This document shows, one piece after another, positions 1 to 51,174 of a DNA stretch of 51,174 nt; position 1 is the first letter of the stretch; the number at the start of each line of letters is the position of its first letter. Both the position numbers and the translations under genes were made by a program. The DNA lies in IMG/VR virus record IMGVR_UViG_3300050132_000130, positions 1-51,174 of that record; one strand, given 5' to 3'. The notes beneath the pieces were generated by a model that did not search any database, was not told the DNA's origin, and worked only from the letters and a program-made list of their open reading frames with translations. The stretch comes from a virus. Taxonomy: Duplodnaviria > Caudoviricetes.

Positions 1-127
1 CCGTCCTCTTGGCTTACAAGCTTCGCCTTGCTCTTTCTAGCCAGAGCAAGAAAATCTCGGAAATGTTTTTCATCTTCCGCGATAACCCCAAGACTTACTA
101 CATGCAAAGCATCACGACACTTGCGGG
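1..127. repeat. Terminal direct repeat, copy 1 (circular assembly overlap)
   Basis: 1-127 is identical to 51048-51174 (ccgtcctcttggc...acacttgcggg); 127 nt is a common assembler k-mer length. Confidence 0.95.
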
Positions 128-263
128 TTGTCGGACGAAACAATTGATCTAGATCGTCGGGCAAAACAAAAATGGATGCGTCGGGAAAATTAACCCGAAA
201 ATACTCATCCTGACTATCGAGCGTCCGATAGGTATATGAGGAAATTACGGCTTTATCAGTCAT
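1..263 (-). CDS. 5' part of a 207-aa resolvase-like/HTH protein that continues across the circular junction into 51174..50687
   Basis: ATG at 263 opens MTDKAVISSYTYRTLDSQDEYFRVNF...RKCRDA, in frame and without a stop into the 50687..51154 ORF. Confidence 0.8.
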   Translation of the reverse strand, partial: MTDKAVISSYTYRTLDSQDEYFRVNFPDASIFVLPDDLDQLFRPTTRKCRDALHVVSLGVIAEDEKHFRDFLALARKSKAKLVSQED

Positions 264-298
264 TCTTGACCTTGTGGGTTTGATACGCAAGATTGCGC

Positions 299-339
299 TT
301 GACAGGGTATTAAATACTTGGTATTTGATTGGGTGTCAA
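299..339. promoter_or_regulatory. Overlapping face-to-face sigma70-type promoters
   Basis: + strand TTGACA(299-304)-17 nt-TATTTG(322-327); - strand TTGACA(339-334)-17 nt-TATTTA(316-311). Confidence 0.6.
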
Positions 340-370
340 GACAATAAAAAAGAACTTCACCTCTAACCCC

Positions 371-517
371 AATTTCTACCGAGAGAACCTGCAAAGAGGA
401 TCGTGATCGCAGAGCAGGGGTAAAACAGGATGAGAGGAAACCGCTAGGCCAGCGGGATTATACTTGTCTGAAAGCCGGACGCGGTGGGGAACCTCCGCCC
501 TTCTCGCGGTAGAAATT
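371..517 (+). ncRNA. Candidate multibranch structured RNA
   Basis: Closing stem 371-387/501-517 (16 of 17 pairs) with internal stems cctgc/gcagg, acagg/cttgt, ccgct/agcgg and gcgg/ccgc; no ORF; just downstream of a promoter candidate. Confidence 0.5.
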
Positions 518-545
518 TGTTTAACATCTAGACCCAAAAATTGCG

Positions 546-848
546 ATGACATGCTTTAGTGAATCCGATCATAAGGCCCGAAAACAGCACCAATGTTTTG
601 GCTGTTTACAAGCTATCGTAAAGGGCGAAATCTATACGCGCTGGGTAGGCATGTGTGATGGAGATTTTTCAACAAGCGCCTATCACAAAGACTGCCGAGA
701 ATTTGAGTCCAAACTGAACCATGAGAACGACCCATATTATGATGACTGGTATCCGCTGTATGAACTCGTTTCAAATGGAGGAAGGGAAATTCTTGACGGC
801 GCACCAGAGGCTGTCAGAGCAAGATTCCCAGAGAGAAAATCTGCTTAA
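546..848 (+). CDS. Hypothetical protein with putative Zn-binding CxxC and HxxC motifs
   Basis: 100-aa ORF with HQCFGC and YHKDC. Confidence 0.7.
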   Translation: MTCFSESDHKARKQHQCFGCLQAIVKGEIYTRWVGMCDGDFSTSAYHKDCREFESKLNHENDPYYDDWYPLYELVSNGGREILDGAPEAVRARFPERKSA

Positions 849-862
849 CCCCAGAATTTGTC

Positions 863-961
863 ATGTACACCAAGAGACAACACTATATTGGATGCGCGTT
901 GACGGCATTCTCTGCACTCATGCTGCAGGATATAATCAGGCATTTTTTCCCTAACTTCTGA
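863..961 (+). CDS. Possible 32-aa hydrophobic peptide
   Basis: Manual translation MYTKRQHYIGCALTAFSALMLQDIIRHFFPNF fills the gap between co-oriented genes; no clear RBS. Confidence 0.3.
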   Translation: MYTKRQHYIGCALTAFSALMLQDIIRHFFPNF

Positions 962-1019
962 CACCCCTCGCCCCAGTCGCACGGCGATCAAAGCTGCGAC
1001 GAATGAAGGAGACATACCG

Positions 1020-1313
1020 ATGACCGATGAACAAACCCAAGCGACCCTACAAGACACCCCCGATCCTGCGCTGATAAACGAGCAGGTGCGCGCGCAGGCT
1101 ATGGCGAACATGGCAGGGCAGACTCTCGGGCAGATCACGCAGGCCGCGATGCAGTTGCTCACGACGGCGACCTGTAATAACCCGCGCCTGTGCCTGGCTG
1201 TGGCGAACGAATTGTCTCTGATATACGCGGAGGCGTTGCGGCGCGGTCTGATGGTTAATCAGGCGACCGAGAAGGCCGACGAGGCGCCAGCACCGGAGGC
1301 CGCAAATGGCTGA
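1020..1313 (+). CDS. Hypothetical protein
   Basis: AAGGAG RBS upstream; overlaps the start of the next gene. Confidence 0.7.
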   Translation: MTDEQTQATLQDTPDPALINEQVRAQAMANMAGQTLGQITQAAMQLLTTATCNNPRLCLAVANELSLIYAEALRRGLMVNQATEKADEAPAPEAANG

Positions 1314-1554
1314 GGTCGGGGGCGTATCTGGTGAACGGCTGATGTCGTTTATCAAAAGGATTGAAAAACTGAATGAAGATAGGGACGCCGTTACGTCTGA
1401 TTTGACCGAGGTGTACGCGGAAAGCAAGTCGGTAGGATTCGACGTTAAAATCCTGCGCCAGATCGTGAATCTGCGTAAACAAGAGGTTGAGAAGCGGCGC
1501 GAGGAGTCCGAATTATTAGAACTCTACGCGAGTGCAATCGGCCTCGAAACCTAA
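1306..1554 (+). CDS. gapR: GapR-like nucleoid-associated protein (DUF2312/UPF0335)
   Basis: RLMSFIKRIEKLNEDR...EVYAESKSVGFDVKILRQIVNLRK...LELYASAIGL matches the family signature; GGAGG RBS. Confidence 0.9.
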   Translation: MAEVGGVSGERLMSFIKRIEKLNEDRDAVTSDLTEVYAESKSVGFDVKILRQIVNLRKQEVEKRREESELLELYASAIGLET

Positions 1555-1561
1555 CGGGGGA

Positions 1562-1582
1562 CGCCATGCACACCACATGGCG
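1562..1582. terminator. Hairpin between convergent genes (possible terminator)
   Basis: cgccatg-cacacca-catggcg inverted repeat between stops at 1554 (+) and 1586 (-); no clear U-tract. Confidence 0.35.
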
Positions 1583-1585
1583 GTC

Positions 1586-1819
1586 TTACCCTGCCGTTGA
1601 CGGGACGCACGAATAATTAACCGTAAACGTCGCGGCCACAACACTAACCGCCGACGTGATGTTGAAGCCCGTTGTTGTCGCCACGGAACTGCCGATACCG
1701 AAGTTCGTGGAGCCGCCGTTTTCATTCCCTTGGCAAACGTAGGTTGTAGGCGTTGCCGTCCAAGCTGAGGCTATCGAAGCCCCAATCTTCCCATAGCCCT
1801 GTGGTTGCGTGTCGGTCAT
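1586..1819 (-). CDS. Small beta-rich protein resembling a tail-fibre tip module
   Basis: 77 aa, Thr/Ser/Gly-rich; start overlaps the tail spike stop. Confidence 0.5.
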   Translation of the reverse strand: MTDTQPQGYGKIGASIASAWTATPTTYVCQGNENGGSTNFGIGSSVATTTGFNITSAVSVVAATFTVNYSCVPSTAG

Positions 1820-4800
1820 CTACGCCCCGTGAAAAGCCACTTTATCCTGCTCAAAAACGTGTCGTGAATTGGCACGGCATTTTGTTCATCTTCTAAACCC
1901 TGTATTTCTGTTTGCTCGTCTTGCAAAGCCTTCACCAAAACCGCCGTAAGCTGCATATACCGCACACCCGCAACAGAACCGTCGGGATGCAATCCGATTA
2001 AGCGCGGGTCAATATCGCCAACTTCTTCCGCGATAAGGCCAACCTGTCTACCAAGATGTTCAGGGTTAAATTCAGGCTTCAAGTCATATGACACCGGACG
2101 CATTGCTAGAACTTCGGACAATCCATCGTCAAGGTTCTCGATGTTCATTTTTACTTTCAACGTGGACGAGAGACAGGCTAGCGTCGTGTCAACATTTACA
2201 AGCCCCGTTGAGGTCGTCCAACAAAGAGTGCCCGTCGTGGCTGCGCTTGACGATGCCAGACCCGGCAAGTTCAAAGCCCCATAAAGTGTCGTTGCGGTCG
2301 TCGTCCCACTCAACCCTATTTCCGTGGTGTTGCTGCCAAGACCCACACCACCGATTGCGATTGAACCTGTGTCCCCTGCGGCATTCGTCGTCGTCGTTGC
2401 GCTTGTGCCGATTAGGATATTGTTGGAGCCTGTGTTTAGCGTTGTACTCGCCACCCCTGTGCCGATAACAGTGTTAGAAGATCCCGACCAAGATGCTGTT
2501 GAGCATGAGCCCCGCCCGACACAAGTATTACTCGCGGCTGCACCAGTTATGCCGCTTAAAGCGGTTCTTCCTAACGCGGTATTGCCACTGCCAGTTAACT
2601 GTGCCCCATTAAAAGTCCCAGAATTAGCACCGAAAAAAGTATTTGTACTGCCAGAACTAATCGCCGCCCCGGCTCCTTGCCCGACACATGTATCTTCCGC
2701 GCCAGAGGTAACATTCTTACATGCGGCATTACCAAATGCAGTATCCGTTATCGCCGCTGATGTCATAGTGGCAGACAAAGCATTGTACCCGAAGGCCGTA
2801 GCGTTATAGGCTGCTTTTGCACTCATCCCAGATAGTGCCGACGAGCCTGCTGCAACACTTGCGCCGAAAGTGGTGTCATAGGGTGAGAATAATACAGCGG
2901 GTTGTCCTGCGATATTATATCCGTATTGAGTATTTTGATACCCCGTCTTCGTTGTACTGTATTGCCCTATATAGGGCAAAAGCACTGGCGTGATCGCTGC
3001 CGCAAAGTCCTCGTATCCCACCATATTGGGGTGAACATTATCGCCCGCACTTTCACCTAAAGTAACCATTTGACTATAGGACACAAGCCGAGCCCACTCA
3101 TCTACAATAGGCAACCCGGACACATTGGCTGAATTGTTGTTTGCTGCCGCGAGAGAATACATAGCAGAAATAATAGCTGCCTGTACGGCTTGTGATGCCG
3201 ACCCTATGGCTGACGGTGCAGGAGTAAGGATAATAACATCTGCATTTGCAGAATTTTCCGCAGCCGTAATCAGGGTTTGCATATTTGTCGTGTACGCAGA
3301 CGGAGTAATTCCGTTTAGCCAATCATTTATCCCGAGATCAAACACAAACGCGCTGCACCCAAGAGAGTTATTTTTTATAATAGAAACTGCGTCCCATCCA
3401 GCCGTTCCGTTAGTGGCTGACCAATCACCAGATTTAGAACCCGACCACCCAAGATTAACCATGTGCACGGAACTTTTAGTACTATCATATGTTGAAAAAC
3501 CTATGATGAACACGCTACCTGAAACCCAATTAAGATTTACGGTGTTGGCACCAAGAGAACCCGTGATTGTAACAGACCCTATACCTGACGTTCCTGCTGT
3601 GGCCTGCGAAGTGTTCGAACCGCCGTTTAGATTATAATTAAATGAACCGAGGCCGCTATCAATTCTGTAATACACAATAAACGTATCCACGGGGGTAGGA
3701 GCCGTGTACGCCAAGCTTGCTGTAGTAGATGTTGCTGTAAACATGGCTCCGCCTATTGTGGCTTGCGGAGATAGCGTTTCAGACCACCCAGAACCGACCG
3801 TCAGAACATTTGTAAAGCCGCTATGTTTTGTTCCCGGTCCGTCGCCTATGAAATTATTGACATCTGCCATAACGCCTGCATTTCTAAATGCCTGCATAAC
3901 TTGTCCGGGCATACTGTTATAGTAAATTGGAGACGTTGATCCTTGTCCGGTTGTCGTGCTGTCGCCAATCCAGCAAATATTCGTGTTACCAGTTCCCGTA
4001 GGGTTAGCAAGCACGCTATTTACAGCCGCTTTGAGGTGTGGGAGTGACAACGCGTAATTTGTGGTGATGTTGTTTATAGCTCCCGATCCACTCGTCGCCC
4101 CCGTCCCCCCGTTCGCCAAGGGGAGTGTGCCGGTGACGCCAGTGGTCAGGGGCAATCCGGTCAAATTTGTCGCCACGCCAGAGTTCGGCGTACCAAGTAG
4201 CGGCGTCGTCATCGAGCATGATGTAGTCAGACATACCGAGCCGCTACCCGACGAACCTGTCCATGTTGGAGCGGTTGCCGCGCTGCCGCTTCCTGTGCTG
4301 GACAAGAATTTCGGGGTTGTCGTCGTGTTTCCTGCAAGCCGCGTAGGTGCGCCGGATGCTGCGCCGTACACCATGTCGCCGAGCGTCGTCGCCACGGTTT
4401 CGTAAAATGATGTGAAGGCGTTCGCAACCGATGTTTGACCAGTGCCGCCGTTTGCCCCAACGAGCGTACCCGCAAGCGTTATCGCGCCGGACGTAGCCGA
4501 ATTTGGAGTAAGGCCAGTCGTCCCGCCGTTAAATGTCGTGACGCCAGTTGAAGCCGTGAGATACGCCGCTCCATTGCTGAGTTGATTATTATTCGTGATC
4601 GGCGTCACGGTGCAATTGATGATCGTGCCGTTCGTCAAGCACCAATCGCCGTTCGTTAACGTGTTGGCGTGAAGCTCCGTTACGTTCAACGTAAGACTGC
4701 CCGCCGTGTTGGTAGCGTCCCCCGTGTGCGCTGGCTCCTGCGCGGCTTGTAGGGTGCCGCTGGCATAACTTGAAAGATTGATTGCCGTTCCGTTCCATGT

Positions 4801-5361
4801 TCCCGCCGTGATCGTGCCGACCGTCGCAATGTCGGTGCCGACAAGTTTCGACGCGGCAATGCTGCCCGCGAGCATGGCATTCGTGACGACACCGGACGCG
4901 ATGGCAGTTGCATTCCCGACACTCGTCACATTGCCGGTCAAATTGGCATTTGTTATGACCGTCGCCGCATTCCCGACCGATGTCACGCCGCCAGTTAGAT
5001 TTGCGTTCGTCGTCACTGTGGCCGCGTTTCCGCTGATGCTGCCTGTGATCGTGTTTGAAAATGTATCGTTGCCACCAAAGGTCAGGTTACCATTGAGCAA
5101 GCCGAGGACGGCTCCCGACGTCCCGGTCTGCAACGAAGTTCCCCACGCGCTGCCTGTCGATACTGCCACGCCTGCGCCCGGATAAATCTGCACGAACGGC
5201 GCGCCGCCATCACCAACCTGATCTTTGGCCGTCCATGTTGCGTAATGCCCCGGGGTGACGCTACCGACTTGCTGGACACCGGATGATGTTGGGGTGCCTG
5301 CAAATGCTGCGGAAATTATCGCGGCGAAAGATATGGCAATAACGAGAAGTTCTTTTTTCAT
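1816..5361 (-). CDS. Tail spike/fibre with SGNH/GDSL esterase domain and C-terminal Peptidase_S74-type intramolecular chaperone
   Basis: SGNH blocks WIGDSTT, NLGWSG, LGIND, DNVHP; NGGTG and TNANLTG-VTSVGNA repeats; C-terminal SSTLKVKMNI...RPVSY...GLIAEEV plus coiled coil. Confidence 0.85.
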   Translation of the reverse strand: MKKELLVIAISFAAIISAAFAGTPTSSGVQQVGSVTPGHYATWTAKDQVGDGGAPFVQIYPGAGVAVSTGSAWGTSLQTGTSGAVLGLLNGNLTFGGNDTFSNTITGSISGNAATVTTNANLTGGVTSVGNAATVITNANLTGNVTSVGNATAIASGVVTNAMLAGSIAASKLVGTDIATVGTITAGTWNGTAINLSSYASGTLQAAQEPAHTGDATNTAGSLTLNVTELHANTLTNGDWCLTNGTIINCTVTPITNNNQLSNGAAYLTASTGVTTFNGGTTGLTPNSATSGAITLAGTLVGANGGTGQTSVANAFTSFYETVATTLGDMVYGAASGAPTRLAGNTTTTPKFLSSTGSGSAATAPTWTGSSGSGSVCLTTSCSMTTPLLGTPNSGVATNLTGLPLTTGVTGTLPLANGGTGATSGSGAINNITTNYALSLPHLKAAVNSVLANPTGTGNTNICWIGDSTTTGQGSTSPIYYNSMPGQVMQAFRNAGVMADVNNFIGDGPGTKHSGFTNVLTVGSGWSETLSPQATIGGAMFTATSTTASLAYTAPTPVDTFIVYYRIDSGLGSFNYNLNGGSNTSQATAGTSGIGSVTITGSLGANTVNLNWVSGSVFIIGFSTYDSTKSSVHMVNLGWSGSKSGDWSATNGTAGWDAVSIIKNNSLGCSAFVFDLGINDWLNGITPSAYTTNMQTLITAAENSANADVIILTPAPSAIGSASQAVQAAIISAMYSLAAANNNSANVSGLPIVDEWARLVSYSQMVTLGESAGDNVHPNMVGYEDFAAAITPVLLPYIGQYSTTKTGYQNTQYGYNIAGQPAVLFSPYDTTFGASVAAGSSALSGMSAKAAYNATAFGYNALSATMTSAAITDTAFGNAACKNVTSGAEDTCVGQGAGAAISSGSTNTFFGANSGTFNGAQLTGSGNTALGRTALSGITGAAASNTCVGRGSCSTASWSGSSNTVIGTGVASTTLNTGSNNILIGTSATTTTNAAGDTGSIAIGGVGLGSNTTEIGLSGTTTATTLYGALNLPGLASSSAATTGTLCWTTSTGLVNVDTTLACLSSTLKVKMNIENLDDGLSEVLAMRPVSYDLKPEFNPEHLGRQVGLIAEEVGDIDPRLIGLHPDGSVAGVRYMQLTAVLVKALQDEQTEIQGLEDEQNAVPIHDTFLSRIKWLFTGRR

Positions 5362-5775
5362 TTAATTCAACTCCCAAACGCCGACGATCGACGTTACAAT
5401 CCATTGTGTTGCCGATATTAACGTGACTGTAACAAAATTTCCAACAGTGTTCGATGAAATAGAGCCGCCGGACGAGGATGAGTCGGCGCCGTTCGTGATT
5501 GTTACTCCGGGTGGCGCGACAAGAGACAGTGTTTCAGCGGCGACAACCAAAGCAGAGATTGCCACTGGATAAAACGTCGAGGGCGCGGCAGGCAGTGTGA
5601 GATCAACTTCCGCTATCGCACCTGTGTTGGTAAACATAGTTCCGCTCTGGGTAAGAGATAACCCCGCCGATGCTGTCAGCGGCACTACGCCAGAGAATGG
5701 CAACCCAGACGCCCCCTGCGGGCCGCCTGATGCAACAACAAATGTGACTGAATTTCCGATGCCTGAAAAACTCAT
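5362..5775 (-). CDS. Hypothetical virion-associated beta-rich protein
   Basis: Likely start MSFSGIG at 5775 (ATGA overlap); lies between tail accessory genes. Confidence 0.65.
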   Translation of the reverse strand: MSFSGIGNSVTFVVASGGPQGASGLPFSGVVPLTASAGLSLTQSGTMFTNTGAIAEVDLTLPAAPSTFYPVAISALVVAAETLSLVAPPGVTITNGADSSSSGGSISSNTVGNFVTVTLISATQWIVTSIVGVWELN

Positions 5776-6146
5776 GGAACCACCGTGATGGGTTTTGTTA
5801 TTGTGATTGCACCCGTTATGTATTGGTTTTCGACAGGTGGAGATGTCTGGTATTCGATCCAAACATCGTATGGATATGTGCCGATTGACATGCCTGCTGT
5901 GGTTGTGCTGCTGATATTGATAGAGAACTGTCCGGCGGGTGCATCAGTCACCGTAATGCCGCCGTTTCCAGTTGAGAGCAGCAACGGCGTTGGTGTGGCA
6001 ATCGTCATTTTAATCGAACATCCGGTTAAATTCACCGGAGTCGAGTTAATCGCCATCGTCAACGCCAAAGAAACGTCGTCACCCTGCACGAATGCGGCAT
6101 TTAACTGCTGTGCCCCTGCCGAGCCTGTGACTGAAACTTGGAGCAT
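5772..6146 (-). CDS. BppU-like tail-fibre attachment/baseplate upper protein
   Basis: QGDD-SL-L...PVNLTG...GQFSINI...GTYPYDV pattern typical of this Ig-like family. Confidence 0.6.
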   Translation of the reverse strand: MLQVSVTGSAGAQQLNAAFVQGDDVSLALTMAINSTPVNLTGCSIKMTIATPTPLLLSTGNGGITVTDAPAGQFSINISSTTTAGMSIGTYPYDVWIEYQTSPPVENQYITGAITITKPITVVP

Positions 6147-6148
6147 GA

Positions 6149-6184
6149 ATACCACATATAGTTGCGAGTCGCAGGATATATCAA
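6149..6184 (-). promoter_or_regulatory. Promoter candidate with overlapping NrdR-like box and CGAGTCG site
   Basis: TTGATA(6184-6179)-17 nt-CTATAT(6161-6156); ataCcAcATaTaGtt at 6149-6163; tgcgagtcgca palindrome in the spacer. Confidence 0.5.
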
Positions 6185-6534
6185 CGGGTGGTGTTTTGCA
6201 ATAGCGCCGCAGCCTCGTCGGGGGAGAACGCTACGCCAGCGATGCCGCCGGATGCCTTGACATGGTTTAGGAAATTTAGTTGGTGCGCCGATAGCTTGCC
6301 GCCGACATCCTTACATTCAATCGCGGTAAAGACGGCCAGCGTCATTCCGAGGTGAGATTCGGTTATTTTAACCTTTTGGAAGCCTATCAGATCGGCACCA
6401 CCCGGGTTTGCCACGCCAAATTTGACGGGGATGCCGCGTCGGTCTGGGAGGATGCCGCAATTGTTACGCCAGACGGTGACGCCCAACTCGGAACATCTCA
6501 GCATTATCCGGCGGAGGACGTTGGATTCGGACAT
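6181..6534 (-). CDS. VRR-NUC domain nuclease
   Basis: E...WRNN-G...GGADLIG...AIECK...Q-NFL PD-(D/E)xK signature. Confidence 0.9.
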   Translation of the reverse strand: MSESNVLRRIMLRCSELGVTVWRNNCGILPDRRGIPVKFGVANPGGADLIGFQKVKITESHLGMTLAVFTAIECKDVGGKLSAHQLNFLNHVKASGGIAGVAFSPDEAAALLQNTTR

Positions 6535-6555
6535 CCGGCGAGGATAGGGGGCGAA

Positions 6556-7260
6556 TCAGAACAGTTCAATCTGTTTGGCGGCGGATTCGATGCGGCGCAG
6601 TCCGGCCTCGAACCATTTCTCTGATTTTTCGATGCCGATGTACCGACGACCGGCCTTGATCGCCGCGACGCCGGATGAGAACACGCCAGCGAACGGATCA
6701 CATACGAGTTCGCCGGTCTGAGTGCTGTTTTCGATGTAGGATTGGAATAGGGCGACGGGTTTCTGCGTGGGATGACCTGAATCGTCATCGACCTGGGGGC
6801 ATCGAATGAGTTGTTTTGAGCCGCAATCGTTGATATATTTTGCCTTACCCTTGAAGAAAAACCCCGTAAATTCTAAATTTTTCATGAACCAGCGGTTCGG
6901 TGTTGCCGTCACCTTATCCCACACGAGCAGGTTATGAAATTTGAATCCCGCCACCTCAGCTGCGTTGAGCATGGGCTGGACATTGCGGTTATTTGCCATG
7001 ATGTAAGCATGTCCCGCCGGGAGAGCCGCCGACAATAACGGCATGAAATCCGGCCAGTCAATATCGCAATCGACGATCGACCCAGAATTGTCGTATGTCC
7101 CGCGCGCGAAACAGCCGCCCATCTCTCCGGTTGTATTGCCGCCGGATTCTAGTTTATATGGGGGGTCACAGCATATCATATCGACCGTGCCAATCGTCGG
7201 CAGGATTTCCATACTGTCGCCGCAGATCAGAGTCGCGCCGCCGATTATTTCCGTTCTCAT
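6556..7260 (-). CDS. DNA N6-adenine/N4-cytosine methyltransferase, beta class
   Basis: DPPY catalytic motif precedes HPTQKP and the DPFAG SAM-binding motif. Confidence 0.9.
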   Translation of the reverse strand: MRTEIIGGATLICGDSMEILPTIGTVDMICCDPPYKLESGGNTTGEMGGCFARGTYDNSGSIVDCDIDWPDFMPLLSAALPAGHAYIMANNRNVQPMLNAAEVAGFKFHNLLVWDKVTATPNRWFMKNLEFTGFFFKGKAKYINDCGSKQLIRCPQVDDDSGHPTQKPVALFQSYIENSTQTGELVCDPFAGVFSSGVAAIKAGRRYIGIEKSEKWFEAGLRRIESAAKQIELF

Positions 7261-7583
7261 TCCGTTACCCCGATCGTGCGGTATTCAATTATAACGCATC
7301 TTTCCTTCGCCTTGGCTATAGCTGCGTCGACTCCCCTTGACGTTCCCCGATCCGTATAAACAACCATTTTGCAGGCCACGTCCAGCCACGCCAAACCAGC
7401 CGCGATGCCGTGCGCGCGCTCCTCTGGTATATTTTCGTCAAGGATGCCCGGCTGCGTATATAATAAATGGCTGGCAATCGGACTCTCGCCGCGCATAAGG
7501 CTGTCTCTCACGCATCGCCTCGCATAGGAAGTATTTGCCTCTATGTCTCCCGCGTAAGGCGATTCAATAATAACTAGTTTCAT
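7257..7583 (-). CDS. Conserved phage protein, nucleoside deoxyribosyltransferase-like fold
   Basis: VIIESPYAGD...YAR...GESPIASHLLYTQ...ER-GI-AGL-W pattern common in phages. Confidence 0.7.
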   Translation of the reverse strand: MKLVIIESPYAGDIEANTSYARRCVRDSLMRGESPIASHLLYTQPGILDENIPEERAHGIAAGLAWLDVACKMVVYTDRGTSRGVDAAIAKAKERCVIIEYRTIGVTE

Positions 7584-9034
7584 GCAAACAACTTCCTCCT
7601 GCTCATAGCGATCCCATAATTAGGCTTCCGCTTCTCCCTCGCCGCCAACCTGATCTCGGCCCAGACCGTCGGGCTTTTATACCCACGCTTAACCGCCAAC
7701 CGCTCCCAATCCTCGCGCGTCCGACAATTTCTCTCCTCGACAACATCCATCGGAACGCTGATGCCCTCGCCTGAAAAACCGCCGCGTTTTAACTGAGTGA
7801 GTTCGCCGTCAACGGTTTCGATCTCACGCGGCTTGACTGGATACACATGGCCGCAGTACGCGCAGACTGGCGCCGGGCGGTGTGACAGGTAGCATTTCGG
7901 GCATTGGCGGATTTTGAGTTCGGCCTCGGACTGTTGTTTGGCGGTGCGACGTTTCTGGTCGGCAAGTGTCCATGCGTGGTCGTCGTCGGGAAAACCCAAG
8001 CGCTTATGATTCCCTGAATGGTCAAAAATAAATGCGGGATAATCCTTATATCTCATCGCCCGCCCACAAATCTGCCTCCACAATGCGTCCGATTGCGTGG
8101 GGCGCGCGACGGATATGCTCTCGATCGTTACGTCCATCCCGGCTGCGCTGGCGACATCGAAACCAAAAGTAAGCAACTCACAATTACAAACATTCAATAT
8201 CTCACGACGCGCCAATGAAAGAAATATCTTCCTGCGTTCGTCGTGCGGTGTATTTCCGTCAACGTAAGCCGACGGTATTCCAATACCGAGAAATGACTGG
8301 TTCAGCATTCTGGCGTGATCTCGGCTCGTGGCGAACGTGATGTTCAATTTGCCGAGCGCGTGTTGTTTGTAATGCGCCGCCACGTTGCCGACGAGGATTC
8401 TATCGTTCTCCATCCGCTCGGCAAGCTGCCCACGGTTATAATCGCCAGCCGTGGTTTTGATGCCGGACAGGTCGGGGCTATCAACGCCGAATATGAGGTA
8501 GTCGGACAGGCGTTTGTTCTTAATGAGCCATGCGACGGGTTTCCCCTGCACCATTGAGTCGTACCAACAGCCGAGTCCCTTGCCGGAAGTTTTGCAAGGT
8601 GTGGCCGATGCGCCGATGATATAGGTGCCTTTGGACTTGTAGTGCTGAATTATTTTGTCGAGCGCCGTGCTGCCGTAGTGCGTTTCATCTATTGCGAGGA
8701 AATCCACATCCGGCGCATCATCAAGGCGATTAACCAGCGTTCCAGACGTGGCGATAAACGACGGCGCGGCTGGATCATATTTATGCCCCGCCGACACAAA
8801 GGAATGTTTGAGTCCGAACTCTGTGAAGGTGTTGGACGTTTGCGACAAAAGTTCCTGACGCGGGACTACCATCATCGACCGGCGTTTTTTTATAGCTGCG
8901 GCCTCAAACATATAGGCGATGACGACGGTTTTCCCCGCACCTGTCGCCGCTTGCATGAGAACGGATTTGTTCGTGCGTAGGGCGTTTCGAGTGTTGTCAA
9001 CCAACTCGACCTGATCGGGGTAGAGGGTTATCAT
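7580..9034 (-). CDS. SF2 DEAD/DEAH-box helicase with C-terminal zinc ribbon
   Basis: ATGAGKT (Walker A), IDETH, SAT, QICGRAMR, CPKC/CAYC; likely start MITLYPDQ at 9034. Confidence 0.9.
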   Translation of the reverse strand: MITLYPDQVELVDNTRNALRTNKSVLMQAATGAGKTVVIAYMFEAAAIKKRRSMMVVPRQELLSQTSNTFTEFGLKHSFVSAGHKYDPAAPSFIATSGTLVNRLDDAPDVDFLAIDETHYGSTALDKIIQHYKSKGTYIIGASATPCKTSGKGLGCWYDSMVQGKPVAWLIKNKRLSDYLIFGVDSPDLSGIKTTAGDYNRGQLAERMENDRILVGNVAAHYKQHALGKLNITFATSRDHARMLNQSFLGIGIPSAYVDGNTPHDERRKIFLSLARREILNVCNCELLTFGFDVASAAGMDVTIESISVARPTQSDALWRQICGRAMRYKDYPAFIFDHSGNHKRLGFPDDDHAWTLADQKRRTAKQQSEAELKIRQCPKCYLSHRPAPVCAYCGHVYPVKPREIETVDGELTQLKRGGFSGEGISVPMDVVEERNCRTREDWERLAVKRGYKSPTVWAEIRLAAREKRKPNYGIAMSRRKLFA

Positions 9035-9255
9035 TTTTTCCGCGCCGCCGGAGCCGTCACCAACCAATCATCGCGCGTGACGGCTCCCTTGGTGTATTCC
9101 TCTATAAGGGTCGAGGTCAGCAGGTCGGGACAGTTATCGCCTGACAGAACGCGGTGAATCGTACTCGGGAACTTCCCTAGTTCTCTTGCGAATATCGCTG
9201 ATTTTATCTTGTGCTTATCAAGATACTGTCTCAGCTTTACTGCCCCGACCAACAT
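9031..9255 (-). CDS. Cro/XRE-like helix-turn-helix regulator
   Basis: LRQYL...FARELGKFPSTIHRVLSG...P...IEEYTKGAVT-DW pattern of phage Cro-like proteins. Confidence 0.75.
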   Translation of the reverse strand: MLVGAVKLRQYLDKHKIKSAIFARELGKFPSTIHRVLSGDNCPDLLTSTLIEEYTKGAVTRDDWLVTAPAARKK

Positions 9256-9437
9256 TACGCTGCCGCCTTGTTGAGATCGAGGGTTAACAGCTTGGCCTTC
9301 TTCGCCCGCAGTTCCTTCATCACGGCCTGACGTGACTCTTGCAGCTTGGCGATCTCCGCGTCCAGATTGGCGACCTGCTTGGTTAGCGTGATCGCGTCAT
9401 GGCGCAGGGTTTCTTCTGGGGTCTGTTCGTGTGTCAT
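9255..9437 (-). CDS. Small coiled-coil hypothetical protein
   Basis: 60 aa, heptad pattern, GAGGAG RBS. Confidence 0.7.
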   Translation of the reverse strand: MTHEQTPEETLRHDAITLTKQVANLDAEIAKLQESRQAVMKELRAKKAKLLTLDLNKAAA

Positions 9438-9465
9438 GGTAGCTCCTCTGGTTACATTGGGAATC

Positions 9466-9538
9466 AGTATCTCATAAGCGGGTTCTTTTTGTCAATCAGC
9501 AAATTTGTCTTGACGCGACTCGGCGGGAGGGGTAGGAA
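9466..9538. promoter_or_regulatory. Divergent promoter pair
   Basis: + strand TTGACG(9510-9515)-17 nt-TAGGAA(9533-9538) with CGACTCG in the spacer; - strand TTGACA(9495-9490)-18 nt-GATACT; lies between divergent gene blocks. Confidence 0.55.
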
Positions 9539-9558
9539 TGGTGGCAGGGGAGAATCAC

Positions 9559-10674
9559 ATGACTGAACTGATAGTAATCGACCAACTCGATCCCGTAACG
9601 GTATATTCCGGCGGCCTCGACACCGTACTCGAACAACTCGCCAAAGAGTTGCGCGCTGATTTGCCTGACATCTCAACGGAAAAAGGCCGCACGGAGATAA
9701 AATCCCGCGCGTACAAGGCCAGTCGTTGCAAGACGAAGCTTGACGATCTCGCTGTATCGCTGACGGAAGAAGCGCGGATTAAGATCGCTGCGATTAACAA
9801 GGATCGGAAAAAATCCGCCGAGTTCCTGGACGCGCTAAGGGATGAGATCAGGAAGCCGGTCGATGATTTTGAGGACGCCGAGAAAAAGCGCGTTGCCGAT
9901 CACGAGGCTAAGTTGTTGGAGGTATCTGCTCTCACAACATTTTATCAATCGCCGCCATCTTCTGACGAGGTTCTTGATCGTATGGCTCAATTGGGAATGT
10001 TTGACCATTTGAAAATGGAGGAGTTTTGTTTCCGTGCTGAGAATCTAAAGAAAGAAGTCAATACGACACTAAACGCGATGTTGTTGTCAGCACAGAGTCG
10101 GGAGCGTGACGCAGCCGAACTCGCCAAACTTCGTATCGCGCAGGCTGCCCGTGACGCCGAGGATGCCGCCCGTAAGCTGGCCGAACGTGAGGCACAGATC
10201 GCCGCCGATGCCGCTGAGAAGGCGCGTAAGGATGCCGAGGCTGCGGCGGAACTGGCGGCGAAGGCGGCTGCCGACAAGGCGGCGAGTGAACTGGCAGCCC
10301 AGAAAGCTGCCGAACAGAAAGCCCGTGACGAGGCTGCTGCTGCTGAGGAACGCGCCAAGAAGGCCGAGGCCGACGCTCTGGCTGCGGCTGCACGAGCCGA
10401 GGCAGCACGAATCGCCGCCATTGAGCAGGCGCGGGTCGATCAGGAGGCTGCTGTCGAGGCAGAACGTAAACGCGCAGCGTATGCCAAGGCTGCCGATGAC
10501 GATGCTGCGGCGGCGAGAGAGGCGAACAAGAAGCATTGCGCGAAGATAAACGGCGAGGTGCTGGCATCGATACAGGCTGTATGCGATGCCGTTCCTGCTG
10601 GTGGCGATGCGGTCAAAGCCATCGTCATCGCCATTGTGTCGGGGAAGATTCCACATACGTCCATTAAATACTAG
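9559..10674 (+). CDS. Coiled-coil, Ala/Glu/Lys-rich phage protein
   Basis: Start MTELIV after GGGGAG; DISTEKGRTEIKS-A-K N-terminus and IPHTSIKY C-terminus resemble a family often found next to phage recombination genes. Confidence 0.8.
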   Translation: MTELIVIDQLDPVTVYSGGLDTVLEQLAKELRADLPDISTEKGRTEIKSRAYKASRCKTKLDDLAVSLTEEARIKIAAINKDRKKSAEFLDALRDEIRKPVDDFEDAEKKRVADHEAKLLEVSALTTFYQSPPSSDEVLDRMAQLGMFDHLKMEEFCFRAENLKKEVNTTLNAMLLSAQSRERDAAELAKLRIAQAARDAEDAARKLAEREAQIAADAAEKARKDAEAAAELAAKAAADKAASELAAQKAAEQKARDEAAAAEERAKKAEADALAAAARAEAARIAAIEQARVDQEAAVEAERKRAAYAKAADDDAAAAREANKKHCAKINGEVLASIQAVCDAVPAGGDAVKAIVIAIVSGKIPHTSIKY

Positions 10675-10682
10675 GAGTAGAT

Positions 10683-10859
10683 ATGCCAGACGCAAAACTA
10701 TTCGATTTCGCCGCCGAACTGAAACACGAAACCGAGAACGCATTTCTTGTGACAGACGGCGATAAAGATTATTGGCTTCCCAAAAGCATGACGGAAGATA
10801 ATGGGGATGGGACTTGGACGATTCCTGAATGGATTGCCATCGAGAAGGGCATTGTATGA
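10683..10859 (+). CDS. Small conserved phage protein (58 aa; not in ORF track)
   Basis: AGGAG RBS; MPDAKLFDF...HETENAFLV...WLPKS...IPEWIAIEKGIV; ATGA-coupled to the exonuclease. Confidence 0.75.
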   Translation: MPDAKLFDFAAELKHETENAFLVTDGDKDYWLPKSMTEDNGDGTWTIPEWIAIEKGIV

Positions 10860-11548
10860 CCGTAAAATACCACAACGACCTAGAACAAGGCTCTGACGCG
10901 TGGAGGGAGTGCAGGCGCGGACTGATAACCGCCTCAGAAATGAAACTCCTAATCTCCCATACGCTAAAACTAAACGCCACGGATAAGGAAAAAGCCCACG
11001 TCCTAGAACTAGCCGCCCAACGTGTCTCTGGCTTCGTCGAAGATTATTATGTCACCGACGACATGACCCGTGGCAATGCCGACGAAATAAGAGCCAAGGC
11101 AAAATACCAAGAGGTCTATAAAACGGAAATCACCGATGTCGGGTTCATCACCAACGACAAATTCGGTCTGACGATAGGTTACTCGCCGGACGGACTCATT
11201 GGCGGCGATGGGTGTGTCGAGTGCAAGTCGCGCCGCCAGAAATTCCAGATCGACACCATCGCCACATACCGAGTCCCTGACGCGCACATAATTCAGGTTC
11301 AAACTGGCCTGATGGTTTCGGAGCGTAAGTGGTGCGATTTTGTTTCATACTCCGGCGGTTGGCCGATGACGACGATCAGGGTTTATCCAGACCAGAAAAT
11401 ACAGGAAGCGATTTTCCAAGCCGCATATAAGTTCGAGAAGCGCATCAAAGAGGTTATCAAAAATTATGAGGAGCGCATTGCGCTGATGCCTAATGCGTTT
11501 ATACCAACCGAGAGAGTCATAGACACAGGGGAGATACAAGATGAGTGA
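10856..11548 (+). CDS. YqaJ/lambda-type exonuclease
   Basis: EQGSDAW-ECRRG-ITAS, YSPDGL, VECK, QVQ-L-V, WCDFVSY motifs. Confidence 0.9.
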   Translation: MTVKYHNDLEQGSDAWRECRRGLITASEMKLLISHTLKLNATDKEKAHVLELAAQRVSGFVEDYYVTDDMTRGNADEIRAKAKYQEVYKTEITDVGFITNDKFGLTIGYSPDGLIGGDGCVECKSRRQKFQIDTIATYRVPDAHIIQVQTGLMVSERKWCDFVSYSGGWPMTTIRVYPDQKIQEAIFQAAYKFEKRIKEVIKNYEERIALMPNAFIPTERVIDTGEIQDE

Positions 11549-11996
11549 TATGAATCACAGCGTTGCGCCGAAAACTGACCAAGTTTCGTACGATCATTTT
11601 ATTAGCGGCAAGTCCATCACGATCAAAATAACCGGAGTCGATTTTACTGCCGGTGAACAGCCCGTCGCATTGAAATTCGAGAACAGCAACGGCAAGGTGT
11701 TCCGGCCATGCAAGTCAATGCGCCGAGTTCTGATCGCGGCATGGGGCGACAAGGCATCGAATTATGTCGGGCGCAGCATGACTCTATACGGCGATCCGAC
11801 GGTTAGGTACGGCGCGCTGGAAGTCGGCGGGGTTCGCATAAGCCACCTGTCTCATATTGATAAAGAGTTGAAGGTGATCCTGACGGCGACGAAGGGGAAC
11901 AAGAAACCTTACACGGTCAAGCCGCTGGTGGTTACTGAGCAGCCAGCAGCAGTCGTCGAATCAAAAGAAACCCCGTCAGCCCAACCCAAAGACTGA
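11541..11996 (+). CDS. Hypothetical protein, possible ssDNA-binding/annealing partner of the exonuclease
   Basis: Coupled to the exonuclease; PCKSMRRVLIAAWG...GGVRISHLSHI; function inferred from context only. Confidence 0.6.
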   Translation: MSDMNHSVAPKTDQVSYDHFISGKSITIKITGVDFTAGEQPVALKFENSNGKVFRPCKSMRRVLIAAWGDKASNYVGRSMTLYGDPTVRYGALEVGGVRISHLSHIDKELKVILTATKGNKKPYTVKPLVVTEQPAAVVESKETPSAQPKD

Positions 11997-12001
11997 CGGG
12001 G
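11971..12001. terminator. Hairpin at junction of convergent transcription units
   Basis: ccccgtcag...ctgacgggg 9-bp inverted repeat. Confidence 0.45.
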
Positions 12002-12037
12002 ATACCGCAGCAAGGTGAGGAGACAACCTGCGCGATC

Positions 12038-12589
12038 TCAAGCGGCGAACTGACCGCCAGCATTAGAATATGCGTCCTTGACCTCGGCCATCGTGCGGAT
12101 TGTCTGACCGTATGGAGAACCCGGGAGCGACGCCCACCTATGTCCGGCTTTTGCCACAGCCGACTCGAACCGGCCAGCATCGATGTCGTCGAGCGCGTTG
12201 ACTTCGCGGAGTGAGTTCATCGCCCACTTGTCTTGATATGGCGGCGAGAAGTCCAATAGGCCAAGCTGCTCGATATAAGGCGTCCACTCACGGGATAATA
12301 TCTGATAGCGGCCACTACCGTCCGAGTAACGCCCGATACGTTGAATCCATACTGGACTATTCGGATGCTTGGCGTAGCTTTCAAACGTACCTCCTCCGCA
12401 GAGTGCGCGGTATCCGTTGTCGGAGTCGGGGATTTGAATGGTGCCTTCTGACCAGCCGATCATCGTGAGAAATGCGGCGCGGTTTTTCGCGCGGTTGACA
12501 TACGGTGATTGAGGCGCGGGAATCGGTAACGGCGTCGGTGGATCGGTGTGGAACATCTCGACGAGCGCCTTCATAATTTCAAGGAACAT
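12038..12589 (-). CDS. Endolysin, lambda R-type lytic transglycosylase
   Basis: AFL-MI-WSEGT, GY...F-SYAKHP, GRYQIL, DFSP-QD, WASLPGSPYGQ motifs. Confidence 0.9.
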   Translation of the reverse strand: MFLEIMKALVEMFHTDPPTPLPIPAPQSPYVNRAKNRAAFLTMIGWSEGTIQIPDSDNGYRALCGGGTFESYAKHPNSPVWIQRIGRYSDGSGRYQILSREWTPYIEQLGLLDFSPPYQDKWAMNSLREVNALDDIDAGRFESAVAKAGHRWASLPGSPYGQTIRTMAEVKDAYSNAGGQFAA

Positions 12590-12591
12590 TT

Positions 12592-12810
12592 TTATTCACT
12601 CAGATTATTCGTTGATGCAGGCGGCGCGGGCGGGTGCGGGTAATCTTCAGGAGCCGAATAAACCTTGATTCCCTTCGCGTCGGTATAAATCGCATACCCG
12701 GCCTTTATCGCCACCTTCTCAGCCCAGTTTGTGAATCCGGTATTCTCTAGGATGTAAATCGCTAGAGGAACACCGTATTTGAGCAGGAGGGCGGCGACAA
12801 AGGGGGGCAT
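12592..12810 (-). CDS. Small amphipathic protein in lysis cassette
   Basis: Start MPPFVAALLLKYG at 12810; between holin-like gene and endolysin. Confidence 0.55.
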   Translation of the reverse strand: MPPFVAALLLKYGVPLAIYILENTGFTNWAEKVAIKAGYAIYTDAKGIKVYSAPEDYPHPPAPPASTNNLSE

Positions 12811-12814
12811 GATA

Positions 12815-13246
12815 TTAGTTCGTTTCTGTCGAGGATGACGCAACACCAGCGGCAGGATCAACCGTCGCTGCGGCTTCTTCGGCCTTGGCGGTCAGGTTGG
12901 CTTCCAATGGTGCCTCAACCTTGGCTGCAACGGCGGCAACGACCGGGAGATTAGCCACGGCGCCTTCGATTGCCAGATTGATCTGGTTAAACGCAATCGG
13001 CAGTCCAGCAGCGGTAAGCTGCGAGACAACGCCAGCCTGAGCAACGGCGAACTTCTGAGCGCCGGTAGCCACACTGCCTGATTCGACACCAGCAATAACC
13101 GCAGTTTCAGCCGCAGCGACTTCCTGCGTGGCGATTGCCTGGACTTGCGGATTGCCAGCCAAAGCCGTCGCCGTGCCCTTCAAGAACGCCAAAGTCTCTG
13201 CTGGGATGCCCATAAAGAACGCCCCGATGTCTGTAAGAAAACTCAT
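12815..13246 (-). CDS. Putative holin-like protein (LL-H-family resemblance)
   Basis: GAQKFAVA...SQLTAAG...INLAIEGAV resembles the LL-H holin C-terminal pattern; GAGGAG RBS. Confidence 0.5.
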   Translation of the reverse strand: MSFLTDIGAFFMGIPAETLAFLKGTATALAGNPQVQAIATQEVAAAETAVIAGVESGSVATGAQKFAVAQAGVVSQLTAAGLPIAFNQINLAIEGAVANLPVVAAVAAKVEAPLEANLTAKAEEAAATVDPAAGVASSSTETN

Positions 13247-13297
13247 ATCATATCTCCTCGTCATGTTCGGGCTGAGAACCGCCGCCCGATACGCGGT

Positions 13298-13588
13298 TTA
13301 ATGTGATAGGGATGCAGCCATAGCCTTAACGGTGCCCCATGCAGTTATAACTCCGGTCAATATCGACAACAGGATCGTGGCCGTATGACTCATACTCGCC
13401 ATCGCCTTACGACCGCCTGCTTCCGATGCGTTGCTGATTTTCATCTCGCTGATGTCGGCTGCGATCTTCTCGACGGTGGACTGTGTTTTCTCGGTCGTTT
13501 GCTTCAGGTATCCGACATCGGCGCGAAGGGTGCCGAGAAGGATGAGAGGGTCGCGCTTGGAGTCTTGGTCGGATTGGAAGTCGTCCAT
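13298..13588 (-). CDS. Coiled-coil protein with C-terminal transmembrane helix (possible holin/lysis accessory)
   Basis: Heptad region then ATILLSILTGVITAWG. Confidence 0.55.
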   Translation of the reverse strand: MDDFQSDQDSKRDPLILLGTLRADVGYLKQTTEKTQSTVEKIAADISEMKISNASEAGGRKAMASMSHTATILLSILTGVITAWGTVKAMAASLSH

Positions 13589-13590
13589 GT

Positions 13591-13908
13591 TTATCCCGCT
13601 GTGATGTCTGGTGGAACTCCGTCCATTGACTCGGTGCAATGGTCGCCTTTGATGCGGATGATGTGGTTCTGAATGGCGGTCAGAATCTTGCAGACGAAAC
13701 AGCCCTGCCTATACATCCAGATTGGTTCGCCTTTAAGGTGTAAATCTCGCATCTCTGCCCACGCCTCAGAGCAGGTGTAATGAGGGTTAGACAATGCGGG
13801 AACATTCGTTTTTATCAGCATCGCCATGACACCGCCGATGAAAACATTTGCGGATATGTCAATCAGGATAAGGATATTCAGGAGATAGCGCCAGATGCTT
13901 ATCCGCAT
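13591..13908 (-). CDS. Hypothetical membrane protein
   Basis: N-terminal hydrophobic segment and C-terminal CFVCKIL...DHC. Confidence 0.65.
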   Translation of the reverse strand: MRISIWRYLLNILILIDISANVFIGGVMAMLIKTNVPALSNPHYTCSEAWAEMRDLHLKGEPIWMYRQGCFVCKILTAIQNHIIRIKGDHCTESMDGVPPDITAG

Positions 13909-13915
13909 TTTATCC

Positions 13916-14392
13916 TCACGCAATCGTTACAGAACTACTCGGCAAACTCGAATTAATCCCCATCGCATATTTCCGCACGCCGGATACAAACGCGGCCAGA
14001 TCGGTCGAAAACGCCTTGAACTGCGTGATGTTGAACGTGTGCAGCGCTAGGGAAGTGTCCGGCCATGCGAGTGATGTCGTGCCGTCGGCGAACGTCGCGT
14101 TCAGCATGATCGAGGTGATCTCGGCGTTGATGTTGGCGGTCGTGTTGGAATCGCAGGCGTAGGTGCCGTTGAGTGCTGGTGTGCCGGTCGAGGTTACGGT
14201 TAAGCCTGCGGAGAGGGCGGCGGCGGCGGCGGCGGGAACACCTGCTGCGGCAACGGCAGCGGCATAGCCTGAGAACGCGGCGGTCAGTTCTGTTGGTGTG
14301 GCGATTGCGGGGAATAAGACCTCGCCGGATTGTGCGACGTAGGACGAATCAACCATGCGAAAAGAAGTTCCATTATTTGAGTATGCGTACAT
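13916..14392 (-). CDS. Tail fibre assembly-like protein (DUF4376-like)
   Basis: Follows the tail fibre gene; STGTPALNGTY...WPD...F-ITQFKAF pattern. Confidence 0.6.
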   Translation of the reverse strand: MYAYSNNGTSFRMVDSSYVAQSGEVLFPAIATPTELTAAFSGYAAAVAAAGVPAAAAAALSAGLTVTSTGTPALNGTYACDSNTTANINAEITSIMLNATFADGTTSLAWPDTSLALHTFNITQFKAFSTDLAAFVSGVRKYAMGINSSLPSSSVTIA

Positions 14393-14401
14393 TTTGTCCT
14401 C

Positions 14402-15319
14402 TTAGAAGTTGTCGATGTAGCCGACGCAGGAAACATTGTTTGTACTTGCCCCGCTAGTTGAATAAGTTGCGTATATGTTGGTTGACTCCAACAGAATAGA
14501 ACACGGTATATTTAAGGCTGGTGAACCACCGCTAACTTCAACCAGATTGTTTGAGCTGTTTGAACCGACAGTAAGATTAGATGTTCCGGAAGATGGATCA
14601 TTATAGACCGTAACATTTATCATGGCCGCCGTCGGCGGGACAGCAGAACTAACTGAAACAGTATTTGTTGCTGCAGGTGCTTGGCTTATTAGGACAACTG
14701 GCGTCCCGGTATATTGAGTATTCCGGCCAGCCTGCACGAATCCATAAAGATATTTCGTGGACGCAGATGTATAAACAGTCCCAATCCTCGCAAAATAAGT
14801 GTACCCACTTGGCATCGTCGGTGCAGTAGCAGACAATGACATCAGGATGGACGTTCCAGACGTCCCGTAAATTGCAAAAACATTGTACCATGTTGATGCT
14901 GCGAGCGTTCCTGTATCGAGTCCACCCGCGCCGGATAGAGCCGTATTCAGCGTTTTACTGTATGCCGTCAACAGAAACGGCAGACCAGAACCGTTCCCCA
15001 ACATAACAGCATCAGCCGTCCATGTCGCCGTTGTATTCGATACCCAAACGCCTTTCAAATTCTTAAATCCACCCTGAGCCGGTGCCGAAAACAATCCCTG
15101 CAACGCCGTCAAAACCTGATTATGCGTCGTCTTACTCGGCGCAACCGATGCCGCCGTCAAAATCGAAATCAGTTCTTCCTGAATATCGTTGCACCAATCG
15201 TTATCAACGATCGTCGGCGTTCCTGATCCGGGCGTCGCGTTGGAGAAATACCCAGCGGTGCCAGCCGATGCTGGTGTTGGCAATGATGCGGCGGCGGTTA
15301 CGTTGTCAATTCTGTGCAT
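14402..15319 (-). CDS. Tail fibre protein (Mu-like N-terminal anchor)
   Basis: MHRID...GYF...DWCNDIQEEL...QVLTAL N-terminus; GGLDTG...TWY-V-AI...P-GY fibre motif. Confidence 0.85.
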   Translation of the reverse strand: MHRIDNVTAAASLPTPASAGTAGYFSNATPGSGTPTIVDNDWCNDIQEELISILTAASVAPSKTTHNQVLTALQGLFSAPAQGGFKNLKGVWVSNTTATWTADAVMLGNGSGLPFLLTAYSKTLNTALSGAGGLDTGTLAASTWYNVFAIYGTSGTSILMSLSATAPTMPSGYTYFARIGTVYTSASTKYLYGFVQAGRNTQYTGTPVVLISQAPAATNTVSVSSAVPPTAAMINVTVYNDPSSGTSNLTVGSNSSNNLVEVSGGSPALNIPCSILLESTNIYATYSTSGASTNNVSCVGYIDNF

Positions 15320-15354
15320 GATACCCTCTCTGTTAATCTGTATCTGATTCGCGG

Positions 15355-15960
15355 TTAAGTCGCAAACATTGGATAGCTGTGCGCGGGAGCGTACTGGTGA
15401 ATCACATATTCGAGTTCCGACGTGCCAATCAGCGTGAACAGCGCGTCATTTGCAGCCGAGAAATTCGTCTCAAAATACTGGACGCTGAGATTCGGAATCG
15501 TCACCGTCCAGCCGAACGCCCACGCTTGTCCGTATAAAATCCCGTTTGCCACCCCTACGTTCGCGCAAAACGGCGTATATTCCGTGATCGTCGCGCCCGT
15601 AAACCCCAAGGATTCGATAACCGACAGGAAATATGGCACCGACTGGCCGCCGTCGTTGGCGAATTTCTGTAAAACCTGCGCCTGCCGTTGCGGAATCGTC
15701 TGGACACCCGCGAACGGATTCGGCAAGCCGAGCGTCGCCTCCCATTCGGGGAGCAACTGCACAGGGTTTGACGGGAACGCATCGGCCAATAAATCCTGCA
15801 ATGATTGAGTTTGCCGTTCATACGTCGGCGCGAGACAGGCGATCGTTTGCGCGATAACCGAGTCCACATCACGCGGCCAGACCTTACCCGTTGGCATCAG
15901 CGAGAGGTATGCTGCGGTGAAATCAGCGGTGGAGAATAGGGGGGCTAGGGCTTGGGTCAT
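15355..15960 (-). CDS. Baseplate protein, Mu gp48/YmfQ (DUF2313)
   Basis: L-P-G-WP, LLPEWEATLGLP, GGQS-YF, LE...PAH motifs. Confidence 0.85.
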   Translation of the reverse strand: MTQALAPLFSTADFTAAYLSLMPTGKVWPRDVDSVIAQTIACLAPTYERQTQSLQDLLADAFPSNPVQLLPEWEATLGLPNPFAGVQTIPQRQAQVLQKFANDGGQSVPYFLSVIESLGFTGATITEYTPFCANVGVANGILYGQAWAFGWTVTIPNLSVQYFETNFSAANDALFTLIGTSELEYVIHQYAPAHSYPMFAT

Positions 15961-16694
15961 TTCCAGATTTTCCCGCTTCGGATAGACTTGACCGTTCCCT
16001 CACAAATACCGTATTCGGCTGCGATGATTCGTTTCTTTCTTTTATCAAGGCGAATGGCGTCAGCCTGAAGTCTGGTAAGTTTTGCCATTGGGTGCCCTTC
16101 CCCGCGCAGGTGCTGCCTAGAAATGACCCAACCTGCTTTTTGCTCAGGAGTCATCGGTTTCTGTGGTTTTCCGCGATGAGCAGCAGCTATTTTTTCCTTT
16201 GTTTCAGCAGAATGTGGTTGGTTCTTTCTCCCCAACAAAGACTGACGAATTTTCTCTCTTTGTTCTGGTGACTTTGGACTTGGCTTCCCCATATTTCCCA
16301 GAGATATTTTTCTCCTATGTTCTTCAGTAAGGGGGCGGCGCTTCTTGCCTTTCTGTGCAGCAGATATTTTCGCACGGTGTTCGGGGGAAAGTGTATTTCC
16401 AGGAGTTCCCTCGCCACCTTCTGTTGCGTTCACAACCTGAGAGCCATTCTTTGATCGCAACAACTTGATCCAAAACCTTTCTCTTTCTGCCCAATTATCT
16501 CCTGCCGTCTCCAAGAGGTACATCTTCGGCTTCATGCCGGAAGAAAGAAGGCTCCTAATCCATTTACCACGATAAGACATATCTCCGCGCTTAGCGTCAC
16601 GCACATGGATATACAAACGATTGGCCATCGGTCGTATCGTTTTACCAACATACCTACCCCTAGAAGTTCTGGGATCGATAAGAACATAGATCAT
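15957..16694 (-). CDS. Free-standing GIY-YIG homing endonuclease with NUMOD3-type repeats
   Basis: IYVLIDP...YVGKT, ERFWI, N-TEGGEG, repeated (S/T)-E-(R/K)-KI units; sits between baseplate genes. Confidence 0.85.
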   Translation of the reverse strand: MIYVLIDPRTSRGRYVGKTIRPMANRLYIHVRDAKRGDMSYRGKWIRSLLSSGMKPKMYLLETAGDNWAERERFWIKLLRSKNGSQVVNATEGGEGTPGNTLSPEHRAKISAAQKGKKRRPLTEEHRRKISLGNMGKPSPKSPEQREKIRQSLLGRKNQPHSAETKEKIAAAHRGKPQKPMTPEQKAGWVISRQHLRGEGHPMAKLTRLQADAIRLDKRKKRIIAAEYGICEGTVKSIRSGKIWK

Positions 16695-16699
16695 TGTTG

Positions 16700-17836
16700 T
16701 CACGCCCATGAAATGACTCCAAGCTGACTCAACCTGCCCGTCGTCGCCACAACATCAGCCGACGGAACGGTAATAATATAATCCTGAATCCCCGGTATCG
16801 CATCGATCGCAGCCTCAAACGCGGCGAATGGTATCGTGCCACCTGTCTGGCCGTTCGGGAGCAACACGCCGCCGACAGTACCGAGCGACAGGAACGTGGC
16901 AGTCAGCGCCGCCGAGACCGAGGCTTTCATCGCCGTCGTGTTCGGGCTCAGGTTTGTGATAGTAAACGGCACAAGCGACTGCACCGGCGCGCACGAAATA
17001 ACCAGCGCCGTCACAGGCCGCTTCAAGAATATCGCGTTCGCCACCAATAACTGATCGCCGGTCGCAGCCGCCGTCCGTGTTTCCAGTGTCGCGCCGCCGT
17101 TCGTGCCCTGCGGGAACCCCCCATACGTCGACTCGGTATTATCAAACATCGTGTAAACATTAACCGTTCCGATGCCGGAACCATTCGGCAAACACCACGC
17201 CCGCGTCACGCCCGGAACCGCCAATGCCCATCCGATGTAATCTGCAACCGCGCCGCCTTGCGGGGGCTGCGCGTACCGTTGCAGCATTTCGGTACGGAAT
17301 GACGGAATGGTCTGAATATCCGCGCCGCCCGTGAACGCCGTCGAAACGGTGCCGGTCGCGTTAATACCGGGAATCGCCACGGAGAACGTCATCGTCGCGC
17401 CGAGCAGGGTGTTCCCCGCCGCGCCTGCGATCTGCGCCGTCGCGGGGACGACCACCGAACCACCGGAAACAACGGCATCGGCGGTCGAGGTGAACAGCGC
17501 GCCGTCTGATCGGGTCAGGACGGTGCCGATCGGGCAGTCGGTCGTGTTGGTGCCCGTGAACGTCGCGGAACCGCTGGCGGCAGTCGCTTGGCCTTGGAAC
17601 ACGCCTTTAAGCGCCGCCCAGCCCTGCAAATACTCGTCGGTCGCCGTGAACGGAACCGCCTGCATGGCGATCCAGTCCTCATACCCGTAATGCAGGTTTG
17701 CCAACCCGGCCTGTATCGACGCGATGACGTTAAGGTTCGATCGGCGCAAGAAACCATCGGCACCCGCGAGATTTGTCGTTACATCGCCATAAGCCTGTTG
17801 GCGTAACGCGGTGAGGGTGGGGCGTGAAAATGGCAT
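16700..17836 (-). CDS. Baseplate J-like wedge protein (Mu gp47)
   Basis: MPFSRPTL, GAAGN, GGAD...PPQGGA-DY-WA-VPGVTRAW motifs. Confidence 0.9.
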   Translation of the reverse strand: MPFSRPTLTALRQQAYGDVTTNLAGADGFLRRSNLNVIASIQAGLANLHYGYEDWIAMQAVPFTATDEYLQGWAALKGVFQGQATAASGSATFTGTNTTDCPIGTVLTRSDGALFTSTADAVVSGGSVVVPATAQIAGAAGNTLLGATMTFSVAIPGINATGTVSTAFTGGADIQTIPSFRTEMLQRYAQPPQGGAVADYIGWALAVPGVTRAWCLPNGSGIGTVNVYTMFDNTESTYGGFPQGTNGGATLETRTAAATGDQLLVANAIFLKRPVTALVISCAPVQSLVPFTITNLSPNTTAMKASVSAALTATFLSLGTVGGVLLPNGQTGGTIPFAAFEAAIDAIPGIQDYIITVPSADVVATTGRLSQLGVISWA

Positions 17837-17837
17837 A

Positions 17838-18302
17838 TCAGACTCCTATTTCGTTCCACAGCAGATTATACGTCATATTCACAGGCTTCGTCCCGTTAGT
17901 TTGATATATCGACACCAAAACCGCCAGAAAATTGTTAGCATTCCAGTTCGCCTGCACGTCAACCTTCGCTGCAACGCCGTCAGTCACCAGCCATGCCAGC
18001 GCCTCCTGACAATATCCGATCGCCGCATTCAAGACGGCCTGCGTCGGGGCGATGCTTCGGTCGAGCAGCCAGAGACGTGAACCCCATTCGTCGAGATTCC
18101 CCTCAACTGTCATGTCGCCCCACCAGCCGCGCGGGTTCGTCGTGCCATCGGGGATGATGTCAGACGGTTGCGCGCGCCGATCGGTGAACAGGGAGATCAG
18201 AACCGCCGTGTAGAGGTCGTCGCCGGACGTCAGCGCGCCAGCAGAGAGAGTCCAGTCGCCCCGACCGTTCGCCGCGTCCCAAGTTGTGAGAATGTCACTC
18301 AT
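17838..18302 (-). CDS. Baseplate protein, Mu gp46 family
   Basis: L-TAVLISLFTDRRA...RGWWGD...GSRLWLL-R...EALAWL-DG. Confidence 0.9.
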   Translation of the reverse strand: MSDILTTWDAANGRGDWTLSAGALTSGDDLYTAVLISLFTDRRAQPSDIIPDGTTNPRGWWGDMTVEGNLDEWGSRLWLLDRSIAPTQAVLNAAIGYCQEALAWLVTDGVAAKVDVQANWNANNFLAVLVSIYQTNGTKPVNMTYNLLWNEIGV

Positions 18303-18847
18303 GGCGGCCCCGGCGGTGAAATTGCATGAGTGTTTGTCGTCACAGTCGCACCTGTCGTATAGTTATCGATCGTCCAGTTCGAGCCGCCAGTCCAAGTAAT
18401 TTTTTGGCCGTACCCGTTGACATCCCATTCGTAGCAGGTTTTTCCGTGAACCTTGATTCCCGCCGCCGTCATATTAACAGAATTTCCCGTTAAGTCTGTC
18501 AGAGAAATCCCCGTGGACGACAAAACCACCGTGTTGCCGAACATGTCGTAGAGGGCGACTGAGCCATTACCCATGTTTCGGATGCCGTAGGATTGGTGAT
18601 TCGACCCGATAATCTGCGCGACAGATCGATCGCCGTTTATCGACAGAACAGCGACATCGGAGTTTGCGGGGGGATTTGATGCGAAACCGTAATGCTGCAT
18701 CACGGGTATATTGTCCTTGACTTGGTTCGCGCCCAGAAGTGCCTGAACTGTGCGAATCACGCCGGAGTCGGTGACGGCGGTCGAGGTGCGGCCTACGCCT
18801 ATAACGTGCTGTACTCTATGGATCAGGTTTTGGATAATTTGCATCAT
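18299..18847 (-). CDS. Baseplate spike, Mu gp45/gpV family
   Basis: Q-YGFASNPP...GDRS...G-VALYD-G and C-terminal His motif (THA). Confidence 0.85.
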   Translation of the reverse strand: MMQIIQNLIHRVQHVIGVGRTSTAVTDSGVIRTVQALLGANQVKDNIPVMQHYGFASNPPANSDVAVLSINGDRSVAQIIGSNHQSYGIRNMGNGSVALYDMFGNTVVLSSTGISLTDLTGNSVNMTAAGIKVHGKTCYEWDVNGYGQKITWTGGSNWTIDNYTTGATVTTNTHAISPPGPP

Positions 18848-20103
18848 GGCGGCGTTAACCCTGATGCGTTGACGGGAGTGACCCCGCTTGTCGGGACGTT
18901 CAATACGCCGGGTGCCGCGACAAGGTTTGTGGGATCAGAATACGCCGGATAATTAACTGTTTGGACTCCACTGATGGTCGTTCCCTGACTTGTGGCAGAC
19001 GATCCATTATTGCCCGGCACGTCTGGATAACGCGACGGGATGAGGACGATCGGCTCAGGTATGAACGCTTCGGGCGGGTTTATCAGGAGTGTCGCGGTCG
19101 TGCCCTTCTCATTATCCCTAGCAAACGTGACCTCACTTATCAGCCATGTCGCCTTTGGTATTTTCAGCGTCGGTAACGCCAGATCGACAAGCGTGTTCGG
19201 CTCCCAGAGATTTCCAGCAGAATCCACCCAGCTATCAGTGGTGATCCTGACTTCCCATGCTTTACCAAAACGGCGATTTTTCTCCCACAACGCGCGCGAA
19301 GTTGTAACAGGAAACGGTGCGAAATCTCCGCTTTCGAGGATGATATATTTTTTCCTGTTACGGAGGACGGTTGAGTCAACCTGCGGCGTACCGATCTGGT
19401 TTACGCTGTTGTTCTGGCCGGAGTTTTGTTGTGTGAGATCGGAATACTGCACAACGGAATTGAACTCGCAAATATATTGCTGGAACCTGTTCATCGTAAA
19501 TGTCGCCGTAGCCTCCTGCACATTCACTCCCTCAGTGAATCCGCAAGCAGCTTTTTTCGATGATGCTGTCGTTAGAACAATACTCCCGTCGGGCATATCA
19601 TAAAACAACAGTTTGGCGTACCGACAAATCCGCGAGATTATCTCCGCAGCAGTTTCGCCATAAATGAATGTGAGCTGAGGAATGTGGTTTTTCGTCGTAT
19701 CTGGAATCACGGTCTGGGTCACGGGAATCCCATAAGGAGTCGTCGCCAACCCCTTAACGATATTTATAATCGTCGAACTCAAAATCTGCGCGTTCGGCCA
19801 TTCAGCGGAACAGTCCACCAAGTCCTCACTCATGCTCCTGCCATAAATAGAAATCCTATGAGTGTCACCCTTTATGGTTACGTCATATTCATCAACATAG
19901 CCCTTCAGAACAGGTTTCCCCATGAGAAATACTTGGCATGGCGCACCGGGAGAAATGACGACCGTTGAATTATCGCCAGAATAAAATTCCGTCATCTCGA
20001 TCTCGAAATCACTCGGCATACGCTCGATCCCGCGAGTCACACGAACGCGCGTCCATCCAGATATGGTCTGATCTCCTACGATGATTGAGATGTCGCCGGT
20101 CAT
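18844..20103 (-). CDS. Baseplate hub, Mu gpP/gp44 family
   Basis: GW-VRVTRGIE, G-PVL-GYVD, GRS-DLVDCS, LWEPN motifs. Confidence 0.85.
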   Translation of the reverse strand: MTGDISIIVGDQTISGWTRVRVTRGIERMPSDFEIEMTEFYSGDNSTVVISPGAPCQVFLMGKPVLKGYVDEYDVTIKGDTHRISIYGRSMSEDLVDCSAEWPNAQILSSTIINIVKGLATTPYGIPVTQTVIPDTTKNHIPQLTFIYGETAAEIISRICRYAKLLFYDMPDGSIVLTTASSKKAACGFTEGVNVQEATATFTMNRFQQYICEFNSVVQYSDLTQQNSGQNNSVNQIGTPQVDSTVLRNRKKYIILESGDFAPFPVTTSRALWEKNRRFGKAWEVRITTDSWVDSAGNLWEPNTLVDLALPTLKIPKATWLISEVTFARDNEKGTTATLLINPPEAFIPEPIVLIPSRYPDVPGNNGSSATSQGTTISGVQTVNYPAYSDPTNLVAAPGVLNVPTSGVTPVNASGLTPP

Positions 20104-20648
20104 GAACTCAAAGCCTGAAAAACAAGGGGCATAAACGCGGGGTGTGCAGGAGACGCCGATGCGATCAACTGATCGGTGCGCGTGATGTCATCATAATACT
20201 GGTACGCCAGAACGAGCGCAGGCATAGGCACGTTCGTCGTAAATGTCTGCAATGGAGGCAGCGCAGCGCCGCGCGTTGTCAAGTCCTGTGATACGGCGTT
20301 TTTCAGCGATGTGAGCGCGAAAAATGTCTCGTCTTGCCCTTGATCGCCTGCGATCGTTATTTCGTCATCAAGGATTGTGCTAACGGCCAACAGGACGGTT
20401 TGTGCGTCGTTCTGCGAGGTTGGCTGATACAACGCCGTTGCCTGCGCCAGAGCAACACACGCCGTTCGACGGCATAAGTCAGCGATACCCGCCTGCACGA
20501 CGGCGCTATTCGCGTCGGCAACAGGCGTATATGGGAACGCGCAGAGATCAGTGAATATCCGCACAGCATCGGCAGGGTCGGCAATCGTGGCAAGCAACGT
20601 CGCCGCGAGAGCTTGGATTGAGGTCGCCACATCTGAAGGTTGGCTCAT
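20100..20648 (-). CDS. DNA circularization protein (Mu gpN-like), C-terminal part
   Basis: PALVLAY-YY-D-R-QL...HPAFMP C-terminal signature. Confidence 0.8.
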   Translation of the reverse strand: MSQPSDVATSIQALAATLLATIADPADAVRIFTDLCAFPYTPVADANSAVVQAGIADLCRRTACVALAQATALYQPTSQNDAQTVLLAVSTILDDEITIAGDQGQDETFFALTSLKNAVSQDLTTRGAALPPLQTFTTNVPMPALVLAYQYYDDITRTDQLIASASPAHPAFMPLVFQALSS

Positions 20649-21472
20649 AATCCCCCCAATACTGTCGTCAGCGACGTTATTCCAGAGGTTATGTTGGCTC
20701 GATCAGCCGATGCGGCATTGACCAGATTAGCCACCTGAGATGAAATTTGACTTGGCGAAACATAAGAGCCGGTGATGCTGCCAGAACCAGAACCCGTCGA
20801 TCCCCCGAAGAAACGCCCGAATCCACCCACAAGCCCAGAGGCAAGATGTGTAATGTTCGCCGCATCGTTGCCTAGTGTCTGAACGTCGCCAATCCACACA
20901 GATGCCGTCGTGAGTGCCTGCCCGGCCGCCTGTGCGCCGGACTTGACCGCATCCGTAACCTGAGACACAAAATCATCGCTTGCAGCAGCGTTTGCGTTTG
21001 CCGCAGCAGTAGCAACGGCATTTCCTGTCGCCACGACCGTTGCGGGGAATATCTGTAGGCCAGACTCCTCGAACACCAGCCGCATCTCGATAACGCGGCC
21101 ATGCGTCATATCCTCTTCAAACGTGCATTGATCGAGGGCTGTGACGGTGAGGCGCCCATAGGTGGGGTGAACTAAAACGCCGGGGCCGGGATATTCCAGA
21201 GCGTCCTGCATAGCGTTACGCTGGGATATAACATCGTCGCCAATTAAGAACCCAACGATATTATATCGACGCGCCTTACGACCCACATCCTCAATCCAAG
21301 GCTGATCGCGGAATGGGTAAATATGTTCGGCAACGCGGCGCCCCACCACCGTCGAGTTCGACCGCGTGACGAACGGGACGCCGTTAAACGATGCAGGCTG
21401 CAACTGCGTAAAATAGTTCGTCAGCGTTGCAAGTGGGTTCGACAGCGCAAAAATTTGGTCAAGAACGCTCAT
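20645..21472 (-). CDS. DNA circularization protein (Mu gpN-like), N-terminal part
   Basis: LQPASFNGVPF...GRR-H-YPFRD-ED-GR...GPG-LVHP-YG N-terminal signature. Confidence 0.85.
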   Translation of the reverse strand: MSVLDQIFALSNPLATLTNYFTQLQPASFNGVPFVTRSNSTVVGRRVAEHIYPFRDQPWIEDVGRKARRYNIVGFLIGDDVISQRNAMQDALEYPGPGVLVHPTYGRLTVTALDQCTFEEDMTHGRVIEMRLVFEESGLQIFPATVVATGNAVATAAANANAAASDDFVSQVTDAVKSGAQAAGQALTTASVWIGDVQTLGNDAANITHLASGLVGGFGRFFGGSTGSGSGSITGSYVSPSQISSQVANLVNAASADRANITSGITSLTTVLGGL

Positions 21473-22746
21473 TGGTCAAACCCCACATGGTTGATTTTTG
21501 ACCTTACCTTCACGGGCTGGTTAGGGGGTGCCGTTACCGTGGTGCCGGGAGGAGCGCCGTTGATATTTACATCGAGGGTGATTGTCTGTTCTCTCGGGGC
21601 GTTTCCTGATAGGGAAATTCCAGAACTAACACCAGCCACAGACGGGTTATTTACCCCCAATAGATTGTCAATAGGGCGCAACCAATCCCCAAACATATCT
21701 CCGAAGGATTGTTTCCCCTTCATTGCGTTAATGCCATGCTGATCCAGAAGTTTGTCCCCGCTAAAAGTATCAGCGGAGAAATTATAAATCCTCGAAAATA
21801 GAGGAGTCAGATGCGCGCCAATCTTTGATGTCAGCGAATCCCACGACAAACCCATCCTGTGCTTGCTTAAATCTTCTTCCCTGCCCTGACTTAATTGTTT
21901 GTCATTCGGGAGGAATGCCTTATTCGCTGCGGCCTCGGCGTCCTTTTTCTGCTTATCAGACAGCATCATCCAAGGCTCTGATCCAGTCAGGCCAAGTTCT
22001 CCCATTAGTGGAACGGCAGCAGAGGGGTCGGCCTTGTAAACACGCTCCGTAGCCTTCATCATTTCCTGCAAGAGAGCCTCTCTCTTTGCCGGATTATTAT
22101 ATCTCTGATAAATATCTTTGACGCCGAGTTGGTTCTGGACTGTCCCCAGTAAGCCGTTGCTGGCGTTCAGCGCCATTCCGCGAACGGCCTGAGTGAAACT
22201 CGTCAATGTCGCTGCCGTCGCGTCTGGCGCGATACCGGCGGCCTGCCATTGGTTCTGCAATTTATAGATGCTCTTTGGTGAATAGCCGGTTTCAAACTGA
22301 GATTTCAGAACGCCGGTTGACCGCTCACCGAACGCATTCGCCAGCTTTGTGACGCCGGTTATGACCCCAGCGCCAGTCAATGTCAGGATTGGCGCCAGCA
22401 ACGCGCTTACAGTCTTGAACAGGAAACCAGCCGAGTCAGAAACGCCATCGAAGCCGGATTTCAAATCCTTAAATCCGGCATGTCTATCCCATTGATCCTG
22501 AGAAACAGTGAGCGTCTTGATAATCCCCTGCACATTTTTCAGGCGATCTCCAATGGAATTTAATTCTTTTTCATCGAATAGAGTGCCGGAACCTTTGGTC
22601 TTATCTTTGGCAGCGGCGCGCTGCGCGGCATTTGCCTGCTTGAACCCAGAGTTCAGCTTATTCATGGCAACAGATAATTCGCTGAGTGCTTTGATGGCCG
22701 GACTGTTATCCGCGCCGATGGTAAATTGGAGTTTTTTGTCGGCCAT
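21469..22746 (-). CDS. Tape measure protein (short)
   Basis: Sits between tail chaperone and DNA circularization genes; helical, Ala/Gly-rich, 425 aa. Confidence 0.7.
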   Translation of the reverse strand: MADKKLQFTIGADNSPAIKALSELSVAMNKLNSGFKQANAAQRAAAKDKTKGSGTLFDEKELNSIGDRLKNVQGIIKTLTVSQDQWDRHAGFKDLKSGFDGVSDSAGFLFKTVSALLAPILTLTGAGVITGVTKLANAFGERSTGVLKSQFETGYSPKSIYKLQNQWQAAGIAPDATAATLTSFTQAVRGMALNASNGLLGTVQNQLGVKDIYQRYNNPAKREALLQEMMKATERVYKADPSAAVPLMGELGLTGSEPWMMLSDKQKKDAEAAANKAFLPNDKQLSQGREEDLSKHRMGLSWDSLTSKIGAHLTPLFSRIYNFSADTFSGDKLLDQHGINAMKGKQSFGDMFGDWLRPIDNLLGVNNPSVAGVSSGISLSGNAPREQTITLDVNINGAPPGTTVTAPPNQPVKVRSKINHVGFDQ

Positions 22747-22747
22747 C

Positions 22748-22906
22748 TTATTCCCCTCGGACGGCCTTTTGTATTCTTTCGGCCTGTTTAGCCCACCATA
22801 TTATCTGCGTTCCCGTCAGTCCCCACGACTCCTCTAGCCCGAAATGAAACGTGTAGGCTATCTCAGCTACGAGGTCGCGCCAGTTTCCTGGCCATCCTCG
22901 AAAAAA
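22748..22906 (-). CDS. -1 frameshift extension of the tail assembly chaperone (P2 gpE'-like)
   Basis: Slippery T TTT TTC at 22906-22900; the -1 frame reads FRGWPGNWRDLVAEIAYTFHFG...IIWWAKQAERIQKAVRGE and stops 1 nt before the TMP start codon. Confidence 0.75.
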   Translation of the reverse strand, partial: FFRGWPGNWRDLVAEIAYTFHFGLEESWGLTGTQIIWWAKQAERIQKAVRGE

Positions 22907-23160
22907 CTTCCCAGCACCTTTTGCGCCTTCACATAATCGCTGCCAGAAATCTGCTTCACGACGGTCGGGTGCAAGCCACAGGCCAGCCCGAGCAGAACGA
23001 TACCCTGCTCTGTGCCACCGCCCTTTGCGGTCTGCTCGGCCATTGCCATCTGACCTGCGTTTGGCTCCTTAATCACCAACTCCGTGATCGTCTTTTCACC
23101 AATCACGAGTGGCTTTTTCAAAACCAGCGTCACACTATCTTCGGGCATACCATCAGACAT
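22867..23160 (-). CDS. Tail assembly chaperone (Mu gp41/P2 gpE-like)
   Basis: L-KPL...ITEL-IKEP...D-FF pattern; follows the tail tube gene. Confidence 0.8.
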   Translation of the reverse strand: MSDGMPEDSVTLVLKKPLVIGEKTITELVIKEPNAGQMAMAEQTAKGGGTEQGIVLLGLACGLHPTVVKQISGSDYVKAQKVLGSFFEDGQETGATS

Positions 23161-23534
23161 TACAGAACCTCAGTAACAGAAGTGCCTTCAAACTTGACTT
23201 CAAACGTGGCCTCTTGGGTTTTCACTTCTTGAACGCCCGTACACCACATATTACGCCCGACGACTTGTTTGCCGTTCGCCAGCGACAGCGAGATCGTCAC
23301 GTTCGTCATCTGGTTGAAATCGGCAACTGTCAGATTATTCGTATCCCGCAAGCTGCCGGAGATAAACGACGCCACCGGCATCTCCTTGAACCCGTGAACC
23401 TGATCCTGGCCGGCCAAGGTTTCGCGTGTAACCGTCGAGGGCGAGTACGACAACTCGCCTTGCAGCAAATACGTCACGCCGCCGACTTGGATCGAGGCGA
23501 TGCCAGCAAGTCTATTCGTTGTATCTTCGGCCAT
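23160..23534 (-). CDS. Tail tube protein (Mu gpM family)
   Basis: RLAG...RET-GQD-VHGFKE...LANGK...FEG. Confidence 0.9.
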   Translation of the reverse strand: MAEDTTNRLAGIASIQVGGVTYLLQGELSYSPSTVTRETLAGQDQVHGFKEMPVASFISGSLRDTNNLTVADFNQMTNVTISLSLANGKQVVGRNMWCTGVQEVKTQEATFEVKFEGTSVTEVL

Positions 23535-23545
23535 GTTCTAACCCC

Positions 23546-25027
23546 TTATTTCAAGCGGAACTGCGCCAACAGCGCGAAAATATCAAGTTGATCGATCAGT
23601 ATGCCATCCCAGAGAACGTCAACCCGGTTCGGGTTCGTGGAGTTCTGCTGGACAATCAGGCCAGCGATAAACGCCGCGCTGTCTTGAACCTGGCCGTTGT
23701 ATTCCATCTCCTGATACTGCGCGATCAGGAACGCCTTAATCGTGCTCGGCGTGACGATATTCGAGCCATCGGCAAACTTCGTGCCGTCAGCCGCCAGTTT
23801 GAATCGCGCGAAGTTCGATGACACGGCGATATTCAACTGCGTCAGGATCGATGCGAGGTTATACATCGTGTTGATTTGCAGATACGAGTTATCGGCCTGA
23901 CCAAATTTATTCGTCTGGTACGTCGTGATCGTACCCTCCAACATAACCGTGCCGGCATCGTTGACAGTGAACGTCGATATGCCGTCAAACAGCAACGTAT
24001 TTCGCTCGGTCGGAGGGAAACGATACATCGACTTAGGCGGCAACATCGTGCTAAGCGCCAAAGTATGCAGCGGGGTCGCGGGGTCAGTGCGTAAAGACAC
24101 AGCGGCAGTCGCGGCGAAATCAGCGGCGATTTTCCATTCTGTCGTCGGGCTTTGGTAGAAACCAAGGATCGATGTATGCTGGTCGTTCATCGCGTTGCCA
24201 GCAGTCACCAAAGATCCGAACGTGCCGCGCAGCGCACACCATGCGTGGCCATAAATCTGCTGATCCCAACTCCATGTCCCGGTCACATCGTTCAGATACG
24301 CCGTGATCGCGGCCAATGAAGTTGAATCGGTATATGGCGAGATTATGAAATCGAAACGCTTGGTGAGGTTCCCAAGGGCAGTCGTCAGAACAGGGTTCGC
24401 TGTGCCGCCAGACATCGCAACGATCGTGAATGTCAGACCTGCCGGGGTGAACTCGCCGCCAGATGTACCACGATAATTAACCTGAATGTCGATGTCGTTC
24501 GCGGTCAGGCCCTTGTGGTTAGACGTGAAGGTGATAACACCTGCCGAGTTCGCGGCGGTTACAGGCAGATTTGGGGTCGCGGCACAGGCCGCAACGATCG
24601 CGGCAGCAACCAGGGTCACAGTCGAGAGTGCGGTCGTGATCGCAGTTTGAACGAGGACACCGCCGATATACAGGTTCAAGGTGCCGTTCGCGGTAGGGAC
24701 AGCCGTGACAGTCAGGGTTCCTGTCGCAACAGAACCGGCACCATTATCGGCAACGGGCAGCAGCCACAATTCGCCAAACGGATCAGCCGCGCGATACGCC
24801 GCAACCATGTCGGCCAGCATCGAACCAGCGCCGCCCTGCGTGATCGCATCAAGCGGGCCTGCGGAAATGATCGGAGTGTTGGCCACAGCAGCGCCGGTCG
24901 AGAGCATCTGGCCGATAATCAGCGCGCGCGATGTGACCTGCCCAGTGTTCGCCTTGGAATTATTGACCTCGGCGTAGAACAGGGGGAGACGGAGATTGCT
25001 CGGAATGTTGGAAAAAGGAATGGACAC
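23546..25027 (-). CDS. Tail sheath protein (Mu gpL family)
   Basis: F-IPSNLRLPLFYAE-NS-A, GAGSML, ITTYQ-N-G-D-SYL, NPNRVDV...QFRL. Confidence 0.95.
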   Translation of the reverse strand: MSIPFSNIPSNLRLPLFYAEVNNSKANTGQVTSRALIIGQMLSTGAAVANTPIISAGPLDAITQGGAGSMLADMVAAYRAADPFGELWLLPVADNGAGSVATGTLTVTAVPTANGTLNLYIGGVLVQTAITTALSTVTLVAAAIVAACAATPNLPVTAANSAGVITFTSNHKGLTANDIDIQVNYRGTSGGEFTPAGLTFTIVAMSGGTANPVLTTALGNLTKRFDFIISPYTDSTSLAAITAYLNDVTGTWSWDQQIYGHAWCALRGTFGSLVTAGNAMNDQHTSILGFYQSPTTEWKIAADFAATAAVSLRTDPATPLHTLALSTMLPPKSMYRFPPTERNTLLFDGISTFTVNDAGTVMLEGTITTYQTNKFGQADNSYLQINTMYNLASILTQLNIAVSSNFARFKLAADGTKFADGSNIVTPSTIKAFLIAQYQEMEYNGQVQDSAAFIAGLIVQQNSTNPNRVDVLWDGILIDQLDIFALLAQFRLK

Positions 25028-25233
25028 TATTCATTCTCCTTGGACAGGGAAACGGGCGCGGCTTTCGCGGCAGGCTTGAAACTCGCGTCGGGCGGCAGAA
25101 CAATCTCCGCGTCACCGTCCCGTAACCGGCGCTGCCAGAACGGAGAATCGACGACGTTGCAGCCCTCATCGGGAATCAGCAATTTCGTCAAATGATCCCG
25201 TATTTTCAGGCCGCGTGTGGCTCGGATGAACAT
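25027..25233 (-). CDS. DUF2635 family (Mu gp38-like) protein
   Basis: G-IRD...P-EG-V-FW-RRLRDGD; directly upstream of sheath. Confidence 0.85.
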   Translation of the reverse strand: MFIRATRGLKIRDHLTKLLIPDEGCNVVDSPFWQRRLRDGDAEIVLPPDASFKPAAKAAPVSLSKENE

Positions 25234-25263
25234 GGAGGCTCCACGAATCAGAAATTTCTGTGA

Positions 25264-25309
25264 CCACTATATATGGTAGAAATGGACACGTCAAACACTA
25301 CATCAGGTG
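25264..25309 (-). promoter_or_regulatory. Tail-operon sigma70 promoter overlapped by tandem NrdR-like boxes
   Basis: TTGACG(25294-25289)-17 nt-TATAGT(25271-25266); boxes ccaCtAtATaTgGta (25264) and acaCtAcATcagGtg (25295), 31 bp apart. Confidence 0.7.
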
Positions 25310-25917
25310 TTGTTCGTGTTTAGATTGTCTGACTCAACGTAGCCTTCGAGACGCCCATCAGGCCCTGTCGTGCGTGGCGCCGTCGTCGCATCGTTCGGGA
25401 ACAGCGGATCAGTATAAGTCCCGCTCGGGTCGAATATGTTCTGCAAGTCCACGCTGACCGTGATCGTCGAGAGCGGCAGGGCTTGCGGCTGATAGACCTC
25501 GAAGTAAGACATGTGAATTTCGAGGATCGCGCTGGCGATAAAAAATTCAGAGTCGGCATCGGTAATGTTCACACAATCGACCGCAGGAAACTCCTGCAAC
25601 AACGGCGTGATCGTGGGGTCTGTGAGAATCACCTGCTGGATTTGCCCGACGAGGGTATCCAGTTTCGCGTTCGCGGCGGACATTGTTACATCGACCACGC
25701 GCACATCCAGCCTTAATACGAAAGTGGTATTAAAATTGGCGACGGTTTTCGCGCCGGAGATTTTCGATTCTCTGCTCCAATTTACCAAAATCGCCGGGCT
25801 TGTCTTTTCGTTCGTCGGCCACGCATAAAGGAACACGTTGCTGCCAGCCAGCGTTCCGCCGTTTAAGAGCGCCGCGATGGATAGGTCACGAAGCTGGGCG
25901 CGGTTGGTTTGGGTCAT
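25303..25917 (-). CDS. Putative tail terminator/completion protein
   Basis: Between head-tail joining gene and sheath; T-AG-NVF...WP...PAI-V pattern. Confidence 0.6.
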   Translation of the reverse strand: MTQTNRAQLRDLSIAALLNGGTLAGSNVFLYAWPTNEKTSPAILVNWSRESKISGAKTVANFNTTFVLRLDVRVVDVTMSAANAKLDTLVGQIQQVILTDPTITPLLQEFPAVDCVNITDADSEFFIASAILEIHMSYFEVYQPQALPLSTITVSVDLQNIFDPSGTYTDPLFPNDATTAPRTTGPDGRLEGYVESDNLNTNNT

Positions 25918-26267
25918 TCGAGTAATGTCGCCGAGAGGTGAAGCAATAATGATCCGTGTCCGTCATCCAAGGCACTCCGGACGAGGTATGTGCGGCCCCT
26001 GACAACAATCTGGTCCCCCTGCAACAGCGTCCAGTTCGTAGGCGGGTTCGGAAAATCGCTGCAACGGCATCCAAAAACTGGCACATGCACCACGACTTCC
26101 ATTCCGTCTTTGATTTTTATCTCGGCTGATACGGGGTCGAATATGCCGCTCAGATTAAACGGTGTACCGTTCTGGGGCGTATAGACGGGGATCGGGTAGC
26201 CCTGATTGACTTCCCCAAAAGCAGCGTCGCAGGCGGCGAGGACGGTTAAATCGAAACTTAACGTCAT
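25914..26267 (-). CDS. Head-tail joining protein (lambda gpFII-like)
   Basis: FGE...Y-P...GIFD...QGD-I-V-G-Y-V...DG-G...L-L. Confidence 0.7.
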   Translation of the reverse strand: MTLSFDLTVLAACDAAFGEVNQGYPIPVYTPQNGTPFNLSGIFDPVSAEIKIKDGMEVVVHVPVFGCRCSDFPNPPTNWTLLQGDQIVVRGRTYLVRSALDDGHGSLLLHLSATLLE

Positions 26268-26282
26268 CCTCGCCCCCGTGAA

Positions 26283-26561
26283 TTAACGACTCCCGCGCCG
26301 GATTTGCTGGTCGGTCTGTTCTGTGACTTGGACATCTCCGCCAGGCACATAATCAGCAACGGACGCAGCTTCAATATCAGCCGCAGACAGTTTCTTGGCG
26401 TGTGGGTCAACGATGAACTTCTGTTTAACCAGACGTTCAATTTCCGACTCATCCACCGTGACTTTTTCGCCCGGCAACTTAATCGTGTCAGGCTTGCCAT
26501 TTAACCCATTCACATGAATGGAATGACCGCGCGCGACAGTAACTTCAACTGGCTTACCCAT
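26283..26561 (-). CDS. Hypothetical protein following major capsid (possible packaging accessory)
   Basis: GAGGAG RBS; PGE-V...E-ERL motif; position equivalent to lambda FI. Confidence 0.6.
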   Translation of the reverse strand: MGKPVEVTVARGHSIHVNGLNGKPDTIKLPGEKVTVDESEIERLVKQKFIVDPHAKKLSAADIEAASVADYVPGGDVQVTEQTDQQIRRGSR

Positions 26562-26589
26562 ATCGGTATTCTCCTCGGCTAGTTAATCG

Positions 26590-27678
26590 TTAGACATCGA
26601 CGCCGGTGCAAACAACCGCCGACAGGCAGGCATTCACACGAGCGGGGATCGGCAACGGGCTGCTCTGCATGAGCAGGAACCGCTGTGCGGGATCAGGCTG
26701 CGTCCAGACTTTCGGAGCATACTGCATCGTCGCATAGCTGAAATCGGGGTCGAGAATGGTCGCAAACGCGCGAACACCCATCAACTGCGGCGAGGTCAGC
26801 AAGATCGTGCCGTCGGGGATCATGCGGTATTCTGTTTCCAGAGTGCCGCCTTCCGTGCCCATATCGACGTACCAATCGTTGTAAACCCACAGGCGGTAGT
26901 TGCCCCAGACACCCTTCAAGATCGCGCCGTGCTTCGCTTCGGACGCCATCTGGACTTGGTTCTTATTCGGGAAACCAAACTTCGAGGTGTCATAAACGAC
27001 GGCCTTGGCGACTTCAGGATCGTTCATGAAGTAACGGAAGGGGGTCGGCGTGAAGATGATGTCCTGGACGGTGGCGCCGGAATACTTCAACACGAGGTTC
27101 TGCCAAGTGTCAATATTCGCGGCGGGCGTTGCGGTCGAACCGGCGCCGTAATCCCAGACGTTCGTCGAGGTCAGGGTGATGGTCAGAGCCGCCGCGCGAC
27201 CGAAATCGATGGTCACGGCGGGGAAACCTTCGCCCTTGATGGTGATCGTGCCGTTAATCAGTTCTTGGCAGGCCATCCATTCCATGCGGCGCTGGATCAT
27301 ATCAATCTGATCGGCCATCTCGAATTGGAGGTTCTGCATCATGCGTTCGACTGGGTTCTTGTCGCCACCGATACGCTCGCCAATCATGCGGCGTACAGGC
27401 TTACGCAGGTCGGGCGCACGCTTGTCTTTAATATAGGGCGGCTTGAACGTGTTCGTCTGAATGCGACGTTGTTCGACCAGCTTGCCCTCGACCATAGGCG
27501 AAACGAACGGTGCGAGGCGGCGTTTACCGACATCGACATCGATCGACACAAATTCCGTTTCCGACAGTTCTTGCAAAGGGAAGAACGTGTCGAGGATGAA
27601 AGTCTGTGCGACTTTCAAGTTCGGCACCACAGCGATCAGGGCGTTGGTGTCGAAAATCGATGGAAAACTGTATGCCAT
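26590..27678 (-). CDS. Major capsid protein (lambda gpE family)
   Basis: F-DTFFP, RRLAPFVSP, FKPPYIK-K, RRMEWMA, QSSPLP motifs. Confidence 0.95.
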   Translation of the reverse strand: MAYSFPSIFDTNALIAVVPNLKVAQTFILDTFFPLQELSETEFVSIDVDVGKRRLAPFVSPMVEGKLVEQRRIQTNTFKPPYIKDKRAPDLRKPVRRMIGERIGGDKNPVERMMQNLQFEMADQIDMIQRRMEWMACQELINGTITIKGEGFPAVTIDFGRAAALTITLTSTNVWDYGAGSTATPAANIDTWQNLVLKYSGATVQDIIFTPTPFRYFMNDPEVAKAVVYDTSKFGFPNKNQVQMASEAKHGAILKGVWGNYRLWVYNDWYVDMGTEGGTLETEYRMIPDGTILLTSPQLMGVRAFATILDPDFSYATMQYAPKVWTQPDPAQRFLLMQSSPLPIPARVNACLSAVVCTGVDV

Positions 27679-27696
27679 GTTTTGATTCCCTTATGG

Positions 27697-28392
27697 TTAG
27701 TTCGGATCGGACGCGACGTTGGCGCTCTTCAGGAAGATGTTGAAAGGACGCAGCAGCGGAGCAAGAGCAGCCACCGTGTAACCAGAGTCGAACGTGATGG
27801 CGTTCAGATTGAACTCGCCGGTCAGATAGACACCAGCCGTTACCGCACCCGCGCTCGGGTCACATTGGTCGGCCAAGATTGCCGAAGGAACCTGCGAACC
27901 ATCAGTCGCCGTGGCAACCGACGGGATGTAGTTTCCGGTACCGGCAGCAACCGTGAACAGGGCTTGGTCGCCAGCAACCATCGCGGTGCCACCGGCAGTC
28001 ATCGTGAAGCCGATTTCATTGGCGAACGCTGCACTCAGCGTACCCTGGCCGACTTCGTTGCCGAGCGGATCGAATACGTTGAACGTGGTCGCGGTCAGGA
28101 ACTTCGCAATATAAACGCCAACCTTCGCATTTGCGGCGACAGTCACGGCGCTGCACGTTGCGTTGCCCGTGTCGCCAGCTTTCAGGGCGAACGTAGCGGC
28201 CCCGATTGTGGACTGACCCAGAACAGTGCCGCGTGGCAATGGGGTGACAGTGTTAACCGTTGCACCAGAGGTGACGGTCACGTTCGCGGTAACTCGCGGA
28301 TATACGCCAGCGATCAGTTGATCGGGCAAATACGAGTTATCGAAATTCATCGGTTGCTGAGGAACGTCGCCGTTTGGAGTGATGGTAACCAT
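27697..28392 (-). CDS. Head decoration protein (lambda gpD family) with inserted domain
   Basis: RGTVLG...ATDGSQ-P-AIL...Y-GEFN. Confidence 0.85.
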   Translation of the reverse strand: MVTITPNGDVPQQPMNFDNSYLPDQLIAGVYPRVTANVTVTSGATVNTVTPLPRGTVLGQSTIGAATFALKAGDTGNATCSAVTVAANAKVGVYIAKFLTATTFNVFDPLGNEVGQGTLSAAFANEIGFTMTAGGTAMVAGDQALFTVAAGTGNYIPSVATATDGSQVPSAILADQCDPSAGAVTAGVYLTGEFNLNAITFDSGYTVAALAPLLRPFNIFLKSANVASDPN

Positions 28393-28405
28393 ATTGTTTT
28401 ACCCC

Positions 28406-29101
28406 TTAGTTCAGTTTGGTGAGAGGAGCTTCGCCTTCCAGCGAACGCATGGAATTCACGATCATCAGAGCCTGTTGTTCGGACGACAGTTTAGCGAATG
28501 CTTCTTCGGAAATGCCTTCAGCTTCGACCTTCGCCACAGGCAACACATCGCTGCCGACGTTCGCGCTGGCTACTTTCGCCATGCGTTCGTCGATGCTTGC
28601 GCGGCGCGGTGCAACGGCGGCTGCGGTCGGAATGGTTTCCATGATCGCAATCGCCGCATCAGCCGACAAATCCGTGTGGAATGCGAACTGGCAAGCGGTT
28701 TCAATACGACCGGCTGCCGCATCGCTGCGGAAAATACGGGCGCAACGGACGCGCTCTTCGAGGCGGGCTGCTTCCATGTGGGGGGCGAGGTCGTAGGAGG
28801 AGGCAGAGGCTTTTTTGGCCTTTTTGCTCTTTTTATCTTCACGATCCTCGTCGTCCTGTTCGTCTTTTTCTTCTTTATCTTCGCGCTTCTCGTCATCTTC
28901 GCCTTCTTCGTCCTCGTCCTTTTCGGACTCCATCTTTTTGGACTTGGCTTTTTTGCTCTTCTTGCCGTCCAACTCGTCGTCCTTCGGTTCCGGCTTTTCG
29001 TCGGCGCCCTTTACAGGTTTCGCGTCGATTCCGCCGTCAACTTCCTTCGCTGCGGCTGCTTGAACGGACGATAGGAGATGTGCATACGAGGTTTTTGACA
29101 T
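28406..29101 (-). CDS. Putative capsid scaffolding protein
   Basis: Highly charged low-complexity segment then ER-RC-I; between protease and decoration genes. Confidence 0.6.
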   Translation of the reverse strand: MSKTSYAHLLSSVQAAAAKEVDGGIDAKPVKGADEKPEPKDDELDGKKSKKAKSKKMESEKDEDEEGEDDEKREDKEEKDEQDDEDREDKKSKKAKKASASSYDLAPHMEAARLEERVRCARIFRSDAAAGRIETACQFAFHTDLSADAAIAIMETIPTAAAVAPRRASIDERMAKVASANVGSDVLPVAKVEAEGISEEAFAKLSSEQQALMIVNSMRSLEGEAPLTKLN

Positions 29102-29158
29102 TTATGGCTCCAGAAGTTGATTCGAGAGAATCAGTAAATTTCTCTATCATACTGAAGC

Positions 29159-29204
29159 ATACCATATATGGTTGTCAACTGTGTTTTGAACACAAGCTAT
29201 TGTG
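29159..29204 (-). promoter_or_regulatory. Tandem NrdR-like boxes upstream of scaffold/capsid genes
   Basis: ataCcAtATaTgGtt (29159) and acaCaAgcTaTtGtg (29190), 31 bp apart, flanking a - strand TTGACA (29178-29173); -10 spacing not canonical. Confidence 0.65.
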
Positions 29205-29206
29205 TG

Positions 29207-30076
29207 TCAGCGAATCGAGTTCACTAAAGTCTCGAAAGCCTTCTCCGGCGACAAAACGCTGTCGGCCAGACCGACATCAACGCCCTTTTGCCCCATGAAC
29301 GTGCTGGCGTTCATGGCGCGCACAGCCTTTATCGACAACCCACGATTCCGCGCGACAGTCCTGCAAAAAATTTCACCCAAGCGATTCACTTCTTCCTGCA
29401 TCCTGCCCAGAGCAGAATCAGTCATCGGCACGGCAGGATTCCCGTCGGCCTTGTTTTTTCCGTAAGTGATGAGATGAATCTTGACGCCCTCGTTCTCAAG
29501 TTTCTGAGAATAGTCAGTCGCCATTGCGATTATGCCTATGCTGCCAACGCCGCCAGAAACGGGAACGGTTATCACATCTGCCGCCGACGCTATCGCATAC
29601 GCCGCAGAAAACGCGACTTCGCTAAGAATAGCCATCATCGGCTTCTTCCCGCGCGCGCGGTAAATATCGTCAACCAAATCAAAACAACCAGAGCATTCTC
29701 CGCCGGGCGAAGACGTATCAAAAACAACAGCCTTCACGGTTGGGTCATTCATCGCCGCCGTAAATGCAGCGCGGATCGAATTATATCCGCTCATTCCGCT
29801 CATCGGGTTTATCGAGCCGAGTTTATGGACGAGGGTTCCTATGACGGGGATAATGCCAATCGAGTGTTCGACAATATATCCTTTGTCTTTTTGGGATGAT
29901 TCCAGCGCGCCGCCAACCTTCGCTTGGAAATCATAGGGCAGTTGCTCCAAGTTAAACCCGTCATGCGACACGCCGAAACGACCGCCAAGGGCAGAGATGA
30001 TAACCTCGGCCTTTGATGGGTGGAGCATAAGCGGGACATCGAAAATTTGCTGTGCGAGATGAGGGAGGTGGTTCAT
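29207..30076 (-). CDS. Prohead protease, S49 family (lambda gpC-like)
   Basis: SPGG, AFSAAYAIASAA, GSIG, VARNRG, GLAD motifs. Confidence 0.92.
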   Translation of the reverse strand: MNHLPHLAQQIFDVPLMLHPSKAEVIISALGGRFGVSHDGFNLEQLPYDFQAKVGGALESSQKDKGYIVEHSIGIIPVIGTLVHKLGSINPMSGMSGYNSIRAAFTAAMNDPTVKAVVFDTSSPGGECSGCFDLVDDIYRARGKKPMMAILSEVAFSAAYAIASAADVITVPVSGGVGSIGIIAMATDYSQKLENEGVKIHLITYGKNKADGNPAVPMTDSALGRMQEEVNRLGEIFCRTVARNRGLSIKAVRAMNASTFMGQKGVDVGLADSVLSPEKAFETLVNSIR

Positions 30077-31704
30077 CCGACTTTCTCCACAACAGAATCC
30101 GTTTCAATTTCCATGCCCCAACTTGGAATTGGAATACCGCGCTGTTTGAATGCATCGATCTCGATTTTTCTCTGATCCAAAACTTCTTCCCATTCGCGGC
30201 CCTGCGCGTTTGCTTCTTCTGAAAGTGTGGAAATTCCGCACTCCATTGCGATCTGCGCGCCCTGCATTTCCTTACTTTTGTCGATCGCACCCAAACCGGG
30301 CCCAATGAATTTGCAAGCCGAATATGCTTGGCGCATGTCTATAAAATCAGGCGCACCACTCGGCAACGGCAGATCATCAACTTCAAAACTTTCTTCCGCG
30401 AAGCATGTGAATATCGGACGCACGAAACCGACGCCAAAATCATTGCGGCCTTTCAGCATCGACTTGTAGCTCTCCTCAAGGGCTGAGCGCACTGAAGAGT
30501 ATGTTGCCGATGCAAAATCACCAGAAACCTGCATTTCAGACTGCCCGGTGGCCTGCGCGACGGCGCGCAGAACTGATTTCTGGAACTCGGCATAACCGCT
30601 TGTGGGGTGTTCTGATTTAACACTCTGCAAATCTTCGCCGGGGAACAGGTGCGGGATTCTCGCGCCGCCGAGGGCTATCTGTTTCTTGTTGTGGAACTCG
30701 CCGCGCATTTGCTGGTAGCCGCCGAGGCTGTCATTGCCAAGGGCGGATTGCACCAGTTCTGGGTCGAATGGCGACTTGATGAACGTGCCGAATATCGCGC
30801 TGATGATCGCCTGATCGAGTTCTGCATTGTCGTAGGTGTAGAGCATCTTCAATTTCTGCAAAACAGGTGTCAGGATGCCATAACCGCCGCGATGCTGCCC
30901 CGCTCGATCAGAGTCGAAATCATGCACGACGAGTGCCCTGCCGTCGGGAGTCATGCGTGGAATCCTGTCCCAGACCATTGTGTCGCCAGCATTAAACCAG
31001 TCGCCTTGATGGGCGCGCCGAATTTGATAAGCAACAGCCGCACCCTCATGACTAACAATAACGCCGCCGCGAGAAGTATGGGTGTCGTATGTATTTTGTG
31101 GATTCGATAAACGATCGGGATCAACCAACTGTACTGCCGTGCAATATCTGGCGCGCCCGCGACCGAGCCGTTCTGGCATCCACAGCATAGTTGCCAGTGC
31201 ATCTCCATCGATTATCTTGTGTCGAAACGCAAGGCCGTAAATCTGCGACATCGTGTGGCGCATCGCTGCGTCACAGTAATTATTCGCATCCTCCGACCAT
31301 GCGCGGTAATGTGAGTCTAGGGCGCGACCAAATTCCGCAGCCCATACAGCATCAAATTTCTTGTTGCCTGTGTAGTGTTCCAACGCGCGGTAATCAGGTT
31401 TTGATATTGGACGGAAAGAGGAGCCAATCGTGCTGTCGCTCAGCCTCTTGATTGCCCCGTTTGCCCAGCCATCATTGCGAACGAGGTCACGATTACGAGC
31501 CGTGATCGTGTCGCGGAATGTATTTACCTCAGCATCGCTCGACCAGAGCCACGGCTGCCAGTCGCCCATGCGCTGCGAGAAACGATCGCTTGCATCGCGC
31601 GGCGTCGATCCCGACATCCCCGTCCCGCCCGCGATCATGGACGCCTTCGACACGGCAGGGAGCATCGGTTTGCCGTTGGAATCTAAAATCTGAATATCAC
31701 CCAT
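30073..31704 (-). CDS. Portal protein (lambda gpB family)
   Basis: R-RDLVRNDGWA, GQHRG, GD-YSS-R motifs; likely start MGDIQIL at 31704. Confidence 0.92.
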   Translation of the reverse strand: MGDIQILDSNGKPMLPAVSKASMIAGGTGMSGSTPRDASDRFSQRMGDWQPWLWSSDAEVNTFRDTITARNRDLVRNDGWANGAIKRLSDSTIGSSFRPISKPDYRALEHYTGNKKFDAVWAAEFGRALDSHYRAWSEDANNYCDAAMRHTMSQIYGLAFRHKIIDGDALATMLWMPERLGRGRARYCTAVQLVDPDRLSNPQNTYDTHTSRGGVIVSHEGAAVAYQIRRAHQGDWFNAGDTMVWDRIPRMTPDGRALVVHDFDSDRAGQHRGGYGILTPVLQKLKMLYTYDNAELDQAIISAIFGTFIKSPFDPELVQSALGNDSLGGYQQMRGEFHNKKQIALGGARIPHLFPGEDLQSVKSEHPTSGYAEFQKSVLRAVAQATGQSEMQVSGDFASATYSSVRSALEESYKSMLKGRNDFGVGFVRPIFTCFAEESFEVDDLPLPSGAPDFIDMRQAYSACKFIGPGLGAIDKSKEMQGAQIAMECGISTLSEEANAQGREWEEVLDQRKIEIDAFKQRGIPIPSWGMEIETDSVVEKVG

Positions 31705-31984
31705 CGTGGCGGCCTCCGCGACCTGATGTAAAATATGGCGTGATCGGAGAACGCCCATGTCCTATGCCCAATTGTCGTTTTAGCTCGGCTATATAGCCTC
31801 TGAGCGCGCCCATATCGGCCATTTTGTACGTCACCATACGGTTGCCTTGATTCTGCCCATATTGGACTTGAACGACCTTTGCGCCACAGGCGAGATCGTG
31901 CATCGCCGTTTGAGCATCTAGCAACCACTGCTTGAGAGTAGCGGTAGGGATGCCTGCTAGGTCTGACGTATTCGGATCAAACAT
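31697..31984 (-). CDS. Head completion protein (lambda gpW family)
   Basis: A-HDL-G-KVV-V...V-Y...L-YI-EL-QLG; between terminase and portal. Confidence 0.85.
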   Translation of the reverse strand: MFDPNTSDLAGIPTATLKQWLLDAQTAMHDLACGAKVVQVQYGQNQGNRMVTYKMADMGALRGYIAELKRQLGIGHGRSPITPYFTSGRGGRHDG

Positions 31985-31992
31985 CTTTTCCC

Positions 31993-34077
31993 CTATGGCA
32001 TGAAATCTATCAGACTCGCCCGATTGGACTTCGCCTGCGTAATAATTCTCACGCCTGACTCCTCGACATGGACTCCTGCGCGAGTTTGAGTCTGAACTAT
32101 TTCGCTGATTCGGTCAATCGGAACGAGGAAACTGTTAACGCTCCATTCGGCTGCCCATGACGGCGGCTTGTCCCATTTTATCGCGCTGAGTCCGTGGAGG
32201 TGCGCGATGACGTGATTCATAACCATGAGATCGAGTGCTTCGTTGCGCGCACCTTTGTTAATTTTCTCCCACCGGCCCTTGATGTCGCGTGATTCGGAAA
32301 CCAACTGCTCGAACCACGGATGCGGCGGGTTCTGTGAGCGCAGTTCGGCGGGGAAATGCACGAACCACGGCCCGTCGTCGGCGCGCTGCAACTGGCCGTT
32401 TAGATCGTCCTTGAACAGATTCGGGTTAAACATCGCCACAGGAACGACGCCTTTTGACGCCGCGCGGTTTTTATTCCCCGACGTGTCTGGATATGTGACC
32501 GTCAGTTTCTTCGACATCTGCGCCGACATGCCCTTCGTCGGGATCACGGACCACGCCTCTTTGTCGTTCACCATGCCGTAATTCCGCACCAAACCGGCGT
32601 CTTTCCACCGGCTCCATGCGTCGTAACCCTGCCGCGACACGCCAGGCTGGCCGCTCAAATCGTACCCTATGCCACGGATTGGCATGGCTTTATCGCCAAC
32701 ACCTTCCATCGGATACGCGCGTTTCAGGAGCAGGTTAATCAACTCATCCCAATCCTCGGCCGAGGTCGCCGGGTCGCCCTTGACGCGGAACTTATCGATC
32801 ACCCACGACTCGCCGTGTTGCCCCCAGCCGCGCACGAGCGCGTCGAAATACCCCGATTGGATGTCGACTCCCGCAGTCAGAAACCGGACGCCGGGCGGAA
32901 CGATTTTCAGCGGTGATTCGTGTTCGCAGCGCGCCGCCAGTTCGTTCGCCGTCACCGAGCCGACTTGGCGCGGCGGGGTGTACGGGAACCCGAATTGTTT
33001 GGTCATCACCTCGCGCAGGGTCTTGTCGTCACCGGAAACCTCGAATTCCCGTTCGGCCTTGGCTTTTGCGCGCGCGAGGGCGCCTATCCCGCCCAGGACG
33101 AATGGGGACATCGCGCCGACCGCCCAGAAACCGGCCACATCGCGCTTCACTCTGGCGCCCGTTACGGTGCCGTCGATCGCTATTTTCTGGCCCGTGCCAA
33201 CCCAAATGCCCGTTTTTGTCATTTTCAGGCGCTCTTTGTCCGTGATGACGCAGCCATTCACAGGGCAAACGAGGCAGGCTTGCTCCTGCACCTCGTCGAG
33301 CGTTCCATCTTCCGGGTATGACAAGCACATATATCGATCGGCCACGGGGCACGGCGACGACCATGCGGCGCAATGAGGGCATTTCCAGTACCACATGCGG
33401 CGGTCGCTATCGGCGTAAACCCCCATCACGCCGTCTGTCCAGTCCTTGTCGGGGTTTAGGCCGCGCGCGCGATCTGGATGCGAGGTTATCAGCAGCTTGG
33501 ACTCTTTGCCGAATGTTTGGCGCCGGATGTCCAGCAGCGGTTTTACGTTACCCAATGTCTCGGGATAGGCGTCAATTTCGTCGGCCACGATGCGTGGCGC
33601 GGATTTATTGATGAGATTCGAGTATGTGGCAGACAGGAATTCAATCGTCATCGCGCCGAAATTCTTGAAATGCAAGCTGTCGTCCTTGGATTTCTTGCCC
33701 TGCGCGTCCACCATAAACGGGTGGTTTTTCACCATAGGGTTGATTCTGGACTTAACGTACGCCTCTAAGCTGTCGTCTGTTTGCATGAACCAGAGGATAT
33801 TTCCGGGCACAGAATGGACGGATCGCATAAACCAGTTCTCACCCACAGTGGTTTTGCCGCTTTGGCCTGGGCCTGCAAAAACGATCGTCTGAATATCAAA
33901 ATTATCCAGTTCGTCCATCGGTTCGACCATGTAAGGAACGATCGAATTGTCCCATTTACCGACATGGCCGCCGCCCTCGTTGAACAGCCACCGGTGTTTT
34001 TCTGAGAATTCCGACACCGAGAGCCGTTCCTTCGCAGGATAGTACCCGATAATCCGCTCGGTCAGTTCCCTACTCAT
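31993..34077 (-). CDS. Terminase large subunit (lambda GpA family)
   Basis: PYM-EPMD, QSGKT Walker A, ADEID Walker B, CPHC, LTAGVDIQ, NEALD; likely start MSRELT at 34077. Confidence 0.95.
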   Translation of the reverse strand: MSRELTERIIGYYPAKERLSVSEFSEKHRWLFNEGGGHVGKWDNSIVPYMVEPMDELDNFDIQTIVFAGPGQSGKTTVGENWFMRSVHSVPGNILWFMQTDDSLEAYVKSRINPMVKNHPFMVDAQGKKSKDDSLHFKNFGAMTIEFLSATYSNLINKSAPRIVADEIDAYPETLGNVKPLLDIRRQTFGKESKLLITSHPDRARGLNPDKDWTDGVMGVYADSDRRMWYWKCPHCAAWSSPCPVADRYMCLSYPEDGTLDEVQEQACLVCPVNGCVITDKERLKMTKTGIWVGTGQKIAIDGTVTGARVKRDVAGFWAVGAMSPFVLGGIGALARAKAKAEREFEVSGDDKTLREVMTKQFGFPYTPPRQVGSVTANELAARCEHESPLKIVPPGVRFLTAGVDIQSGYFDALVRGWGQHGESWVIDKFRVKGDPATSAEDWDELINLLLKRAYPMEGVGDKAMPIRGIGYDLSGQPGVSRQGYDAWSRWKDAGLVRNYGMVNDKEAWSVIPTKGMSAQMSKKLTVTYPDTSGNKNRAASKGVVPVAMFNPNLFKDDLNGQLQRADDGPWFVHFPAELRSQNPPHPWFEQLVSESRDIKGRWEKINKGARNEALDLMVMNHVIAHLHGLSAIKWDKPPSWAAEWSVNSFLVPIDRISEIVQTQTRAGVHVEESGVRIITQAKSNRASLIDFMP

Positions 34078-34669
34078 CGCTGTCGTCCTTCGCCGCATAA
34101 TCATCGGACAACACGCCAGCCATCGCGCTACGCAGGAACCCCGCGCGCGCCTGATCGAGATAATCACGCAGGAACCGGATCGCCTCGTCGGTATATCCGA
34201 ATTTCTTGCCAATCAGGTTCGGCAACATCTCCAACTGTTTCGCAAGCGCAACGACAACCGGCGCCAACTCGTTAATCACATCATCCCGATCCACCAGCCG
34301 ACCGCGTTTTTTGTCGAGTTCGAGTTGCAGCAGCGCGGTTTGGACTTGTGATTTAGTGCTCTTGTCTTTGTCTTTGTCGATGTATTTCTGGATCGACGGC
34401 GGTAACAAGCGCGGCCCGGCGCTGTTTCCCGCCGCCAAGTCGCGCTTGGCCTGGGCGCCAAACCCGTGTTTGGTGCCCGCCTCCTGTTTTCCGTAAGCCC
34501 ATGTGTGCGTTTGCAGCCATAGATCAATCTCATGCCGGTGAAACGCATATTTCAGTTTGTCATAGTTAGAATTACCGGGCGGGAAATCTATGTTTTCCGC
34601 TATAGTTTTCCTGATTATCTTGCGATCGACCCCATAAATTTTCTCTAATTCCCCGAGAGAGAGCGTCAT
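34070..34669 (-). CDS. Terminase small subunit (Nu1-like)
   Basis: N-terminal HTH-like segment, LELDKKRGRLV and L-LP motifs; directly upstream of TerL. Confidence 0.75.
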   Translation of the reverse strand: MTLSLGELEKIYGVDRKIIRKTIAENIDFPPGNSNYDKLKYAFHRHEIDLWLQTHTWAYGKQEAGTKHGFGAQAKRDLAAGNSAGPRLLPPSIQKYIDKDKDKSTKSQVQTALLQLELDKKRGRLVDRDDVINELAPVVVALAKQLEMLPNLIGKKFGYTDEAIRFLRDYLDQARAGFLRSAMAGVLSDDYAAKDDSDE

Positions 34670-34845
34670 TTGGCACCGTCCTGAAACATCATGCAGCCGC
34701 GCAGGGTTGCCAGCGCGTCGGCGCGTGGGTCAGGCGACTCGCCAAACGCAATCCGCGCCACGCAATCGGTCAGCAGGGCGGTCATGTCTTTGATCCGATC
34801 TCCCTGAGTGATAAGTTTCATCGTCAGTTCTTCCAGTTCGGTCAT
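34666..34845 (-). CDS. Small hypothetical protein
   Basis: MTELEELT start ATGA-coupled on both sides; GGGGAG RBS. Confidence 0.55.
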   Translation of the reverse strand: MTELEELTMKLITQGDRIKDMTALLTDCVARIAFGESPDPRADALATLRGCMMFQDGAK

Positions 34846-35462
34846 CGCATACTCCCCAATGCCTTCATTAACGCCTGTTCGAGTGCGTCCTGCACGTTTT
34901 TCTCTACCACATCGCGCGCGCGCTCCTCGAACGCAAAATGCTGTTTCACCGACCACGGATCGGTAAATCTGACGAGAATTTTCAGCCGCTGCGCCCCCTT
35001 AGCTCCCTTTAGACGCTGGAATACGCCGCCAATAGTCGCGCCGGATTTCGTTTTTATCGACCCGACGAATACGCCGCCAGAGCCTTTTAATGCCGCTATC
35101 TTCCCGCGCGGGATATTCCCGAATTTATTCAGCCCGATCCCCTTCGGCACACGCATCGCGCCGCCCGGCGTCGGGATCGACTGGCCGCCGTCGGTGTATG
35201 GATCGAGATATGTCTCCTGAATGTCTTTTGCAAAGACCGTGGCGAACTGATTGTTTTTCGTCGCGGGGATATAACTGAAACCATTCTGCGTGAACGGTGT
35301 CGCCGTGGGAAAATCCTTCAAGACTTCTTCTTTTTCGCCAACAACGACGAGGCGCGCCAGTGAGTTGATCGCCAGTGCCGTGGCATACGGTATTTGTGTG
35401 CGCGCGATGTCGTCGAGGTCTTTTATGAAGGCGTCGATGTTTGATTTAATCGAGATTTCCAT
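34842..35462 (-). CDS. Conserved phage morphogenesis protein (possible neck/tail completion)
   Basis: Q-PYATALAIN...F-TPFT N-terminus common in phage structural genes; GGAGG RBS. Confidence 0.6.
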   Translation of the reverse strand: MEISIKSNIDAFIKDLDDIARTQIPYATALAINSLARLVVVGEKEEVLKDFPTATPFTQNGFSYIPATKNNQFATVFAKDIQETYLDPYTDGGQSIPTPGGAMRVPKGIGLNKFGNIPRGKIAALKGSGGVFVGSIKTKSGATIGGVFQRLKGAKGAQRLKILVRFTDPWSVKQHFAFEERARDVVEKNVQDALEQALMKALGSMR

Positions 35463-35808
35463 TAAACCCCTCCAATTTTGCAGCCTGCGCCGCCTCGTCG
35501 TTCAGCGCATTTCCCATCGCCATCATGCGTTTCCAGAAGCCATGCCCCTCGCCATCGCTCTCCATGAAGAGCAAAAACATAAAGAGGTGGTACATTTTCT
35601 GTGACACCCACATTTCCGGCGACTGCAAACACGAGTCGACCATCAGACTATCACAAACCAGCTTTTTATTCGACATCAGTCGCGCGACGAAACGAGTCTC
35701 GTTGGCAATCTTGATGCGGGTTCGCTTTATCTCGGCCTTAACGTGTTCGTCGAGGAGGTATGACGAGGGCTGTGATGTGCCGAGCGCGGAGGGGTGTTGG
35801 ATTGTCAT
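35446..35808 (-). CDS. Hypothetical protein
   Basis: ATGA-coupled to the helicase; likely start MTIQHP. Confidence 0.6.
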   Translation of the reverse strand: MTIQHPSALGTSQPSSYLLDEHVKAEIKRTRIKIANETRFVARLMSNKKLVCDSLMVDSCLQSPEMWVSQKMYHLFMFLLFMESDGEGHGFWKRMMAMGNALNDEAAQAAKLEGFNGNLD

Positions 35809-37100
35809 CTTAATTCCTCTGGAACAACTATCGTGCAACGCAATCTGGCTCTTGTTACGGCACTATAAAGCCAACGGGCCATATTATTGTCGCGCAAAGA
35901 TTCAAAATGAACTATCACGCTATCCCACTCACTACCCTGCGATTTATGGGCGGTTATGGAGTAAGCCAGATCGACCATCTGTGTTCTGCGTCGTTCCGCA
36001 GTTTTTGGGTGCGTGATAAATTCGTTGTAAACCAGATAATCCTGAAAGTTTACATCCTCGGTGCTTCCAGTTATTTCCCAATATAGATGCGGAAAATCCA
36101 ATCTAGCATCAGAAGGATCGGGGCGCTTAACATCAGACACGGTGCCCATAATGCCATTGAAAATCTCATTCTCATAATCATTGGCAAGGAAAATTATACG
36201 GTCGTTGATGCAGATGTGTTTGTCTGGCAACAAACATTCTATAGGTTTTACTATATTATCTATGATCTTTCTGCGTTGGATTTTCGCGTTCATGGCCAGA
36301 CGAGTGGCATTCGAGGCACATATTATCTGATCGTGAGAATCATACAATTCATAACCGGCCATGCTTTTTGGAACGATGGAAAGTTCTTGATCGCCGTTCA
36401 ACTCTTTTCTTGCCTCATAATCGAACCATTTTCCTTCCCGCAAATTTGTTGCGAAACGAAGCACGGGACTGTCAAGGGCCTGCCGATGAACCTCCGAAAG
36501 AAGAATATCCGGCTTTATCAAGCCAAGAGGTGATCGACCCTTTACCGGGGGCAATTGAAACGGGTCGCCACAATAGATTACAGGGAGTCCTGTCGATGCC
36601 ATATCTGCAACCATTTTCTCAGTAACCATAGAACTCTCATCGACGACAATTATTTTTGATCTGTTGATTCTATCTTCATCAGGAGCAGATTCAAACGATG
36701 CCTCCTTCAAGTATTTTTGCTCTTCCTTTATAAGTCTGAGCATGGCCAAAGAAGCCTCACTTCGATGTTTTGGGTCGCTTCTTTCTAAAACCGCCAAATT
36801 CTCTTTAAGGTCATCAAGTTTTTTGCTGCCTTTGTTTATCGGCTTATAAAGCAATTTATGAATCGTCGTCGCGTCGTCGCATCCTTTCTTCCGTAATTGG
36901 GAAGCGGCCTTTCCTGTAAAGGCCGTGTATATCACCTTAGACTGATCGAAGCCCAATGTGTCTCCTATGTGTTTTGCAATGGTTGTTTTTCCCGTACCTG
37001 CAAAACCGTTTATAATAAACGGGCGCCTATGGTCGCTCTTATACCATTCACGCATCGCCTTCATGGCCTGTGTCTGCTGCGGAGAGAATTTAATATCCAT
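35805..37100 (-). CDS. SF1B helicase (RecD/Dda-like)
   Basis: GFAGTGKT, VDESSM, GDPFQLPPV, HRQA, TAHKSQGSEW, YSAVTRA. Confidence 0.92.
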   Translation of the reverse strand: MDIKFSPQQTQAMKAMREWYKSDHRRPFIINGFAGTGKTTIAKHIGDTLGFDQSKVIYTAFTGKAASQLRKKGCDDATTIHKLLYKPINKGSKKLDDLKENLAVLERSDPKHRSEASLAMLRLIKEEQKYLKEASFESAPDEDRINRSKIIVVDESSMVTEKMVADMASTGLPVIYCGDPFQLPPVKGRSPLGLIKPDILLSEVHRQALDSPVLRFATNLREGKWFDYEARKELNGDQELSIVPKSMAGYELYDSHDQIICASNATRLAMNAKIQRRKIIDNIVKPIECLLPDKHICINDRIIFLANDYENEIFNGIMGTVSDVKRPDPSDARLDFPHLYWEITGSTEDVNFQDYLVYNEFITHPKTAERRRTQMVDLAYSITAHKSQGSEWDSVIVHFESLRDNNMARWLYSAVTRARLRCTIVVPEELR

Positions 37101-38863
37101 TATACCACCCCATGAGGAATAAAAACACCGCGTGATTTCAGTTCACGGGAACCAAATGAAGTTTTTTCTGTGGGCCTCGCTCCATCTATCCGGCGCATCA
37201 CGGAATTCCATGCAACCGCGTAAGGTGTCCCGGCGTATATCTTTTTAAGTTCGGGGTGAGAATTGCTGATATTCAGTCCGAGCGGCTCGACCTTCATGCC
37301 GTATCTGAGGAGAATATCCTCGGCCTGCGTGTCAGCCAAATACGCCTGACCTTTCCTAGCCAACGCCACATCGATCAATTCCCCGACAGACATACTCTCA
37401 TGCCCCTTTTCCAATCGCACATCGATGAGACTCTGCATCAGGTGTGTGTAACATTTCGCGGCGTCGTCATTATCGGCGTCATCCTGTTTCTTCTCCTCCA
37501 AGAAATTTTTACCGACCAGATCATCGGCCTGCGCCGGAGTTATTACCTCGTCACTCATCAGACTCCATGTTCCGGACAGGAGCGCGCCCAACTGATCGCC
37601 GGTGCGCTGTGAGCCGTAGCGCGCGGCGACGGCGCGCGACAGTATCTTCGCGCTCTGCCTGATAACAGGAACCATAGAAATCGCGCGCGACATGAACGCC
37701 GAGCAGTAAGACTCATCGATCGTGTCGCAGACAATCTCTTCGAGTTCGGAAAATTGCCCCGTTCTGTCGGGGACGAGCTCGACCGTCGTGATGCGGCTGG
37801 AATCCGCCGACTGCACAATTGTCGAGTTTATCGACGCCATGCCGAAACACGACCGCACGTTAAACGACATCGGGCGACCGCTGACGGTGCCTTTGCCCTG
37901 AATCGCGCCCGTTTGGCTTGATGCTTGGCGGGCAAGTTCTAGGACATTCTGGATTCTCTTCACGGCGATTTCGGTGTTTCCCTCGGCCTCGTCGAACAGA
38001 ACGGGGATGGAGTCGTTGCCAAGAGCCTGCCGGATGAACGCCTCGCTGGTGTTGCCGGAAACGAACAGGCAGTTTTTACCGAATATCGGGCGCATGATTT
38101 TCGAGATCACCCAGCTTTTTCCCGTGCCCGCGCCGCCGTTCATCCAAACGTGTGGGCGCCATTCCAGCGCGCCGCCGATGTGGGCCACGACGCAATATCC
38201 AGCGATGTAGGCCGCCATAGCAGGATCGCGCCATTGAAGTTTTGAGCATATTTTATAAAACGTCGATGCCTCGGAGACTTCAAGCGGGTCGTCGATCTTT
38301 CCGGTTAGTGACAGATTGTTTTCATACAGGCATCCTCCCACGATGCCCGGCTTGAAATACCTGCCATCGGAAAAAACCTTATCGCCCATGTGGAAAATCA
38401 CGCTCTCAGTTTCGGAATTCCACCATGCTCCGCGACCACGCGTGTTGTTTGGATCAAAAATTCCAATGTCATGATTTATTGAGATCAGGTCGCTGGCGAT
38501 CGAGACAATGCTGACATCTTTCGTTGTCGGGTCGTAGTATTGGGAAAACCAATAAAACTCCGGTGCCAACTCCAAGATCGACATACGGGTGTGACCGCTA
38601 GACGGGAAACTTACGACCTGCCCCTTGTTGCGGGCAAAATAGAAATAATGCCCGTTATTGTGGCCGAGCAGGTCAAAATGACCGCCGCGATCCCTTAAAT
38701 CTGCCGTGACCCTTTGTGGCTGAGGACGGCCTCCTTTAACAAGTTTATCAAGCAAACTAACAGGTATGCCTAGGCTTTTGGCCTCATTGGTTCGCACCAT
38801 CGCGTAATCCACCTCATCGAGAAGGGATAACTTGGACGCAATTTCTTTGACTTGTTCGTTCAT
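37100..38863 (-). CDS. Replicative helicase/ATPase of primase-helicase type, no recognisable primase domain
   Basis: GGAGTGKS Walker A, LFDEAE Walker B, RGRGAW, D-SR motif; likely start MNEQVKE; adjacent to the iteron cluster. Confidence 0.75.
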   Translation of the reverse strand: MNEQVKEIASKLSLLDEVDYAMVRTNEAKSLGIPVSLLDKLVKGGRPQPQRVTADLRDRGGHFDLLGHNNGHYFYFARNKGQVVSFPSSGHTRMSILELAPEFYWFSQYYDPTTKDVSIVSIASDLISINHDIGIFDPNNTRGRGAWWNSETESVIFHMGDKVFSDGRYFKPGIVGGCLYENNLSLTGKIDDPLEVSEASTFYKICSKLQWRDPAMAAYIAGYCVVAHIGGALEWRPHVWMNGGAGTGKSWVISKIMRPIFGKNCLFVSGNTSEAFIRQALGNDSIPVLFDEAEGNTEIAVKRIQNVLELARQASSQTGAIQGKGTVSGRPMSFNVRSCFGMASINSTIVQSADSSRITTVELVPDRTGQFSELEEIVCDTIDESYCSAFMSRAISMVPVIRQSAKILSRAVAARYGSQRTGDQLGALLSGTWSLMSDEVITPAQADDLVGKNFLEEKKQDDADNDDAAKCYTHLMQSLIDVRLEKGHESMSVGELIDVALARKGQAYLADTQAEDILLRYGMKVEPLGLNISNSHPELKKIYAGTPYAVAWNSVMRRIDGARPTEKTSFGSRELKSRGVFIPHGVV

Positions 38864-38886
38864 GAGTTCCAGCCAAGTAGGACGGG

Positions 38887-38952
38887 TGCCAAGATGTAGG
38901 GTTGGGGGCGCGCATGTCTTGGCAACATGCAACGGATGCAGCCGTTGCCCCC
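38887..38952 (-). ncRNA. Candidate cis-regulatory structure in the leader of the replication helicase
   Basis: gggggc/gccccc stem enclosing caacgg/ccgttg and catgt/acatg hairpins; loop TGCCAAGA is complementary to downstream TCTTGGCA. Confidence 0.4.
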
Positions 38953-39060
38953 GCATGTTGGATAAACAGATTCGGGTGTGTTGTAAAGGGGGCGTGAAGA
39001 TGTTCCGTGTATGCAACGAAATTAACCAAAATACGGTAATAATTTAGTGTGTGAAACATA

Positions 39061-39367
39061 GTTCCACAGAGGGCGGGGAACCGATCTGCAAAAATATGCC
39101 AAATTTCCCTTATTTTTCAACGTTCCCCGTGTTCCCCGCTTTTCCCCAGAAACATATAGAATACCATAGACGAAGGCATATGGTTACCCATTATACCAAT
39201 AGTCCTATATATATAATTATATGTAGTCAAAGATATATATAAGGGGAACGGAACACTAAGCCTTTGATATATAAGAAAAATCGGTTCCCCAGTCCGTTCC
39301 CCAGTGGTTCCCCAGTCGGGGAACATGGCGTGTAATACATTGAACGGTATATATAATTTCGTTCCCA
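39061..39367. repeat. Putative replication origin: GTTCCCC iterons flanking an AT-rich core
   Basis: Direct and inverted GTTCCCC/GGGGAAC copies near 39075, 39122, 39131, 39243, 39284, 39296, 39307 and 39318; AT-rich 39200-39240; IHF match at 39257-39269. Confidence 0.7.
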
Positions 39368-39577
39368 CACCTGTATTCATGCTGTGATCGGCGGGAAAGT
39401 AAGGGGTTTTTCGGGAAGCCGCATATCCCATCCACCAGTGCGCCGAACTATAAACCGCACCCCAGTGACGCCCACCCCGTTTAAACGAGCCACGCCTCAA
39501 CCTGCACAGGATAAACGGCGGCAGAACAAACACGTGAGGTCGGGGATGGTTTCAAAATTAGTTTCAGTCAGATTTTA

Positions 39578-39624
39578 CGCGCGCCCGAAATGCCCGTGTA
39601 CGTTGCAGACCTCTGGGAGGACCC
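39578..39624 (-). other. Putative cos site (cosQ plus cosN)
   Basis: - strand GGGTCCT (identical to lambda cosQ, 39624-39618), 23 nt ending in ACG, then GGCATTTCGGGCGCGCG; same spacing as lambda; phage encodes a GpA terminase. Confidence 0.65.
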
Positions 39625-39801
39625 TAAGTCTTTGATATATATAGACATTCCTTGTGTGGTATCCCGATACCATTACTCAACTCATTGATATATAATATAT
39701 TACATTATTGTATATTATATATCATTATCAATATGTTATGTATTATGTTAAATGAAATAACATATAGTATATTCAACCACTTAAGTATTATGTTAAATGA
39801 A
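39625..39801. promoter_or_regulatory. AT-rich tract with three IHF consensus sites and a 17-bp direct repeat
   Basis: WATCAANNNNTTR matches at 39625-39637 (-), 39678-39690 (-), 39726-39738 (+); gtattatgttaaatgaa at 39740 and 39785. Confidence 0.6.
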
Positions 39802-39810
39802 CAAGACAAG

Positions 39811-39842
39811 AAAAAGGCGAGTCAATCTTGTTGACTCGCCTT
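39811..39842 (-). terminator. Rho-independent terminator of the HNH gene
   Basis: Perfect 12-bp stem aaggcgagtcaa/ttgactcgcctt running into a T-tract on the - strand. Confidence 0.75.
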
Positions 39843-39859
39843 GATAGTTATGAATGAAA

Positions 39860-40591
39860 TTATATGCCCCGACAGTTATCGGCGAGTCGTTGCCATTTAG
39901 GATCGTCGCTTGAATGCTTGAGTCTATTACAATCAAGGCAACATATAACAATGTTATCTTGCGTATGTAATCCGCCAGAAACAAGCGGCTTAACGTGATC
40001 CATTGACTTGTTTGCAGGTGTAAGAGGCTTGCGACAATAAGGGCAGTCTTGCGATGAATCAAAAAGATTCTGGAGCCATTGCTTTGTAACACTTCCATCG
40101 CTTGCACGTTTTGCAGCTAGTTGATTCGTGCTTAGGTGTTTTTCATTATCCACAAAATATCGCCTTGATTTTTCTTTGAATGTGTTGCGCCTATATCTAT
40201 CCCTGTACCGCGCGGCTTCTTTCTGTCTAAAATATTTTGCTTCTTCTTCCGTTAGCGTTGCATACCAGGCCTTTGTACCTTGTGCAGGTTTTGCCGGATG
40301 GTCTAGGCGATAGAGTCGCTTGGCTTCCTTCCTTGCGGCTTGGTCAATAATCCGTTGCGCCTTGTGTTCGACTGATAGGATAGATTGAATCGCCTTAGGG
40401 ATATATTCCTTGTTTGTTTCTCCTCTCCTGCGCCGCCCGTCTGCCCTTGCTTGTGGCGAATGTGCAGCAATAAAAGACGGCGAATTCCTTACACAATGCG
40501 TGCAGGATGCCGTTAATCCATCTTTTGATGCCTTACGTTTAGAAAAGGCGGATTCTTCCTTCTCTATTAGGCAGGTTGTGCAAGTTTTCAT
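39860..40591 (-). CDS. HNH endonuclease with N-terminal zinc-ribbon
   Basis: CPYC...DHVKPLVSGG-H-DN-CC-DCN-K; N-terminal CTTC...DGL...CTHC; likely start MKTCTTC. Confidence 0.88.
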   Translation of the reverse strand: MKTCTTCLIEKEESAFSKRKASKDGLTASCTHCVRNSPSFIAAHSPQARADGRRRRGETNKEYIPKAIQSILSVEHKAQRIIDQAARKEAKRLYRLDHPAKPAQGTKAWYATLTEEEAKYFRQKEAARYRDRYRRNTFKEKSRRYFVDNEKHLSTNQLAAKRASDGSVTKQWLQNLFDSSQDCPYCRKPLTPANKSMDHVKPLVSGGLHTQDNIVICCLDCNRLKHSSDDPKWQRLADNCRGI

Positions 40592-40726
40592 GTTGGAATA
40601 TCCTTTGTTGTTTGTTAAATATGCCCTTATAATAGGCACAAAATACCCCCATAAGCAATAAAACAATAAACTTGACATTATAAAATAGCGTTTATTGCTA
40701 TCTTTGCGCTTAGACAAAATTGTCCA

Positions 40727-40755
40727 TTGACAAAGCAATTGATAAGGCGCAAATT
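40727..40755 (+). promoter_or_regulatory. Candidate early promoter
   Basis: TTGACA(40727-40732)-17 nt-CAAATT upstream of the + strand small-gene cluster; a second TTGACA at 40672. Confidence 0.4.
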
Positions 40756-40799
40756 GTCATCAAGAGAACAAAACAACCCGCAAACAAACGGAGTCTAAA

Positions 40800-40997
40800 A
40801 TGAAAACAGCACAAGCAACAATTACTAAGGACATGACACTAGGTCAGGCCGTTGCAGCTATCCAATATGCGTGGCCTGCTACAAGATGCCGTATTTCTTA
40901 CCCCGAAAATAATGTTGTTACAATCGAGGAAAACGAAAAAGGAATACAGCGTTGCGATATTGGATTTACGATAGCTTGCCTTTACCGCCAATCCTAA
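40800..40997 (+). CDS. Small early hypothetical protein
   Basis: GGAGTCTAAAATG leader. Confidence 0.75.
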   Translation: MKTAQATITKDMTLGQAVAAIQYAWPATRCRISYPENNVVTIEENEKGIQRCDIGFTIACLYRQS

Positions 40998-41017
40998 CAA
41001 ACCAATAGGAGTCTAAA

Positions 41018-41200
41018 ATGAAAAAACAACCACAAACAATCACAACTCTATTCATGGGCTATCAGGCTAATCTTGCAACATGCCACACAAGCCTAGAGCG
41101 TCAATTGTCGCGCGTGATAACCGGAAAAGAGATTCGCGCGCTTGCCATAAAGAAGGGCATGTTGACGAGTCGCGAGTCTGCTATCGTCGCGCAATTTTAA
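41018..41200 (+). CDS. Small early hypothetical protein
   Basis: GGAGTCTAAAATG leader. Confidence 0.75.
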   Translation: MKKQPQTITTLFMGYQANLATCHTSLERQLSRVITGKEIRALAIKKGMLTSRESAIVAQF

Positions 41201-41224
41201 TCCCTCATACAAAAGGAGTCTAAA

Positions 41225-41515
41225 ATGTATGAATTAAAAATAATCGCCGCGCCCGTATCATCCTACAAGGTGGAATCGAACGGCGAGTCGATAACCATGA
41301 TAAGCCAAGCATGGAATAGCCCTGCATTGCTGCATCAAGTCCGGCATGTAAAAAACCTACAGGAAGGGATTCATGTTGTGCAAGCCTGTTTTAATCAGGT
41401 TAGGCAGGATCACCCCGAAACCGAATTTAGTTTTTCGACTCGTGCTATCGGGCGTAAACCTAACGGATTCGACAAAGTGAGAGTCCAGCTGAATCCTAGC
41501 TACACTAACGTTTAA
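41225..41515 (+). CDS. Early hypothetical protein
   Basis: AAGGAGTCTAAAATG leader. Confidence 0.75.
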   Translation: MYELKIIAAPVSSYKVESNGESITMISQAWNSPALLHQVRHVKNLQEGIHVVQACFNQVRQDHPETEFSFSTRAIGRKPNGFDKVRVQLNPSYTNV

Positions 41516-41538
41516 CCCTCAAACAAAAGGAAAATACC

Positions 41539-42171
41539 ATGTTGCACACACAGACTCCCCTAGAAAAAATAACTGCGCGTAGGTCACAATATAACCCTGA
41601 TAGAGCGTTTTTTATCCCTCCCGGATATACGCTTGCAATTGACGACGAGTCGCTAGGAGTCGCCATATATCACGGACTCGGCGTAAAATATGGTAAGCCT
41701 TGTTCTATTCGGTTTTTCGGGAAGTCTAAAAAACCCCGTGAACATTACAGGTATGACTCGGAAGAAAAACGCGCGGAAGGTGACTCAAAATTCATGGAGT
41801 CGAGTCGATCGTGTATGAATTACAGGGAAGCAAACAAAGCGGCGGCAAAGGCAAAACGCGCGACTCCCCATACACTAAAAGAAGGCGATATATTGGTTAG
41901 TTCATGGGGTTATGAGCAAACCAATGTTGAATTCTATCAGGTGATAGGACTCAAGGGTCAATTCACGGTTTTATTGAAAGAGATAGGCGGAAAAAGCGTA
42001 GGTTGCGAGGGTTCCAGCATGTCAGATATGGTAATCCCTGTTAAGGACTCGTTCGGGGATTCTAAGGTAATAGAAAGGCGCGCGTGTGTTGGCAATTATA
42101 TCAAGATTAATGACTGCCAACAGGCGAGTCTATGGGAAGGGTGCCCTATGTATAGGTCTTGGTACGCATAA
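41539..42171 (+). CDS. Conserved phage early protein (SWGYEQTNVEFYQV motif)
   Basis: GDILVSSWGYEQTNVEFYQV motif recurrent in mobile-element proteins; function unknown. Confidence 0.75.
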   Translation: MLHTQTPLEKITARRSQYNPDRAFFIPPGYTLAIDDESLGVAIYHGLGVKYGKPCSIRFFGKSKKPREHYRYDSEEKRAEGDSKFMESSRSCMNYREANKAAAKAKRATPHTLKEGDILVSSWGYEQTNVEFYQVIGLKGQFTVLLKEIGGKSVGCEGSSMSDMVIPVKDSFGDSKVIERRACVGNYIKINDCQQASLWEGCPMYRSWYA

Positions 42172-42172
42172 A

Positions 42173-42230
42173 GGACGAAACGCCGAAAGGCGTCTTAGGG
42201 TATGTTCCCTAACTGAAGAGTCCACAAACA
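42173..42230 (+). ncRNA. Type II hammerhead ribozyme
   Basis: GGAC-GAAA-CGCC-gaaa-GGCG-UC^-UUAGGG-uauguu-CCCUAA-CUGAAGA-GUCC: intact core, three stems, GUC cleavage triplet (cut after 42194). Confidence 0.92.
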
Positions 42231-42245
42231 AATGGAGAGTCTAAA

Positions 42246-42929
42246 ATGTCTATCATCAACACACGAGTCGAATGCCTTAAAGCCGTTTTCCCATTCGTTT
42301 CAAAAGAGGAAACGCGCTATTACCTGAACGGCGTTTACGCCGAGTCCGGCCTGTTAGTCGCCACTGACGGGCATAGGCTTGCAGCGATTAAACCTGCCCT
42401 AATGGAGTCGCAAGGGGCGGGATTCATAATCCCTAGTGCGACGATTAAACAGGTCTTGTCTATCAAGGCCGGGAAACGCGAAGAATTATTCTCTGAATTC
42501 AATACGGAAACGGGAGTCGCCACGGTTTACACGTTAGACCGCGATAAGAATCGCGATTCAAAAGGCGCGTTTCCGTTTAAACCTATCGACGGCACGTTTC
42601 CAGAATGGCGGCGCGTGATTCCATCGGCGGAAAATTTTAATACCGCCAACCATAAGGATCGGAATCAAAACACGGGCGCGGAATTCAATTCCGCATATCT
42701 TGCCACTTTTCAGGCATTCGGGGATAAGGTAAACGTGTTTTTGAATAATGATCCCGGCGCGCCTTCACTTGTGACGGCAAAAACGGAATTGTTTGAGGCT
42801 GTAGGGGTGATTATGCCAATGCGTAGCTATGAATTGGCCGCCGTATTGCCTGAATGGATCAAGGTGACACCTACCCCCCCGGCGGCATTGGATTCAGAAA
42901 CGGTAAAGGAATCTGAATCGGTTATTTAA
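42246..42929 (+). CDS. Truncated DNA polymerase III beta-clamp-like protein
   Basis: SKEETRYYLNGVY, VATDGHRL, IDGTFPEWRRVIP, FNSAYL, VIMPMR correspond to DnaN central and C-terminal domains; 227 aa. Confidence 0.85.
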   Translation: MSIINTRVECLKAVFPFVSKEETRYYLNGVYAESGLLVATDGHRLAAIKPALMESQGAGFIIPSATIKQVLSIKAGKREELFSEFNTETGVATVYTLDRDKNRDSKGAFPFKPIDGTFPEWRRVIPSAENFNTANHKDRNQNTGAEFNSAYLATFQAFGDKVNVFLNNDPGAPSLVTAKTELFEAVGVIMPMRSYELAAVLPEWIKVTPTPPAALDSETVKESESVI

Positions 42930-42988
42930 TGTAAGACCGTGCCCGTGCGGTTCACGGGCGAATTATGTAAATAAACAGGAGTCGAGTC

Positions 42989-43267
42989 ATGTCAAAACAT
43001 ACGCCAGCATCTTGGATCGTAAGGGATGTATTTATAGAAAATTTTCCTAATAAATACATGATAACAGAAAATAAATGGGGCGGTAAAACCATTGCTGATT
43101 GTGGAATTACTGTATCACAAGAAAGCATAGCTAATGCCCGATTAATGGCGGCGAGTCCTGAATTGTTTCACATTGTAACCGAGTTTTTAGAATGCGGTGA
43201 CAATGCCGGGCACAATGAAGAATTAAAGGCATTGGCACGAGCCGCTATTGCCAAAGCTAGGGGATAA
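42989..43267 (+). CDS. Conserved phage protein (HTPxxW...ANARLxAAxPEL family)
   Basis: KHTPASW, ANARLMAASPEL and ARAAIAKA motifs. Confidence 0.8.
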   Translation: MSKHTPASWIVRDVFIENFPNKYMITENKWGGKTIADCGITVSQESIANARLMAASPELFHIVTEFLECGDNAGHNEELKALARAAIAKARG

Positions 43268-43338
43268 TCCCCCCGGCATTGATAAAAATAAACCGAGTCG
43301 GGCAATAATGCCCCCTCATACAAAAGGGAGTATATAAA

Positions 43339-43560
43339 ATGAGCAACGTATCAGGCACAACGCCGCGCTATCTGCCCGGCCAAAAATTCAAGACAGGCGG
43401 CAAGCGAGGGGATATTTGCACCGTTACAGATATTCATAAAACCTATAACGGCTCGGGGGAATTGGTAAAAACCCGTTACGTTGCAACGCATGAATTTTGC
43501 GGTCAGGTGATAACGGACTCGGATGTTGTGGAAGCAACTATCGCGCGGGGGTTGCTATGA
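43339..43560 (+). CDS. Small hypothetical protein
   Basis: GGGAG RBS within a repeated leader; ATGA-coupled to the next ORF. Confidence 0.75.
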   Translation: MSNVSGTTPRYLPGQKFKTGGKRGDICTVTDIHKTYNGSGELVKTRYVATHEFCGQVITDSDVVEATIARGLL

Positions 43561-43805
43561 TCCGCGCCGCGCTATTAACCGCTTGCCTTGTCGCCGGGTT
43601 CACGGCGGGGCACTACACAAGGCCGCCGCCGCAACCCGTGCGAACGGTGCACCAATCCGTTTACATCCCGGCATTTATCCCGTTACGGCATCCAGCGAGT
43701 CGGTATGTCGGGCAACAGATTAACCGGATAGCGGCAACAATTCCGGCGGGGGTTTTGTTACCCCCTCCCGGCATCACTCATAAAAAACACCACAAGGGGG
43801 GATAG
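43557..43805 (+). CDS. Hypothetical protein with N-terminal hydrophobic segment
   Basis: MIRAALLTACLVAGF start at the ATGA overlap. Confidence 0.5.
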   Translation: MIRAALLTACLVAGFTAGHYTRPPPQPVRTVHQSVYIPAFIPLRHPASRYVGQQINRIAATIPAGVLLPPPGITHKKHHKGG

Positions 43806-43955
43806 GCCGATGATCGACGCGCGACAGGGTAATTATAGGGCGGCGACATTGACCGCGCAGGACATGCGGCGATTGTCGCATCAAGACAGGGGACAGCCGC
43901 GCGAGACGGAAAAACCTGAGATTTTGTGGGAACAACCGAAAAATGAGGTGAAATC

Positions 43956-44360
43956 ATGAGTATCATCCCCGCCCCGTCATCCATCGGCGGCCATTATGAG
44001 AGTCACGCCCCCGGCCACGGCGGACTAACATTCCGCCACATATACCTCGGCCAGCCCACAACGCAGCCCGTGCCCCGCCAGATCGCGCAACGCCTGACTC
44101 CGCCCGGATGGGTGCTGAGATCGCCGGGCAGCGTGCTGGAGGCGTACAGGCCGTTTAGACGCCTGTCACCAAACACGCTGGAACACCCGAGCGGCTCGGT
44201 TTACATGCACGCCATTATATCGCACCCCTCCCCCGGCTATCAATTTTGGCTCTGGAACGGCGGGGTATGGGAAATTGCGCGGAACGAGTCGTGGCGCGCG
44301 AGTCTCCGGTATTTTCTGACGCATGAGAGCCTGTTGCTCGACGAGGTGGCCGATGCGTGA
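43956..44360 (+). CDS. Hypothetical protein
   Basis: GAGGTG RBS; 134 aa. Confidence 0.55.
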   Translation: MSIIPAPSSIGGHYESHAPGHGGLTFRHIYLGQPTTQPVPRQIAQRLTPPGWVLRSPGSVLEAYRPFRRLSPNTLEHPSGSVYMHAIISHPSPGYQFWLWNGGVWEIARNESWRASLRYFLTHESLLLDEVADA

Positions 44361-44589
44361 CAGGGATGCGCTGCTCTGGTCGCTGCTCGGCACCGGAAAC
44401 ACCAACAAACTGAGGGAGATATATTATGCTGACGGATGCCCAATGCCGACTCCGCGCGTTAAACGCCCGGCACGACGAACTAAGGCGGTTGGATGTGTCA
44501 CAGACCGTTCTGTTGGCATGTGCAATAGTTTTGAGATTAACGGAGGGATGCGGTTCGACGATGGCGGCATGGAGCGTACCGGAGGATAA
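44353..44589 (+). CDS. Hypothetical protein
   Basis: GAGGTG RBS before MRDRDALLW; overlaps the upstream stop. Confidence 0.4.
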   Translation: MRDRDALLWSLLGTGNTNKLREIYYADGCPMPTPRVKRPARRTKAVGCVTDRSVGMCNSFEINGGMRFDDGGMERTGG

Positions 44590-44641
44590 CTGACCGATGG
44601 GGATGACCCCCGGCGGCATCTAAAACTGAAGGAGAAAAGTA

Positions 44642-45172
44642 ATGAAACAGCCCCTAATTGATGGCTCTAGACTCCAATTTGTTTATCTCGATAAACCTAT
44701 TTCTTTGGAGCTAACAGACTTGGATATAGATACAAGGCACGACTTCAAATACTGGAATTATGAATCAGAAATGCGCGGTGATAAGCCAATCGTGACATCA
44801 ACGACTAATTTTTTTGCGACATGTTTGGAAGGTCAGAATGTCCGGTCTTTTGGTATGGGGGAACTATGCCGTCTCCAATGTACCGCGTTTGCTAATACAA
44901 AATCAGGAGAGATAATATATCAGTTCCGCAATGATGGTTCTGTCGATGTTATATTCCCAGAAGAAAAGCCAGTTGTGAAGATAGATATCAGCGACGATCT
45001 TGAGAAAAATGCTATTGATAGGTTGAAAGAACTGATAGGTCGCGGCTTCCAAGTTAAGAGCATCGGAGAGTGCGGTACGGCGCAAGATATCGAATTCTGT
45101 GTGAAGATGTCTCGTCTCTCGAAACCAACCCTCACCACCCCCATCAAACGTCCCAGCAGGAGCAAGAAATGA
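44642..45172 (+). CDS. Hypothetical protein
   Basis: AAGGAG RBS; 176 aa; more AT-rich than its neighbours. Confidence 0.7.
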   Translation: MKQPLIDGSRLQFVYLDKPISLELTDLDIDTRHDFKYWNYESEMRGDKPIVTSTTNFFATCLEGQNVRSFGMGELCRLQCTAFANTKSGEIIYQFRNDGSVDVIFPEEKPVVKIDISDDLEKNAIDRLKELIGRGFQVKSIGECGTAQDIEFCVKMSRLSKPTLTTPIKRPSRSKK

Positions 45173-45351
45173 AAGTAAAATTGTATGATATAAAATCCGG
45201 CGCACAACGCGGAGAGATAAATATCCCTGAAGATGTTGGGTATATGGCGATCCGTGTGGCGGCATGGATGAAGGAGAATGCCGTTGATTGTTTTCAGGAC
45301 TTACAGTTGCGAGACCGTACCCCGGCGGCATCATCGCCACGGAAACGCTGA
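45169..45351 (+). CDS. Small hypothetical protein
   Basis: AGGAG RBS and ATGA overlap; MKVKLYDIK start. Confidence 0.6.
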   Translation: MKVKLYDIKSGAQRGEINIPEDVGYMAIRVAAWMKENAVDCFQDLQLRDRTPAASSPRKR

Positions 45352-45422
45352 CTCGATGATTTCCCCTCGACAAACGCCCGCGAATCATATACCGATTATT
45401 AACCAACCCAAGGAGACACCCT

Positions 45423-45587
45423 ATGAATATCTGCGATTGCCGTCCGAGAATTGATCTAGTCTGGGCCGCACAGAAGATACCAGGATTTGCCGAAATGGTC
45501 GCCACCCAGGCGCGCGTTCGGGCAAGTGAGTTGGAATACAAACAGAAACATGGAGTATCACATGGCCGCCAAGAAGAAGCACGTTAA
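45423..45587 (+). CDS. Small hypothetical protein (54 aa; not in ORF track)
   Basis: AAGGAG RBS; MNICDCRPRIDLVWAAQ... Confidence 0.55.
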   Translation: MNICDCRPRIDLVWAAQKIPGFAEMVATQARVRASELEYKQKHGVSHGRQEEAR

Positions 45588-45828
45588 GTCTCGCACAAAA
45601 CCGTTGCGCGGTAACGATGTGCCCGCACCAAAGACTCCCCCGGCATCGATCTCAAAACCGTACACGATTGCCGAAGCGACCGAGGACGGACACCGCACCG
45701 GTTACGCGATCGGGTGTGAGGACGGTTACGACAAGGGGCAGGAATCCGGCATTCTCATCGGCGCGATATTCGGTGCCGTGGCTGCGTTTATCGCCGCGCT
45801 GATATTTGCGGCGTTGAAATTCCAGTAA
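45562..45828 (+). CDS. Hypothetical protein with C-terminal transmembrane helix
   Basis: GGAG RBS; GY-G-GY-G repeat then ILIGAIFGAVAAFIAALIFAAL. Confidence 0.6.
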   Translation: MAAKKKHVKSRTKPLRGNDVPAPKTPPASISKPYTIAEATEDGHRTGYAIGCEDGYDKGQESGILIGAIFGAVAAFIAALIFAALKFQ

Positions 45829-45836
45829 ATGGCCCC

Positions 45837-46262
45837 ATGTCGGCAGCCATAACCCAATCAATACTGACGTGGCAACAGCGGGCGGAAATGTACCAGCGCC
45901 GATGTGAGGCGCTCGAACAGCAATTATTCGAGATGAAATTAGTTATCGCTGAACCGAAACAATTTGATGCGACTTTTATTAATGCGTTTGGACTAACAAA
46001 ACAGGAAGACTTGGCGCTCGATTATATTATGCGACACGATTATCCGACGAGAGAAAGAATATATCACGCATGTTCACAGGATGGCCGCATTAATGCGGGG
46101 TCGTCTCCTAAGATCGTCGATGTTCTGGTCAGCAGAATACGGAATAAATTGAAGAAACACGGCATCAGGATCGAGACACAATGGGGAGTCGGTTATCGTA
46201 TGAGCAACGAGAGTAAGGCGCTGGTGAGGCGCGTGGCGGCAGCGTATCAGGGGCAGGTGTAG
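45837..46262 (+). CDS. CtrA/OmpR-type winged-helix DNA-binding protein lacking a receiver domain
   Basis: GLTKQE...PKIVDVLVSRIRNKL...IETQWGVGY Trans_reg_C signature preceded by a short coiled coil. Confidence 0.85.
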   Translation: MSAAITQSILTWQQRAEMYQRRCEALEQQLFEMKLVIAEPKQFDATFINAFGLTKQEDLALDYIMRHDYPTRERIYHACSQDGRINAGSSPKIVDVLVSRIRNKLKKHGIRIETQWGVGYRMSNESKALVRRVAAAYQGQV

Positions 46263-46266
46263 GTTG

Positions 46267-46545
46267 TTACTGGTTCAGGCATGTCGCACCTTTCATCTGC
46301 TCAATAATTTCTGGGTGACAATATATCTTATCGCCCATCTGGATCATTCCCGGCACCTGCTTGCTTTGAAAGCCCCAAGCCTTCATAAGCTTCTTGTGGA
46401 CGCGGCGTGACCGATTACGGCTCTTTTTGAAGTTCTCAATCTTTTGCATAATGCGGTCGCTCGATATAATAGGAATACCCGCAAGCATCGAGAGCATACC
46501 AGACTGATGTCCGATATAAGCTAACGGGTTCGTGGTTTGTGTCAT
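46267..46545 (-). CDS. Small hypothetical protein (MTQTT start)
   Basis: Last gene of the coupled - strand array. Confidence 0.7.
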   Translation of the reverse strand: MTQTTNPLAYIGHQSGMLSMLAGIPIISSDRIMQKIENFKKSRNRSRRVHKKLMKAWGFQSKQVPGMIQMGDKIYCHPEIIEQMKGATCLNQ

Positions 46546-46649
46546 TGCATCACCTGCCGGTAAAGAGAGGCCAATCTTTCTTTGCTCATTTTCTTGATCT
46601 TGCGATTTTTTGCTTTTGGTTTCTTTTTCGTGGTTTTAGATTCTGTCAT
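46542..46649 (-). CDS. Small basic peptide (35 aa, MTESKTT start; not in ORF track)
   Basis: AGGAGG RBS; overlaps both neighbours. Confidence 0.55.
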   Translation of the reverse strand: MTESKTTKKKPKAKNRKIKKMSKERLASLYRQVMQ

Positions 46650-46842
46650 TTAATGCCTCCTGATAACCCTTGGCCCAAGCTGCGTCTAATTCTTTGGCGC
46701 TATCGCTTGCCATCTCGATACTTTCCAACAAATCAGTGATTTCGCTCTCTACTGGCGGCGGCAGTCCGTTATCAGCGAACCATGTGAAAACCGCCCATCG
46801 CTTCGGGTCGCGCATTGTCTGGGTCGTTTGGGTTTTATCCAT
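46636..46842 (-). CDS. Small hypothetical protein (MDKTQTT start)
   Basis: GGAG RBS; overlapping array gene. Confidence 0.65.
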   Translation of the reverse strand: MDKTQTTQTMRDPKRWAVFTWFADNGLPPPVESEITDLLESIEMASDSAKELDAAWAKGYQEALNDRI

Positions 46843-47020
46843 TTAGCATCTCCAAGACATCCGGCTTAACATTGATGACGCAAATATCTTCCTTTTCCTC
46901 GATCTTCCCAATGGATGAACATACCCGATGGTAGGCAAGAGGAGCATTGCCGTCTTTCAAATTCTTTTTTAGAGAATAGAGAAATAACAGCAATTTATCT
47001 TTCGATATTTCAGTTTTCAT
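46835..47020 (-). CDS. Small hypothetical protein
   Basis: Overlapping array gene. Confidence 0.6.
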   Translation of the reverse strand: MKTEISKDKLLLFLYSLKKNLKDGNAPLAYHRVCSSIGKIEEKEDICVINVKPDVLEMLNG

Positions 47021-47198
47021 TGCCCATCGCCTCCATGTTGCCGAGTGATTGAATTAGCTGGCTGCGTAATTCATTGTCACGCTTGAGGTTCGCGCTCAGT
47101 TTTTCAATCTCTGCTTTTACAAGCGAGATGATAAACTCAGGAACGTGAACTTTCGTGGCATAAGGCGGCATAGTCATTGTTTTAGTTGTGGATTGCAT
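47010..47198 (-). CDS. Small coiled-coil protein (MQSTT start)
   Basis: GGGAG RBS; overlapping array gene. Confidence 0.6.
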   Translation of the reverse strand: MQSTTKTMTMPPYATKVHVPEFIISLVKAEIEKLSANLKRDNELRSQLIQSLGNMEAMGNEN

Positions 47199-47313
47199 CA
47201 GGCTTCTCCCAGAACCAATGATGATTTACTGCACGCCAGAAGCGGATAAAAGCTATCGCGTCTTTGTCGCGCCGATAATGGATTTTTAAGGTGCGCTTGG
47301 TCGTTACTGTCAT
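47182..47313 (-). CDS. Small hypothetical protein (43 aa, MTVTT start; not in ORF track)
   Basis: GGAGG RBS and ATGA overlap with the 47310 stop. Confidence 0.55.
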   Translation of the reverse strand: MTVTTKRTLKIHYRRDKDAIAFIRFWRAVNHHWFWEKPDAIHN

Positions 47314-47696
47314 TCAAATCCTCCGAAGAATGAAAATGGTTTAGTCGGGCCATTTGGTTGATAAAGCCAACATTGAGATTCACCGCATGGGTTATCAAAT
47401 TGATCTAGCGGTCTAGCTGTGTACATGACTGTTCGGCCATCTTCGCATTTCCACATCCTATTCCCACAGTAGCTCCAATTGCCGCCGAGACGCTTTTTCA
47501 AGATAGACGTTTTACTGCCAGCGCGAACAGCCTTTAGAGACAAAAGAAAATCAGGAATTTCTGTCGTTTTAGATTCCACCCTTGGCGTAGCTTCCTGCTG
47601 CTTAACAGTTGAGTTCTCGGCTCGGTGTCCATCGCTGGTATCCGCCGCCAGCGTCCGAGATACGGTGGAATTATTCGCCGTTTGTGGATTAGTCAT
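47310..47696 (-). CDS. Hypothetical protein
   Basis: GGAGG RBS; MTNPQTA start plus an internal VESKTT. Confidence 0.65.
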   Translation of the reverse strand: MTNPQTANNSTVSRTLAADTSDGHRAENSTVKQQEATPRVESKTTEIPDFLLSLKAVRAGSKTSILKKRLGGNWSYCGNRMWKCEDGRTVMYTARPLDQFDNPCGESQCWLYQPNGPTKPFSFFGGFE

Positions 47697-47914
47697 AGTG
47701 CCTCCATTTTCTCTATTTGTCTGATTATGCTATCAGCCATCTCAACAGCATCTTCGTGGCGAACAAAATTCCTGATTGTGATCCAATCCAAAATAACATC
47801 CTTAACTGACCACCTCTCATGCCATGCTGAAGTTCCGCAGTGATAATCAGCCGAAGAGACATTCCGCAAACACGCGAATACCTCAGACAATGAGATCATT
47901 TGTGGTTCGGTCAT
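47693..47914 (-). CDS. Small hypothetical protein
   Basis: ATGA-coupled on both sides. Confidence 0.65.
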   Translation of the reverse strand: MTEPQMISLSEVFACLRNVSSADYHCGTSAWHERWSVKDVILDWITIRNFVRHEDAVEMADSIIRQIEKMEAL

Positions 47915-48087
47915 ACATTCACCTTTATTTTTAATTCCAAAGCCCCATCTTCCATGTATTGGCGCATGTAACGAAAGGCTTCCGCTACAACCATATCAAT
48001 GGGTCCGCATCCTTCAGCCACAATCATCCCGTCTTGCTCAATAAAAAATTCAGCATCTGGTTTCGTGGTTTGTGAATTATTCGTCAT
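47911..48087 (-). CDS. Small hypothetical protein (58 aa, MTNNSQTT start; not in ORF track)
   Basis: GGGAG RBS; overlaps both neighbours. Confidence 0.6.
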   Translation of the reverse strand: MTNNSQTTKPDAEFFIEQDGMIVAEGCGPIDMVVAEAFRYMRQYMEDGALELKIKVNV

Positions 48088-48253
48088 CGGATGCTCCCGC
48101 GCCTAAAGTTTGAGTAGTTATCCAACGCCCACGACCGCCGCTAGTCTGGCGTACGAGGTGCTGCAAATATATTGCTCCCCACGAGGAACGACGAAGGCGG
48201 TATCGTCCGGTCGGAACTACAGTTCCTTCCCACCAATTCGTGGTTTGGGTCAT
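48077..48253 (-). CDS. Small hypothetical protein (MTQTT start)
   Basis: GGAGG RBS and ATGA overlap. Confidence 0.65.
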   Translation of the reverse strand: MTQTTNWWEGTVVPTGRYRLRRSSWGAIYLQHLVRQTSGGRGRWITTQTLGAGASDDE

Positions 48254-48444
48254 ATCGTAGCCTCCCCGCAAACTGCCCTCAGAATATGTTCCGGGACGTT
48301 GGCATTATGTAGCGCAAACCAGTCGGTTACGCCCTTGGCTCGCCATTTCCATTTGCCCGCTCCGAGGAATCTGTAGGAGATCCCCTCACATTCAAGGTCA
48401 ATGCGATTTGAATATTTAAAAATCGTGATCTCCGCTTTTGTCAT
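48250..48444 (-). CDS. Small hypothetical protein
   Basis: ATGA-coupled on both sides. Confidence 0.65.
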   Translation of the reverse strand: MTKAEITIFKYSNRIDLECEGISYRFLGAGKWKWRAKGVTDWFALHNANVPEHILRAVCGEATI

Positions 48445-48650
48445 TTGTGCACCCGAGGGTTTTTGAGTTTGTTCTTCTTAGGTAGCGGCGGAAATCCACG
48501 AAGAGTCGCCTTCGATTCCATACCCATCCCGGGCTTCGATGAGAACTCCATAGAGGTGCAGACCCATCGCTGGCTTCTGATAGTTTCCCGCGTGAATGAA
48601 GACACGGAACCAGGCATTTGCACGGTGATAGTGATAGTGGTTTGTGTCAT
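48441..48650 (-). CDS. Small hypothetical protein (MTQTT start)
   Basis: GAGGGG RBS and ATGA overlap. Confidence 0.6.
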   Translation of the reverse strand: MTQTTITITVQMPGSVSSFTRETIRSQRWVCTSMEFSSKPGMGMESKATLRGFPPLPKKNKLKNPRVHK

Positions 48651-49171
48651 GCTACTTTCCCCCTCAAGATAAATTGCGCGATATGTCGGGCAGTTCCTTT
48701 GCCAGCGGATCCGTCCTCGGTTGCTAACCACTTCACATCGCCAAGATTGCGAATTTCTGCACCAGCCTTAACGAGCATGAGCAACCATTTATCAACCGGA
48801 AAAACTATCACGACATCTTTGCCTTTTTCCTGTTCTTTGATCGCTTTGCGAACCCATGCGGTCGGCCCCTTTTTCTTGCCTTCGTGCATGATGTATCCGA
48901 ACGGCGGATTGACGTAACTCGACTTCCCCCATTCGCAGGTTAGCCCGTCGAAGTATTCGGGCTTCGGATACGGGCAAGGATCAAAGTCGAAATTAAACTC
49001 GCCCTGCATCTGAGCCATAAGTTCAGGCGGCGTAAGCCAATAATGTTTTCCGTCATCTCCATTGCCTTTGTGGAATTTGTTGTCAGCGGGCGCAAGCAAT
49101 GATTGATGAGGCGTCGCTGGTTCATCCCAGATTTTTGCCATCTGTTCGCTAAAAGTCGTTTCCATTGTCAT
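48647..49171 (-). CDS. Phage DNA N6-adenine methyltransferase (Dam-like)
   Basis: WLTP, FDFDPC, W-YVNPPF, W-KA-E motifs. Confidence 0.8.
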   Translation of the reverse strand: MTMETTFSEQMAKIWDEPATPHQSLLAPADNKFHKGNGDDGKHYWLTPPELMAQMQGEFNFDFDPCPYPKPEYFDGLTCEWGKSSYVNPPFGYIMHEGKKKGPTAWVRKAIKEQEKGKDVVIVFPVDKWLLMLVKAGAEIRNLGDVKWLATEDGSAGKGTARHIAQFILRGKVA

Positions 49172-49320
49172 GTCTTTTCCCTCATATATTTTGTGATCTG
49201 AACCCAGTCTTTAGAAAACTTTTGGAAATCTGATGGATCGGCAAACACCGTATCAAATTTACCGTTCTTCTTTTCGATAATCCAAACTTCCTTTGGTAAT
49301 TCTGTCGTTATTGTTGTCAT
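49168..49320 (-). CDS. Small hypothetical protein (50 aa, MTTITT start; not in ORF track)
   Basis: ATGA-coupled on both sides. Confidence 0.6.
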   Translation of the reverse strand: MTTITTELPKEVWIIEKKNGKFDTVFADPSDFQKFSKDWVQITKYMREKT

Positions 49321-49580
49321 GGCTTTCTTCCCTTCATGGCGTCGATGAAATTTAGCAAGACGCCGTTCGTCTCAAGTTTGGCGATTTTCATCCACTCGAA
49401 AAGCTCGGCACAGAAATTTGCGGGAGCAATAGCATTCTTGCAAGCTTGGTTATAAAGTCGCTCATAGGCCGGAGCGTACTTCTGCGGCAAGCCGTCCTCA
49501 TTTTCTTCCTCAGCGTAATCGACCGCCTCCTTTAAGAGAAGCCAATCAACGATTGTAGGATCGGGTGTGGTTTGTGTCAT
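49317..49580 (-). CDS. Small hypothetical protein (MTQTT start)
   Basis: AAGGTG RBS and ATGA overlap. Confidence 0.65.
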   Translation of the reverse strand: MTQTTPDPTIVDWLLLKEAVDYAEEENEDGLPQKYAPAYERLYNQACKNAIAPANFCAELFEWMKIAKLETNGVLLNFIDAMKGRKP

Positions 49581-49747
49581 TGCATCACCTTCAAAGCTAA
49601 GATTGATTTCTCGACATCCTCAAATAAGTCTTGGCGGTTTGCTTTAGGAAATTTGCGCGCAATTTTTGCTGCTAGTTCCAGAGCATCATTGAACCCGTCA
49701 TCGTATAGTTTTTGATCGTTAGATTTCGTGGTTTTAGATTCACTCAT
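49577..49747 (-). CDS. Small hypothetical protein (MSESKTT start)
   Basis: AGGAG RBS; GFNDALELAAKIA. Confidence 0.65.
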   Translation of the reverse strand: MSESKTTKSNDQKLYDDGFNDALELAAKIARKFPKANRQDLFEDVEKSILALKVMQ

Positions 49748-49967
49748 TGCAGACTTTCTCCTGTGCTTGATAATAGGCGGCATCATCGCAAGCCTTCACG
49801 AGATCGCCGTTATTATCTTCATGATTGTGTTCCGGTTGTGCGCCGGAAATTTTAATGCACTCCTCAAAATAAGCATGTCGCTTGTCTTGATTGGTTTCAT
49901 GGTCGCAGACTTTGCAACCGGACAGAAGCAGTAGTGCGGCCAGAATAACTGTTGTTTTATATTCCAT
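49740..49967 (-). CDS. Putative lipoprotein (MEYKTT start)
   Basis: AGGAGG RBS; VILAALLLLSG^C lipobox. Confidence 0.65.
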   Translation of the reverse strand: MEYKTTVILAALLLLSGCKVCDHETNQDKRHAYFEECIKISGAQPEHNHEDNNGDLVKACDDAAYYQAQEKVCNE

Positions 49968-50166
49968 TGAGAATGCCTCCTGCAAGATTTCCAATATCTG
50001 AGAAACCTTCTCGGTAGTCCTCAGAATTAAGAGAGCAGAGGGCATCTATTTTCTGGAAAGCATCCTGAAGATAATTTACTGCCGTAAGTGCATCCGCAAC
50101 AGTCTGCACATCTTGATCGAGAATGCCGAGCTTGATGATGTCGAATAGGGTCGTTTGTGTTGTCAT
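49957..50166 (-). CDS. Small hypothetical protein (MTTQTT start)
   Basis: AAGGA RBS and ATGA overlap. Confidence 0.65.
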   Translation of the reverse strand: MTTQTTLFDIIKLGILDQDVQTVADALTAVNYLQDAFQKIDALCSLNSEDYREGFSDIGNLAGGILNGI

Positions 50167-50690
50167 ATCAATTTCCTTTCAGGTTCCAGCTTCCGTTCTG
50201 CCAAGCAGATCGTATCGTTATGCGCCCCACCGTGGCAGACAAGCAGTATTTCCTCTATCTCATACCCGCGCCCTTTTCCCATGCCAACTGTGTTCCAGCC
50301 GAATGAAAGGACGATGCCGCCGACTTCAACAATCGGATCGAAAGCATCCCTGACGCGCTTGTAGAGCAATGCGCTCTGCGTTTCCTTCATGCCGACTTCC
50401 ATGCCGATATTCTTATAACATTCCGAAATCTGGCGAGGGGAATAAGGTGGATCGAACAGAACGAGATCAATAGGTTTGCCGAGCTGTTTGCAGAACTCTT
50501 CAGCGTCCATATGGCTATCGGCTTGTGTGGTAGGGTCAAGATCATTCGTGTAGGTTGCCAGACGCTTGTTTCTAGCAAACGGGTCGATACTTACCTTTGA
50601 CGCAGAAAGATAGCGGCGCACAAAGTCGCCGATTGGGGCAATCGAGAATGTTTCGTGATTAGGCATCGCCCATGCGCGTGAGAATTTCAT
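50163..50690 (-). CDS. Putative adenine-specific DNA methyltransferase
   Basis: IDPFA (SAM-binding-like) and LFDPPYS catalytic motifs; HGGAHND. Confidence 0.75.
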   Translation of the reverse strand: MKFSRAWAMPNHETFSIAPIGDFVRRYLSASKVSIDPFARNKRLATYTNDLDPTTQADSHMDAEEFCKQLGKPIDLVLFDPPYSPRQISECYKNIGMEVGMKETQSALLYKRVRDAFDPIVEVGGIVLSFGWNTVGMGKGRGYEIEEILLVCHGGAHNDTICLAERKLEPERKLI

Positions 50691-51174
50691 TTTTTCTTAC
50701 CCCATATATGACTATGGAGGTCTTGGCTTTCTTGCTTAGTAAGGGGCTTCTTTTTTGTTGCCGCTTCCGCACGCCAGATAGCGCGTTGGCGGTCATGCCC
50801 CCAGCCTCTATCGCTTGCAATGCGCCGAAGCGTGTTGATGCTCATATCGTATTTCTCGACAAGCTGCGCGTTCTTGATTGAGCCATCAACCCATTCGGCT
50901 TTGGTAAATGCCTTTGCACGTTCTTCGACAGCGGCTTTCTTTGCCGCGCCGCCCCGTTCGCCGCCAATTTTTGCCGACCCTTTGCGCCTCGCATCCTTCC
51001 ACCATTTGACCAGATTTTCTATGTTGCTAGGGACAATCCAAAAGTTTCCGTCCTCTTGGCTTACAAGCTTCGCCTTGCTCTTTCTAGCCAGAGCAAGAAA
51101 ATCTCGGAAATGTTTTTCATCTTCCGCGATAACCCCAAGACTTACTACATGCAAAGCATCACGACACTTGCGGG
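50687..51174 (-). CDS. 3' part of the 207-aa resolvase-like/HTH protein (starts at 263)
   Basis: DALHVVSLGVIA, KAKLVSQEDG, KIGGERGG and C-terminal HTH NAQLVEKYDMSINTLRR follow resolvase/invertase architecture. Confidence 0.7.
   Translation of the reverse strand, partial: RKCRDALHVVSLGVIAEDEKHFRDFLALARKSKAKLVSQEDGNFWIVPSNIENLVKWWKDARRKGSAKIGGERGGAAKKAAVEERAKAFTKAEWVDGSIKNAQLVEKYDMSINTLRRIASDRGWGHDRQRAIWRAEAATKKKPLTKQESQDLHSHIWGKKK
51048..51174. repeat. Terminal direct repeat, copy 2 (circular assembly overlap)
   Basis: Identical to 1-127. Confidence 0.95.

Follow-up and report, generated by a model that had tools for sequence, protein, structure and literature searches.

Two intergenic gaps of an uncultured peat phage each carry a pair of NrdR-type boxes, laid over predicted promoters in front of the capsid genes and the tail genes. 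The window, by which we mean the whole stretch of DNA analysed, is 51,174 nt long (IMGVR_UViG_3300050132_000130), and each gap holds two 16-bp boxes with a 15-bp linker, at 25264/25295 and at 29159/29190. From the character of these sites, we think it probable that the virion genes are derepressed in step with phage DNA replication through the host NrdR protein. A sequence-only reading had described boxes 31 bp apart in both gaps; all four strings that it quoted are found, at 25264, 25295, 29159 and 29190, and the paired NrdR-type boxes are confirmed.

Two box pairs and the predicted promoters they overlap

The elements of the two gaps, listed within each gap in the direction of transcription, are:

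25295..25310, minus strand: pair 1 promoter-distal NrdR-type box, ACACCTGATGTAGTGT as transcribed, 13.4 bits
25266..25294, minus strand: predicted promoter P1, TTGACG-17-TATAGT, from a consensus scan (10 of 12 matches)
25264..25279, minus strand: pair 1 promoter-proximal NrdR-type box, CTACCATATATAGTGG, 16.1 bits
25245..25259, minus strand: shared block in gap 1, AGAAATTTCTGATTC, containing a GANTC site
29190..29205, minus strand: pair 2 promoter-distal NrdR-type box, ACACAATAGCTTGTGT, 14.1 bits
29149..29178, minus strand: candidate promoter P2, TTGACA-18-CAGTAT, read by eye, with the proximal box filling the spacer
29159..29174, minus strand: pair 2 promoter-proximal NrdR-type box, CAACCATATATGGTAT, 12.8 bits
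29128..29143, minus strand: shared block in gap 2, AGAAATTTACTGATTC, 5 nt past the CAGTAT hexamer

The boxes of pair 1 had been said to straddle TTGACG-17-TATAGT. This predicted promoter is present (minus strand, 25294..25266), but the boxes overlap it rather than straddle it: the distal box adjoins the -35, and the -10 TATAGT lies within the proximal box. The distal box also overlaps the stop codon of the gene at 25303-25917, and that of pair 2 starts one base past the stop codon of the protease gene. P2 has a perfect TTGACA, but its -10 hexamer, at 18 bp, agrees at only 3 of 6 positions, and P2 was missing from the consensus promoter scan because this -10 is weak. P2 might instead be read as TCAAAA-17-TATGGT, which would arrange it as in P1. 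Both pairs overlap predicted -35/-10 elements in the same order.

The shared block matches twice in the window, both times in these two gaps, against 0.00 expected. In gap 1 it begins 6 nt past the -10 and is therefore the predicted transcript start; measured from it, pair 2 is offset by 11 bp (one helical turn) relative to pair 1. The block is a third common motif, and one without an NrdR explanation. A contig from an RNA library (X15) covers gap 1 (25221-25380); it fits upstream read-through or carry-over of DNA, so these transcripts could have sources other than the promoters.

The genes around the two pairs are:

29207..30076, minus strand: S49-type head maturation protease (phrog_53, E 4e-100)
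25303..29101, minus strand: genes served by P2, from the scaffold-like gene to the connector genes
28406-29101, minus strand: scaffold-like gene, by position
27697-28392, minus strand: head decoration (phrog_49)
26590-27678, minus strand: major capsid protein (phrog_29, E 8e-79)
down to 25303, minus strand: three head-completion or connector genes in the array behind P2
25027-25233, minus strand: DUF2635 small gene (Pfam), the first served by P1
23546-25027, minus strand: tail sheath, served by P1 (PHROGs phrog_165, E 2.8e-165)

Pfam matches to HDPD and Phage_attach fall in the genes served by P2, and tube, baseplate, fibre and lysis genes follow the sheath on the same strand. NrdR gating of the late genes, as proposed, would apply to the two internal promoters that carry pairs but not to every late gene: pair 2 stands downstream of terminase, portal and protease, and the protease, the last of these, has no NrdR pair in front. 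The absence of nrd genes, claimed in the same reading, was borne out: no ATP-cone was found in the phage, no RNR family was matched among 78 ORFs scanned with PHROGs, and none of the nine ORFs of at least 400 aa is an RNR. The pairs thus stand before scaffold/capsid and sheath/tail genes and not at an RNR operon. These targets set the finding apart, and they are relevant to the regulon rather than to the type of site.

Agreement with bacterial NrdR operators

A mutational study of 2026 (PMC13584703) gives rules for NrdR boxes: C4 and G13 separated by eight bp, A/T at 6 and 11, A+T of at least 63% between C4 and G13, and two boxes joined by a linker of 15-16 bp (or 26-27 bp), a single box not being bound. 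All four boxes agree with these rules in C4, G13, A+T content and linker, and each gap has the two boxes needed. C4 and G13 enclose 8 bp in every box, the linker is 15 bp in both pairs, and the A/T counts over these 8 bp are 5/8 and 7/8 (pair 1, distal and proximal) and 6/8 and 6/8 (pair 2), one box lying at the stated lower limit of 63%. A6 and T11 are both present in three of the four boxes; the fourth, the pair 1 distal box, has T at position 6, an A/T swap on one side, and an A6T change is tolerated by E. coli NrdR (PMC13584703). Both proximal boxes carry 6 of 6 core letters, and the pair 2 distal box, with C4, A6, T11 and G13, has a middle AG that also occurs in box 2 of E. coli nrdAB (PMC13584703). 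In both pairs the distal box has the form ACAC-N8-GTGT and the proximal one the form CCATATAT, the order seen at many bacterial nrd promoters of our matrix set.

[quoted passage not shown] They differ in that they precede capsid and tail genes in a phage without an nrd gene, and in that two operators lie within one long co-directional gene array.

The 16-mer consensus to which all four boxes had been said to conform matches only 29190 when at most 3 mismatches are allowed (1 match against 0.23 expected); the other three boxes have 4-5 mismatches by hand count. When the rules were applied as a scan (C4, G13, 5 or more of 6 core letters, 5/8 A/T or more, linker 15-16), 3 pairs came up in the window against 0.70 expected, and at least 2 pairs occurred in 14.7% of 300 shuffles. 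Both scans are weak tests, the second not significant; the weight-matrix test is the decisive one. For the matrix we used 25 upstream sites of bacterial nrd genes, mostly from the class around a Yersinia genome (Gammaproteobacteria) and not from the presumed clade of the host. With it the pairs score 29.5 and 26.9 bits, against 6.8 for the third-best pair in the 51-kb window. Over 500 dinucleotide shuffles the top pair averaged 7.2 (sd 3.3) and reached 20 bits in 0.6%. The proposed weight-matrix check, run with this mostly gammaproteobacterial matrix, therefore put both pairs far above shuffles and window background. The four boxes are also four of the five top single boxes of the genome, led by the pair 1 proximal box (16.1 bits), and three further strong single boxes in the window (878, 3016, 6149) are unpaired. 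Among 29 nrd-promoter sites (median 30.3 bits) the pairs rank at the 45th and 31st percentile. By each criterion tested on the sequence, namely the rules, the nrd-promoter matrix and the 15-bp linker, the boxes are of the NrdR type.

Related phages and other viral contigs

No pair of at least 14 bits was found across 240 related loci, phage or prophage, that total 2,907,489 bases and have a sheath identity of at most 69%, a set that leaves out the closer relatives P0002-P0015 (70-83%). The check on conservation in relatives thus went against the sequence-only reading at this distance, the pairs being absent from the 240 loci. With no such pair in 2.9 Mb, the promoters of such phages are no accidental mimics of NrdR sites. 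Four relatives were inspected (L001-L004), and their internal promoters lie at these two gaps only; in L001 and L004 strong predicted promoters occupy the same two gaps without boxes, suggesting that operators were added to two pre-existing promoters of one phage. The sole hint of conservation is a divergent metagenomic variant (X7), which retains the pair 2 proximal box at the same offset, with one change inside the box and one at its edge although the adjoining 15 nt are entirely different. The same contig also retains the stretch 29108-29143.

Could the pairs be functionless, a chance likeness to NrdR boxes in the A+T-rich sequence of promoters? The proximal boxes draw part of their score from -10-like TATA sequence, the crude rule scan was not significant, and distant relatives lack the sites. 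However, two pairs of at least 26 bits stand in 51 kb, when one of even 20 bits is so rare in shuffled sequence; the related phage DNA, full of promoters, has none; and the distal ACAC-N8-GTGT boxes are not promoter-like. On these numbers alone chance is already very unlikely, and we give it almost no weight.

In a sample of IMG/VR, 67 of 80 fetched matches to the two-box pattern score at least 26 bits, giving 61 non-redundant strong NrdR-type pairs. These sites lie directly before the first genes of operons; 21 of the 61 precede terminase, portal, connector, scaffold/capsid or tail genes and 1 precedes an nrd gene. A complemented control pattern matched 28 stretches, against at least 103 for the real one. 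The same consensus occurs in unrelated viral contigs of 30-58% G+C. We found no description in the literature of NrdR operators on the promoters of phage virion genes.

It is conceivable, and we put it forward tentatively, that NrdR operators are a widespread phage device, used by unrelated phages on the first packaging, head or tail promoters and by some on antirepressor or early promoters; drained dATP would then be a general signal for the early-to-late switch or for commitment to lysis. Examples under such a reading are low-G+C contigs with SPP1-type portals, a phi29-like podovirus and this probably alphaproteobacterial myovirus.

The palindromes might also be read by another protein, with a convergent likeness to NrdR sites. 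The phage encodes two DNA-binding proteins that could be considered:

45837..46262, plus strand: OmpR/PhoB-type winged-helix protein (Pfam Trans_reg_C, E 2e-8)
1306..1554, plus strand: GapR-like DNA-binding protein (Pfam PF10073, E 4.7e-26)

The first is a candidate phage regulator, and the earlier statement that the phage has no recognisable late activator is not quite right in this respect. A reader of this kind, phage-encoded or another host protein, would be in keeping with the conserved third block beside the boxes, which is not an NrdR feature, and with the lack of the sites in the 240 relatives. OmpR-type domains, however, typically read direct repeats, and GapR is not known to have a specific site of this kind. 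The four boxes, with the canonical spacing, fit a matrix made from nrd promoters only as closely as genuine sites fit it, and a private phage regulator would not explain one consensus across unrelated viral contigs. We regard a reader other than NrdR as distinctly unlikely.

Proposed coupling of virion genes to replication

In the reading that we favour, derepression from host NrdR, the internal sigma-70-type promoters of the two gaps would boost the virion genes needed most abundantly, P2 serving scaffold, decoration and capsid and P1 serving the tail genes from sheath and tube onwards. Over each would lie a complete operator for host NrdR, made of two 16-bp boxes at a distance of three helical turns. 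In the early phase of infection an NrdR tetramer carrying dATP and ATP would occupy the -35/-10 region, so that neither promoter could fire. Phage replication would lower dATP, so that NrdR leaves the DNA, and would also multiply the operators beyond the supply of NrdR. Both effects act in the same direction, so the virion genes would fire only with replication under way. The early-to-late switch originally proposed is thus partly supported: NrdR-type sites on predicted promoters, the lack of an RNR and recurrence in other contigs speak for it, and the lack of conservation in the 240 relatives and the restriction to two promoters speak against it.

Control of phage genes by host repressors is known, for example from LexA boxes on phage and prophage promoters. 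As there, an operator for a stress or metabolic repressor of the host would let the phage read a host signal without a sensor of its own; here, though, the phage would respond to the dATP/ATP state and not to DNA damage, and virion genes take the place of a lysis-lysogeny switch as the targets. In T4, late transcription is coupled to replication through the sliding clamp, with a clamp, co-activator and sigma factor of the phage's own. Late virion genes would similarly fire only during DNA replication in this phage, but the coupling would use the precursor pool, a host repressor and ordinary sigma-70-type promoters. If so, a phage without a late sigma factor, though with an uncharacterised winged-helix protein, could couple virion synthesis to replication by 47 bp of DNA. 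The published accounts considered here describe NrdR as a repressor dedicated to ribonucleotide reductase genes; its regulon would then extend to mobile elements, and largely so if the device is widespread. Changes in dNTP pools, by hydroxyurea or loss of nrdR, would shift the timing and burst of the phage.

The operators might act instead as a decoy, soaking up NrdR as phage genomes multiply, so that host nrd operons are derepressed and dNTP supply rises, with promoter position secondary. A phage in which neither an ATP-cone nor, among the ORFs scanned, an RNR family was found might profit from this, and operator copy number would climb with replication. A study of pneumococcal phage SpSL1 reports that operons of the NrdR regulon are strongly induced in lytic infection (PMC6755750), which fits a decoy and, by analogy, also supports the physiology that derepression of the virion genes would require. 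A pure decoy, however, could sit anywhere, whereas both pairs lie exactly on -35/-10 elements in the same layout, at the only two places where relatives L001-L004 have internal promoters, and the IMG/VR sites directly precede first operon genes. A decoy as the main function is unlikely in our view; decoy effect and promoter control are compatible, not exclusive.

The host is plausibly alphaproteobacterial, to judge from the GapR gene, an indirect clue: PF10073 occurs in 46 of the 61 alphaproteobacterial genomes sampled and, among 14 controls, in Caulobacter only. Among bacterial sheath homologues the best is that of a Rhodanobacter (64%). NrdR (TIGR00244) scored above cut-off in 52 of the 61 genomes, or 51 of 60 without G105, these being a sample of the class; according to PMC13584703, 77% of bacterial genomes have NrdR. 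Among the 30 alphaproteobacterial RNR loci that scored best, a single one had a pair of at least 20 bits, and when 151 alphaproteobacterial genomes were scanned with the pattern there were 8 matches, the control having 6. Canonical pairs stand beside other alphaproteobacterial RNR genes (G081, G090).

An NrdR operator is taken to be DNA that NrdR binds with dATP plus ATP and releases with ATP alone, and synthetic promoter fragments suit a direct test, because NrdR proteins bind heterologous operators (PMC13584703). [quoted passage not shown]

Paired boxes in two gaps of the virion-gene array

The window is the full length (51,174 bp) of a virus record in IMG/VR and has direct terminal repeats; its gene content in PHROG and Pfam scans identifies a myovirus. 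The minus strand holds nearly all genes between 40738 and 1586, in the order replication genes, terminase, portal, protease, scaffold-like gene, head decoration, major capsid protein, connectors, DUF2635, sheath, tube, baseplate, fibres and lysis. This long array is headed by an HNH/endonuclease VII-like gene (39860-40738); a homing-endonuclease-like gene (15957-16709) is flanked by baseplate genes, and an N6_N4 methylase is encoded at 6556-7260. No DNA polymerase gene was recognised by the PHROG and Pfam scans; a plus-strand ORF at 42246-42929 matched the central domain of the DNA polymerase III beta clamp weakly and also RusA-like PHROGs. The window contained no tRNA and no match to Rfam families. 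The sequence-only reading had described a phage without an nrd gene, and this description held, in that no ATP-cone was found and a reductase was absent among the nine ORFs of at least 400 aa. The features around the boxes are as follows.

Features of the two gaps and their neighbours
29207-30076, minus: S49 protease (PHROG/Pfam)
29102-29206: gap 2, between the protease and the scaffold-like gene
29128-29143, minus: third block, AGAAATTT(A)CTGATTC, from alignment of the gaps
28406-29101, minus: scaffold-like gene, before the head decoration gene
26590-27678, minus: major capsid protein (PHROG/Pfam); connector genes next
25234-25302: gap 1, between the connector genes and DUF2635/sheath
25245-25259, minus: third block, second occurrence
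25027-25233, minus: small DUF2635 gene (PHROG/Pfam)
23546-25027, minus: tail sheath (PHROG/Pfam)

Direct reading of the sequence confirmed all four box strings that had been claimed, at 25264 and 25295 in gap 1 (pair 1) and at 29159 and 29190 in gap 2 (pair 2). In the direction of transcription, gap 1 reads ACACCTGATGTAGTGT, TTGACG, 9 nt and CTACCATATATAGTGG, and gap 2 reads ACACAATAGCTTGTGT, a 15-nt linker ending in TTGAC, and CAACCATATATGGTAT; the box length (16 bp) and the linker (15 bp) are the same in both. A 2026 mutational study supplied the rules for boxes of NrdR, the host repressor of ribonucleotide reductase (RNR) genes: an operator needs two boxes with a linker of 15-16 bp; C4 and G13, 8 bp apart, are essential; A6 and T11 are important, although E. 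coli NrdR tolerates A6T; and the middle AT is dispensable when A/T makes up at least 63% of the C4-G13 interior (PMC13584703). All four phage boxes agree with these rules, one of them at the A+T limit (5/8), and one box has a middle AG, as does box 2 of E. coli nrdAB. There were no pairs with a 26-27 bp linker in the window, and no third box was found close to either pair.

Alignment of the two gaps with each other revealed three blocks in common, namely the distal box, the proximal box and the third block, which occurs twice in the window, both times in these gaps (0.00 expected). The promoter scan placed P1, TTGACG-17-TATAGT, in gap 1, with its -10 covered by the proximal box and the third block following after 6 nt. 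For the P2 region in gap 2 the scan listed no promoter. Our reading of P2 is TTGACA-18-CAGTAT, followed by the third block after 5 nt; an alternative, TCAAAA-17-TATGGT, would match the layout of P1. If P2 is TTGACA-18-CAGTAT, both transcripts are predicted to begin at the third block, near 25259 and 29143, and the P2 pair lies 11 bp, or one helical turn, further upstream than that of P1. The proximal box would then fill the spacer, and the -35 would lie at the linker end with a two-base overlap with the box. Under either reading of P2, an NrdR tetramer, if bound, would cover core promoter elements.

The folds of the leader RNAs were not better than those of shuffles (z -1.3 and -0.6). The third block contains GANTC, as TGATTCG and TGATTCT, which we take to fit the extended motif of GcrA-dependent methylated promoters of Alphaproteobacteria, and GANTC is also found in the leaders of the related loci L001 and L004. 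Because GANTC is not enriched genome-wide (235 found vs 234 expected), its presence in the third block is only a lead. Contigs from two RNA runs cover the capsid genes and none covers 28825-29307; such contigs cannot show transcript starts, and neither depth nor gaps in coverage were used as evidence. The product of a plus-strand gene at 45837-46262, 141 aa long, has a winged-helix domain of the OmpR/PhoB type but lacks a receiver domain; this protein could be a phage transcription regulator.

Matrix scores of the pairs

A search with the original Rodionov-Gelfand consensus found one box at up to 3 mismatches, and the rule scan of the window gave 3 pairs vs 0.70 expected; in neither were the sites separated from chance. 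Since these simple tests were not decisive, a matrix was built independently of the phage. RNR large-subunit genes (PF02867) were located in five named genomes and two samples of 61 genomes each, and 69 regions upstream of RNR genes (37,635 nt) served as input, 24 of which contain rule-scan pairs. The resulting matrix is symmetric and iterated, with 25 sites and the consensus ACACAATATATTGTGT; its scores over the 69 regions are bimodal, 29 regions reaching at least 16 bits.

With this matrix, which is mostly not of the host's clade, the two phage pairs reached 29.5 and 26.9 bits, and no other pair in the window exceeded 6.8. Over 500 dinucleotide shuffles, the top-scoring pair had a mean of 7.2 bits and attained at least 16 in 1.8% and at least 20 in 0.6%, and among the 29 nrd sites the phage pairs rank at the 45th and 31st percentile. 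We conclude that the sites are real and, judged by their sequence, are NrdR operators; that they arose by chance, as the simple tests still allowed, is very improbable. Single NrdR-like boxes of 12.5-13.1 bits were also seen at 6149-6164, 878-893 and 3016-3031, partnerless at all tested spacings; the one at 6149 is intergenic and lies over a -10-like sequence, upstream of the gene at 5772-6155.

Relatives, variants and host clues

A capsid-protein search of IMG/VR found no close relatives. The nearest relatives among the DNA sequences covered are six loci (L001-L004, L081, L082) with sheath identities of 65-69%, and 70-83% identity is reached by sheath proteins (P0002-P0015) known as proteins only. 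Conservation of the pairs in related phages, proposed as a check by the earlier reading, did not emerge: the 240 sheath-gene loci of related phages and prophages from IMG/VR, metagenomes and species genomes (2,907,489 nt; sheath identity up to 69%) held no pair of at least 14 bits at spacings of 31, 32, 42 or 43. The sheath gap of L001-L004 carries TTGTAA-17-TAGAGT or TAGGAT, and the protease-scaffold gap of L001 and L004 carries TTGACA-17-TAGATT (sigma-70-like promoters at 2310-2400 and 6270-6310 of L001 and at 2300-2385 of L004); a matrix scan found no NrdR boxes at the promoter gaps of L001-L004. The gap before the sheath module is mostly missing in more distant relatives. Promoters thus occur at both gaps in relatives, and the internal promoters are therefore a lineage trait; in this phage what are, by sequence, NrdR operators are laid over both of these lineage-typical promoters.

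Close variants were present in peat and permafrost sequencing runs, four of which were aligned to the window. A permafrost contig matches 29108-29143, is then fully different over 15 nt, and continues with ATACCATATCTGGTG, a copy of pair 2's proximal box that keeps its offset and differs from it at one position within the box and one at its edge. This single contig hints at constraint on the proximal box and the third block. Two further variant contigs also cross the operators. In a contig from one peat run, 28952-29107 (156 nt), which includes the leader past the third block and the first part of the scaffold-like gene, is swapped for 164 unlike letters; the contig rejoins the window at 29108 and continues through pair 2.

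The Pfam scan identified a GapR-type DNA-binding nucleoid protein (ORF 1306-1554, plus strand), a plausible clue to an alphaproteobacterial host. The GapR family was present in 46 of the 61 alphaproteobacterial genomes sampled and, of the 14 controls, in Caulobacter alone, all but restricted to Alphaproteobacteria within this set; NrdR was above the cut-off in 52 of the same 61 (45/60 and 51/60 without the unpublished genome G105). A pair of at least 20 bits lay near one of the 30 best-scoring alphaproteobacterial RNR loci (L280-L309) vs 23 of the 30 loci from the second sampled class. Canonical NrdR pairs do adjoin RNR genes of two Alphaproteobacteria, G081 (C1:2348637) and G090 (C2:799856), sites that came from a pattern scan with 8 matches in 151 genomes vs 6 for its control; the RNR genes adjoined by pairs in Alphaproteobacteria are shorter ones, of about 620-680 aa.

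Predicted function and pairs in other viral contigs

The placement of the sites makes repression of virion-gene promoters by host NrdR their most likely function. Host NrdR would repress P1 and P2, and phage replication may relieve this repression both by lowering dATP and by multiplying the operators, a scheme that we consider reasonably probable. That another protein reads the palindromes seems quite unlikely to us. According to an abstract on NrdR, its binding to DNA occurs in the presence of dATP and ATP together but not when ATP is the only nucleotide (10.1101/2024.05.27.596032). The operators may also soak up NrdR and so raise host dNTP synthesis, which we consider unlikely as a rival and which could be a compatible side effect. 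Host operons preceded by NrdR boxes are reported to be strongly induced during lytic infection (PMC6755750). Among the papers listed by full-text searches outside subscription journals, with PMC12051234, PMC6755750, PMC4667477, PMC11754733 and PMC13670838 consulted, none describes NrdR boxes at structural, packaging or switch genes of phages.

A two-box pattern (ACAC-N8-GTGT, 18-19 nt, CNATATATNG) had at least 103 matching stretches in IMG/VR vs 28 for the complemented control. Of 80 loci taken from these matches (L310-L389), 67 scored at least 26 bits; the other 13 scored at most 20 bits and look like chance. Six of the 67 were dropped as identical to another in site and flanks, leaving 61 sites, many of them mutually related and many from one data set. 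The full promoter architecture used as a pattern had 0 matches in IMG/VR, cultured relatives of three of the examples gave no DNA match, and Clostridium phage Maintenon, the nearest cultured portal relative, had no pair in the 6.4 kb examined. Among five of the IMG/VR records, three held the known pair alone and two had no match to the strict pattern.

For each site, the two nearest ORFs pointing away from it were annotated, 147 ORFs in all by Pfam and 40 of these by PHROGs. Among the matches listed, packaging or virion genes lay downstream of 21 of the 61 sites, and in 18 of these the first ORF started within 160 nt of the site.

Packaging and virion genes downstream of 21 sites
Terminase small/large subunit: 10
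Portal/connector: 7
Scaffold and capsid: 2
Adaptor: 1
Tail fibre: 1

Again among the matches listed, 15 of the 61 sites adjoin antirepressor, Cro/CI-type, integrase or excisionase genes, one has an nrd gene (NrdD) downstream, and 24 have neighbour genes in no named class. This tally is descriptive, because ORF calling was crude and there was no null model of the neighbourhoods. Judged by sequence, viral contigs commonly carry strong NrdR-type pairs, which lie mostly away from nrd genes. In examples inspected by eye, the boxes wrap TTGACA and TATAAT-like hexamers.

Follow-up and report, generated by a model that had tools for sequence, protein, structure and literature searches.

We identified a dense array of the pentanucleotide GANTC in a phage genome from peat metagenomes. 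The window (the whole stretch of 51,174 bases that was analyzed) is a complete circular myophage, whose recorded assembly is circular and has a terminal repeat of 127 bp. It contains 235 GANTC sites, of which 60 fall in 39800–44400; the rest of the genome carries about 3.8 per kb. The dense region spans 39819–44310 and has a core at 40791–43701 with 46 sites (32 GASTC and 14 GAWTC, spaced at a median of about 60 bp). The 3' part of an HNH endonuclease gene and the interval from 43.0 to 44.3 kb form its shoulders. We tentatively interpret the region as a selected array of adenine-methylation sites that may serve as a methylation-state element, a role that we consider quite possible, if somewhat short of probable. 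An array in this position, beside a likely replication origin, points to an epigenetic control element of a kind as yet undescribed in viruses.

The GANTC excess and its genomic context

The 46 sites in 40791–43700 comprise 23 GAGTC, 9 GACTC, 6 GAATC and 8 GATTC, the same figures (32 and 14 for the two central-base classes) as in the first-pass annotation. An order-2 Markov model internal to the region predicts 2.2, 0.6, 3.6 and 2.7, respectively. The clustering claimed in that annotation is equally clear in a sliding-window count, where the densest 2-kb window (41001–43000) holds 41 sites where the density elsewhere in the genome would predict 7.9 (-log10 p 16.1). When all 4- to 6-mers are compared with strands collapsed, GAGTC/GACTC forms the strongest local cluster of the genome, save for TA runs of the AT-rich region. 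The extended word CGASTCG occurs eight times in 40780–43710, and CGANTCG ten times in 39800–44400. Over the whole genome 235 GANTC are observed and 199 expected, although nine 6-bp palindromes are absent.

The excess, which had been proposed for checking against a codon-preserving null, persists in two such nulls of 1000 shuffles each, in which the 9 sites that lie partly or wholly outside genes were left fixed. Synonymous shuffling gives a mean of 24.8 GANTC (sd 2.4) and never reaches 46 (0/1000). For GASTC the mean is 14.3 compared with 32 observed (0/1000), and for GAWTC it is 10.5 compared with 14 (91/1000). Codon permutation gives means of 16.9 for GANTC (0/1000) and 5.3 for GAWTC (2/1000). 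In a synonymous-opportunity test, GASTC fills 23 of 55 opportunities (42%) in the 7 cluster genes compared with 42 of 435 (9.7%) in 24 other genes (p 1.3e-8), and GAWTC fills 14 of 38 (37%) compared with 58 of 329 (17.6%, p 0.0086). Within the cluster genes the use of the two classes is alike (p 0.67). Because both classes fill about 40% of their synonymous opportunities, the selected word is GANTC, as initially described, and not GAGTC alone. This equal use also implies a 5-bp interrupted palindrome with a free center, as recognized by HinfI and CcrM enzymes.

Sites were said to occur in codons, ribosome-binding leaders and a terminator stem, and we find them in all three. The 37 in-gene sites are distributed over frames 0, 1 and 2 as 16, 8 and 13. 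The leader GGAGTCTAAAATG is present in four ribosome-binding sites, at 40788–40802 (plus strand), 41008, 41215 and 42236, and the leader GAGTCGAGTCATG in one; each of the five contains a GANTC. Within 22 nt 5' of the start, 5 of 7 cluster genes have a site compared with 6 of 40 other genes. A terminator-like hairpin 3' of the HNH gene (39814–39842, minus strand; 12-bp stem and T run) carries GAGTC and GACTC in its arms. Since both strands, all frames, ribosome-binding sites, a terminator and a divergent gene are affected, the property belongs to the DNA and not to a protein or mRNA. Site spacing is random, and helical phasing, which was looked for in the array, was not found, so there is no sign of cooperative phased binding. 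The array sites share no extended motif or other common sequence context.

The HNH gene (39860–40738, minus strand) points away from the early operon and has 8 GANTC in its 3' part. The plus-strand genes are three small genes with no family match (40800–41515; 65, 60 and 96 aa), a gene for a 210-aa protein of phrog_37844 (41539–42171; 13 GANTC within), one for a 227-aa protein similar to the DNA polymerase III beta sliding clamp (42246–42929; 12 GANTC within), and two small genes that match phrog_1273 and phrog_28041 (42989–43560). The array spans only the promoter-proximal 2–3.5 kb of this 5.5-kb operon.

From its sequence features, the non-coding DNA beside the array looks like a replication origin. 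It contains iteron-like GTTCC/GGAAC repeats (39050–39400; 11 copies compared with 0.8 expected) and AT-rich repeats (39620–39820), and, of all 150-bp windows of the genome, the one from 39671 has the lowest GC (0.21). Genes for a Dda-like helicase (35805–37100) and a DNA primase (37100–39016), both on the minus strand, flank this region on the side opposite the array, and cumulative GC skew reaches its minimum at about 40–42 kb. The origin-like core (39017–39818) has no GANTC. The first-pass annotation placed the cluster next to cos, at the end ejected first, and a methylation-gated packaging site of the P1 pac type would likewise call for the terminase cutting site here; either placement is conjectural for this circular assembly, in which the TerL protein is of the lambda gpA type and terS is about 5 kb away.

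Methylases, host setting and other phages

The phage encodes three DNA methylases, one of them CcrM-like. This beta-class N6_N4 methylase (6556–7260, minus strand; 234 aa, DPPY motif) matches PF01555 at 8.6e-22, and among solved structures CcrM is the best match (6PBD, 1.8e-17), with the alignment limited to CcrM residues 12–259 of 366. It is not a CcrM orthologue, as it scores 64.2 bits against the equivalog model NF050803 (cut-off 830) and the C-terminal DNA-binding domain is absent. Its best named phage relative is PhiOC_p213 of Ochrobactrum phage vB_OspM_OC (41.5% identity over 97%), an enzyme reported to block HinfI cutting (PMC7139368). From this relative we infer GANTC specificity for the protein, which makes it a candidate writer of GANTC marks. 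The first-pass annotation overlooked this gene; because the phage has its own CcrM-like methylase, a host CcrM would not be required. The other two are a small Dam-family adenine methylase (48647–49171, minus strand; PF05869, NPPF motif) and a methylase of phrog_11619 with a DPPY motif (50163–50690, minus strand). A structural relative without the CcrM-like methylase (G002:C247) has 78 GANTC compared with 169 expected.

The host is probably alphaproteobacterial, as was first supposed. The window encodes a GapR-like DNA-binding protein (1306–1554, plus strand; PF10073), a marker of such hosts. The small methylase has 73–80% identity to Bradyrhizobium and Pelagibacter phage proteins, and the best named relatives of the CcrM-like methylase come from phages of Ochrobactrum, Ruegeria and Loktanella. 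In phages of Alphaproteobacteria, GANTC is mostly avoided. The median observed/expected ratio is 0.38 in GapR-carrying phages (80 loci), the word is depleted in Bradyrhizobium, Pelagibacter and Sinorhizobium phages, and depletion has been reported for pelagiphages (PMC9516812).

An independent parallel with the same layout is found in the Ruegeria phages DSS3-P1 and V16. The first 6.1 kb of DSS3-P1 contain 60 GANTC (best 2-kb window 30, compared with 6.5 expected). In V16 there are 91 over 8.2 kb, 31 of them in a 1.7-kb segment without a DSS3-P1 counterpart. The array genes of these phages are not homologous to those of the window. Their methylase belongs to the same family as the CcrM-like one (39.7% identity), and GTTCC/GGAAC iterons (9 compared with 1.1 expected) and the lowest-GC spot of the genome are within about 1 kb of the array. 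The array covers promoter-distal genes in DSS3-P1 and promoter-proximal ones in the window, so no single simple transcriptional model fits both.

Comparison with related phages, as the first-pass annotation had suggested, gave a divided answer. Similar arrays occur in DSS3-P1 and V16, and a comparable array is absent from 161 further loci of phages, which total about 2 Mb and nowhere exceed 19 GANTC per 2 kb, and from another 12 phage genomes or contigs. No array is present in three complete phages that carry the nearest methylase homologues (50–62% identity), in Loktanella phage pCB2051-A, in Acinetobacter phage Brutus or in 50 kb of vB_OspM_OC. Sinorhizobium phage phiLM21, which has an unrelated GANTC methylase, also lacks an array and is depleted in GANTC. 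Given these methylase-bearing phages, possession of a methylase does not predict the array.

Possible functions of the array

We propose that selection on the DNA itself holds GANTC near saturation in a region placed between the iteron and AT-rich origin and the first genes of a rightward early or replication operon. The CcrM-like methylase, probably together with host CcrM, would methylate both strands at every site, and the infecting genome would thus carry a heavily m6A-marked patch. Because it adjoins the origin, hemimethylation would reach the patch earlier than most other DNA after the onset of replication. A methylation-sensitive protein, either the host GcrA–sigma70 RNA polymerase complex or another phage or host factor, could then read the patch. 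Such reading might separate parental from newly replicated copies and thereby time early transcription and/or origin use.

GcrA has the consensus YGAKTCG and may act from sites up- or downstream of the transcription start (PMC5887438). Tests of this consensus do not support the cluster as an array of GcrA-binding sites, as YGAKTCG accounts for 8 of its 46 sites compared with 29 of 189 others (p 0.82). The corresponding fractions for array and other sites are 8/60 and 12/127 in DSS3-P1, and 15/91 and 2/40 in V16. The window ORFs that were scanned include no GcrA-like protein at a Pfam E-value of 0.01 or lower. The earlier suggestion that the cluster recruits GcrA–RNA polymerase fares poorly, since YGAKTCG is not favored there and the promoter region (40552–40790) has no GANTC. 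Sensing of the host cell-cycle state, also suggested there, would be a further possible role.

The same methylation sites could instead act by mass action or in defense: they would either draw off, as a sink, host CcrM, GcrA or a restriction enzyme directed at GANTC, or provide a dense self-mark for a defense or counter-defense protein. This is unlikely, though it deserves weight. The use of about 40% of opportunities resembles 'as many as possible', which fits titration; selection on GANTC is strong in phages of such hosts, as the depletion described above indicates; and swappable small genes, as found here, are frequent in anti-defense regions. However, the array is only 46–60 of 235 sites and would add little titrating power for a replicating phage. 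A sink has no need for a single place near an origin, yet the array lies beside an origin-like region in two unrelated phages, and a phage with its own GANTC methylase has no obvious cause to deprive its host of CcrM.

It is also rather doubtful that GAGTC/GACTC is the true target. Its reader would then be not a GANTC methylase but a DNA-binding protein of the phage, an enzyme of the GAGTC nicking or type IIS kind, or the phage primase, for which GAGTC would mark start points close to the origin. GAGTC is recognized by PleI, MlyI and N.BstNBI, and T7 primase requires GTC. Against simple baselines GASTC is enriched 5–10 times and GAWTC about 2 times, C precedes GAGTC in 22 of 41 cluster sites compared with 17 of 74 outside, and primase, helicase and HNH nuclease genes flank the region. 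The codon-aware tests give a clear excess in DSS3-P1 for GASTC alone; GAWTC fills 11 of 76 opportunities compared with 23 of 265 (p 0.19), and its observed count is reached in 855 of 1000 synonymous shuffles. In the window, however, GAWTC is filled like GASTC and above the level of other genes, for which reason we rejected a GAGTC-only array of the PleI/MlyI/N.BstNBI type there. In addition, the primase-helicases of the window and DSS3-P1 have no detectable similarity, there is no strand bias in DSS3-P1 (22 and 23) or V16 (34 and 32), and neither an extended motif nor phasing is present.

A role of the sites as recombination hot spots or linkers for the exchange of small-gene cassettes in a hypervariable early region is improbable. 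In peat-metagenome contigs (runs X3 and X5), the gene at 40800–40997 is swapped for a different sequence of 224 bases; the joints, 40802 and 40993, lie at and just before two GGAGTCTAAAATG copies, the left one being the copy at 40788–40802. In run X2, 41319 to 43272/43336 is replaced, and the extra segment of V16 is equally GANTC-dense. CcrM has been reported to open a bubble at its own site (PMC7544214). However, 37 of 46 sites lie in genes rather than at cassette borders, ordinary homology accounts for joints at a 13-base repeat, and selection for evolvability is weak in relation to about 40% saturation. That the array has no function and is a by-product of base composition, codon or amino-acid usage, repeats or GANTC-rich import is largely refuted and very hard to credit: the region has a G+C of 0.42–0.50 compared with 0.52 for the genome, one repeated 13-base leader supplies four sites, and GANTC is patchy genome-wide (one 3,976-bp stretch has none), but the Markov and both codon-preserving nulls are missed by wide margins, sites occupy every frame and non-genic DNA without other shared context, the 161 loci reveal no donor pool, and non-homologous Ruegeria phage genes have the same excess.

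Comparison with known systems

Alphaproteobacterial replicons (repABC origins, repE promoters and the Caulobacter origin region) resemble the array in word, in the presumed CcrM-type mark and in position at or beside an origin, which in the phage is a putative one. The origins of repABC replicons have been described as GANTC-rich (PMC6090056), and GANTC is reported to be denser around the chromosomal origin in four orders of Alphaproteobacteria (PMC9836097). However, the sites of these replicons are few and are confined to non-coding or promoter DNA of a few hundred bases, whereas the phage array has 46–60 sites over 3–4.5 kb, mostly in genes. Unlike their origins, the array fills about 40% of synonymous opportunities but leaves the putative origin core without GANTC.

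Clusters of GATC are read by methylation state at E. coli oriC, with SeqA, and at the pac site and origin of phage P1. These are sites of solitary adenine methylases at a replication or packaging control point, where full, hemi- and unmethylated states are distinguished. They differ from the phage array in word and methylase class, and their tight spacing over 150–250 bp contrasts with random spacing over kilobases. We know of no SeqA-like reader in Alphaproteobacteria. P1 is reported to encode its own methylase with the specificity of its host's (PMC7139368).

At GcrA-dependent promoters, CcrM-methylated GANTC is a protein-binding signal (PMC5887438). In the array, by contrast, YGAKTCG is not enriched, most sites are kilobases from any promoter, and the ORFs scanned did not include a phage GcrA.

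Phage methylases that mimic CcrM include PhiOC_p213 and PhiLM21_p027. The papers on them cover the enzymes and no cis-acting site array (PMC7139368, PMC5537653), and vB_OspM_OC (50 kb) and phiLM21 have no array. The window combines its array with a PhiOC_p213 homologue (41.5% identity). The genes for CcrM-mimicking methylases are reported to lie near replication genes, and a role in replication has been suspected (PMC5537653).

An excess of GANTC in the early region

The window contains 235 GANTC sites compared with 199 expected from base frequencies, and 46 of them form an array at 40791–43700, for which the counts of the first-pass annotation are exact (23 GAGTC, 9 GACTC, 6 GAATC and 8 GATTC). 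The richest 2-kb interval, 41001–43000, has 41 sites where the remainder of the genome predicts 7.9, and 60 sites fall within 39800–44400. GAGTC/GACTC is the most frequent 5-mer of the array region, and a second-order Markov model derived from the region itself predicts 2.8 GAGTC/GACTC (GASTC) and 6.3 GAATC/GATTC (GAWTC) where 32 and 14 are observed. When every 4- to 6-mer was scanned for local excess, the GAGTC/GACTC cluster was second only to the TA runs of adjoining AT-rich DNA. An excess of AATTCA in the same region was dropped, as its copies have no common context.

The excess survives the codon-preserving null that had been proposed as a check. Exchanging synonymous codons between positions within the seven cluster genes, with the nine sites outside or across gene borders held fixed, gave 24.8 ± 2.4 GANTC sites, and none of 1000 shuffles reached 46. 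Permutation of codon order gave 16.9, again with 0 of 1000 reaching 46. As first described, the sites occur inside codons, in ribosome-binding-site leaders and in a hairpin. The 37 in-gene sites are spread over frames 0, 1 and 2 (16, 8 and 13), so a repeated peptide is not the explanation. A GANTC lies within 22 nt 5' of the start codon in five of the seven cluster genes compared with six of 40 other genes, and four cluster genes have the leader GGAGTCTAAAATG in common. The HNH gene, which is transcribed divergently, also carries array sites in its 3' part, as does the hairpin behind it, and the 240 bp containing the likely early promoter have no GANTC. The sites are randomly spaced (median 60 bp), and no periodicity exceeds that of random placement. 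Given all three frames, the leaders, the divergent gene and the random spacing, the excess is a regional property of double-stranded DNA, independent of strand and frame, and belongs neither to one transcript nor to one protein. It is real and robust.

The crude baselines, in which GASTC is enriched 5–10 times and GAWTC about twice, could indicate a reader specific for GAGTC. We therefore counted, codon by codon, the positions at which a GANTC could be created without changing the protein, in the seven cluster genes and in 24 other genes. GASTC opportunities are taken in 23 of 55 cases (42%) in the cluster genes compared with 42 of 435 elsewhere (9.7%, p 1.3e-8), and GAWTC opportunities in 14 of 38 (37%) compared with 58 of 329 (17.6%, p 0.0086). 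Both classes are raised and do not differ within the cluster (p 0.67), and the selected word in this phage is thus GANTC with a free centre. About 40% of silent opportunities are filled across 2.5 kb of coding DNA. A 5-bp interrupted palindrome with a free centre is HinfI/CcrM-type recognition, unlike that of ordinary operator-binding proteins, and CcrM itself has no central-base preference (PMC3287173). The GcrA consensus YGAKTCG (PMC5887438), mentioned in the first-pass annotation, is not favoured, accounting for 8 of 46 cluster sites and 29 of 189 sites elsewhere. The only trend in the flanks is that C or G is mildly preferred on either side, and no longer motif was found around the sites. 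The part of PMC3667746 used here does not address whether GcrA favours any central base and mentions none of the four pentamers.

Elsewhere in the window, a 3,976-bp stretch (1505–5479) has no GANTC at all where about 15–18 are expected. It spans a gene for an 1181-aa tail fibre with GDSL lipase and S74 chaperone domains, and resembles a module acquired from a phage that avoids GANTC.

Genome, host and the neighbourhood of the array

The record of 51,174 bases is a complete virus record that carries an exact 127-bp direct repeat at its ends (1–127 and 51048–51174; unique length 51,047 bp), and is therefore a circularly closed assembly with arbitrary coordinates. The public sequencing runs containing it are peat and permafrost metagenomes, with no RNA run among those listed. 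Family scans identify a myophage gene set. On the minus strand are genes for the large terminase of the lambda gpA type (31993–34212), portal, protease and major head protein, sheath (23546–25027), baseplate and tail fibres, a Dda-like helicase (35805–37100) and primase (37100–39016). A rightward operon of small genes (40800 to 46262) encodes a beta-clamp-like protein (42246–42929) and an OmpR-type winged-helix protein (45837–46262). The scanned ORFs include the clamp-like protein but no recognisable DNA polymerase, and tRNA and Rfam scans of the window were both empty. The baseplate gene set is interrupted by a homing-endonuclease-like gene (15957–16709, phrog_314). The only ORFs in the roughly 1.1 kb at 43560–44640 are 43497–43805 and 43956–44360, neither with a family match, and this stretch may be non-coding or contain unrecognised genes. 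A second local motif, CCCGGC/GCCGGG, has 17 of its 43 genomic copies at 42468–46349, 13 of them on the plus strand; its longer forms include CCCCGGCGGCAT (three copies) and CCCGGCAT (several).

No near relative was found among the records consulted, and none of the matches could serve for testing site conservation. A megablast search of the array region against GenBank phages returned no match, the clamp-like protein has no locus in IMG/VR, and a 210-aa protein of the array could not be assigned to a named family through feature or structure neighbours. No phage protein is more than 37% identical to the primase, which has a single relative (30%) in metagenome contigs. Sheath relatives in MAG contigs have structural genes alone in common with the window, and an IMG/VR phage with a 98% identical GapR has only 600 bp in common with it. 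The 600-bp cassette at 958–1558 (the GapR-like gene and an upstream ORF) is 98.5% identical to about 46.7–47.3 kb of contig G008:C1, part of a 52-kb IMG/VR phage elsewhere unrelated to the window; this identity suggests a recent exchange between co-occurring phages.

The GapR-like gene (1306–1554; PF10073, E 4.7e-26), the affinities of the methylases and, as a weak clue, a Telmatospirillum-binned contig with a sheath relative point to an alphaproteobacterial host. To our knowledge, GapR occurs only in Alphaproteobacteria and in phages that infect them. With these clues a host lacking CcrM is unlikely, and host CcrM is in any case less relevant for a phage with its own methylase. The initial framing of the array around CcrM is broadly right; its details concerning GcrA and cos are unsupported.

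Between the primase gene and the array are 800 bp of non-coding DNA, rich in TATATA direct and inverted repeats, which contain the lowest-GC 150 bp of the genome. GTTCC/GGAAC repeats occur 11 times in 351 bp compared with 0.8 expected (p 1e-9), and the cumulative GC skew has its minimum at 40–42 kb. By sequence, this interval has the anatomy of an iteron origin, and we refer to it as a putative origin; cos may also be located here. The array had been placed next to cos, on DNA ejected first. The assembly gives no ends and the small terminase gene is about 5 kb distant, so that early ejection is unproven, and 'replicated first' is better supported than 'ejected first'. TTGACA boxes noted on visual inspection near 40673 and 40729 were not called by a consensus promoter scan.

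Other peat runs yielded contigs with 90–99% identity to parts of the array region. In two runs the first gene (40802–40993) is swapped between two leader copies, with the joint at the repeated GGAGTCTAAAATG, and in another approximately 2 kb (41319–43336) with the 210-aa and clamp-like genes is replaced. The array therefore lies in a hypervariable accessory region of swappable cassettes. None of 17 differences in 39.8–42.4 kb, among the 41 listed of about 292, falls on a GANTC, where about 0.5 would be expected, and this comparison, informative only where contigs cover the region, has no power.

Methylases and GANTC arrays in other phages

The phage has three DNA methylase genes. The first encodes a beta-class enzyme of 234 aa with a DPPY motif (6556–7260, PF01555) whose closest solved structure is Caulobacter CcrM (6PBD, E 1.8e-17), aligned over the catalytic domain alone; it was rejected as a CcrM orthologue (64 bits versus 830 for the NCBI model). 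Among named phage proteins it is closest to PhiOC_p213 of Ochrobactrum phage vB_OspM_OC (41.5% identity over 97%), a CcrM mimic without the C-terminal domain that renders plasmid DNA resistant to HinfI (PMC7139368). The next relatives, from Ruegeria and Loktanella phages, are named in the same paper. The gene lies in a block (6181–9067) with a VRR-NUC nuclease, a DUF7768 protein (nucleoside 2-deoxyribosyltransferase-like) and a ResIII/DEAD helicase. The second, a small Dam-family methylase (48647–49171), shares 80.5% identity with a protein of a Pelagibacter phage and 73% with one of a Bradyrhizobium phage, with no similarity found to the GANTC enzyme of phiLM21 (PhiLM21_p027). The third (50163–50690) matches phrog_11619. 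Nine 6-bp palindromes are absent from the whole window (AGATCT, CCATGG, CCGCGG, CTCGAG, GCATGC, GTATAC, TACGTA, TGATCA and TGCGCA) and TTCGAA occurs once where 23 copies are expected, a strong avoidance of restriction sites that is characteristic of heavy restriction pressure. GANTC shows no such avoidance, as would be predicted were the phage to methylate it.

We profiled GANTC in phages with a CcrM-like methylase and in loci carrying GapR or homologues of the 210-aa protein. The comparison with related phages that had been suggested revealed arrays in two Ruegeria phages, DSS3-P1 and V16, but in none of the others. DSS3-P1 has 60 GANTC sites (45 GASTC, 15 GAWTC) in its first 6.1 kb compared with 2.9 per kb across the other 53.5 kb, and its richest 2-kb interval has 30 where 6.5 are expected. 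A synonymous shuffle of 400–5420 gave 32.8 ± 2.7 compared with 57 observed (0 of 1000), an effect due to GASTC. V16 has 91 sites in 8.2 kb, 31 of them in a 1.7-kb segment absent from DSS3-P1. Neither helical phasing nor preferred spacing was found in the window and both Ruegeria phages. Across the record ends of DSS3-P1 are nine GTTCC/GGAAC repeats (1.1 expected), the lowest-GC spot of the genome and a primase-helicase gene. The array genes of the window showed no homology to those of DSS3-P1, nor were the primases similar; what the two phages have in common is limited to distant head genes, GapR and the methylase. Non-homologous array genes, few common genes and the same layout indicate that the Ruegeria parallel is independent. 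The two Ruegeria phages, 95–98% identical, keep 59 of 66 aligned sites compared with 88.4% of control 5-mers, a comparison without power. The left end of DSS3-P1 (1–300) consists of tandem GC-rich repeats, CAGCCCGG units followed by GCCCGC/GTGTGC runs, located between the record end and the array.

No array was detected near homologues of the 210-aa protein (81 loci; maximum 19 GANTC per 2 kb) or in 80 GapR-carrying phage loci totalling 1.27 Mb (maximum 16). The same is true of three complete phages encoding the nearest methylase homologues, Loktanella pCB2051-A, Acinetobacter Brutus, 50 kb of vB_OspM_OC, phiLM21, the Bradyrhizobium and Pelagibacter phages, G008 and G010, and G002:C247, a structural relative without a CcrM-like methylase. 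Most array-free phages are GANTC-depleted; the 80 GapR loci have a median observed/expected ratio of 0.38 and a 5th percentile of 0.10 on base-frequency expectation. The five-fold local excess is the reverse of this norm and has arisen at least twice. Among individual genomes, Pelagibacter phage HTVC100P has one GASTC where Markov models predict 11–16, and phiLM21 has 53 GANTC compared with 178 expected, despite its own GANTC methylase.

Possible roles of the array

We tentatively favour, at somewhat less than even confidence, the view that the array is a methylation-state element that times early transcription or origin use. From the selected excess, its origin-like neighbour and the CcrM-like methylase, we infer that GANTC sites would be methylated on both strands in the virion, that the array would become hemimethylated at once when the adjacent putative origin fires, and that this state would be read to set the timing. 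Reading of methylation state leaves unexplained the site-free promoter, the high density and the lack of an array in most methylase-bearing relatives.

It is unlikely that the same sites serve instead in titration or defence, roles which the first-pass annotation had listed beside GcrA-RNA polymerase recruitment and cell-cycle sensing. A GAGTC-specific reader, nickase or primase signal would fit the crude baselines and the GASTC effect in DSS3-P1, and is rather improbable given that both classes are raised in the window. Recombination hot spots, in a region of swappable cassettes, are a still more doubtful explanation, and an artefact is scarcely credible. MucR anti-silencing (PMC5172544) was not retained, since the array of DSS3-P1, with a G+C of 0.66, is not AT-rich.

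A more elaborate, speculative and rather improbable proposal is that the array is a viral epigenetic 'landing pad'. It would drive an early-to-late switch coupled to replication, at which two or more lineages of alphaproteobacterial phages would have arrived separately. The phage CcrM mimic would pre-load a near-saturating, kilobase-scale m6A array beside the origin; the incoming genome would capture a host m6A reader (GcrA with sigma70 RNA polymerase, or another), which would be released once the first replication fork leaves the array hemimethylated. Such a switch, if real, would have arisen in phages of a group from which GANTC is otherwise purged.

Relative to the first-pass annotation, three elements are new: the methylase encoded by the phage itself, the origin-like neighbour and the Ruegeria parallel. 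The array is extreme, as phages of these hosts mostly avoid GANTC, some two-fifths of silent opportunities are filled and the architecture recurs in cultured Ruegeria phages. In the literature searched, as far as the sources could be consulted, we found no paper on a local GANTC array, cluster or enrichment in any phage; the phage work found concerns GANTC depletion and CcrM mimics. The recurrence in DSS3-P1 and V16 on Ruegeria pomeroyi DSS-3 offers a tractable test system, and bears on why alphaproteobacterial phages often carry CcrM-mimicking methylases, a question left open in the consulted parts of the papers characterising these enzymes (PMC7139368, PMC5537653).

In bacteria, control by methylation-site clusters that signal the state of replication is classic. 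Through its CcrM sites, Caulobacter links promoters to the passage of the fork, the same logic as that proposed here for the array. The GANTC-rich origins of repABC replicons provide a second model for this logic (PMC6090056).

Follow-up and report, generated by a model that had tools for sequence, protein, structure and literature searches.

A gapless array of overlapping small genes

The window, a stretch of 51,174 nucleotides analysed at its full length, is a complete phage genome whose minus strand carries, from position 50166 to 46267, a gapless array of 18 overlapping and translationally coupled genes with products of 35-174 amino acids (Table 1), in line with a preliminary description of about 18 tiny coupled genes on this strand. 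The junction overlap is 4-17 nt in all 18 cases and takes the ATGA form in 11 of them, and a Shine-Dalgarno-like purine run is present at all 18 starts. Stop and start codons that overlap or abut on one strand with no gaps are the organization of a translationally coupled operon, and the array genes are presumably early accessory genes. The DNA methyltransferase gene at the upstream end is coupled to gene 1 and has no Thr-Thr leader of its own; at the other end, the stop of gene 18 lies 4 nt from the stop of a convergent plus-strand gene (45837-46262).

Table 1. Array genes and associated features. All gene starts are predictions and correspond to the higher coordinate; the hexamer is AAC(C/G)AC.
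Feature	Length	N-terminus	Coordinates	Strand	Hexamer
DNA methyltransferase (phrog_11619), immediately upstream of array			50163..50690	-	
Gene 1	69 aa	MTTQ + TT	49957..50166	-	50155-50150
Gene 2	75 aa	MEYK + TT	49740..49967	-	49956-49951 (variant AACAAC)
Gene 3	56 aa	MSESK + TT	49577..49747	-	49733-49728
Gene 4	87 aa	MTQTT	49317..49580	-	49572-49567
Gene 5	50 aa	MTTITT	49168..49320	-	49309-49304
Gene 6	174 aa	MTME + TT	48647..49171	-	49160-49155
Gene 7	69 aa	MTQTT	48441..48650	-	48642-48637
Gene 8	64 aa	MTKAEIT	48250..48444	-	no Thr-Thr
Gene 9	58 aa	MTQTT	48077..48253	-	48245-48240
Gene 10	58 aa	MTNNSQ + TT	47911..48087	-	48070-48065
Gene 11	73 aa	MTEPQM	47693..47914	-	AACCAC out of frame
Gene 12	128 aa	MTNPQTA (near-motif)	47310..47696	-	
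Gene 13	43 aa	MTVTT	47182..47313	-	47305-47300
Gene 14	62 aa	MQSTT	47010..47198	-	Thr-Thr, no full hexamer
Gene 15	61 aa	MKTEIS	46835..47020	-	no Thr-Thr
Gene 16	68 aa	MDKTQ + TT	46636..46842	-	46828-46823
Gene 17	35 aa	MTESK + TT	46542..46649	-	46635-46630
Gene 18 (last)	92 aa	MTQTT	46267..46545	-	46537-46532
Linker, copy one	~24 nt		46532..46555	-	
Linker, copy two	~24 nt		49567..49590	-	

The product of gene 2 is lipoprotein-like, with a signal peptide containing a Cys (phrog_10627), and that of gene 6 is a Dam-like N6-adenine DNA methyltransferase. Gene 12 encodes an ORFan in a search of 5.8 billion proteins, and its interior holds a leader-like V-E-S-K-T-T at 47580-47563 (hexamer at 47568-47563), which the preliminary description had placed near 47570 and which could mark a fused junction or, alternatively, a GTG start within the gene. 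The two copies of the ~24-nt linker, each comprising a ribosome site, the upstream gene's final codons and stop, an ATG, a leader and the hexamer, sit on unrelated genes.

A frame-locked hexamer downstream of the start codons

Thr-Thr is found within residues 1-8 of 14 of the 18 array genes, the exceptions starting at 48444, 47914, 47696 and 47020, as compared with 5 of the 62 called genes outside the array, some of whose starts are uncertain (Fisher p = 1.7e-8). This count, and an all-against-all BLASTP in which array proteins match through shared N-termini only, bear out the earlier reading of 14 of about 18 genes with early Thr-Thr despite mutually unrelated bodies. When only ATGA-type starts are considered, the motif is present at 11 of 15 in the array versus 3 of 30 in the rest of the genome (p = 3e-5), and an analogous coupled early array in Acetobacter phage phiAP1 has Thr-Thr at 0 of 16 starts; early Thr-Thr is thus not common at coupled starts elsewhere. 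Past codon 10 the array bodies contain Thr-Thr twice in 1142 residues, and this phage's structural and replication genes are without the motif.

At the DNA level the signal is the hexamer AAC(C/G)AC, which is frame-locked and is read as the final base of one codon followed by Thr-Thr. Its position is between 9 and 21 nt past the ATG; the Shine-Dalgarno regions are variable. Gene 14 has an incomplete hexamer because the base preceding its Thr-Thr is C, and the out-of-frame AACCAC reported earlier at the 47914 start is present. The sequence AAACSAC occurs in 25 copies in 51 kb, and the 11 inside the 3.9-kb array are all on the minus strand. Within 33 nt past an ATG, AAC[CG]AC falls in the Thr-Thr frame versus the other two frames at 12:0:1 in the window and 7:0:1 in the uncultured phage G002, and in non-array gene bodies the frames are populated 11:12:5. 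The hexamer begins 5 to 8 nt past the upstream stop in 12 of 14 window cases, in line with the limit of ~8 nt first described, with stops assigned by script and the assignment for the gene at 47198 doubtful. This gap shifts (5 or 8 versus 7) so as to preserve the frame of the ATG.

Silent positions of the motif are conserved across 47 pooled junctions. The base preceding the first Thr codon (Thr1) is A in 45 of 47 (CAA 17/17, GTA 8/8, AAA 7/7), as against a wobble A in only 27 of 47 at each of the two codons further upstream; GTA accounts for 9.8% of Val codons across the other genes of the window. The wobble base of Thr1 is C in 22, G in 21, A in 4 and T in 0 junctions, which amounts to C or G in 43 of 47 versus a C+G usage of 64% (p = 1.6e-5). 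The wobble base of the second Thr codon is free and tracks genome usage, and information content drops to ~0 immediately past the hexamer. Codon -2 has C as its middle base in 42 of 47 junctions, the common form being [S/T/P]-x-T-T.

Breakpoints and leaders in other phages

Two further uncultured phages (G002 and G006) have the same motif; the small genes that carry it there are almost entirely different from those of the window. Among 372 fetched loci, at least 5 motif starts per 4 kb occur only in the window, G002 and G006; the motif array is absent from the ~360 other phage and prophage loci, and the motif is also absent from the complete relatives G003 and G004 (52-54% portal identity). 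In G002, 14 small genes lie between a helicase and a methyltransferase gene that are directly coupled in its relative G001, such that the array indel falls after the helicase stop and before the methyltransferase start. A RecE/RecB-type exonuclease (53% identity) is common to the window and G006, as is the gene next to it. No protein common to the window, G002 and G006 emerged, G002 being only 77% complete.

Breakpoints were mapped at the DNA level in two homologous segments covering three genome comparisons, and the remainder is inferred from protein N-termini. The first segment is an exchangeable two-gene unit at 50159-49727 on the minus strand of the window, with hexamers at both ends, and is the sole DNA shared with G006 (8074-8506; 95% identical). 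Identity begins at the hexamer of the gene starting at 50166 and stops right past the second Thr codon of the gene starting at 49747. A contig from run X2 shares window positions 50155-49724 at ~96% identity, and the flanks of the unit are unrelated in the window, G006 and the X2 contig. The second segment, 260 nt at 78% identity between G002 and G006, continues across the start of the next gene (ribosome site, ATG and leader MTTE) and ends directly after the Thr-Thr of that gene; similarity among the leaders makes its 5' edge ambiguous. The mapped segments of all three comparisons (window/G006, window/X2 and G002/G006) thus break at the hexamer. In the assembled contigs of runs X1 and X2, joints or deletion variants within the array were not found.

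Leaders and bodies are also combined in different ways. The gene 1 body (LFDIIK...) is preceded by four leaders in four sources (MTTQ, MPNESP, MGKPIESK and MTDKPV), each followed by TT, and the body ...TVMVKVLDQ... by six different leaders, five of which end in TT. Conversely, MSESK+TT precedes a different body in each of three sources (window, G006 and X2), invariably behind the same lipoprotein gene. Of the 1081 pairs of the 47 junctions, 50 show similarity over at least 12 nt on the upstream side of the hexamer and 1 on the downstream side. In these comparisons the leader and ATG stay with the upstream gene and not with the body of their own gene. Both the breakpoints and the leader reuse support the unit proposed in the preliminary description, a gene body that brings the ribosome-binding site and ATG of its downstream neighbour and is joined in frame through a short core. 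Of the two outcomes which that description named as refuting it, breakpoints unrelated to the motif and equally frequent Thr-Thr starts among coupled genes outside the array, neither was observed.

Models for in-frame exchange of early genes

How do early regions turn over quickly without loss of expression? Judged from these sequence comparisons, the array is probably a hyperplastic early-gene region composed of exchangeable in-frame cassettes, and the in-frame joining of units through a Thr-Thr motif of six bases appears to be a novel means by which viruses shuffle genes that all stay translated. A cassette would begin at the in-frame hexamer, continue through the ORF body to its stop, overlap at its 3' end the ribosome-binding site, ATG and 3 to 7 polar leader codons of the following gene, and terminate at the hexamer of that gene. 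Recombination at this hexamer or inside it, aided by similar leaders, would set a new body behind the resident start module; frame and translational coupling would be preserved, and an incoming ORF would therefore be expressed at once. The hexamer would be conserved because it serves as the joint, and the joining may be carried out by general recombination functions of the phages themselves or by a putative nuclease.

Several observations stand against the cassette model. Recombinase searches of three genomes and a search for hairpins at the junctions gave no hits (see below), and the X1 and X2 contigs yielded no joints or deletion variants in the array. A viable joint is confined to the ~10 to 15 nt from upstream stop to body start, and therefore geometry alone drives breakpoints near the hexamer. 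Six bases are far below the needs of ordinary homologous recombination, four of the 18 array genes are without the motif, and the start regions are unstructured, A-rich and G-poor, which also fits selection for translation.

A possible but rather unlikely alternative is that leader and Thr-Thr are kept as a portable translation-start module, whether as an unstructured A/C-rich start, an expression tag or a downstream enhancer, and that mosaic boundaries coincide with it passively because it is the sole sequence common to unrelated genes and the sole viable site for a joint. The region from -20 to +30 at the 18 starts folds at a mean of -4.27 kcal/mol versus -7.83 kcal/mol for all 50-nt array windows (p = 7e-6), G and A make up 12% and 46% of positions +4 to +27 as compared with 25% and 28% of the array bodies, and the plus-strand early genes of the window also show A/C-rich leaders and T/Q-rich N-termini. 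CA-rich sequence 3' of the start codon is reported to raise expression in E. coli in the available text of PMC4611024, which cites Martin-Farmer and Janssen 1999 for this effect, and like such enhancers and the downstream box the array starts are A/C-rich and low in structure just 3' of the start. However, an RNA-level enhancer would be frame-independent, and that text reports neither frame dependence nor a recombination-boundary role for these elements, yet the hexamer is frame-locked and its distance from the stop is adjusted to keep the frame. The preference for C or G and never T at the Thr1 wobble is contrary to a simple A-rich, G-poor preference, and the preceding A is not maintained to the same degree at the two codons further upstream. 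Moreover, a start module does not account for why the motif is missing from G003 and G004 and from this phage's own structural and replication genes.

It is doubtful that the hexamer is the target of a dedicated, putative cut-and-join or strand-switch activity that moves ORF bodies between co-infecting phages; such an activity would make the array an in-frame cassette system without integrase or attC, its units ready to translate. On this reading, the C/G base of the hexamer, which is constant wherever a body recurs (gene 1 has ACG in the window, G006 and X2) and differs between genomes with a common leader but a different body, gives a weak hint from three joints that the crossover may fall between AAC and (C/G)AC. 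The recognition site of T4 primase is GTT and its primers start with AC. The complement of the hexamer ends in this same triplet, and cassette ends could therefore coincide with putative priming sites. Searches of G000, G002 and G006 detected tyrosine recombinases (PF00589; control 14/14) in 0 of 3 genomes and serine recombinases (PF00239) in 0 of 3, and no integrase, resolvase or attC-like hairpin was found.

We consider it quite improbable that polar leader and Thr-Thr form a shared N-terminal peptide signal, such as a degradation tag, modification site or targeting signal. The strict frame, the [S/T/P]-x-T-T form with its codon -2 preference and the recoding of E-S-K-(x)-T-T (GAA TCT AAA in the window, GAG AGT AAA in G002) would be expected of a peptide, but a peptide would not require an A before Thr1 for any residue or a C/G wobble, and travel of the leader with the upstream gene is left unexplained. 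In the lipoprotein, Thr-Thr falls inside the signal peptide and is replaced by I-T in G006 and X2. Least credible is an operator, a site bound or cut by an RNA- or DNA-binding factor, of phage or host origin, through which all early genes would be controlled together, by analogy with RegA- or RegB-type control or stoperators: the motif is orientation-specific, adjoins start codons in early arrays only and is conserved at the nucleotide level, yet six bases are short for a specific site, no protein common to all three phages emerged from a set in which G002 is incomplete, and such a site explains neither the frame lock nor the breakpoints.

The cassette model has precedents with which it can be compared. 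Integron gene cassettes are promoterless, share a single orientation, are expressed from upstream and are exchanged as units at a short core. The array resembles them in each of these respects, but it is without an integrase of the IntI type, the overlapping junctions leave no room for attC, and each cassette end is without an imperfect inverted repeat (7 short inverted repeats occur in the array, none placed at junctions); in addition, the joint is an in-frame one within the ORF, and each cassette provides the start of its downstream neighbour. In lambdoid phages, short conserved linker or boundary sequences at module joints have been proposed as guides of modular exchange. These likewise are short conserved sequences at gene boundaries, but they lie between genes or at gene ends, unlike an in-frame hexamer a few codons into each gene.

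The promoter-early stem-loops (PeSLs) of T4-type phages, as described in the available text of Arbiol et al. 2010 (PMC2839356), are likewise short repeated elements that flank ORFan genes in hyperplastic early regions and bound indels and replacements between relatives, as the hexamer is seen to do here, and they carry expression signals, so that shuffled genes are expressed, as would be the case in the array. PeSLs are intergenic, conserved across ~100 bp and transcriptional, with a sigma-70 promoter and a terminator hairpin. The array, in contrast, has no intergenic DNA, a 6-nt core within coding sequence, an in-frame joint and translational signals. Neither a sigma-70-like early promoter nor a stem-loop terminator accompanies each repeat in the array; promoter-like sites across 39000-51174 number 19 versus 19.8 expected, and terminator-like sites 16 versus 13 expected. 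Excised mini-circles are described for PeSLs; for the array, the comparison covered assembled contigs of runs X1 and X2. The start-associated sequences (SAS) of Cluster K mycobacteriophages, in the available text of Pope et al. 2011 (PMC3203893), are also short asymmetric repeats in one orientation at start codons of non-structural genes, conserved across relatives on different gene families and suspected of a role in translation. The 13-bp SAS, which includes the Shine-Dalgarno core, precedes the ATG by 3 to 7 bp; no such motif is present in the array, where the hexamer is downstream of the ATG, is translated and frame-locked, and coincides with the mosaic breakpoints.

The anti-defence and host-takeover ORFans of phages reside mainly in early regions, and in this array the sequence itself shows the exchange unit and its joint. 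For annotation, the first 4 to 9 residues of the array proteins count, by evolutionary origin, as part of the neighbouring gene. If recombination truly targets the hexamer, the array would be a compact natural system of in-frame ORF shuffling that could serve as a model for cloning or library tools, and it would extend the PeSL idea from transcription to translation signals.

The array and its genome

The genome is complete, comprising 51,047 unique bases, and its ends carry an exact direct repeat of 127 bp. On the minus strand, PHROG matches and a phage search identify a myovirus tail module together with a lambda-like portal; they also identify a primase, two helicases, one of them Dda-like, a RecE/RecB-type exonuclease, a RusA-like resolvase and three DNA methyltransferases. 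The nearest named phages by portal, at ~50% identity, are Serratia phage BZS1, Citrobacter phage phiNP and Acetobacter phage phiAP1. Sequencing run X1, labelled a peat metagenome, contains the complete stretch and may be where this DNA came from. A capsid alignment search of 185,579 species' genomes returned 80 prophage loci at no more than 60% identity, and these span Alpha-, Beta- and Gammaproteobacteria, too wide a range to point to one host; a search of the same genomes with exact capsid peptide patterns gave no match. The three methyltransferases belong to different families and, together with a nucleoside 2-deoxyribosyltransferase-like gene, hint at DNA modification. A protein of 1181 aa, encoded between the replication genes and the operon of the array, contains numerous short repeats rich in Asn, Thr and Gly, and its C-terminus has weak tail-fibre or tail-spike matches. 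An AT-rich non-coding stretch that separates divergent operons contains several TGATATATA-type repeats and a 45-nt tandem pair, and is a possible origin or control region. The plus-strand early genes share a conserved leader immediately 5' of the ATG, in which an A/C-rich run is followed by GGAG and then TCTAAA, often with CCCTCA(A/T)ACAAAAGG ahead; judged by sequence, these leaders are a second family of repeated start modules, located upstream of the ATG.

The array itself consists of 18 consecutive genes of 35 to 174 aa, with a Shine-Dalgarno-like run at each start and an overlap of 4 to 17 nt at every junction. Its last stop sits 4 nt from that of a convergent gene, and no terminator-like hairpin was found between the two genes. 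Of the 18 proteins, PHROGs and Pfam matched only two, one to a Dam-like methyltransferase and one, weakly, to a lipoprotein family; a search of 5.8 billion proteins gave no relative of the 128-aa protein, an ORFan, and no RNA data sets were listed as carrying the array.

A preliminary description had drawn attention to Thr-Thr near the start of most array genes and had called for comparison with other ATGA-coupled starts; the observation holds. Thr-Thr occurs within the first eight residues of 14 of 18 array genes versus 5 of the 62 other genes (Fisher p = 1.7e-8), the latter being predicted starts of which some are uncertain, and this rules out a general trait of starts in this genome. When only ATGA-type starts are considered the counts are 11/15 in the array and 3/30 elsewhere, so that Thr-Thr is not equally common outside it; these 3/30, together with 0/16 in the analogous coupled early array of phiAP1, also rule out a by-product of the ATGA overlap. 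Paralogy of the array genes was ruled out by an all-against-all protein comparison in which the bodies are unrelated. Thr accounts for just 3.7% of codons in the array proteins, whose 1142 residues past codon 10 contain two Thr-Thr. At the DNA level, AAACSAC is present in 25 copies genome-wide, 11 of them inside the array and all 11 on the coding strand. Up to 33 nt after the ATG of array genes, AAC(C/G)AC is distributed among the three frames as 12:0:1 in favor of the Thr-Thr frame, and in the bodies of other genes as 11:12:5, without frame preference. Past position 33 the hexamer is present only once in the array bodies, at V-E-S-K-T-T inside the 128-aa ORF.

Coordinates of features in the window and in the compared phage records
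Feature	Record	Coordinates	Strand	Remark
Terminal direct repeat	window	1-127; 51048-51174
1181-aa repeat protein	window	1816-5361	-
DNA methyltransferase regions	window	6556-7583; 48647-49171; 50163-50690
Deoxyribosyltransferase-like gene	window	7257-7583
Exonuclease region	window	9538-11996
Primase	window	37100-38863
AT-rich non-coding stretch	window	39200-39870
45-nt tandem pair	window	39712-39801
Early genes	window	40782-43340	+	starts 40800, 41018, 41227, 41539, 42246, 43339
OmpR-like winged-helix C-terminus gene	window	45837-46262	+	phrog_731
Facing stops	window	46262-46267		array and convergent gene
Thr-Thr array	window	50166-46267	-	18 genes
128-aa ORF (gene 12)	window	47310-47696	-
Lipoprotein-like gene 2	window	49740-49967	-
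Gene 1	window	49957-50166	-
Segment shared with G006	window	50159-49727		G006 8074-8506
Segment shared with X2 contig	window	50155-49724
Out-of-frame AAACGAC	G002 (L197)	13530-13545		helicase 3' end
HNH/AP2-type endonuclease gene	G006 (L367)	4479-4955
Two Thr-Thr arrays	G006 (L368)	8061-14186		last stops 10247 and 10254
Nested ORFs left out of counts	G006	8327, 8718, 13093

Related arrays in other phages

Most searches for relatives returned little. Array DNA found no near match among 50,697 phage records, and in distant mode two records matched in the methyltransferase only. Viral-contig scans with the 92-aa gene 18 and with the 141-aa flanking regulator gave no relatives, the TVMVKV... protein is encoded by no cultured phage, and an 18-nt junction word had 0 matches. 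No arrays were found near homologues of two methyltransferases among 80 + 80 viral and 80 metagenomic loci (best identity 74-85%). A 20-nt pattern for the MTESKTT/MSESKTT leader was matched only in G006, an uncultured phage record that had been found by a scan with window gene 1; a second record, G002, emerged when five portal relatives from IMG/VR were put through a pattern scan. When 372 loci (4.4 Mb, both strands) were scanned, at least 5 motif starts per 4 kb occurred only in loci of the window, G002 and G006, and all remaining loci had at most 3 in any 4 kb.

G002 (36 kb, 77% complete) is 58% identical to the window in portal and 84% in capsid. By our own reading of the gene calls, 14 small genes lie between its helicase and methyltransferase, and nine bear a Thr-Thr leader (MTQTT twice, MTVTT, MSDPQTT, MSNKTLTT, MPSESETT, MTTETT, MTESKPQTT and MNRTT), with no homologues of the window's small array genes among them. 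In G001, a record of ~70% nucleotide identity to G002, the helicase couples directly to the methyltransferase; for this reason the whole G002 array represents an indel exactly between two genes. At the upstream array edge, ~70 nt ahead of the helicase stop, G002 also carries an out-of-frame AAACGAC that could be chance. The motif is absent from G003 and G004, both complete and of 52-54% portal identity.

G006 is complete (57,960 bp, with terminal repeats) and differs from the window in its structural genes; the two have in common the exonuclease (53%), its neighbour gene, the primase (30%) and one small gene. Two convergent arrays lie head to head, with Thr-Thr leaders on 7 of 10 and 16 of 19 genes by our own reading; three nested ORFs with TT near the start are excluded from these counts, because a longer gene encloses them or they have no ribosome site. 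A free-standing endonuclease gene is located immediately upstream of the plus-strand array.

Breakpoints and junction anatomy

The only DNA shared by the window and G006 is 95% identical over 433 nt. At its 5' end the upstream genes and leaders are unrelated (MTTQ versus MPNESP) and identity begins at the hexamer; at its 3' end identity spans the lipoprotein gene and then the start module of the gene that follows (ribosome site, ATG, leader MSESK), and ends directly after the second Thr codon of that gene, past which the bodies are unrelated. A 988-nt contig of sequencing run X2, from a different sample and study, matches this region with 18 differences and has both flanks unlike the window; as read by hand, the upstream one yields the leader MTDKPV+TT and the downstream one a third body after MSESKTTK. 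Since the 90% protein cluster of gene 1 also includes a variant beginning MGKPIESK+TT (P0004), the gene 1 body occurs behind four leaders. A segment of 260 nt shared by G002 and G006 (78%) ends directly after the start MTTETT of the gene that follows; on the 5' side its edge is ambiguous, in or ahead of the leader. In a large protein collection, TT is preceded in homologues of its body by MTDSK, MPQSDPQ, MPSESE, MPDKQTV or MEKAKTI, and one more homologue has MTPTK and lacks TT. The lipoprotein junction, which in none of the three observed contexts was a breakpoint, has a degenerate core (AACAAC in the window, I-T in G006 and X2). The assembled contigs of runs X1 and X2 showed no joints, deletions or circles within the array.

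Pooling of 47 junctions (window 14, G002 9, G006 24) gave 1081 pairs; 50 of these show similarity that extends 12 nt or more upstream of the hexamer, and only 1 shows it downstream. The leader families MTQ, MTTx, xESK, xDNPQ, xESP and xSV stand on unrelated bodies within and between phages, and two window junctions 3 kb apart have a common ~24-nt linker that takes in the ribosome site as well as the final codons of the two upstream genes, which are unrelated.

The first Thr falls at residues 4 to 8, and the base ahead of its codon is A in 45/47 junctions, independent of the residue: codons ending in A make up 17/17 for CAA, 8/8 for GTA (9.8% of Val codons in the window's remaining genes, where it is the rarest), 7/7 for AAA, 5/5 for GAA, 3/4 for CCA and 2/2 for ATA. 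The first Thr wobble base is C in 22, G in 21 (C/G 43/47), A in 4 and T in 0, versus a genome use of ACC+ACG of 64% (p = 1.6e-5), and the second tracks genome usage. Two codons ahead of Thr-Thr the middle base is C in 42/47 (Ser, Thr or Pro), and information content is about zero immediately past the second Thr codon. The hexamer starts 5 to 8 nt past the last base of the upstream stop in 35/47; the gap is 5 or 8 for one kind of overlap and 7 for the other, so it is the ATG frame that is kept and not the distance to the stop. Judged by these base-level constraints, the core is therefore a motif at nucleotide level, A-A-C-(C/G)-A-C, fixed in a single codon phase.

Proposed exchange at the core and competing readings

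How might such a motif arise on unrelated genes? The preliminary description proposed cassettes joined in frame at AACNAC, and this proposal gains support from leader reuse, the frame lock, conservation at the two silent sites, and breakpoints that fall at the hexamer against G006, against X2 and at the 3' end of the G002-G006 segment. The moving unit, bounded by hexamers, would be a body from Thr-Thr to stop whose overlapping 3' end also contains the leader and start signals of the gene downstream. Such exchange would account for the sharp loss of similarity past the core and for leader reuse; the frame would be locked because exchange at the core yields protein only if all cores share one phase, and silent sites would be conserved because the core is read as DNA. 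The lipoprotein junction fits this reading.

The likeliest route would be annealing-type recombination at leader plus core, carried out by the exonuclease module of the phages themselves, with selection then retaining in-frame products; a nuclease specific for the core would be a bolder alternative. With 6 bp, the core falls short of what ordinary homologous recombination requires. The C/G base of the core is part of ACG in all three gene 1 contexts and differs where one leader meets different bodies (three joints), a weak hint that it may travel with the body and that crossover may fall between AAC and SAC. A viable joint is confined to roughly 10 to 15 nt, from the upstream stop to the first needed body residue, so breakpoints near the core are partly forced by geometry; however, geometry does not account for the same hexamer at that spot in about three quarters of genes.

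A role in translation, in which the start regions or the hexamer favor expression, is plausible and may coexist with a role as a joint. The array start regions are A-rich, G-poor and far weaker in predicted structure than the remaining array sequence (-4.27 versus -7.83 kcal/mol, p = 7e-6), and according to PMC4611024, CA-rich sequence 3' of the start codon raises expression. However, translation alone needs no reading frame and gives no reason to expect C or G at the wobble position of the first Thr codon. A leader read as a peptide signal would explain the frame, yet it is unlikely, since the silent-site constraint and the travel of the leader with the upstream gene are left unexplained. Binding or cutting of the hexamer by a control factor accounts for neither frame nor breakpoints and is less probable still.

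Among known systems the closest concept is the shuffling of promoter-early stem-loops (PeSLs) in T4-type phages, which shares a modular-shuffling logic with the array; as described in PMC2839356, PeSLs are intergenic promoter-terminator repeats conserved over ~100 bp, unlike the in-frame core. Integrons share the cassette logic and not the parts: no tyrosine or serine recombinase was found in the window, G002 or G006, nor attC-like hairpins at the array junctions, and an integron-like mechanism is therefore not supported. The start-associated sequences of Cluster K, described in PMC3203893, are likewise start-linked, orientation-specific and without assigned function; unlike the hexamer, they sit upstream of the ATG and include the Shine-Dalgarno core. 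A limited literature search on leader peptides and conserved phage gene-boundary sequences found no description of an in-frame Thr-Thr joint, which does not prove that none exists. Exchange of cassettes at the core would account for the recurrence of one motif in phages that differ in backbone and whose array gene sets are entirely distinct.
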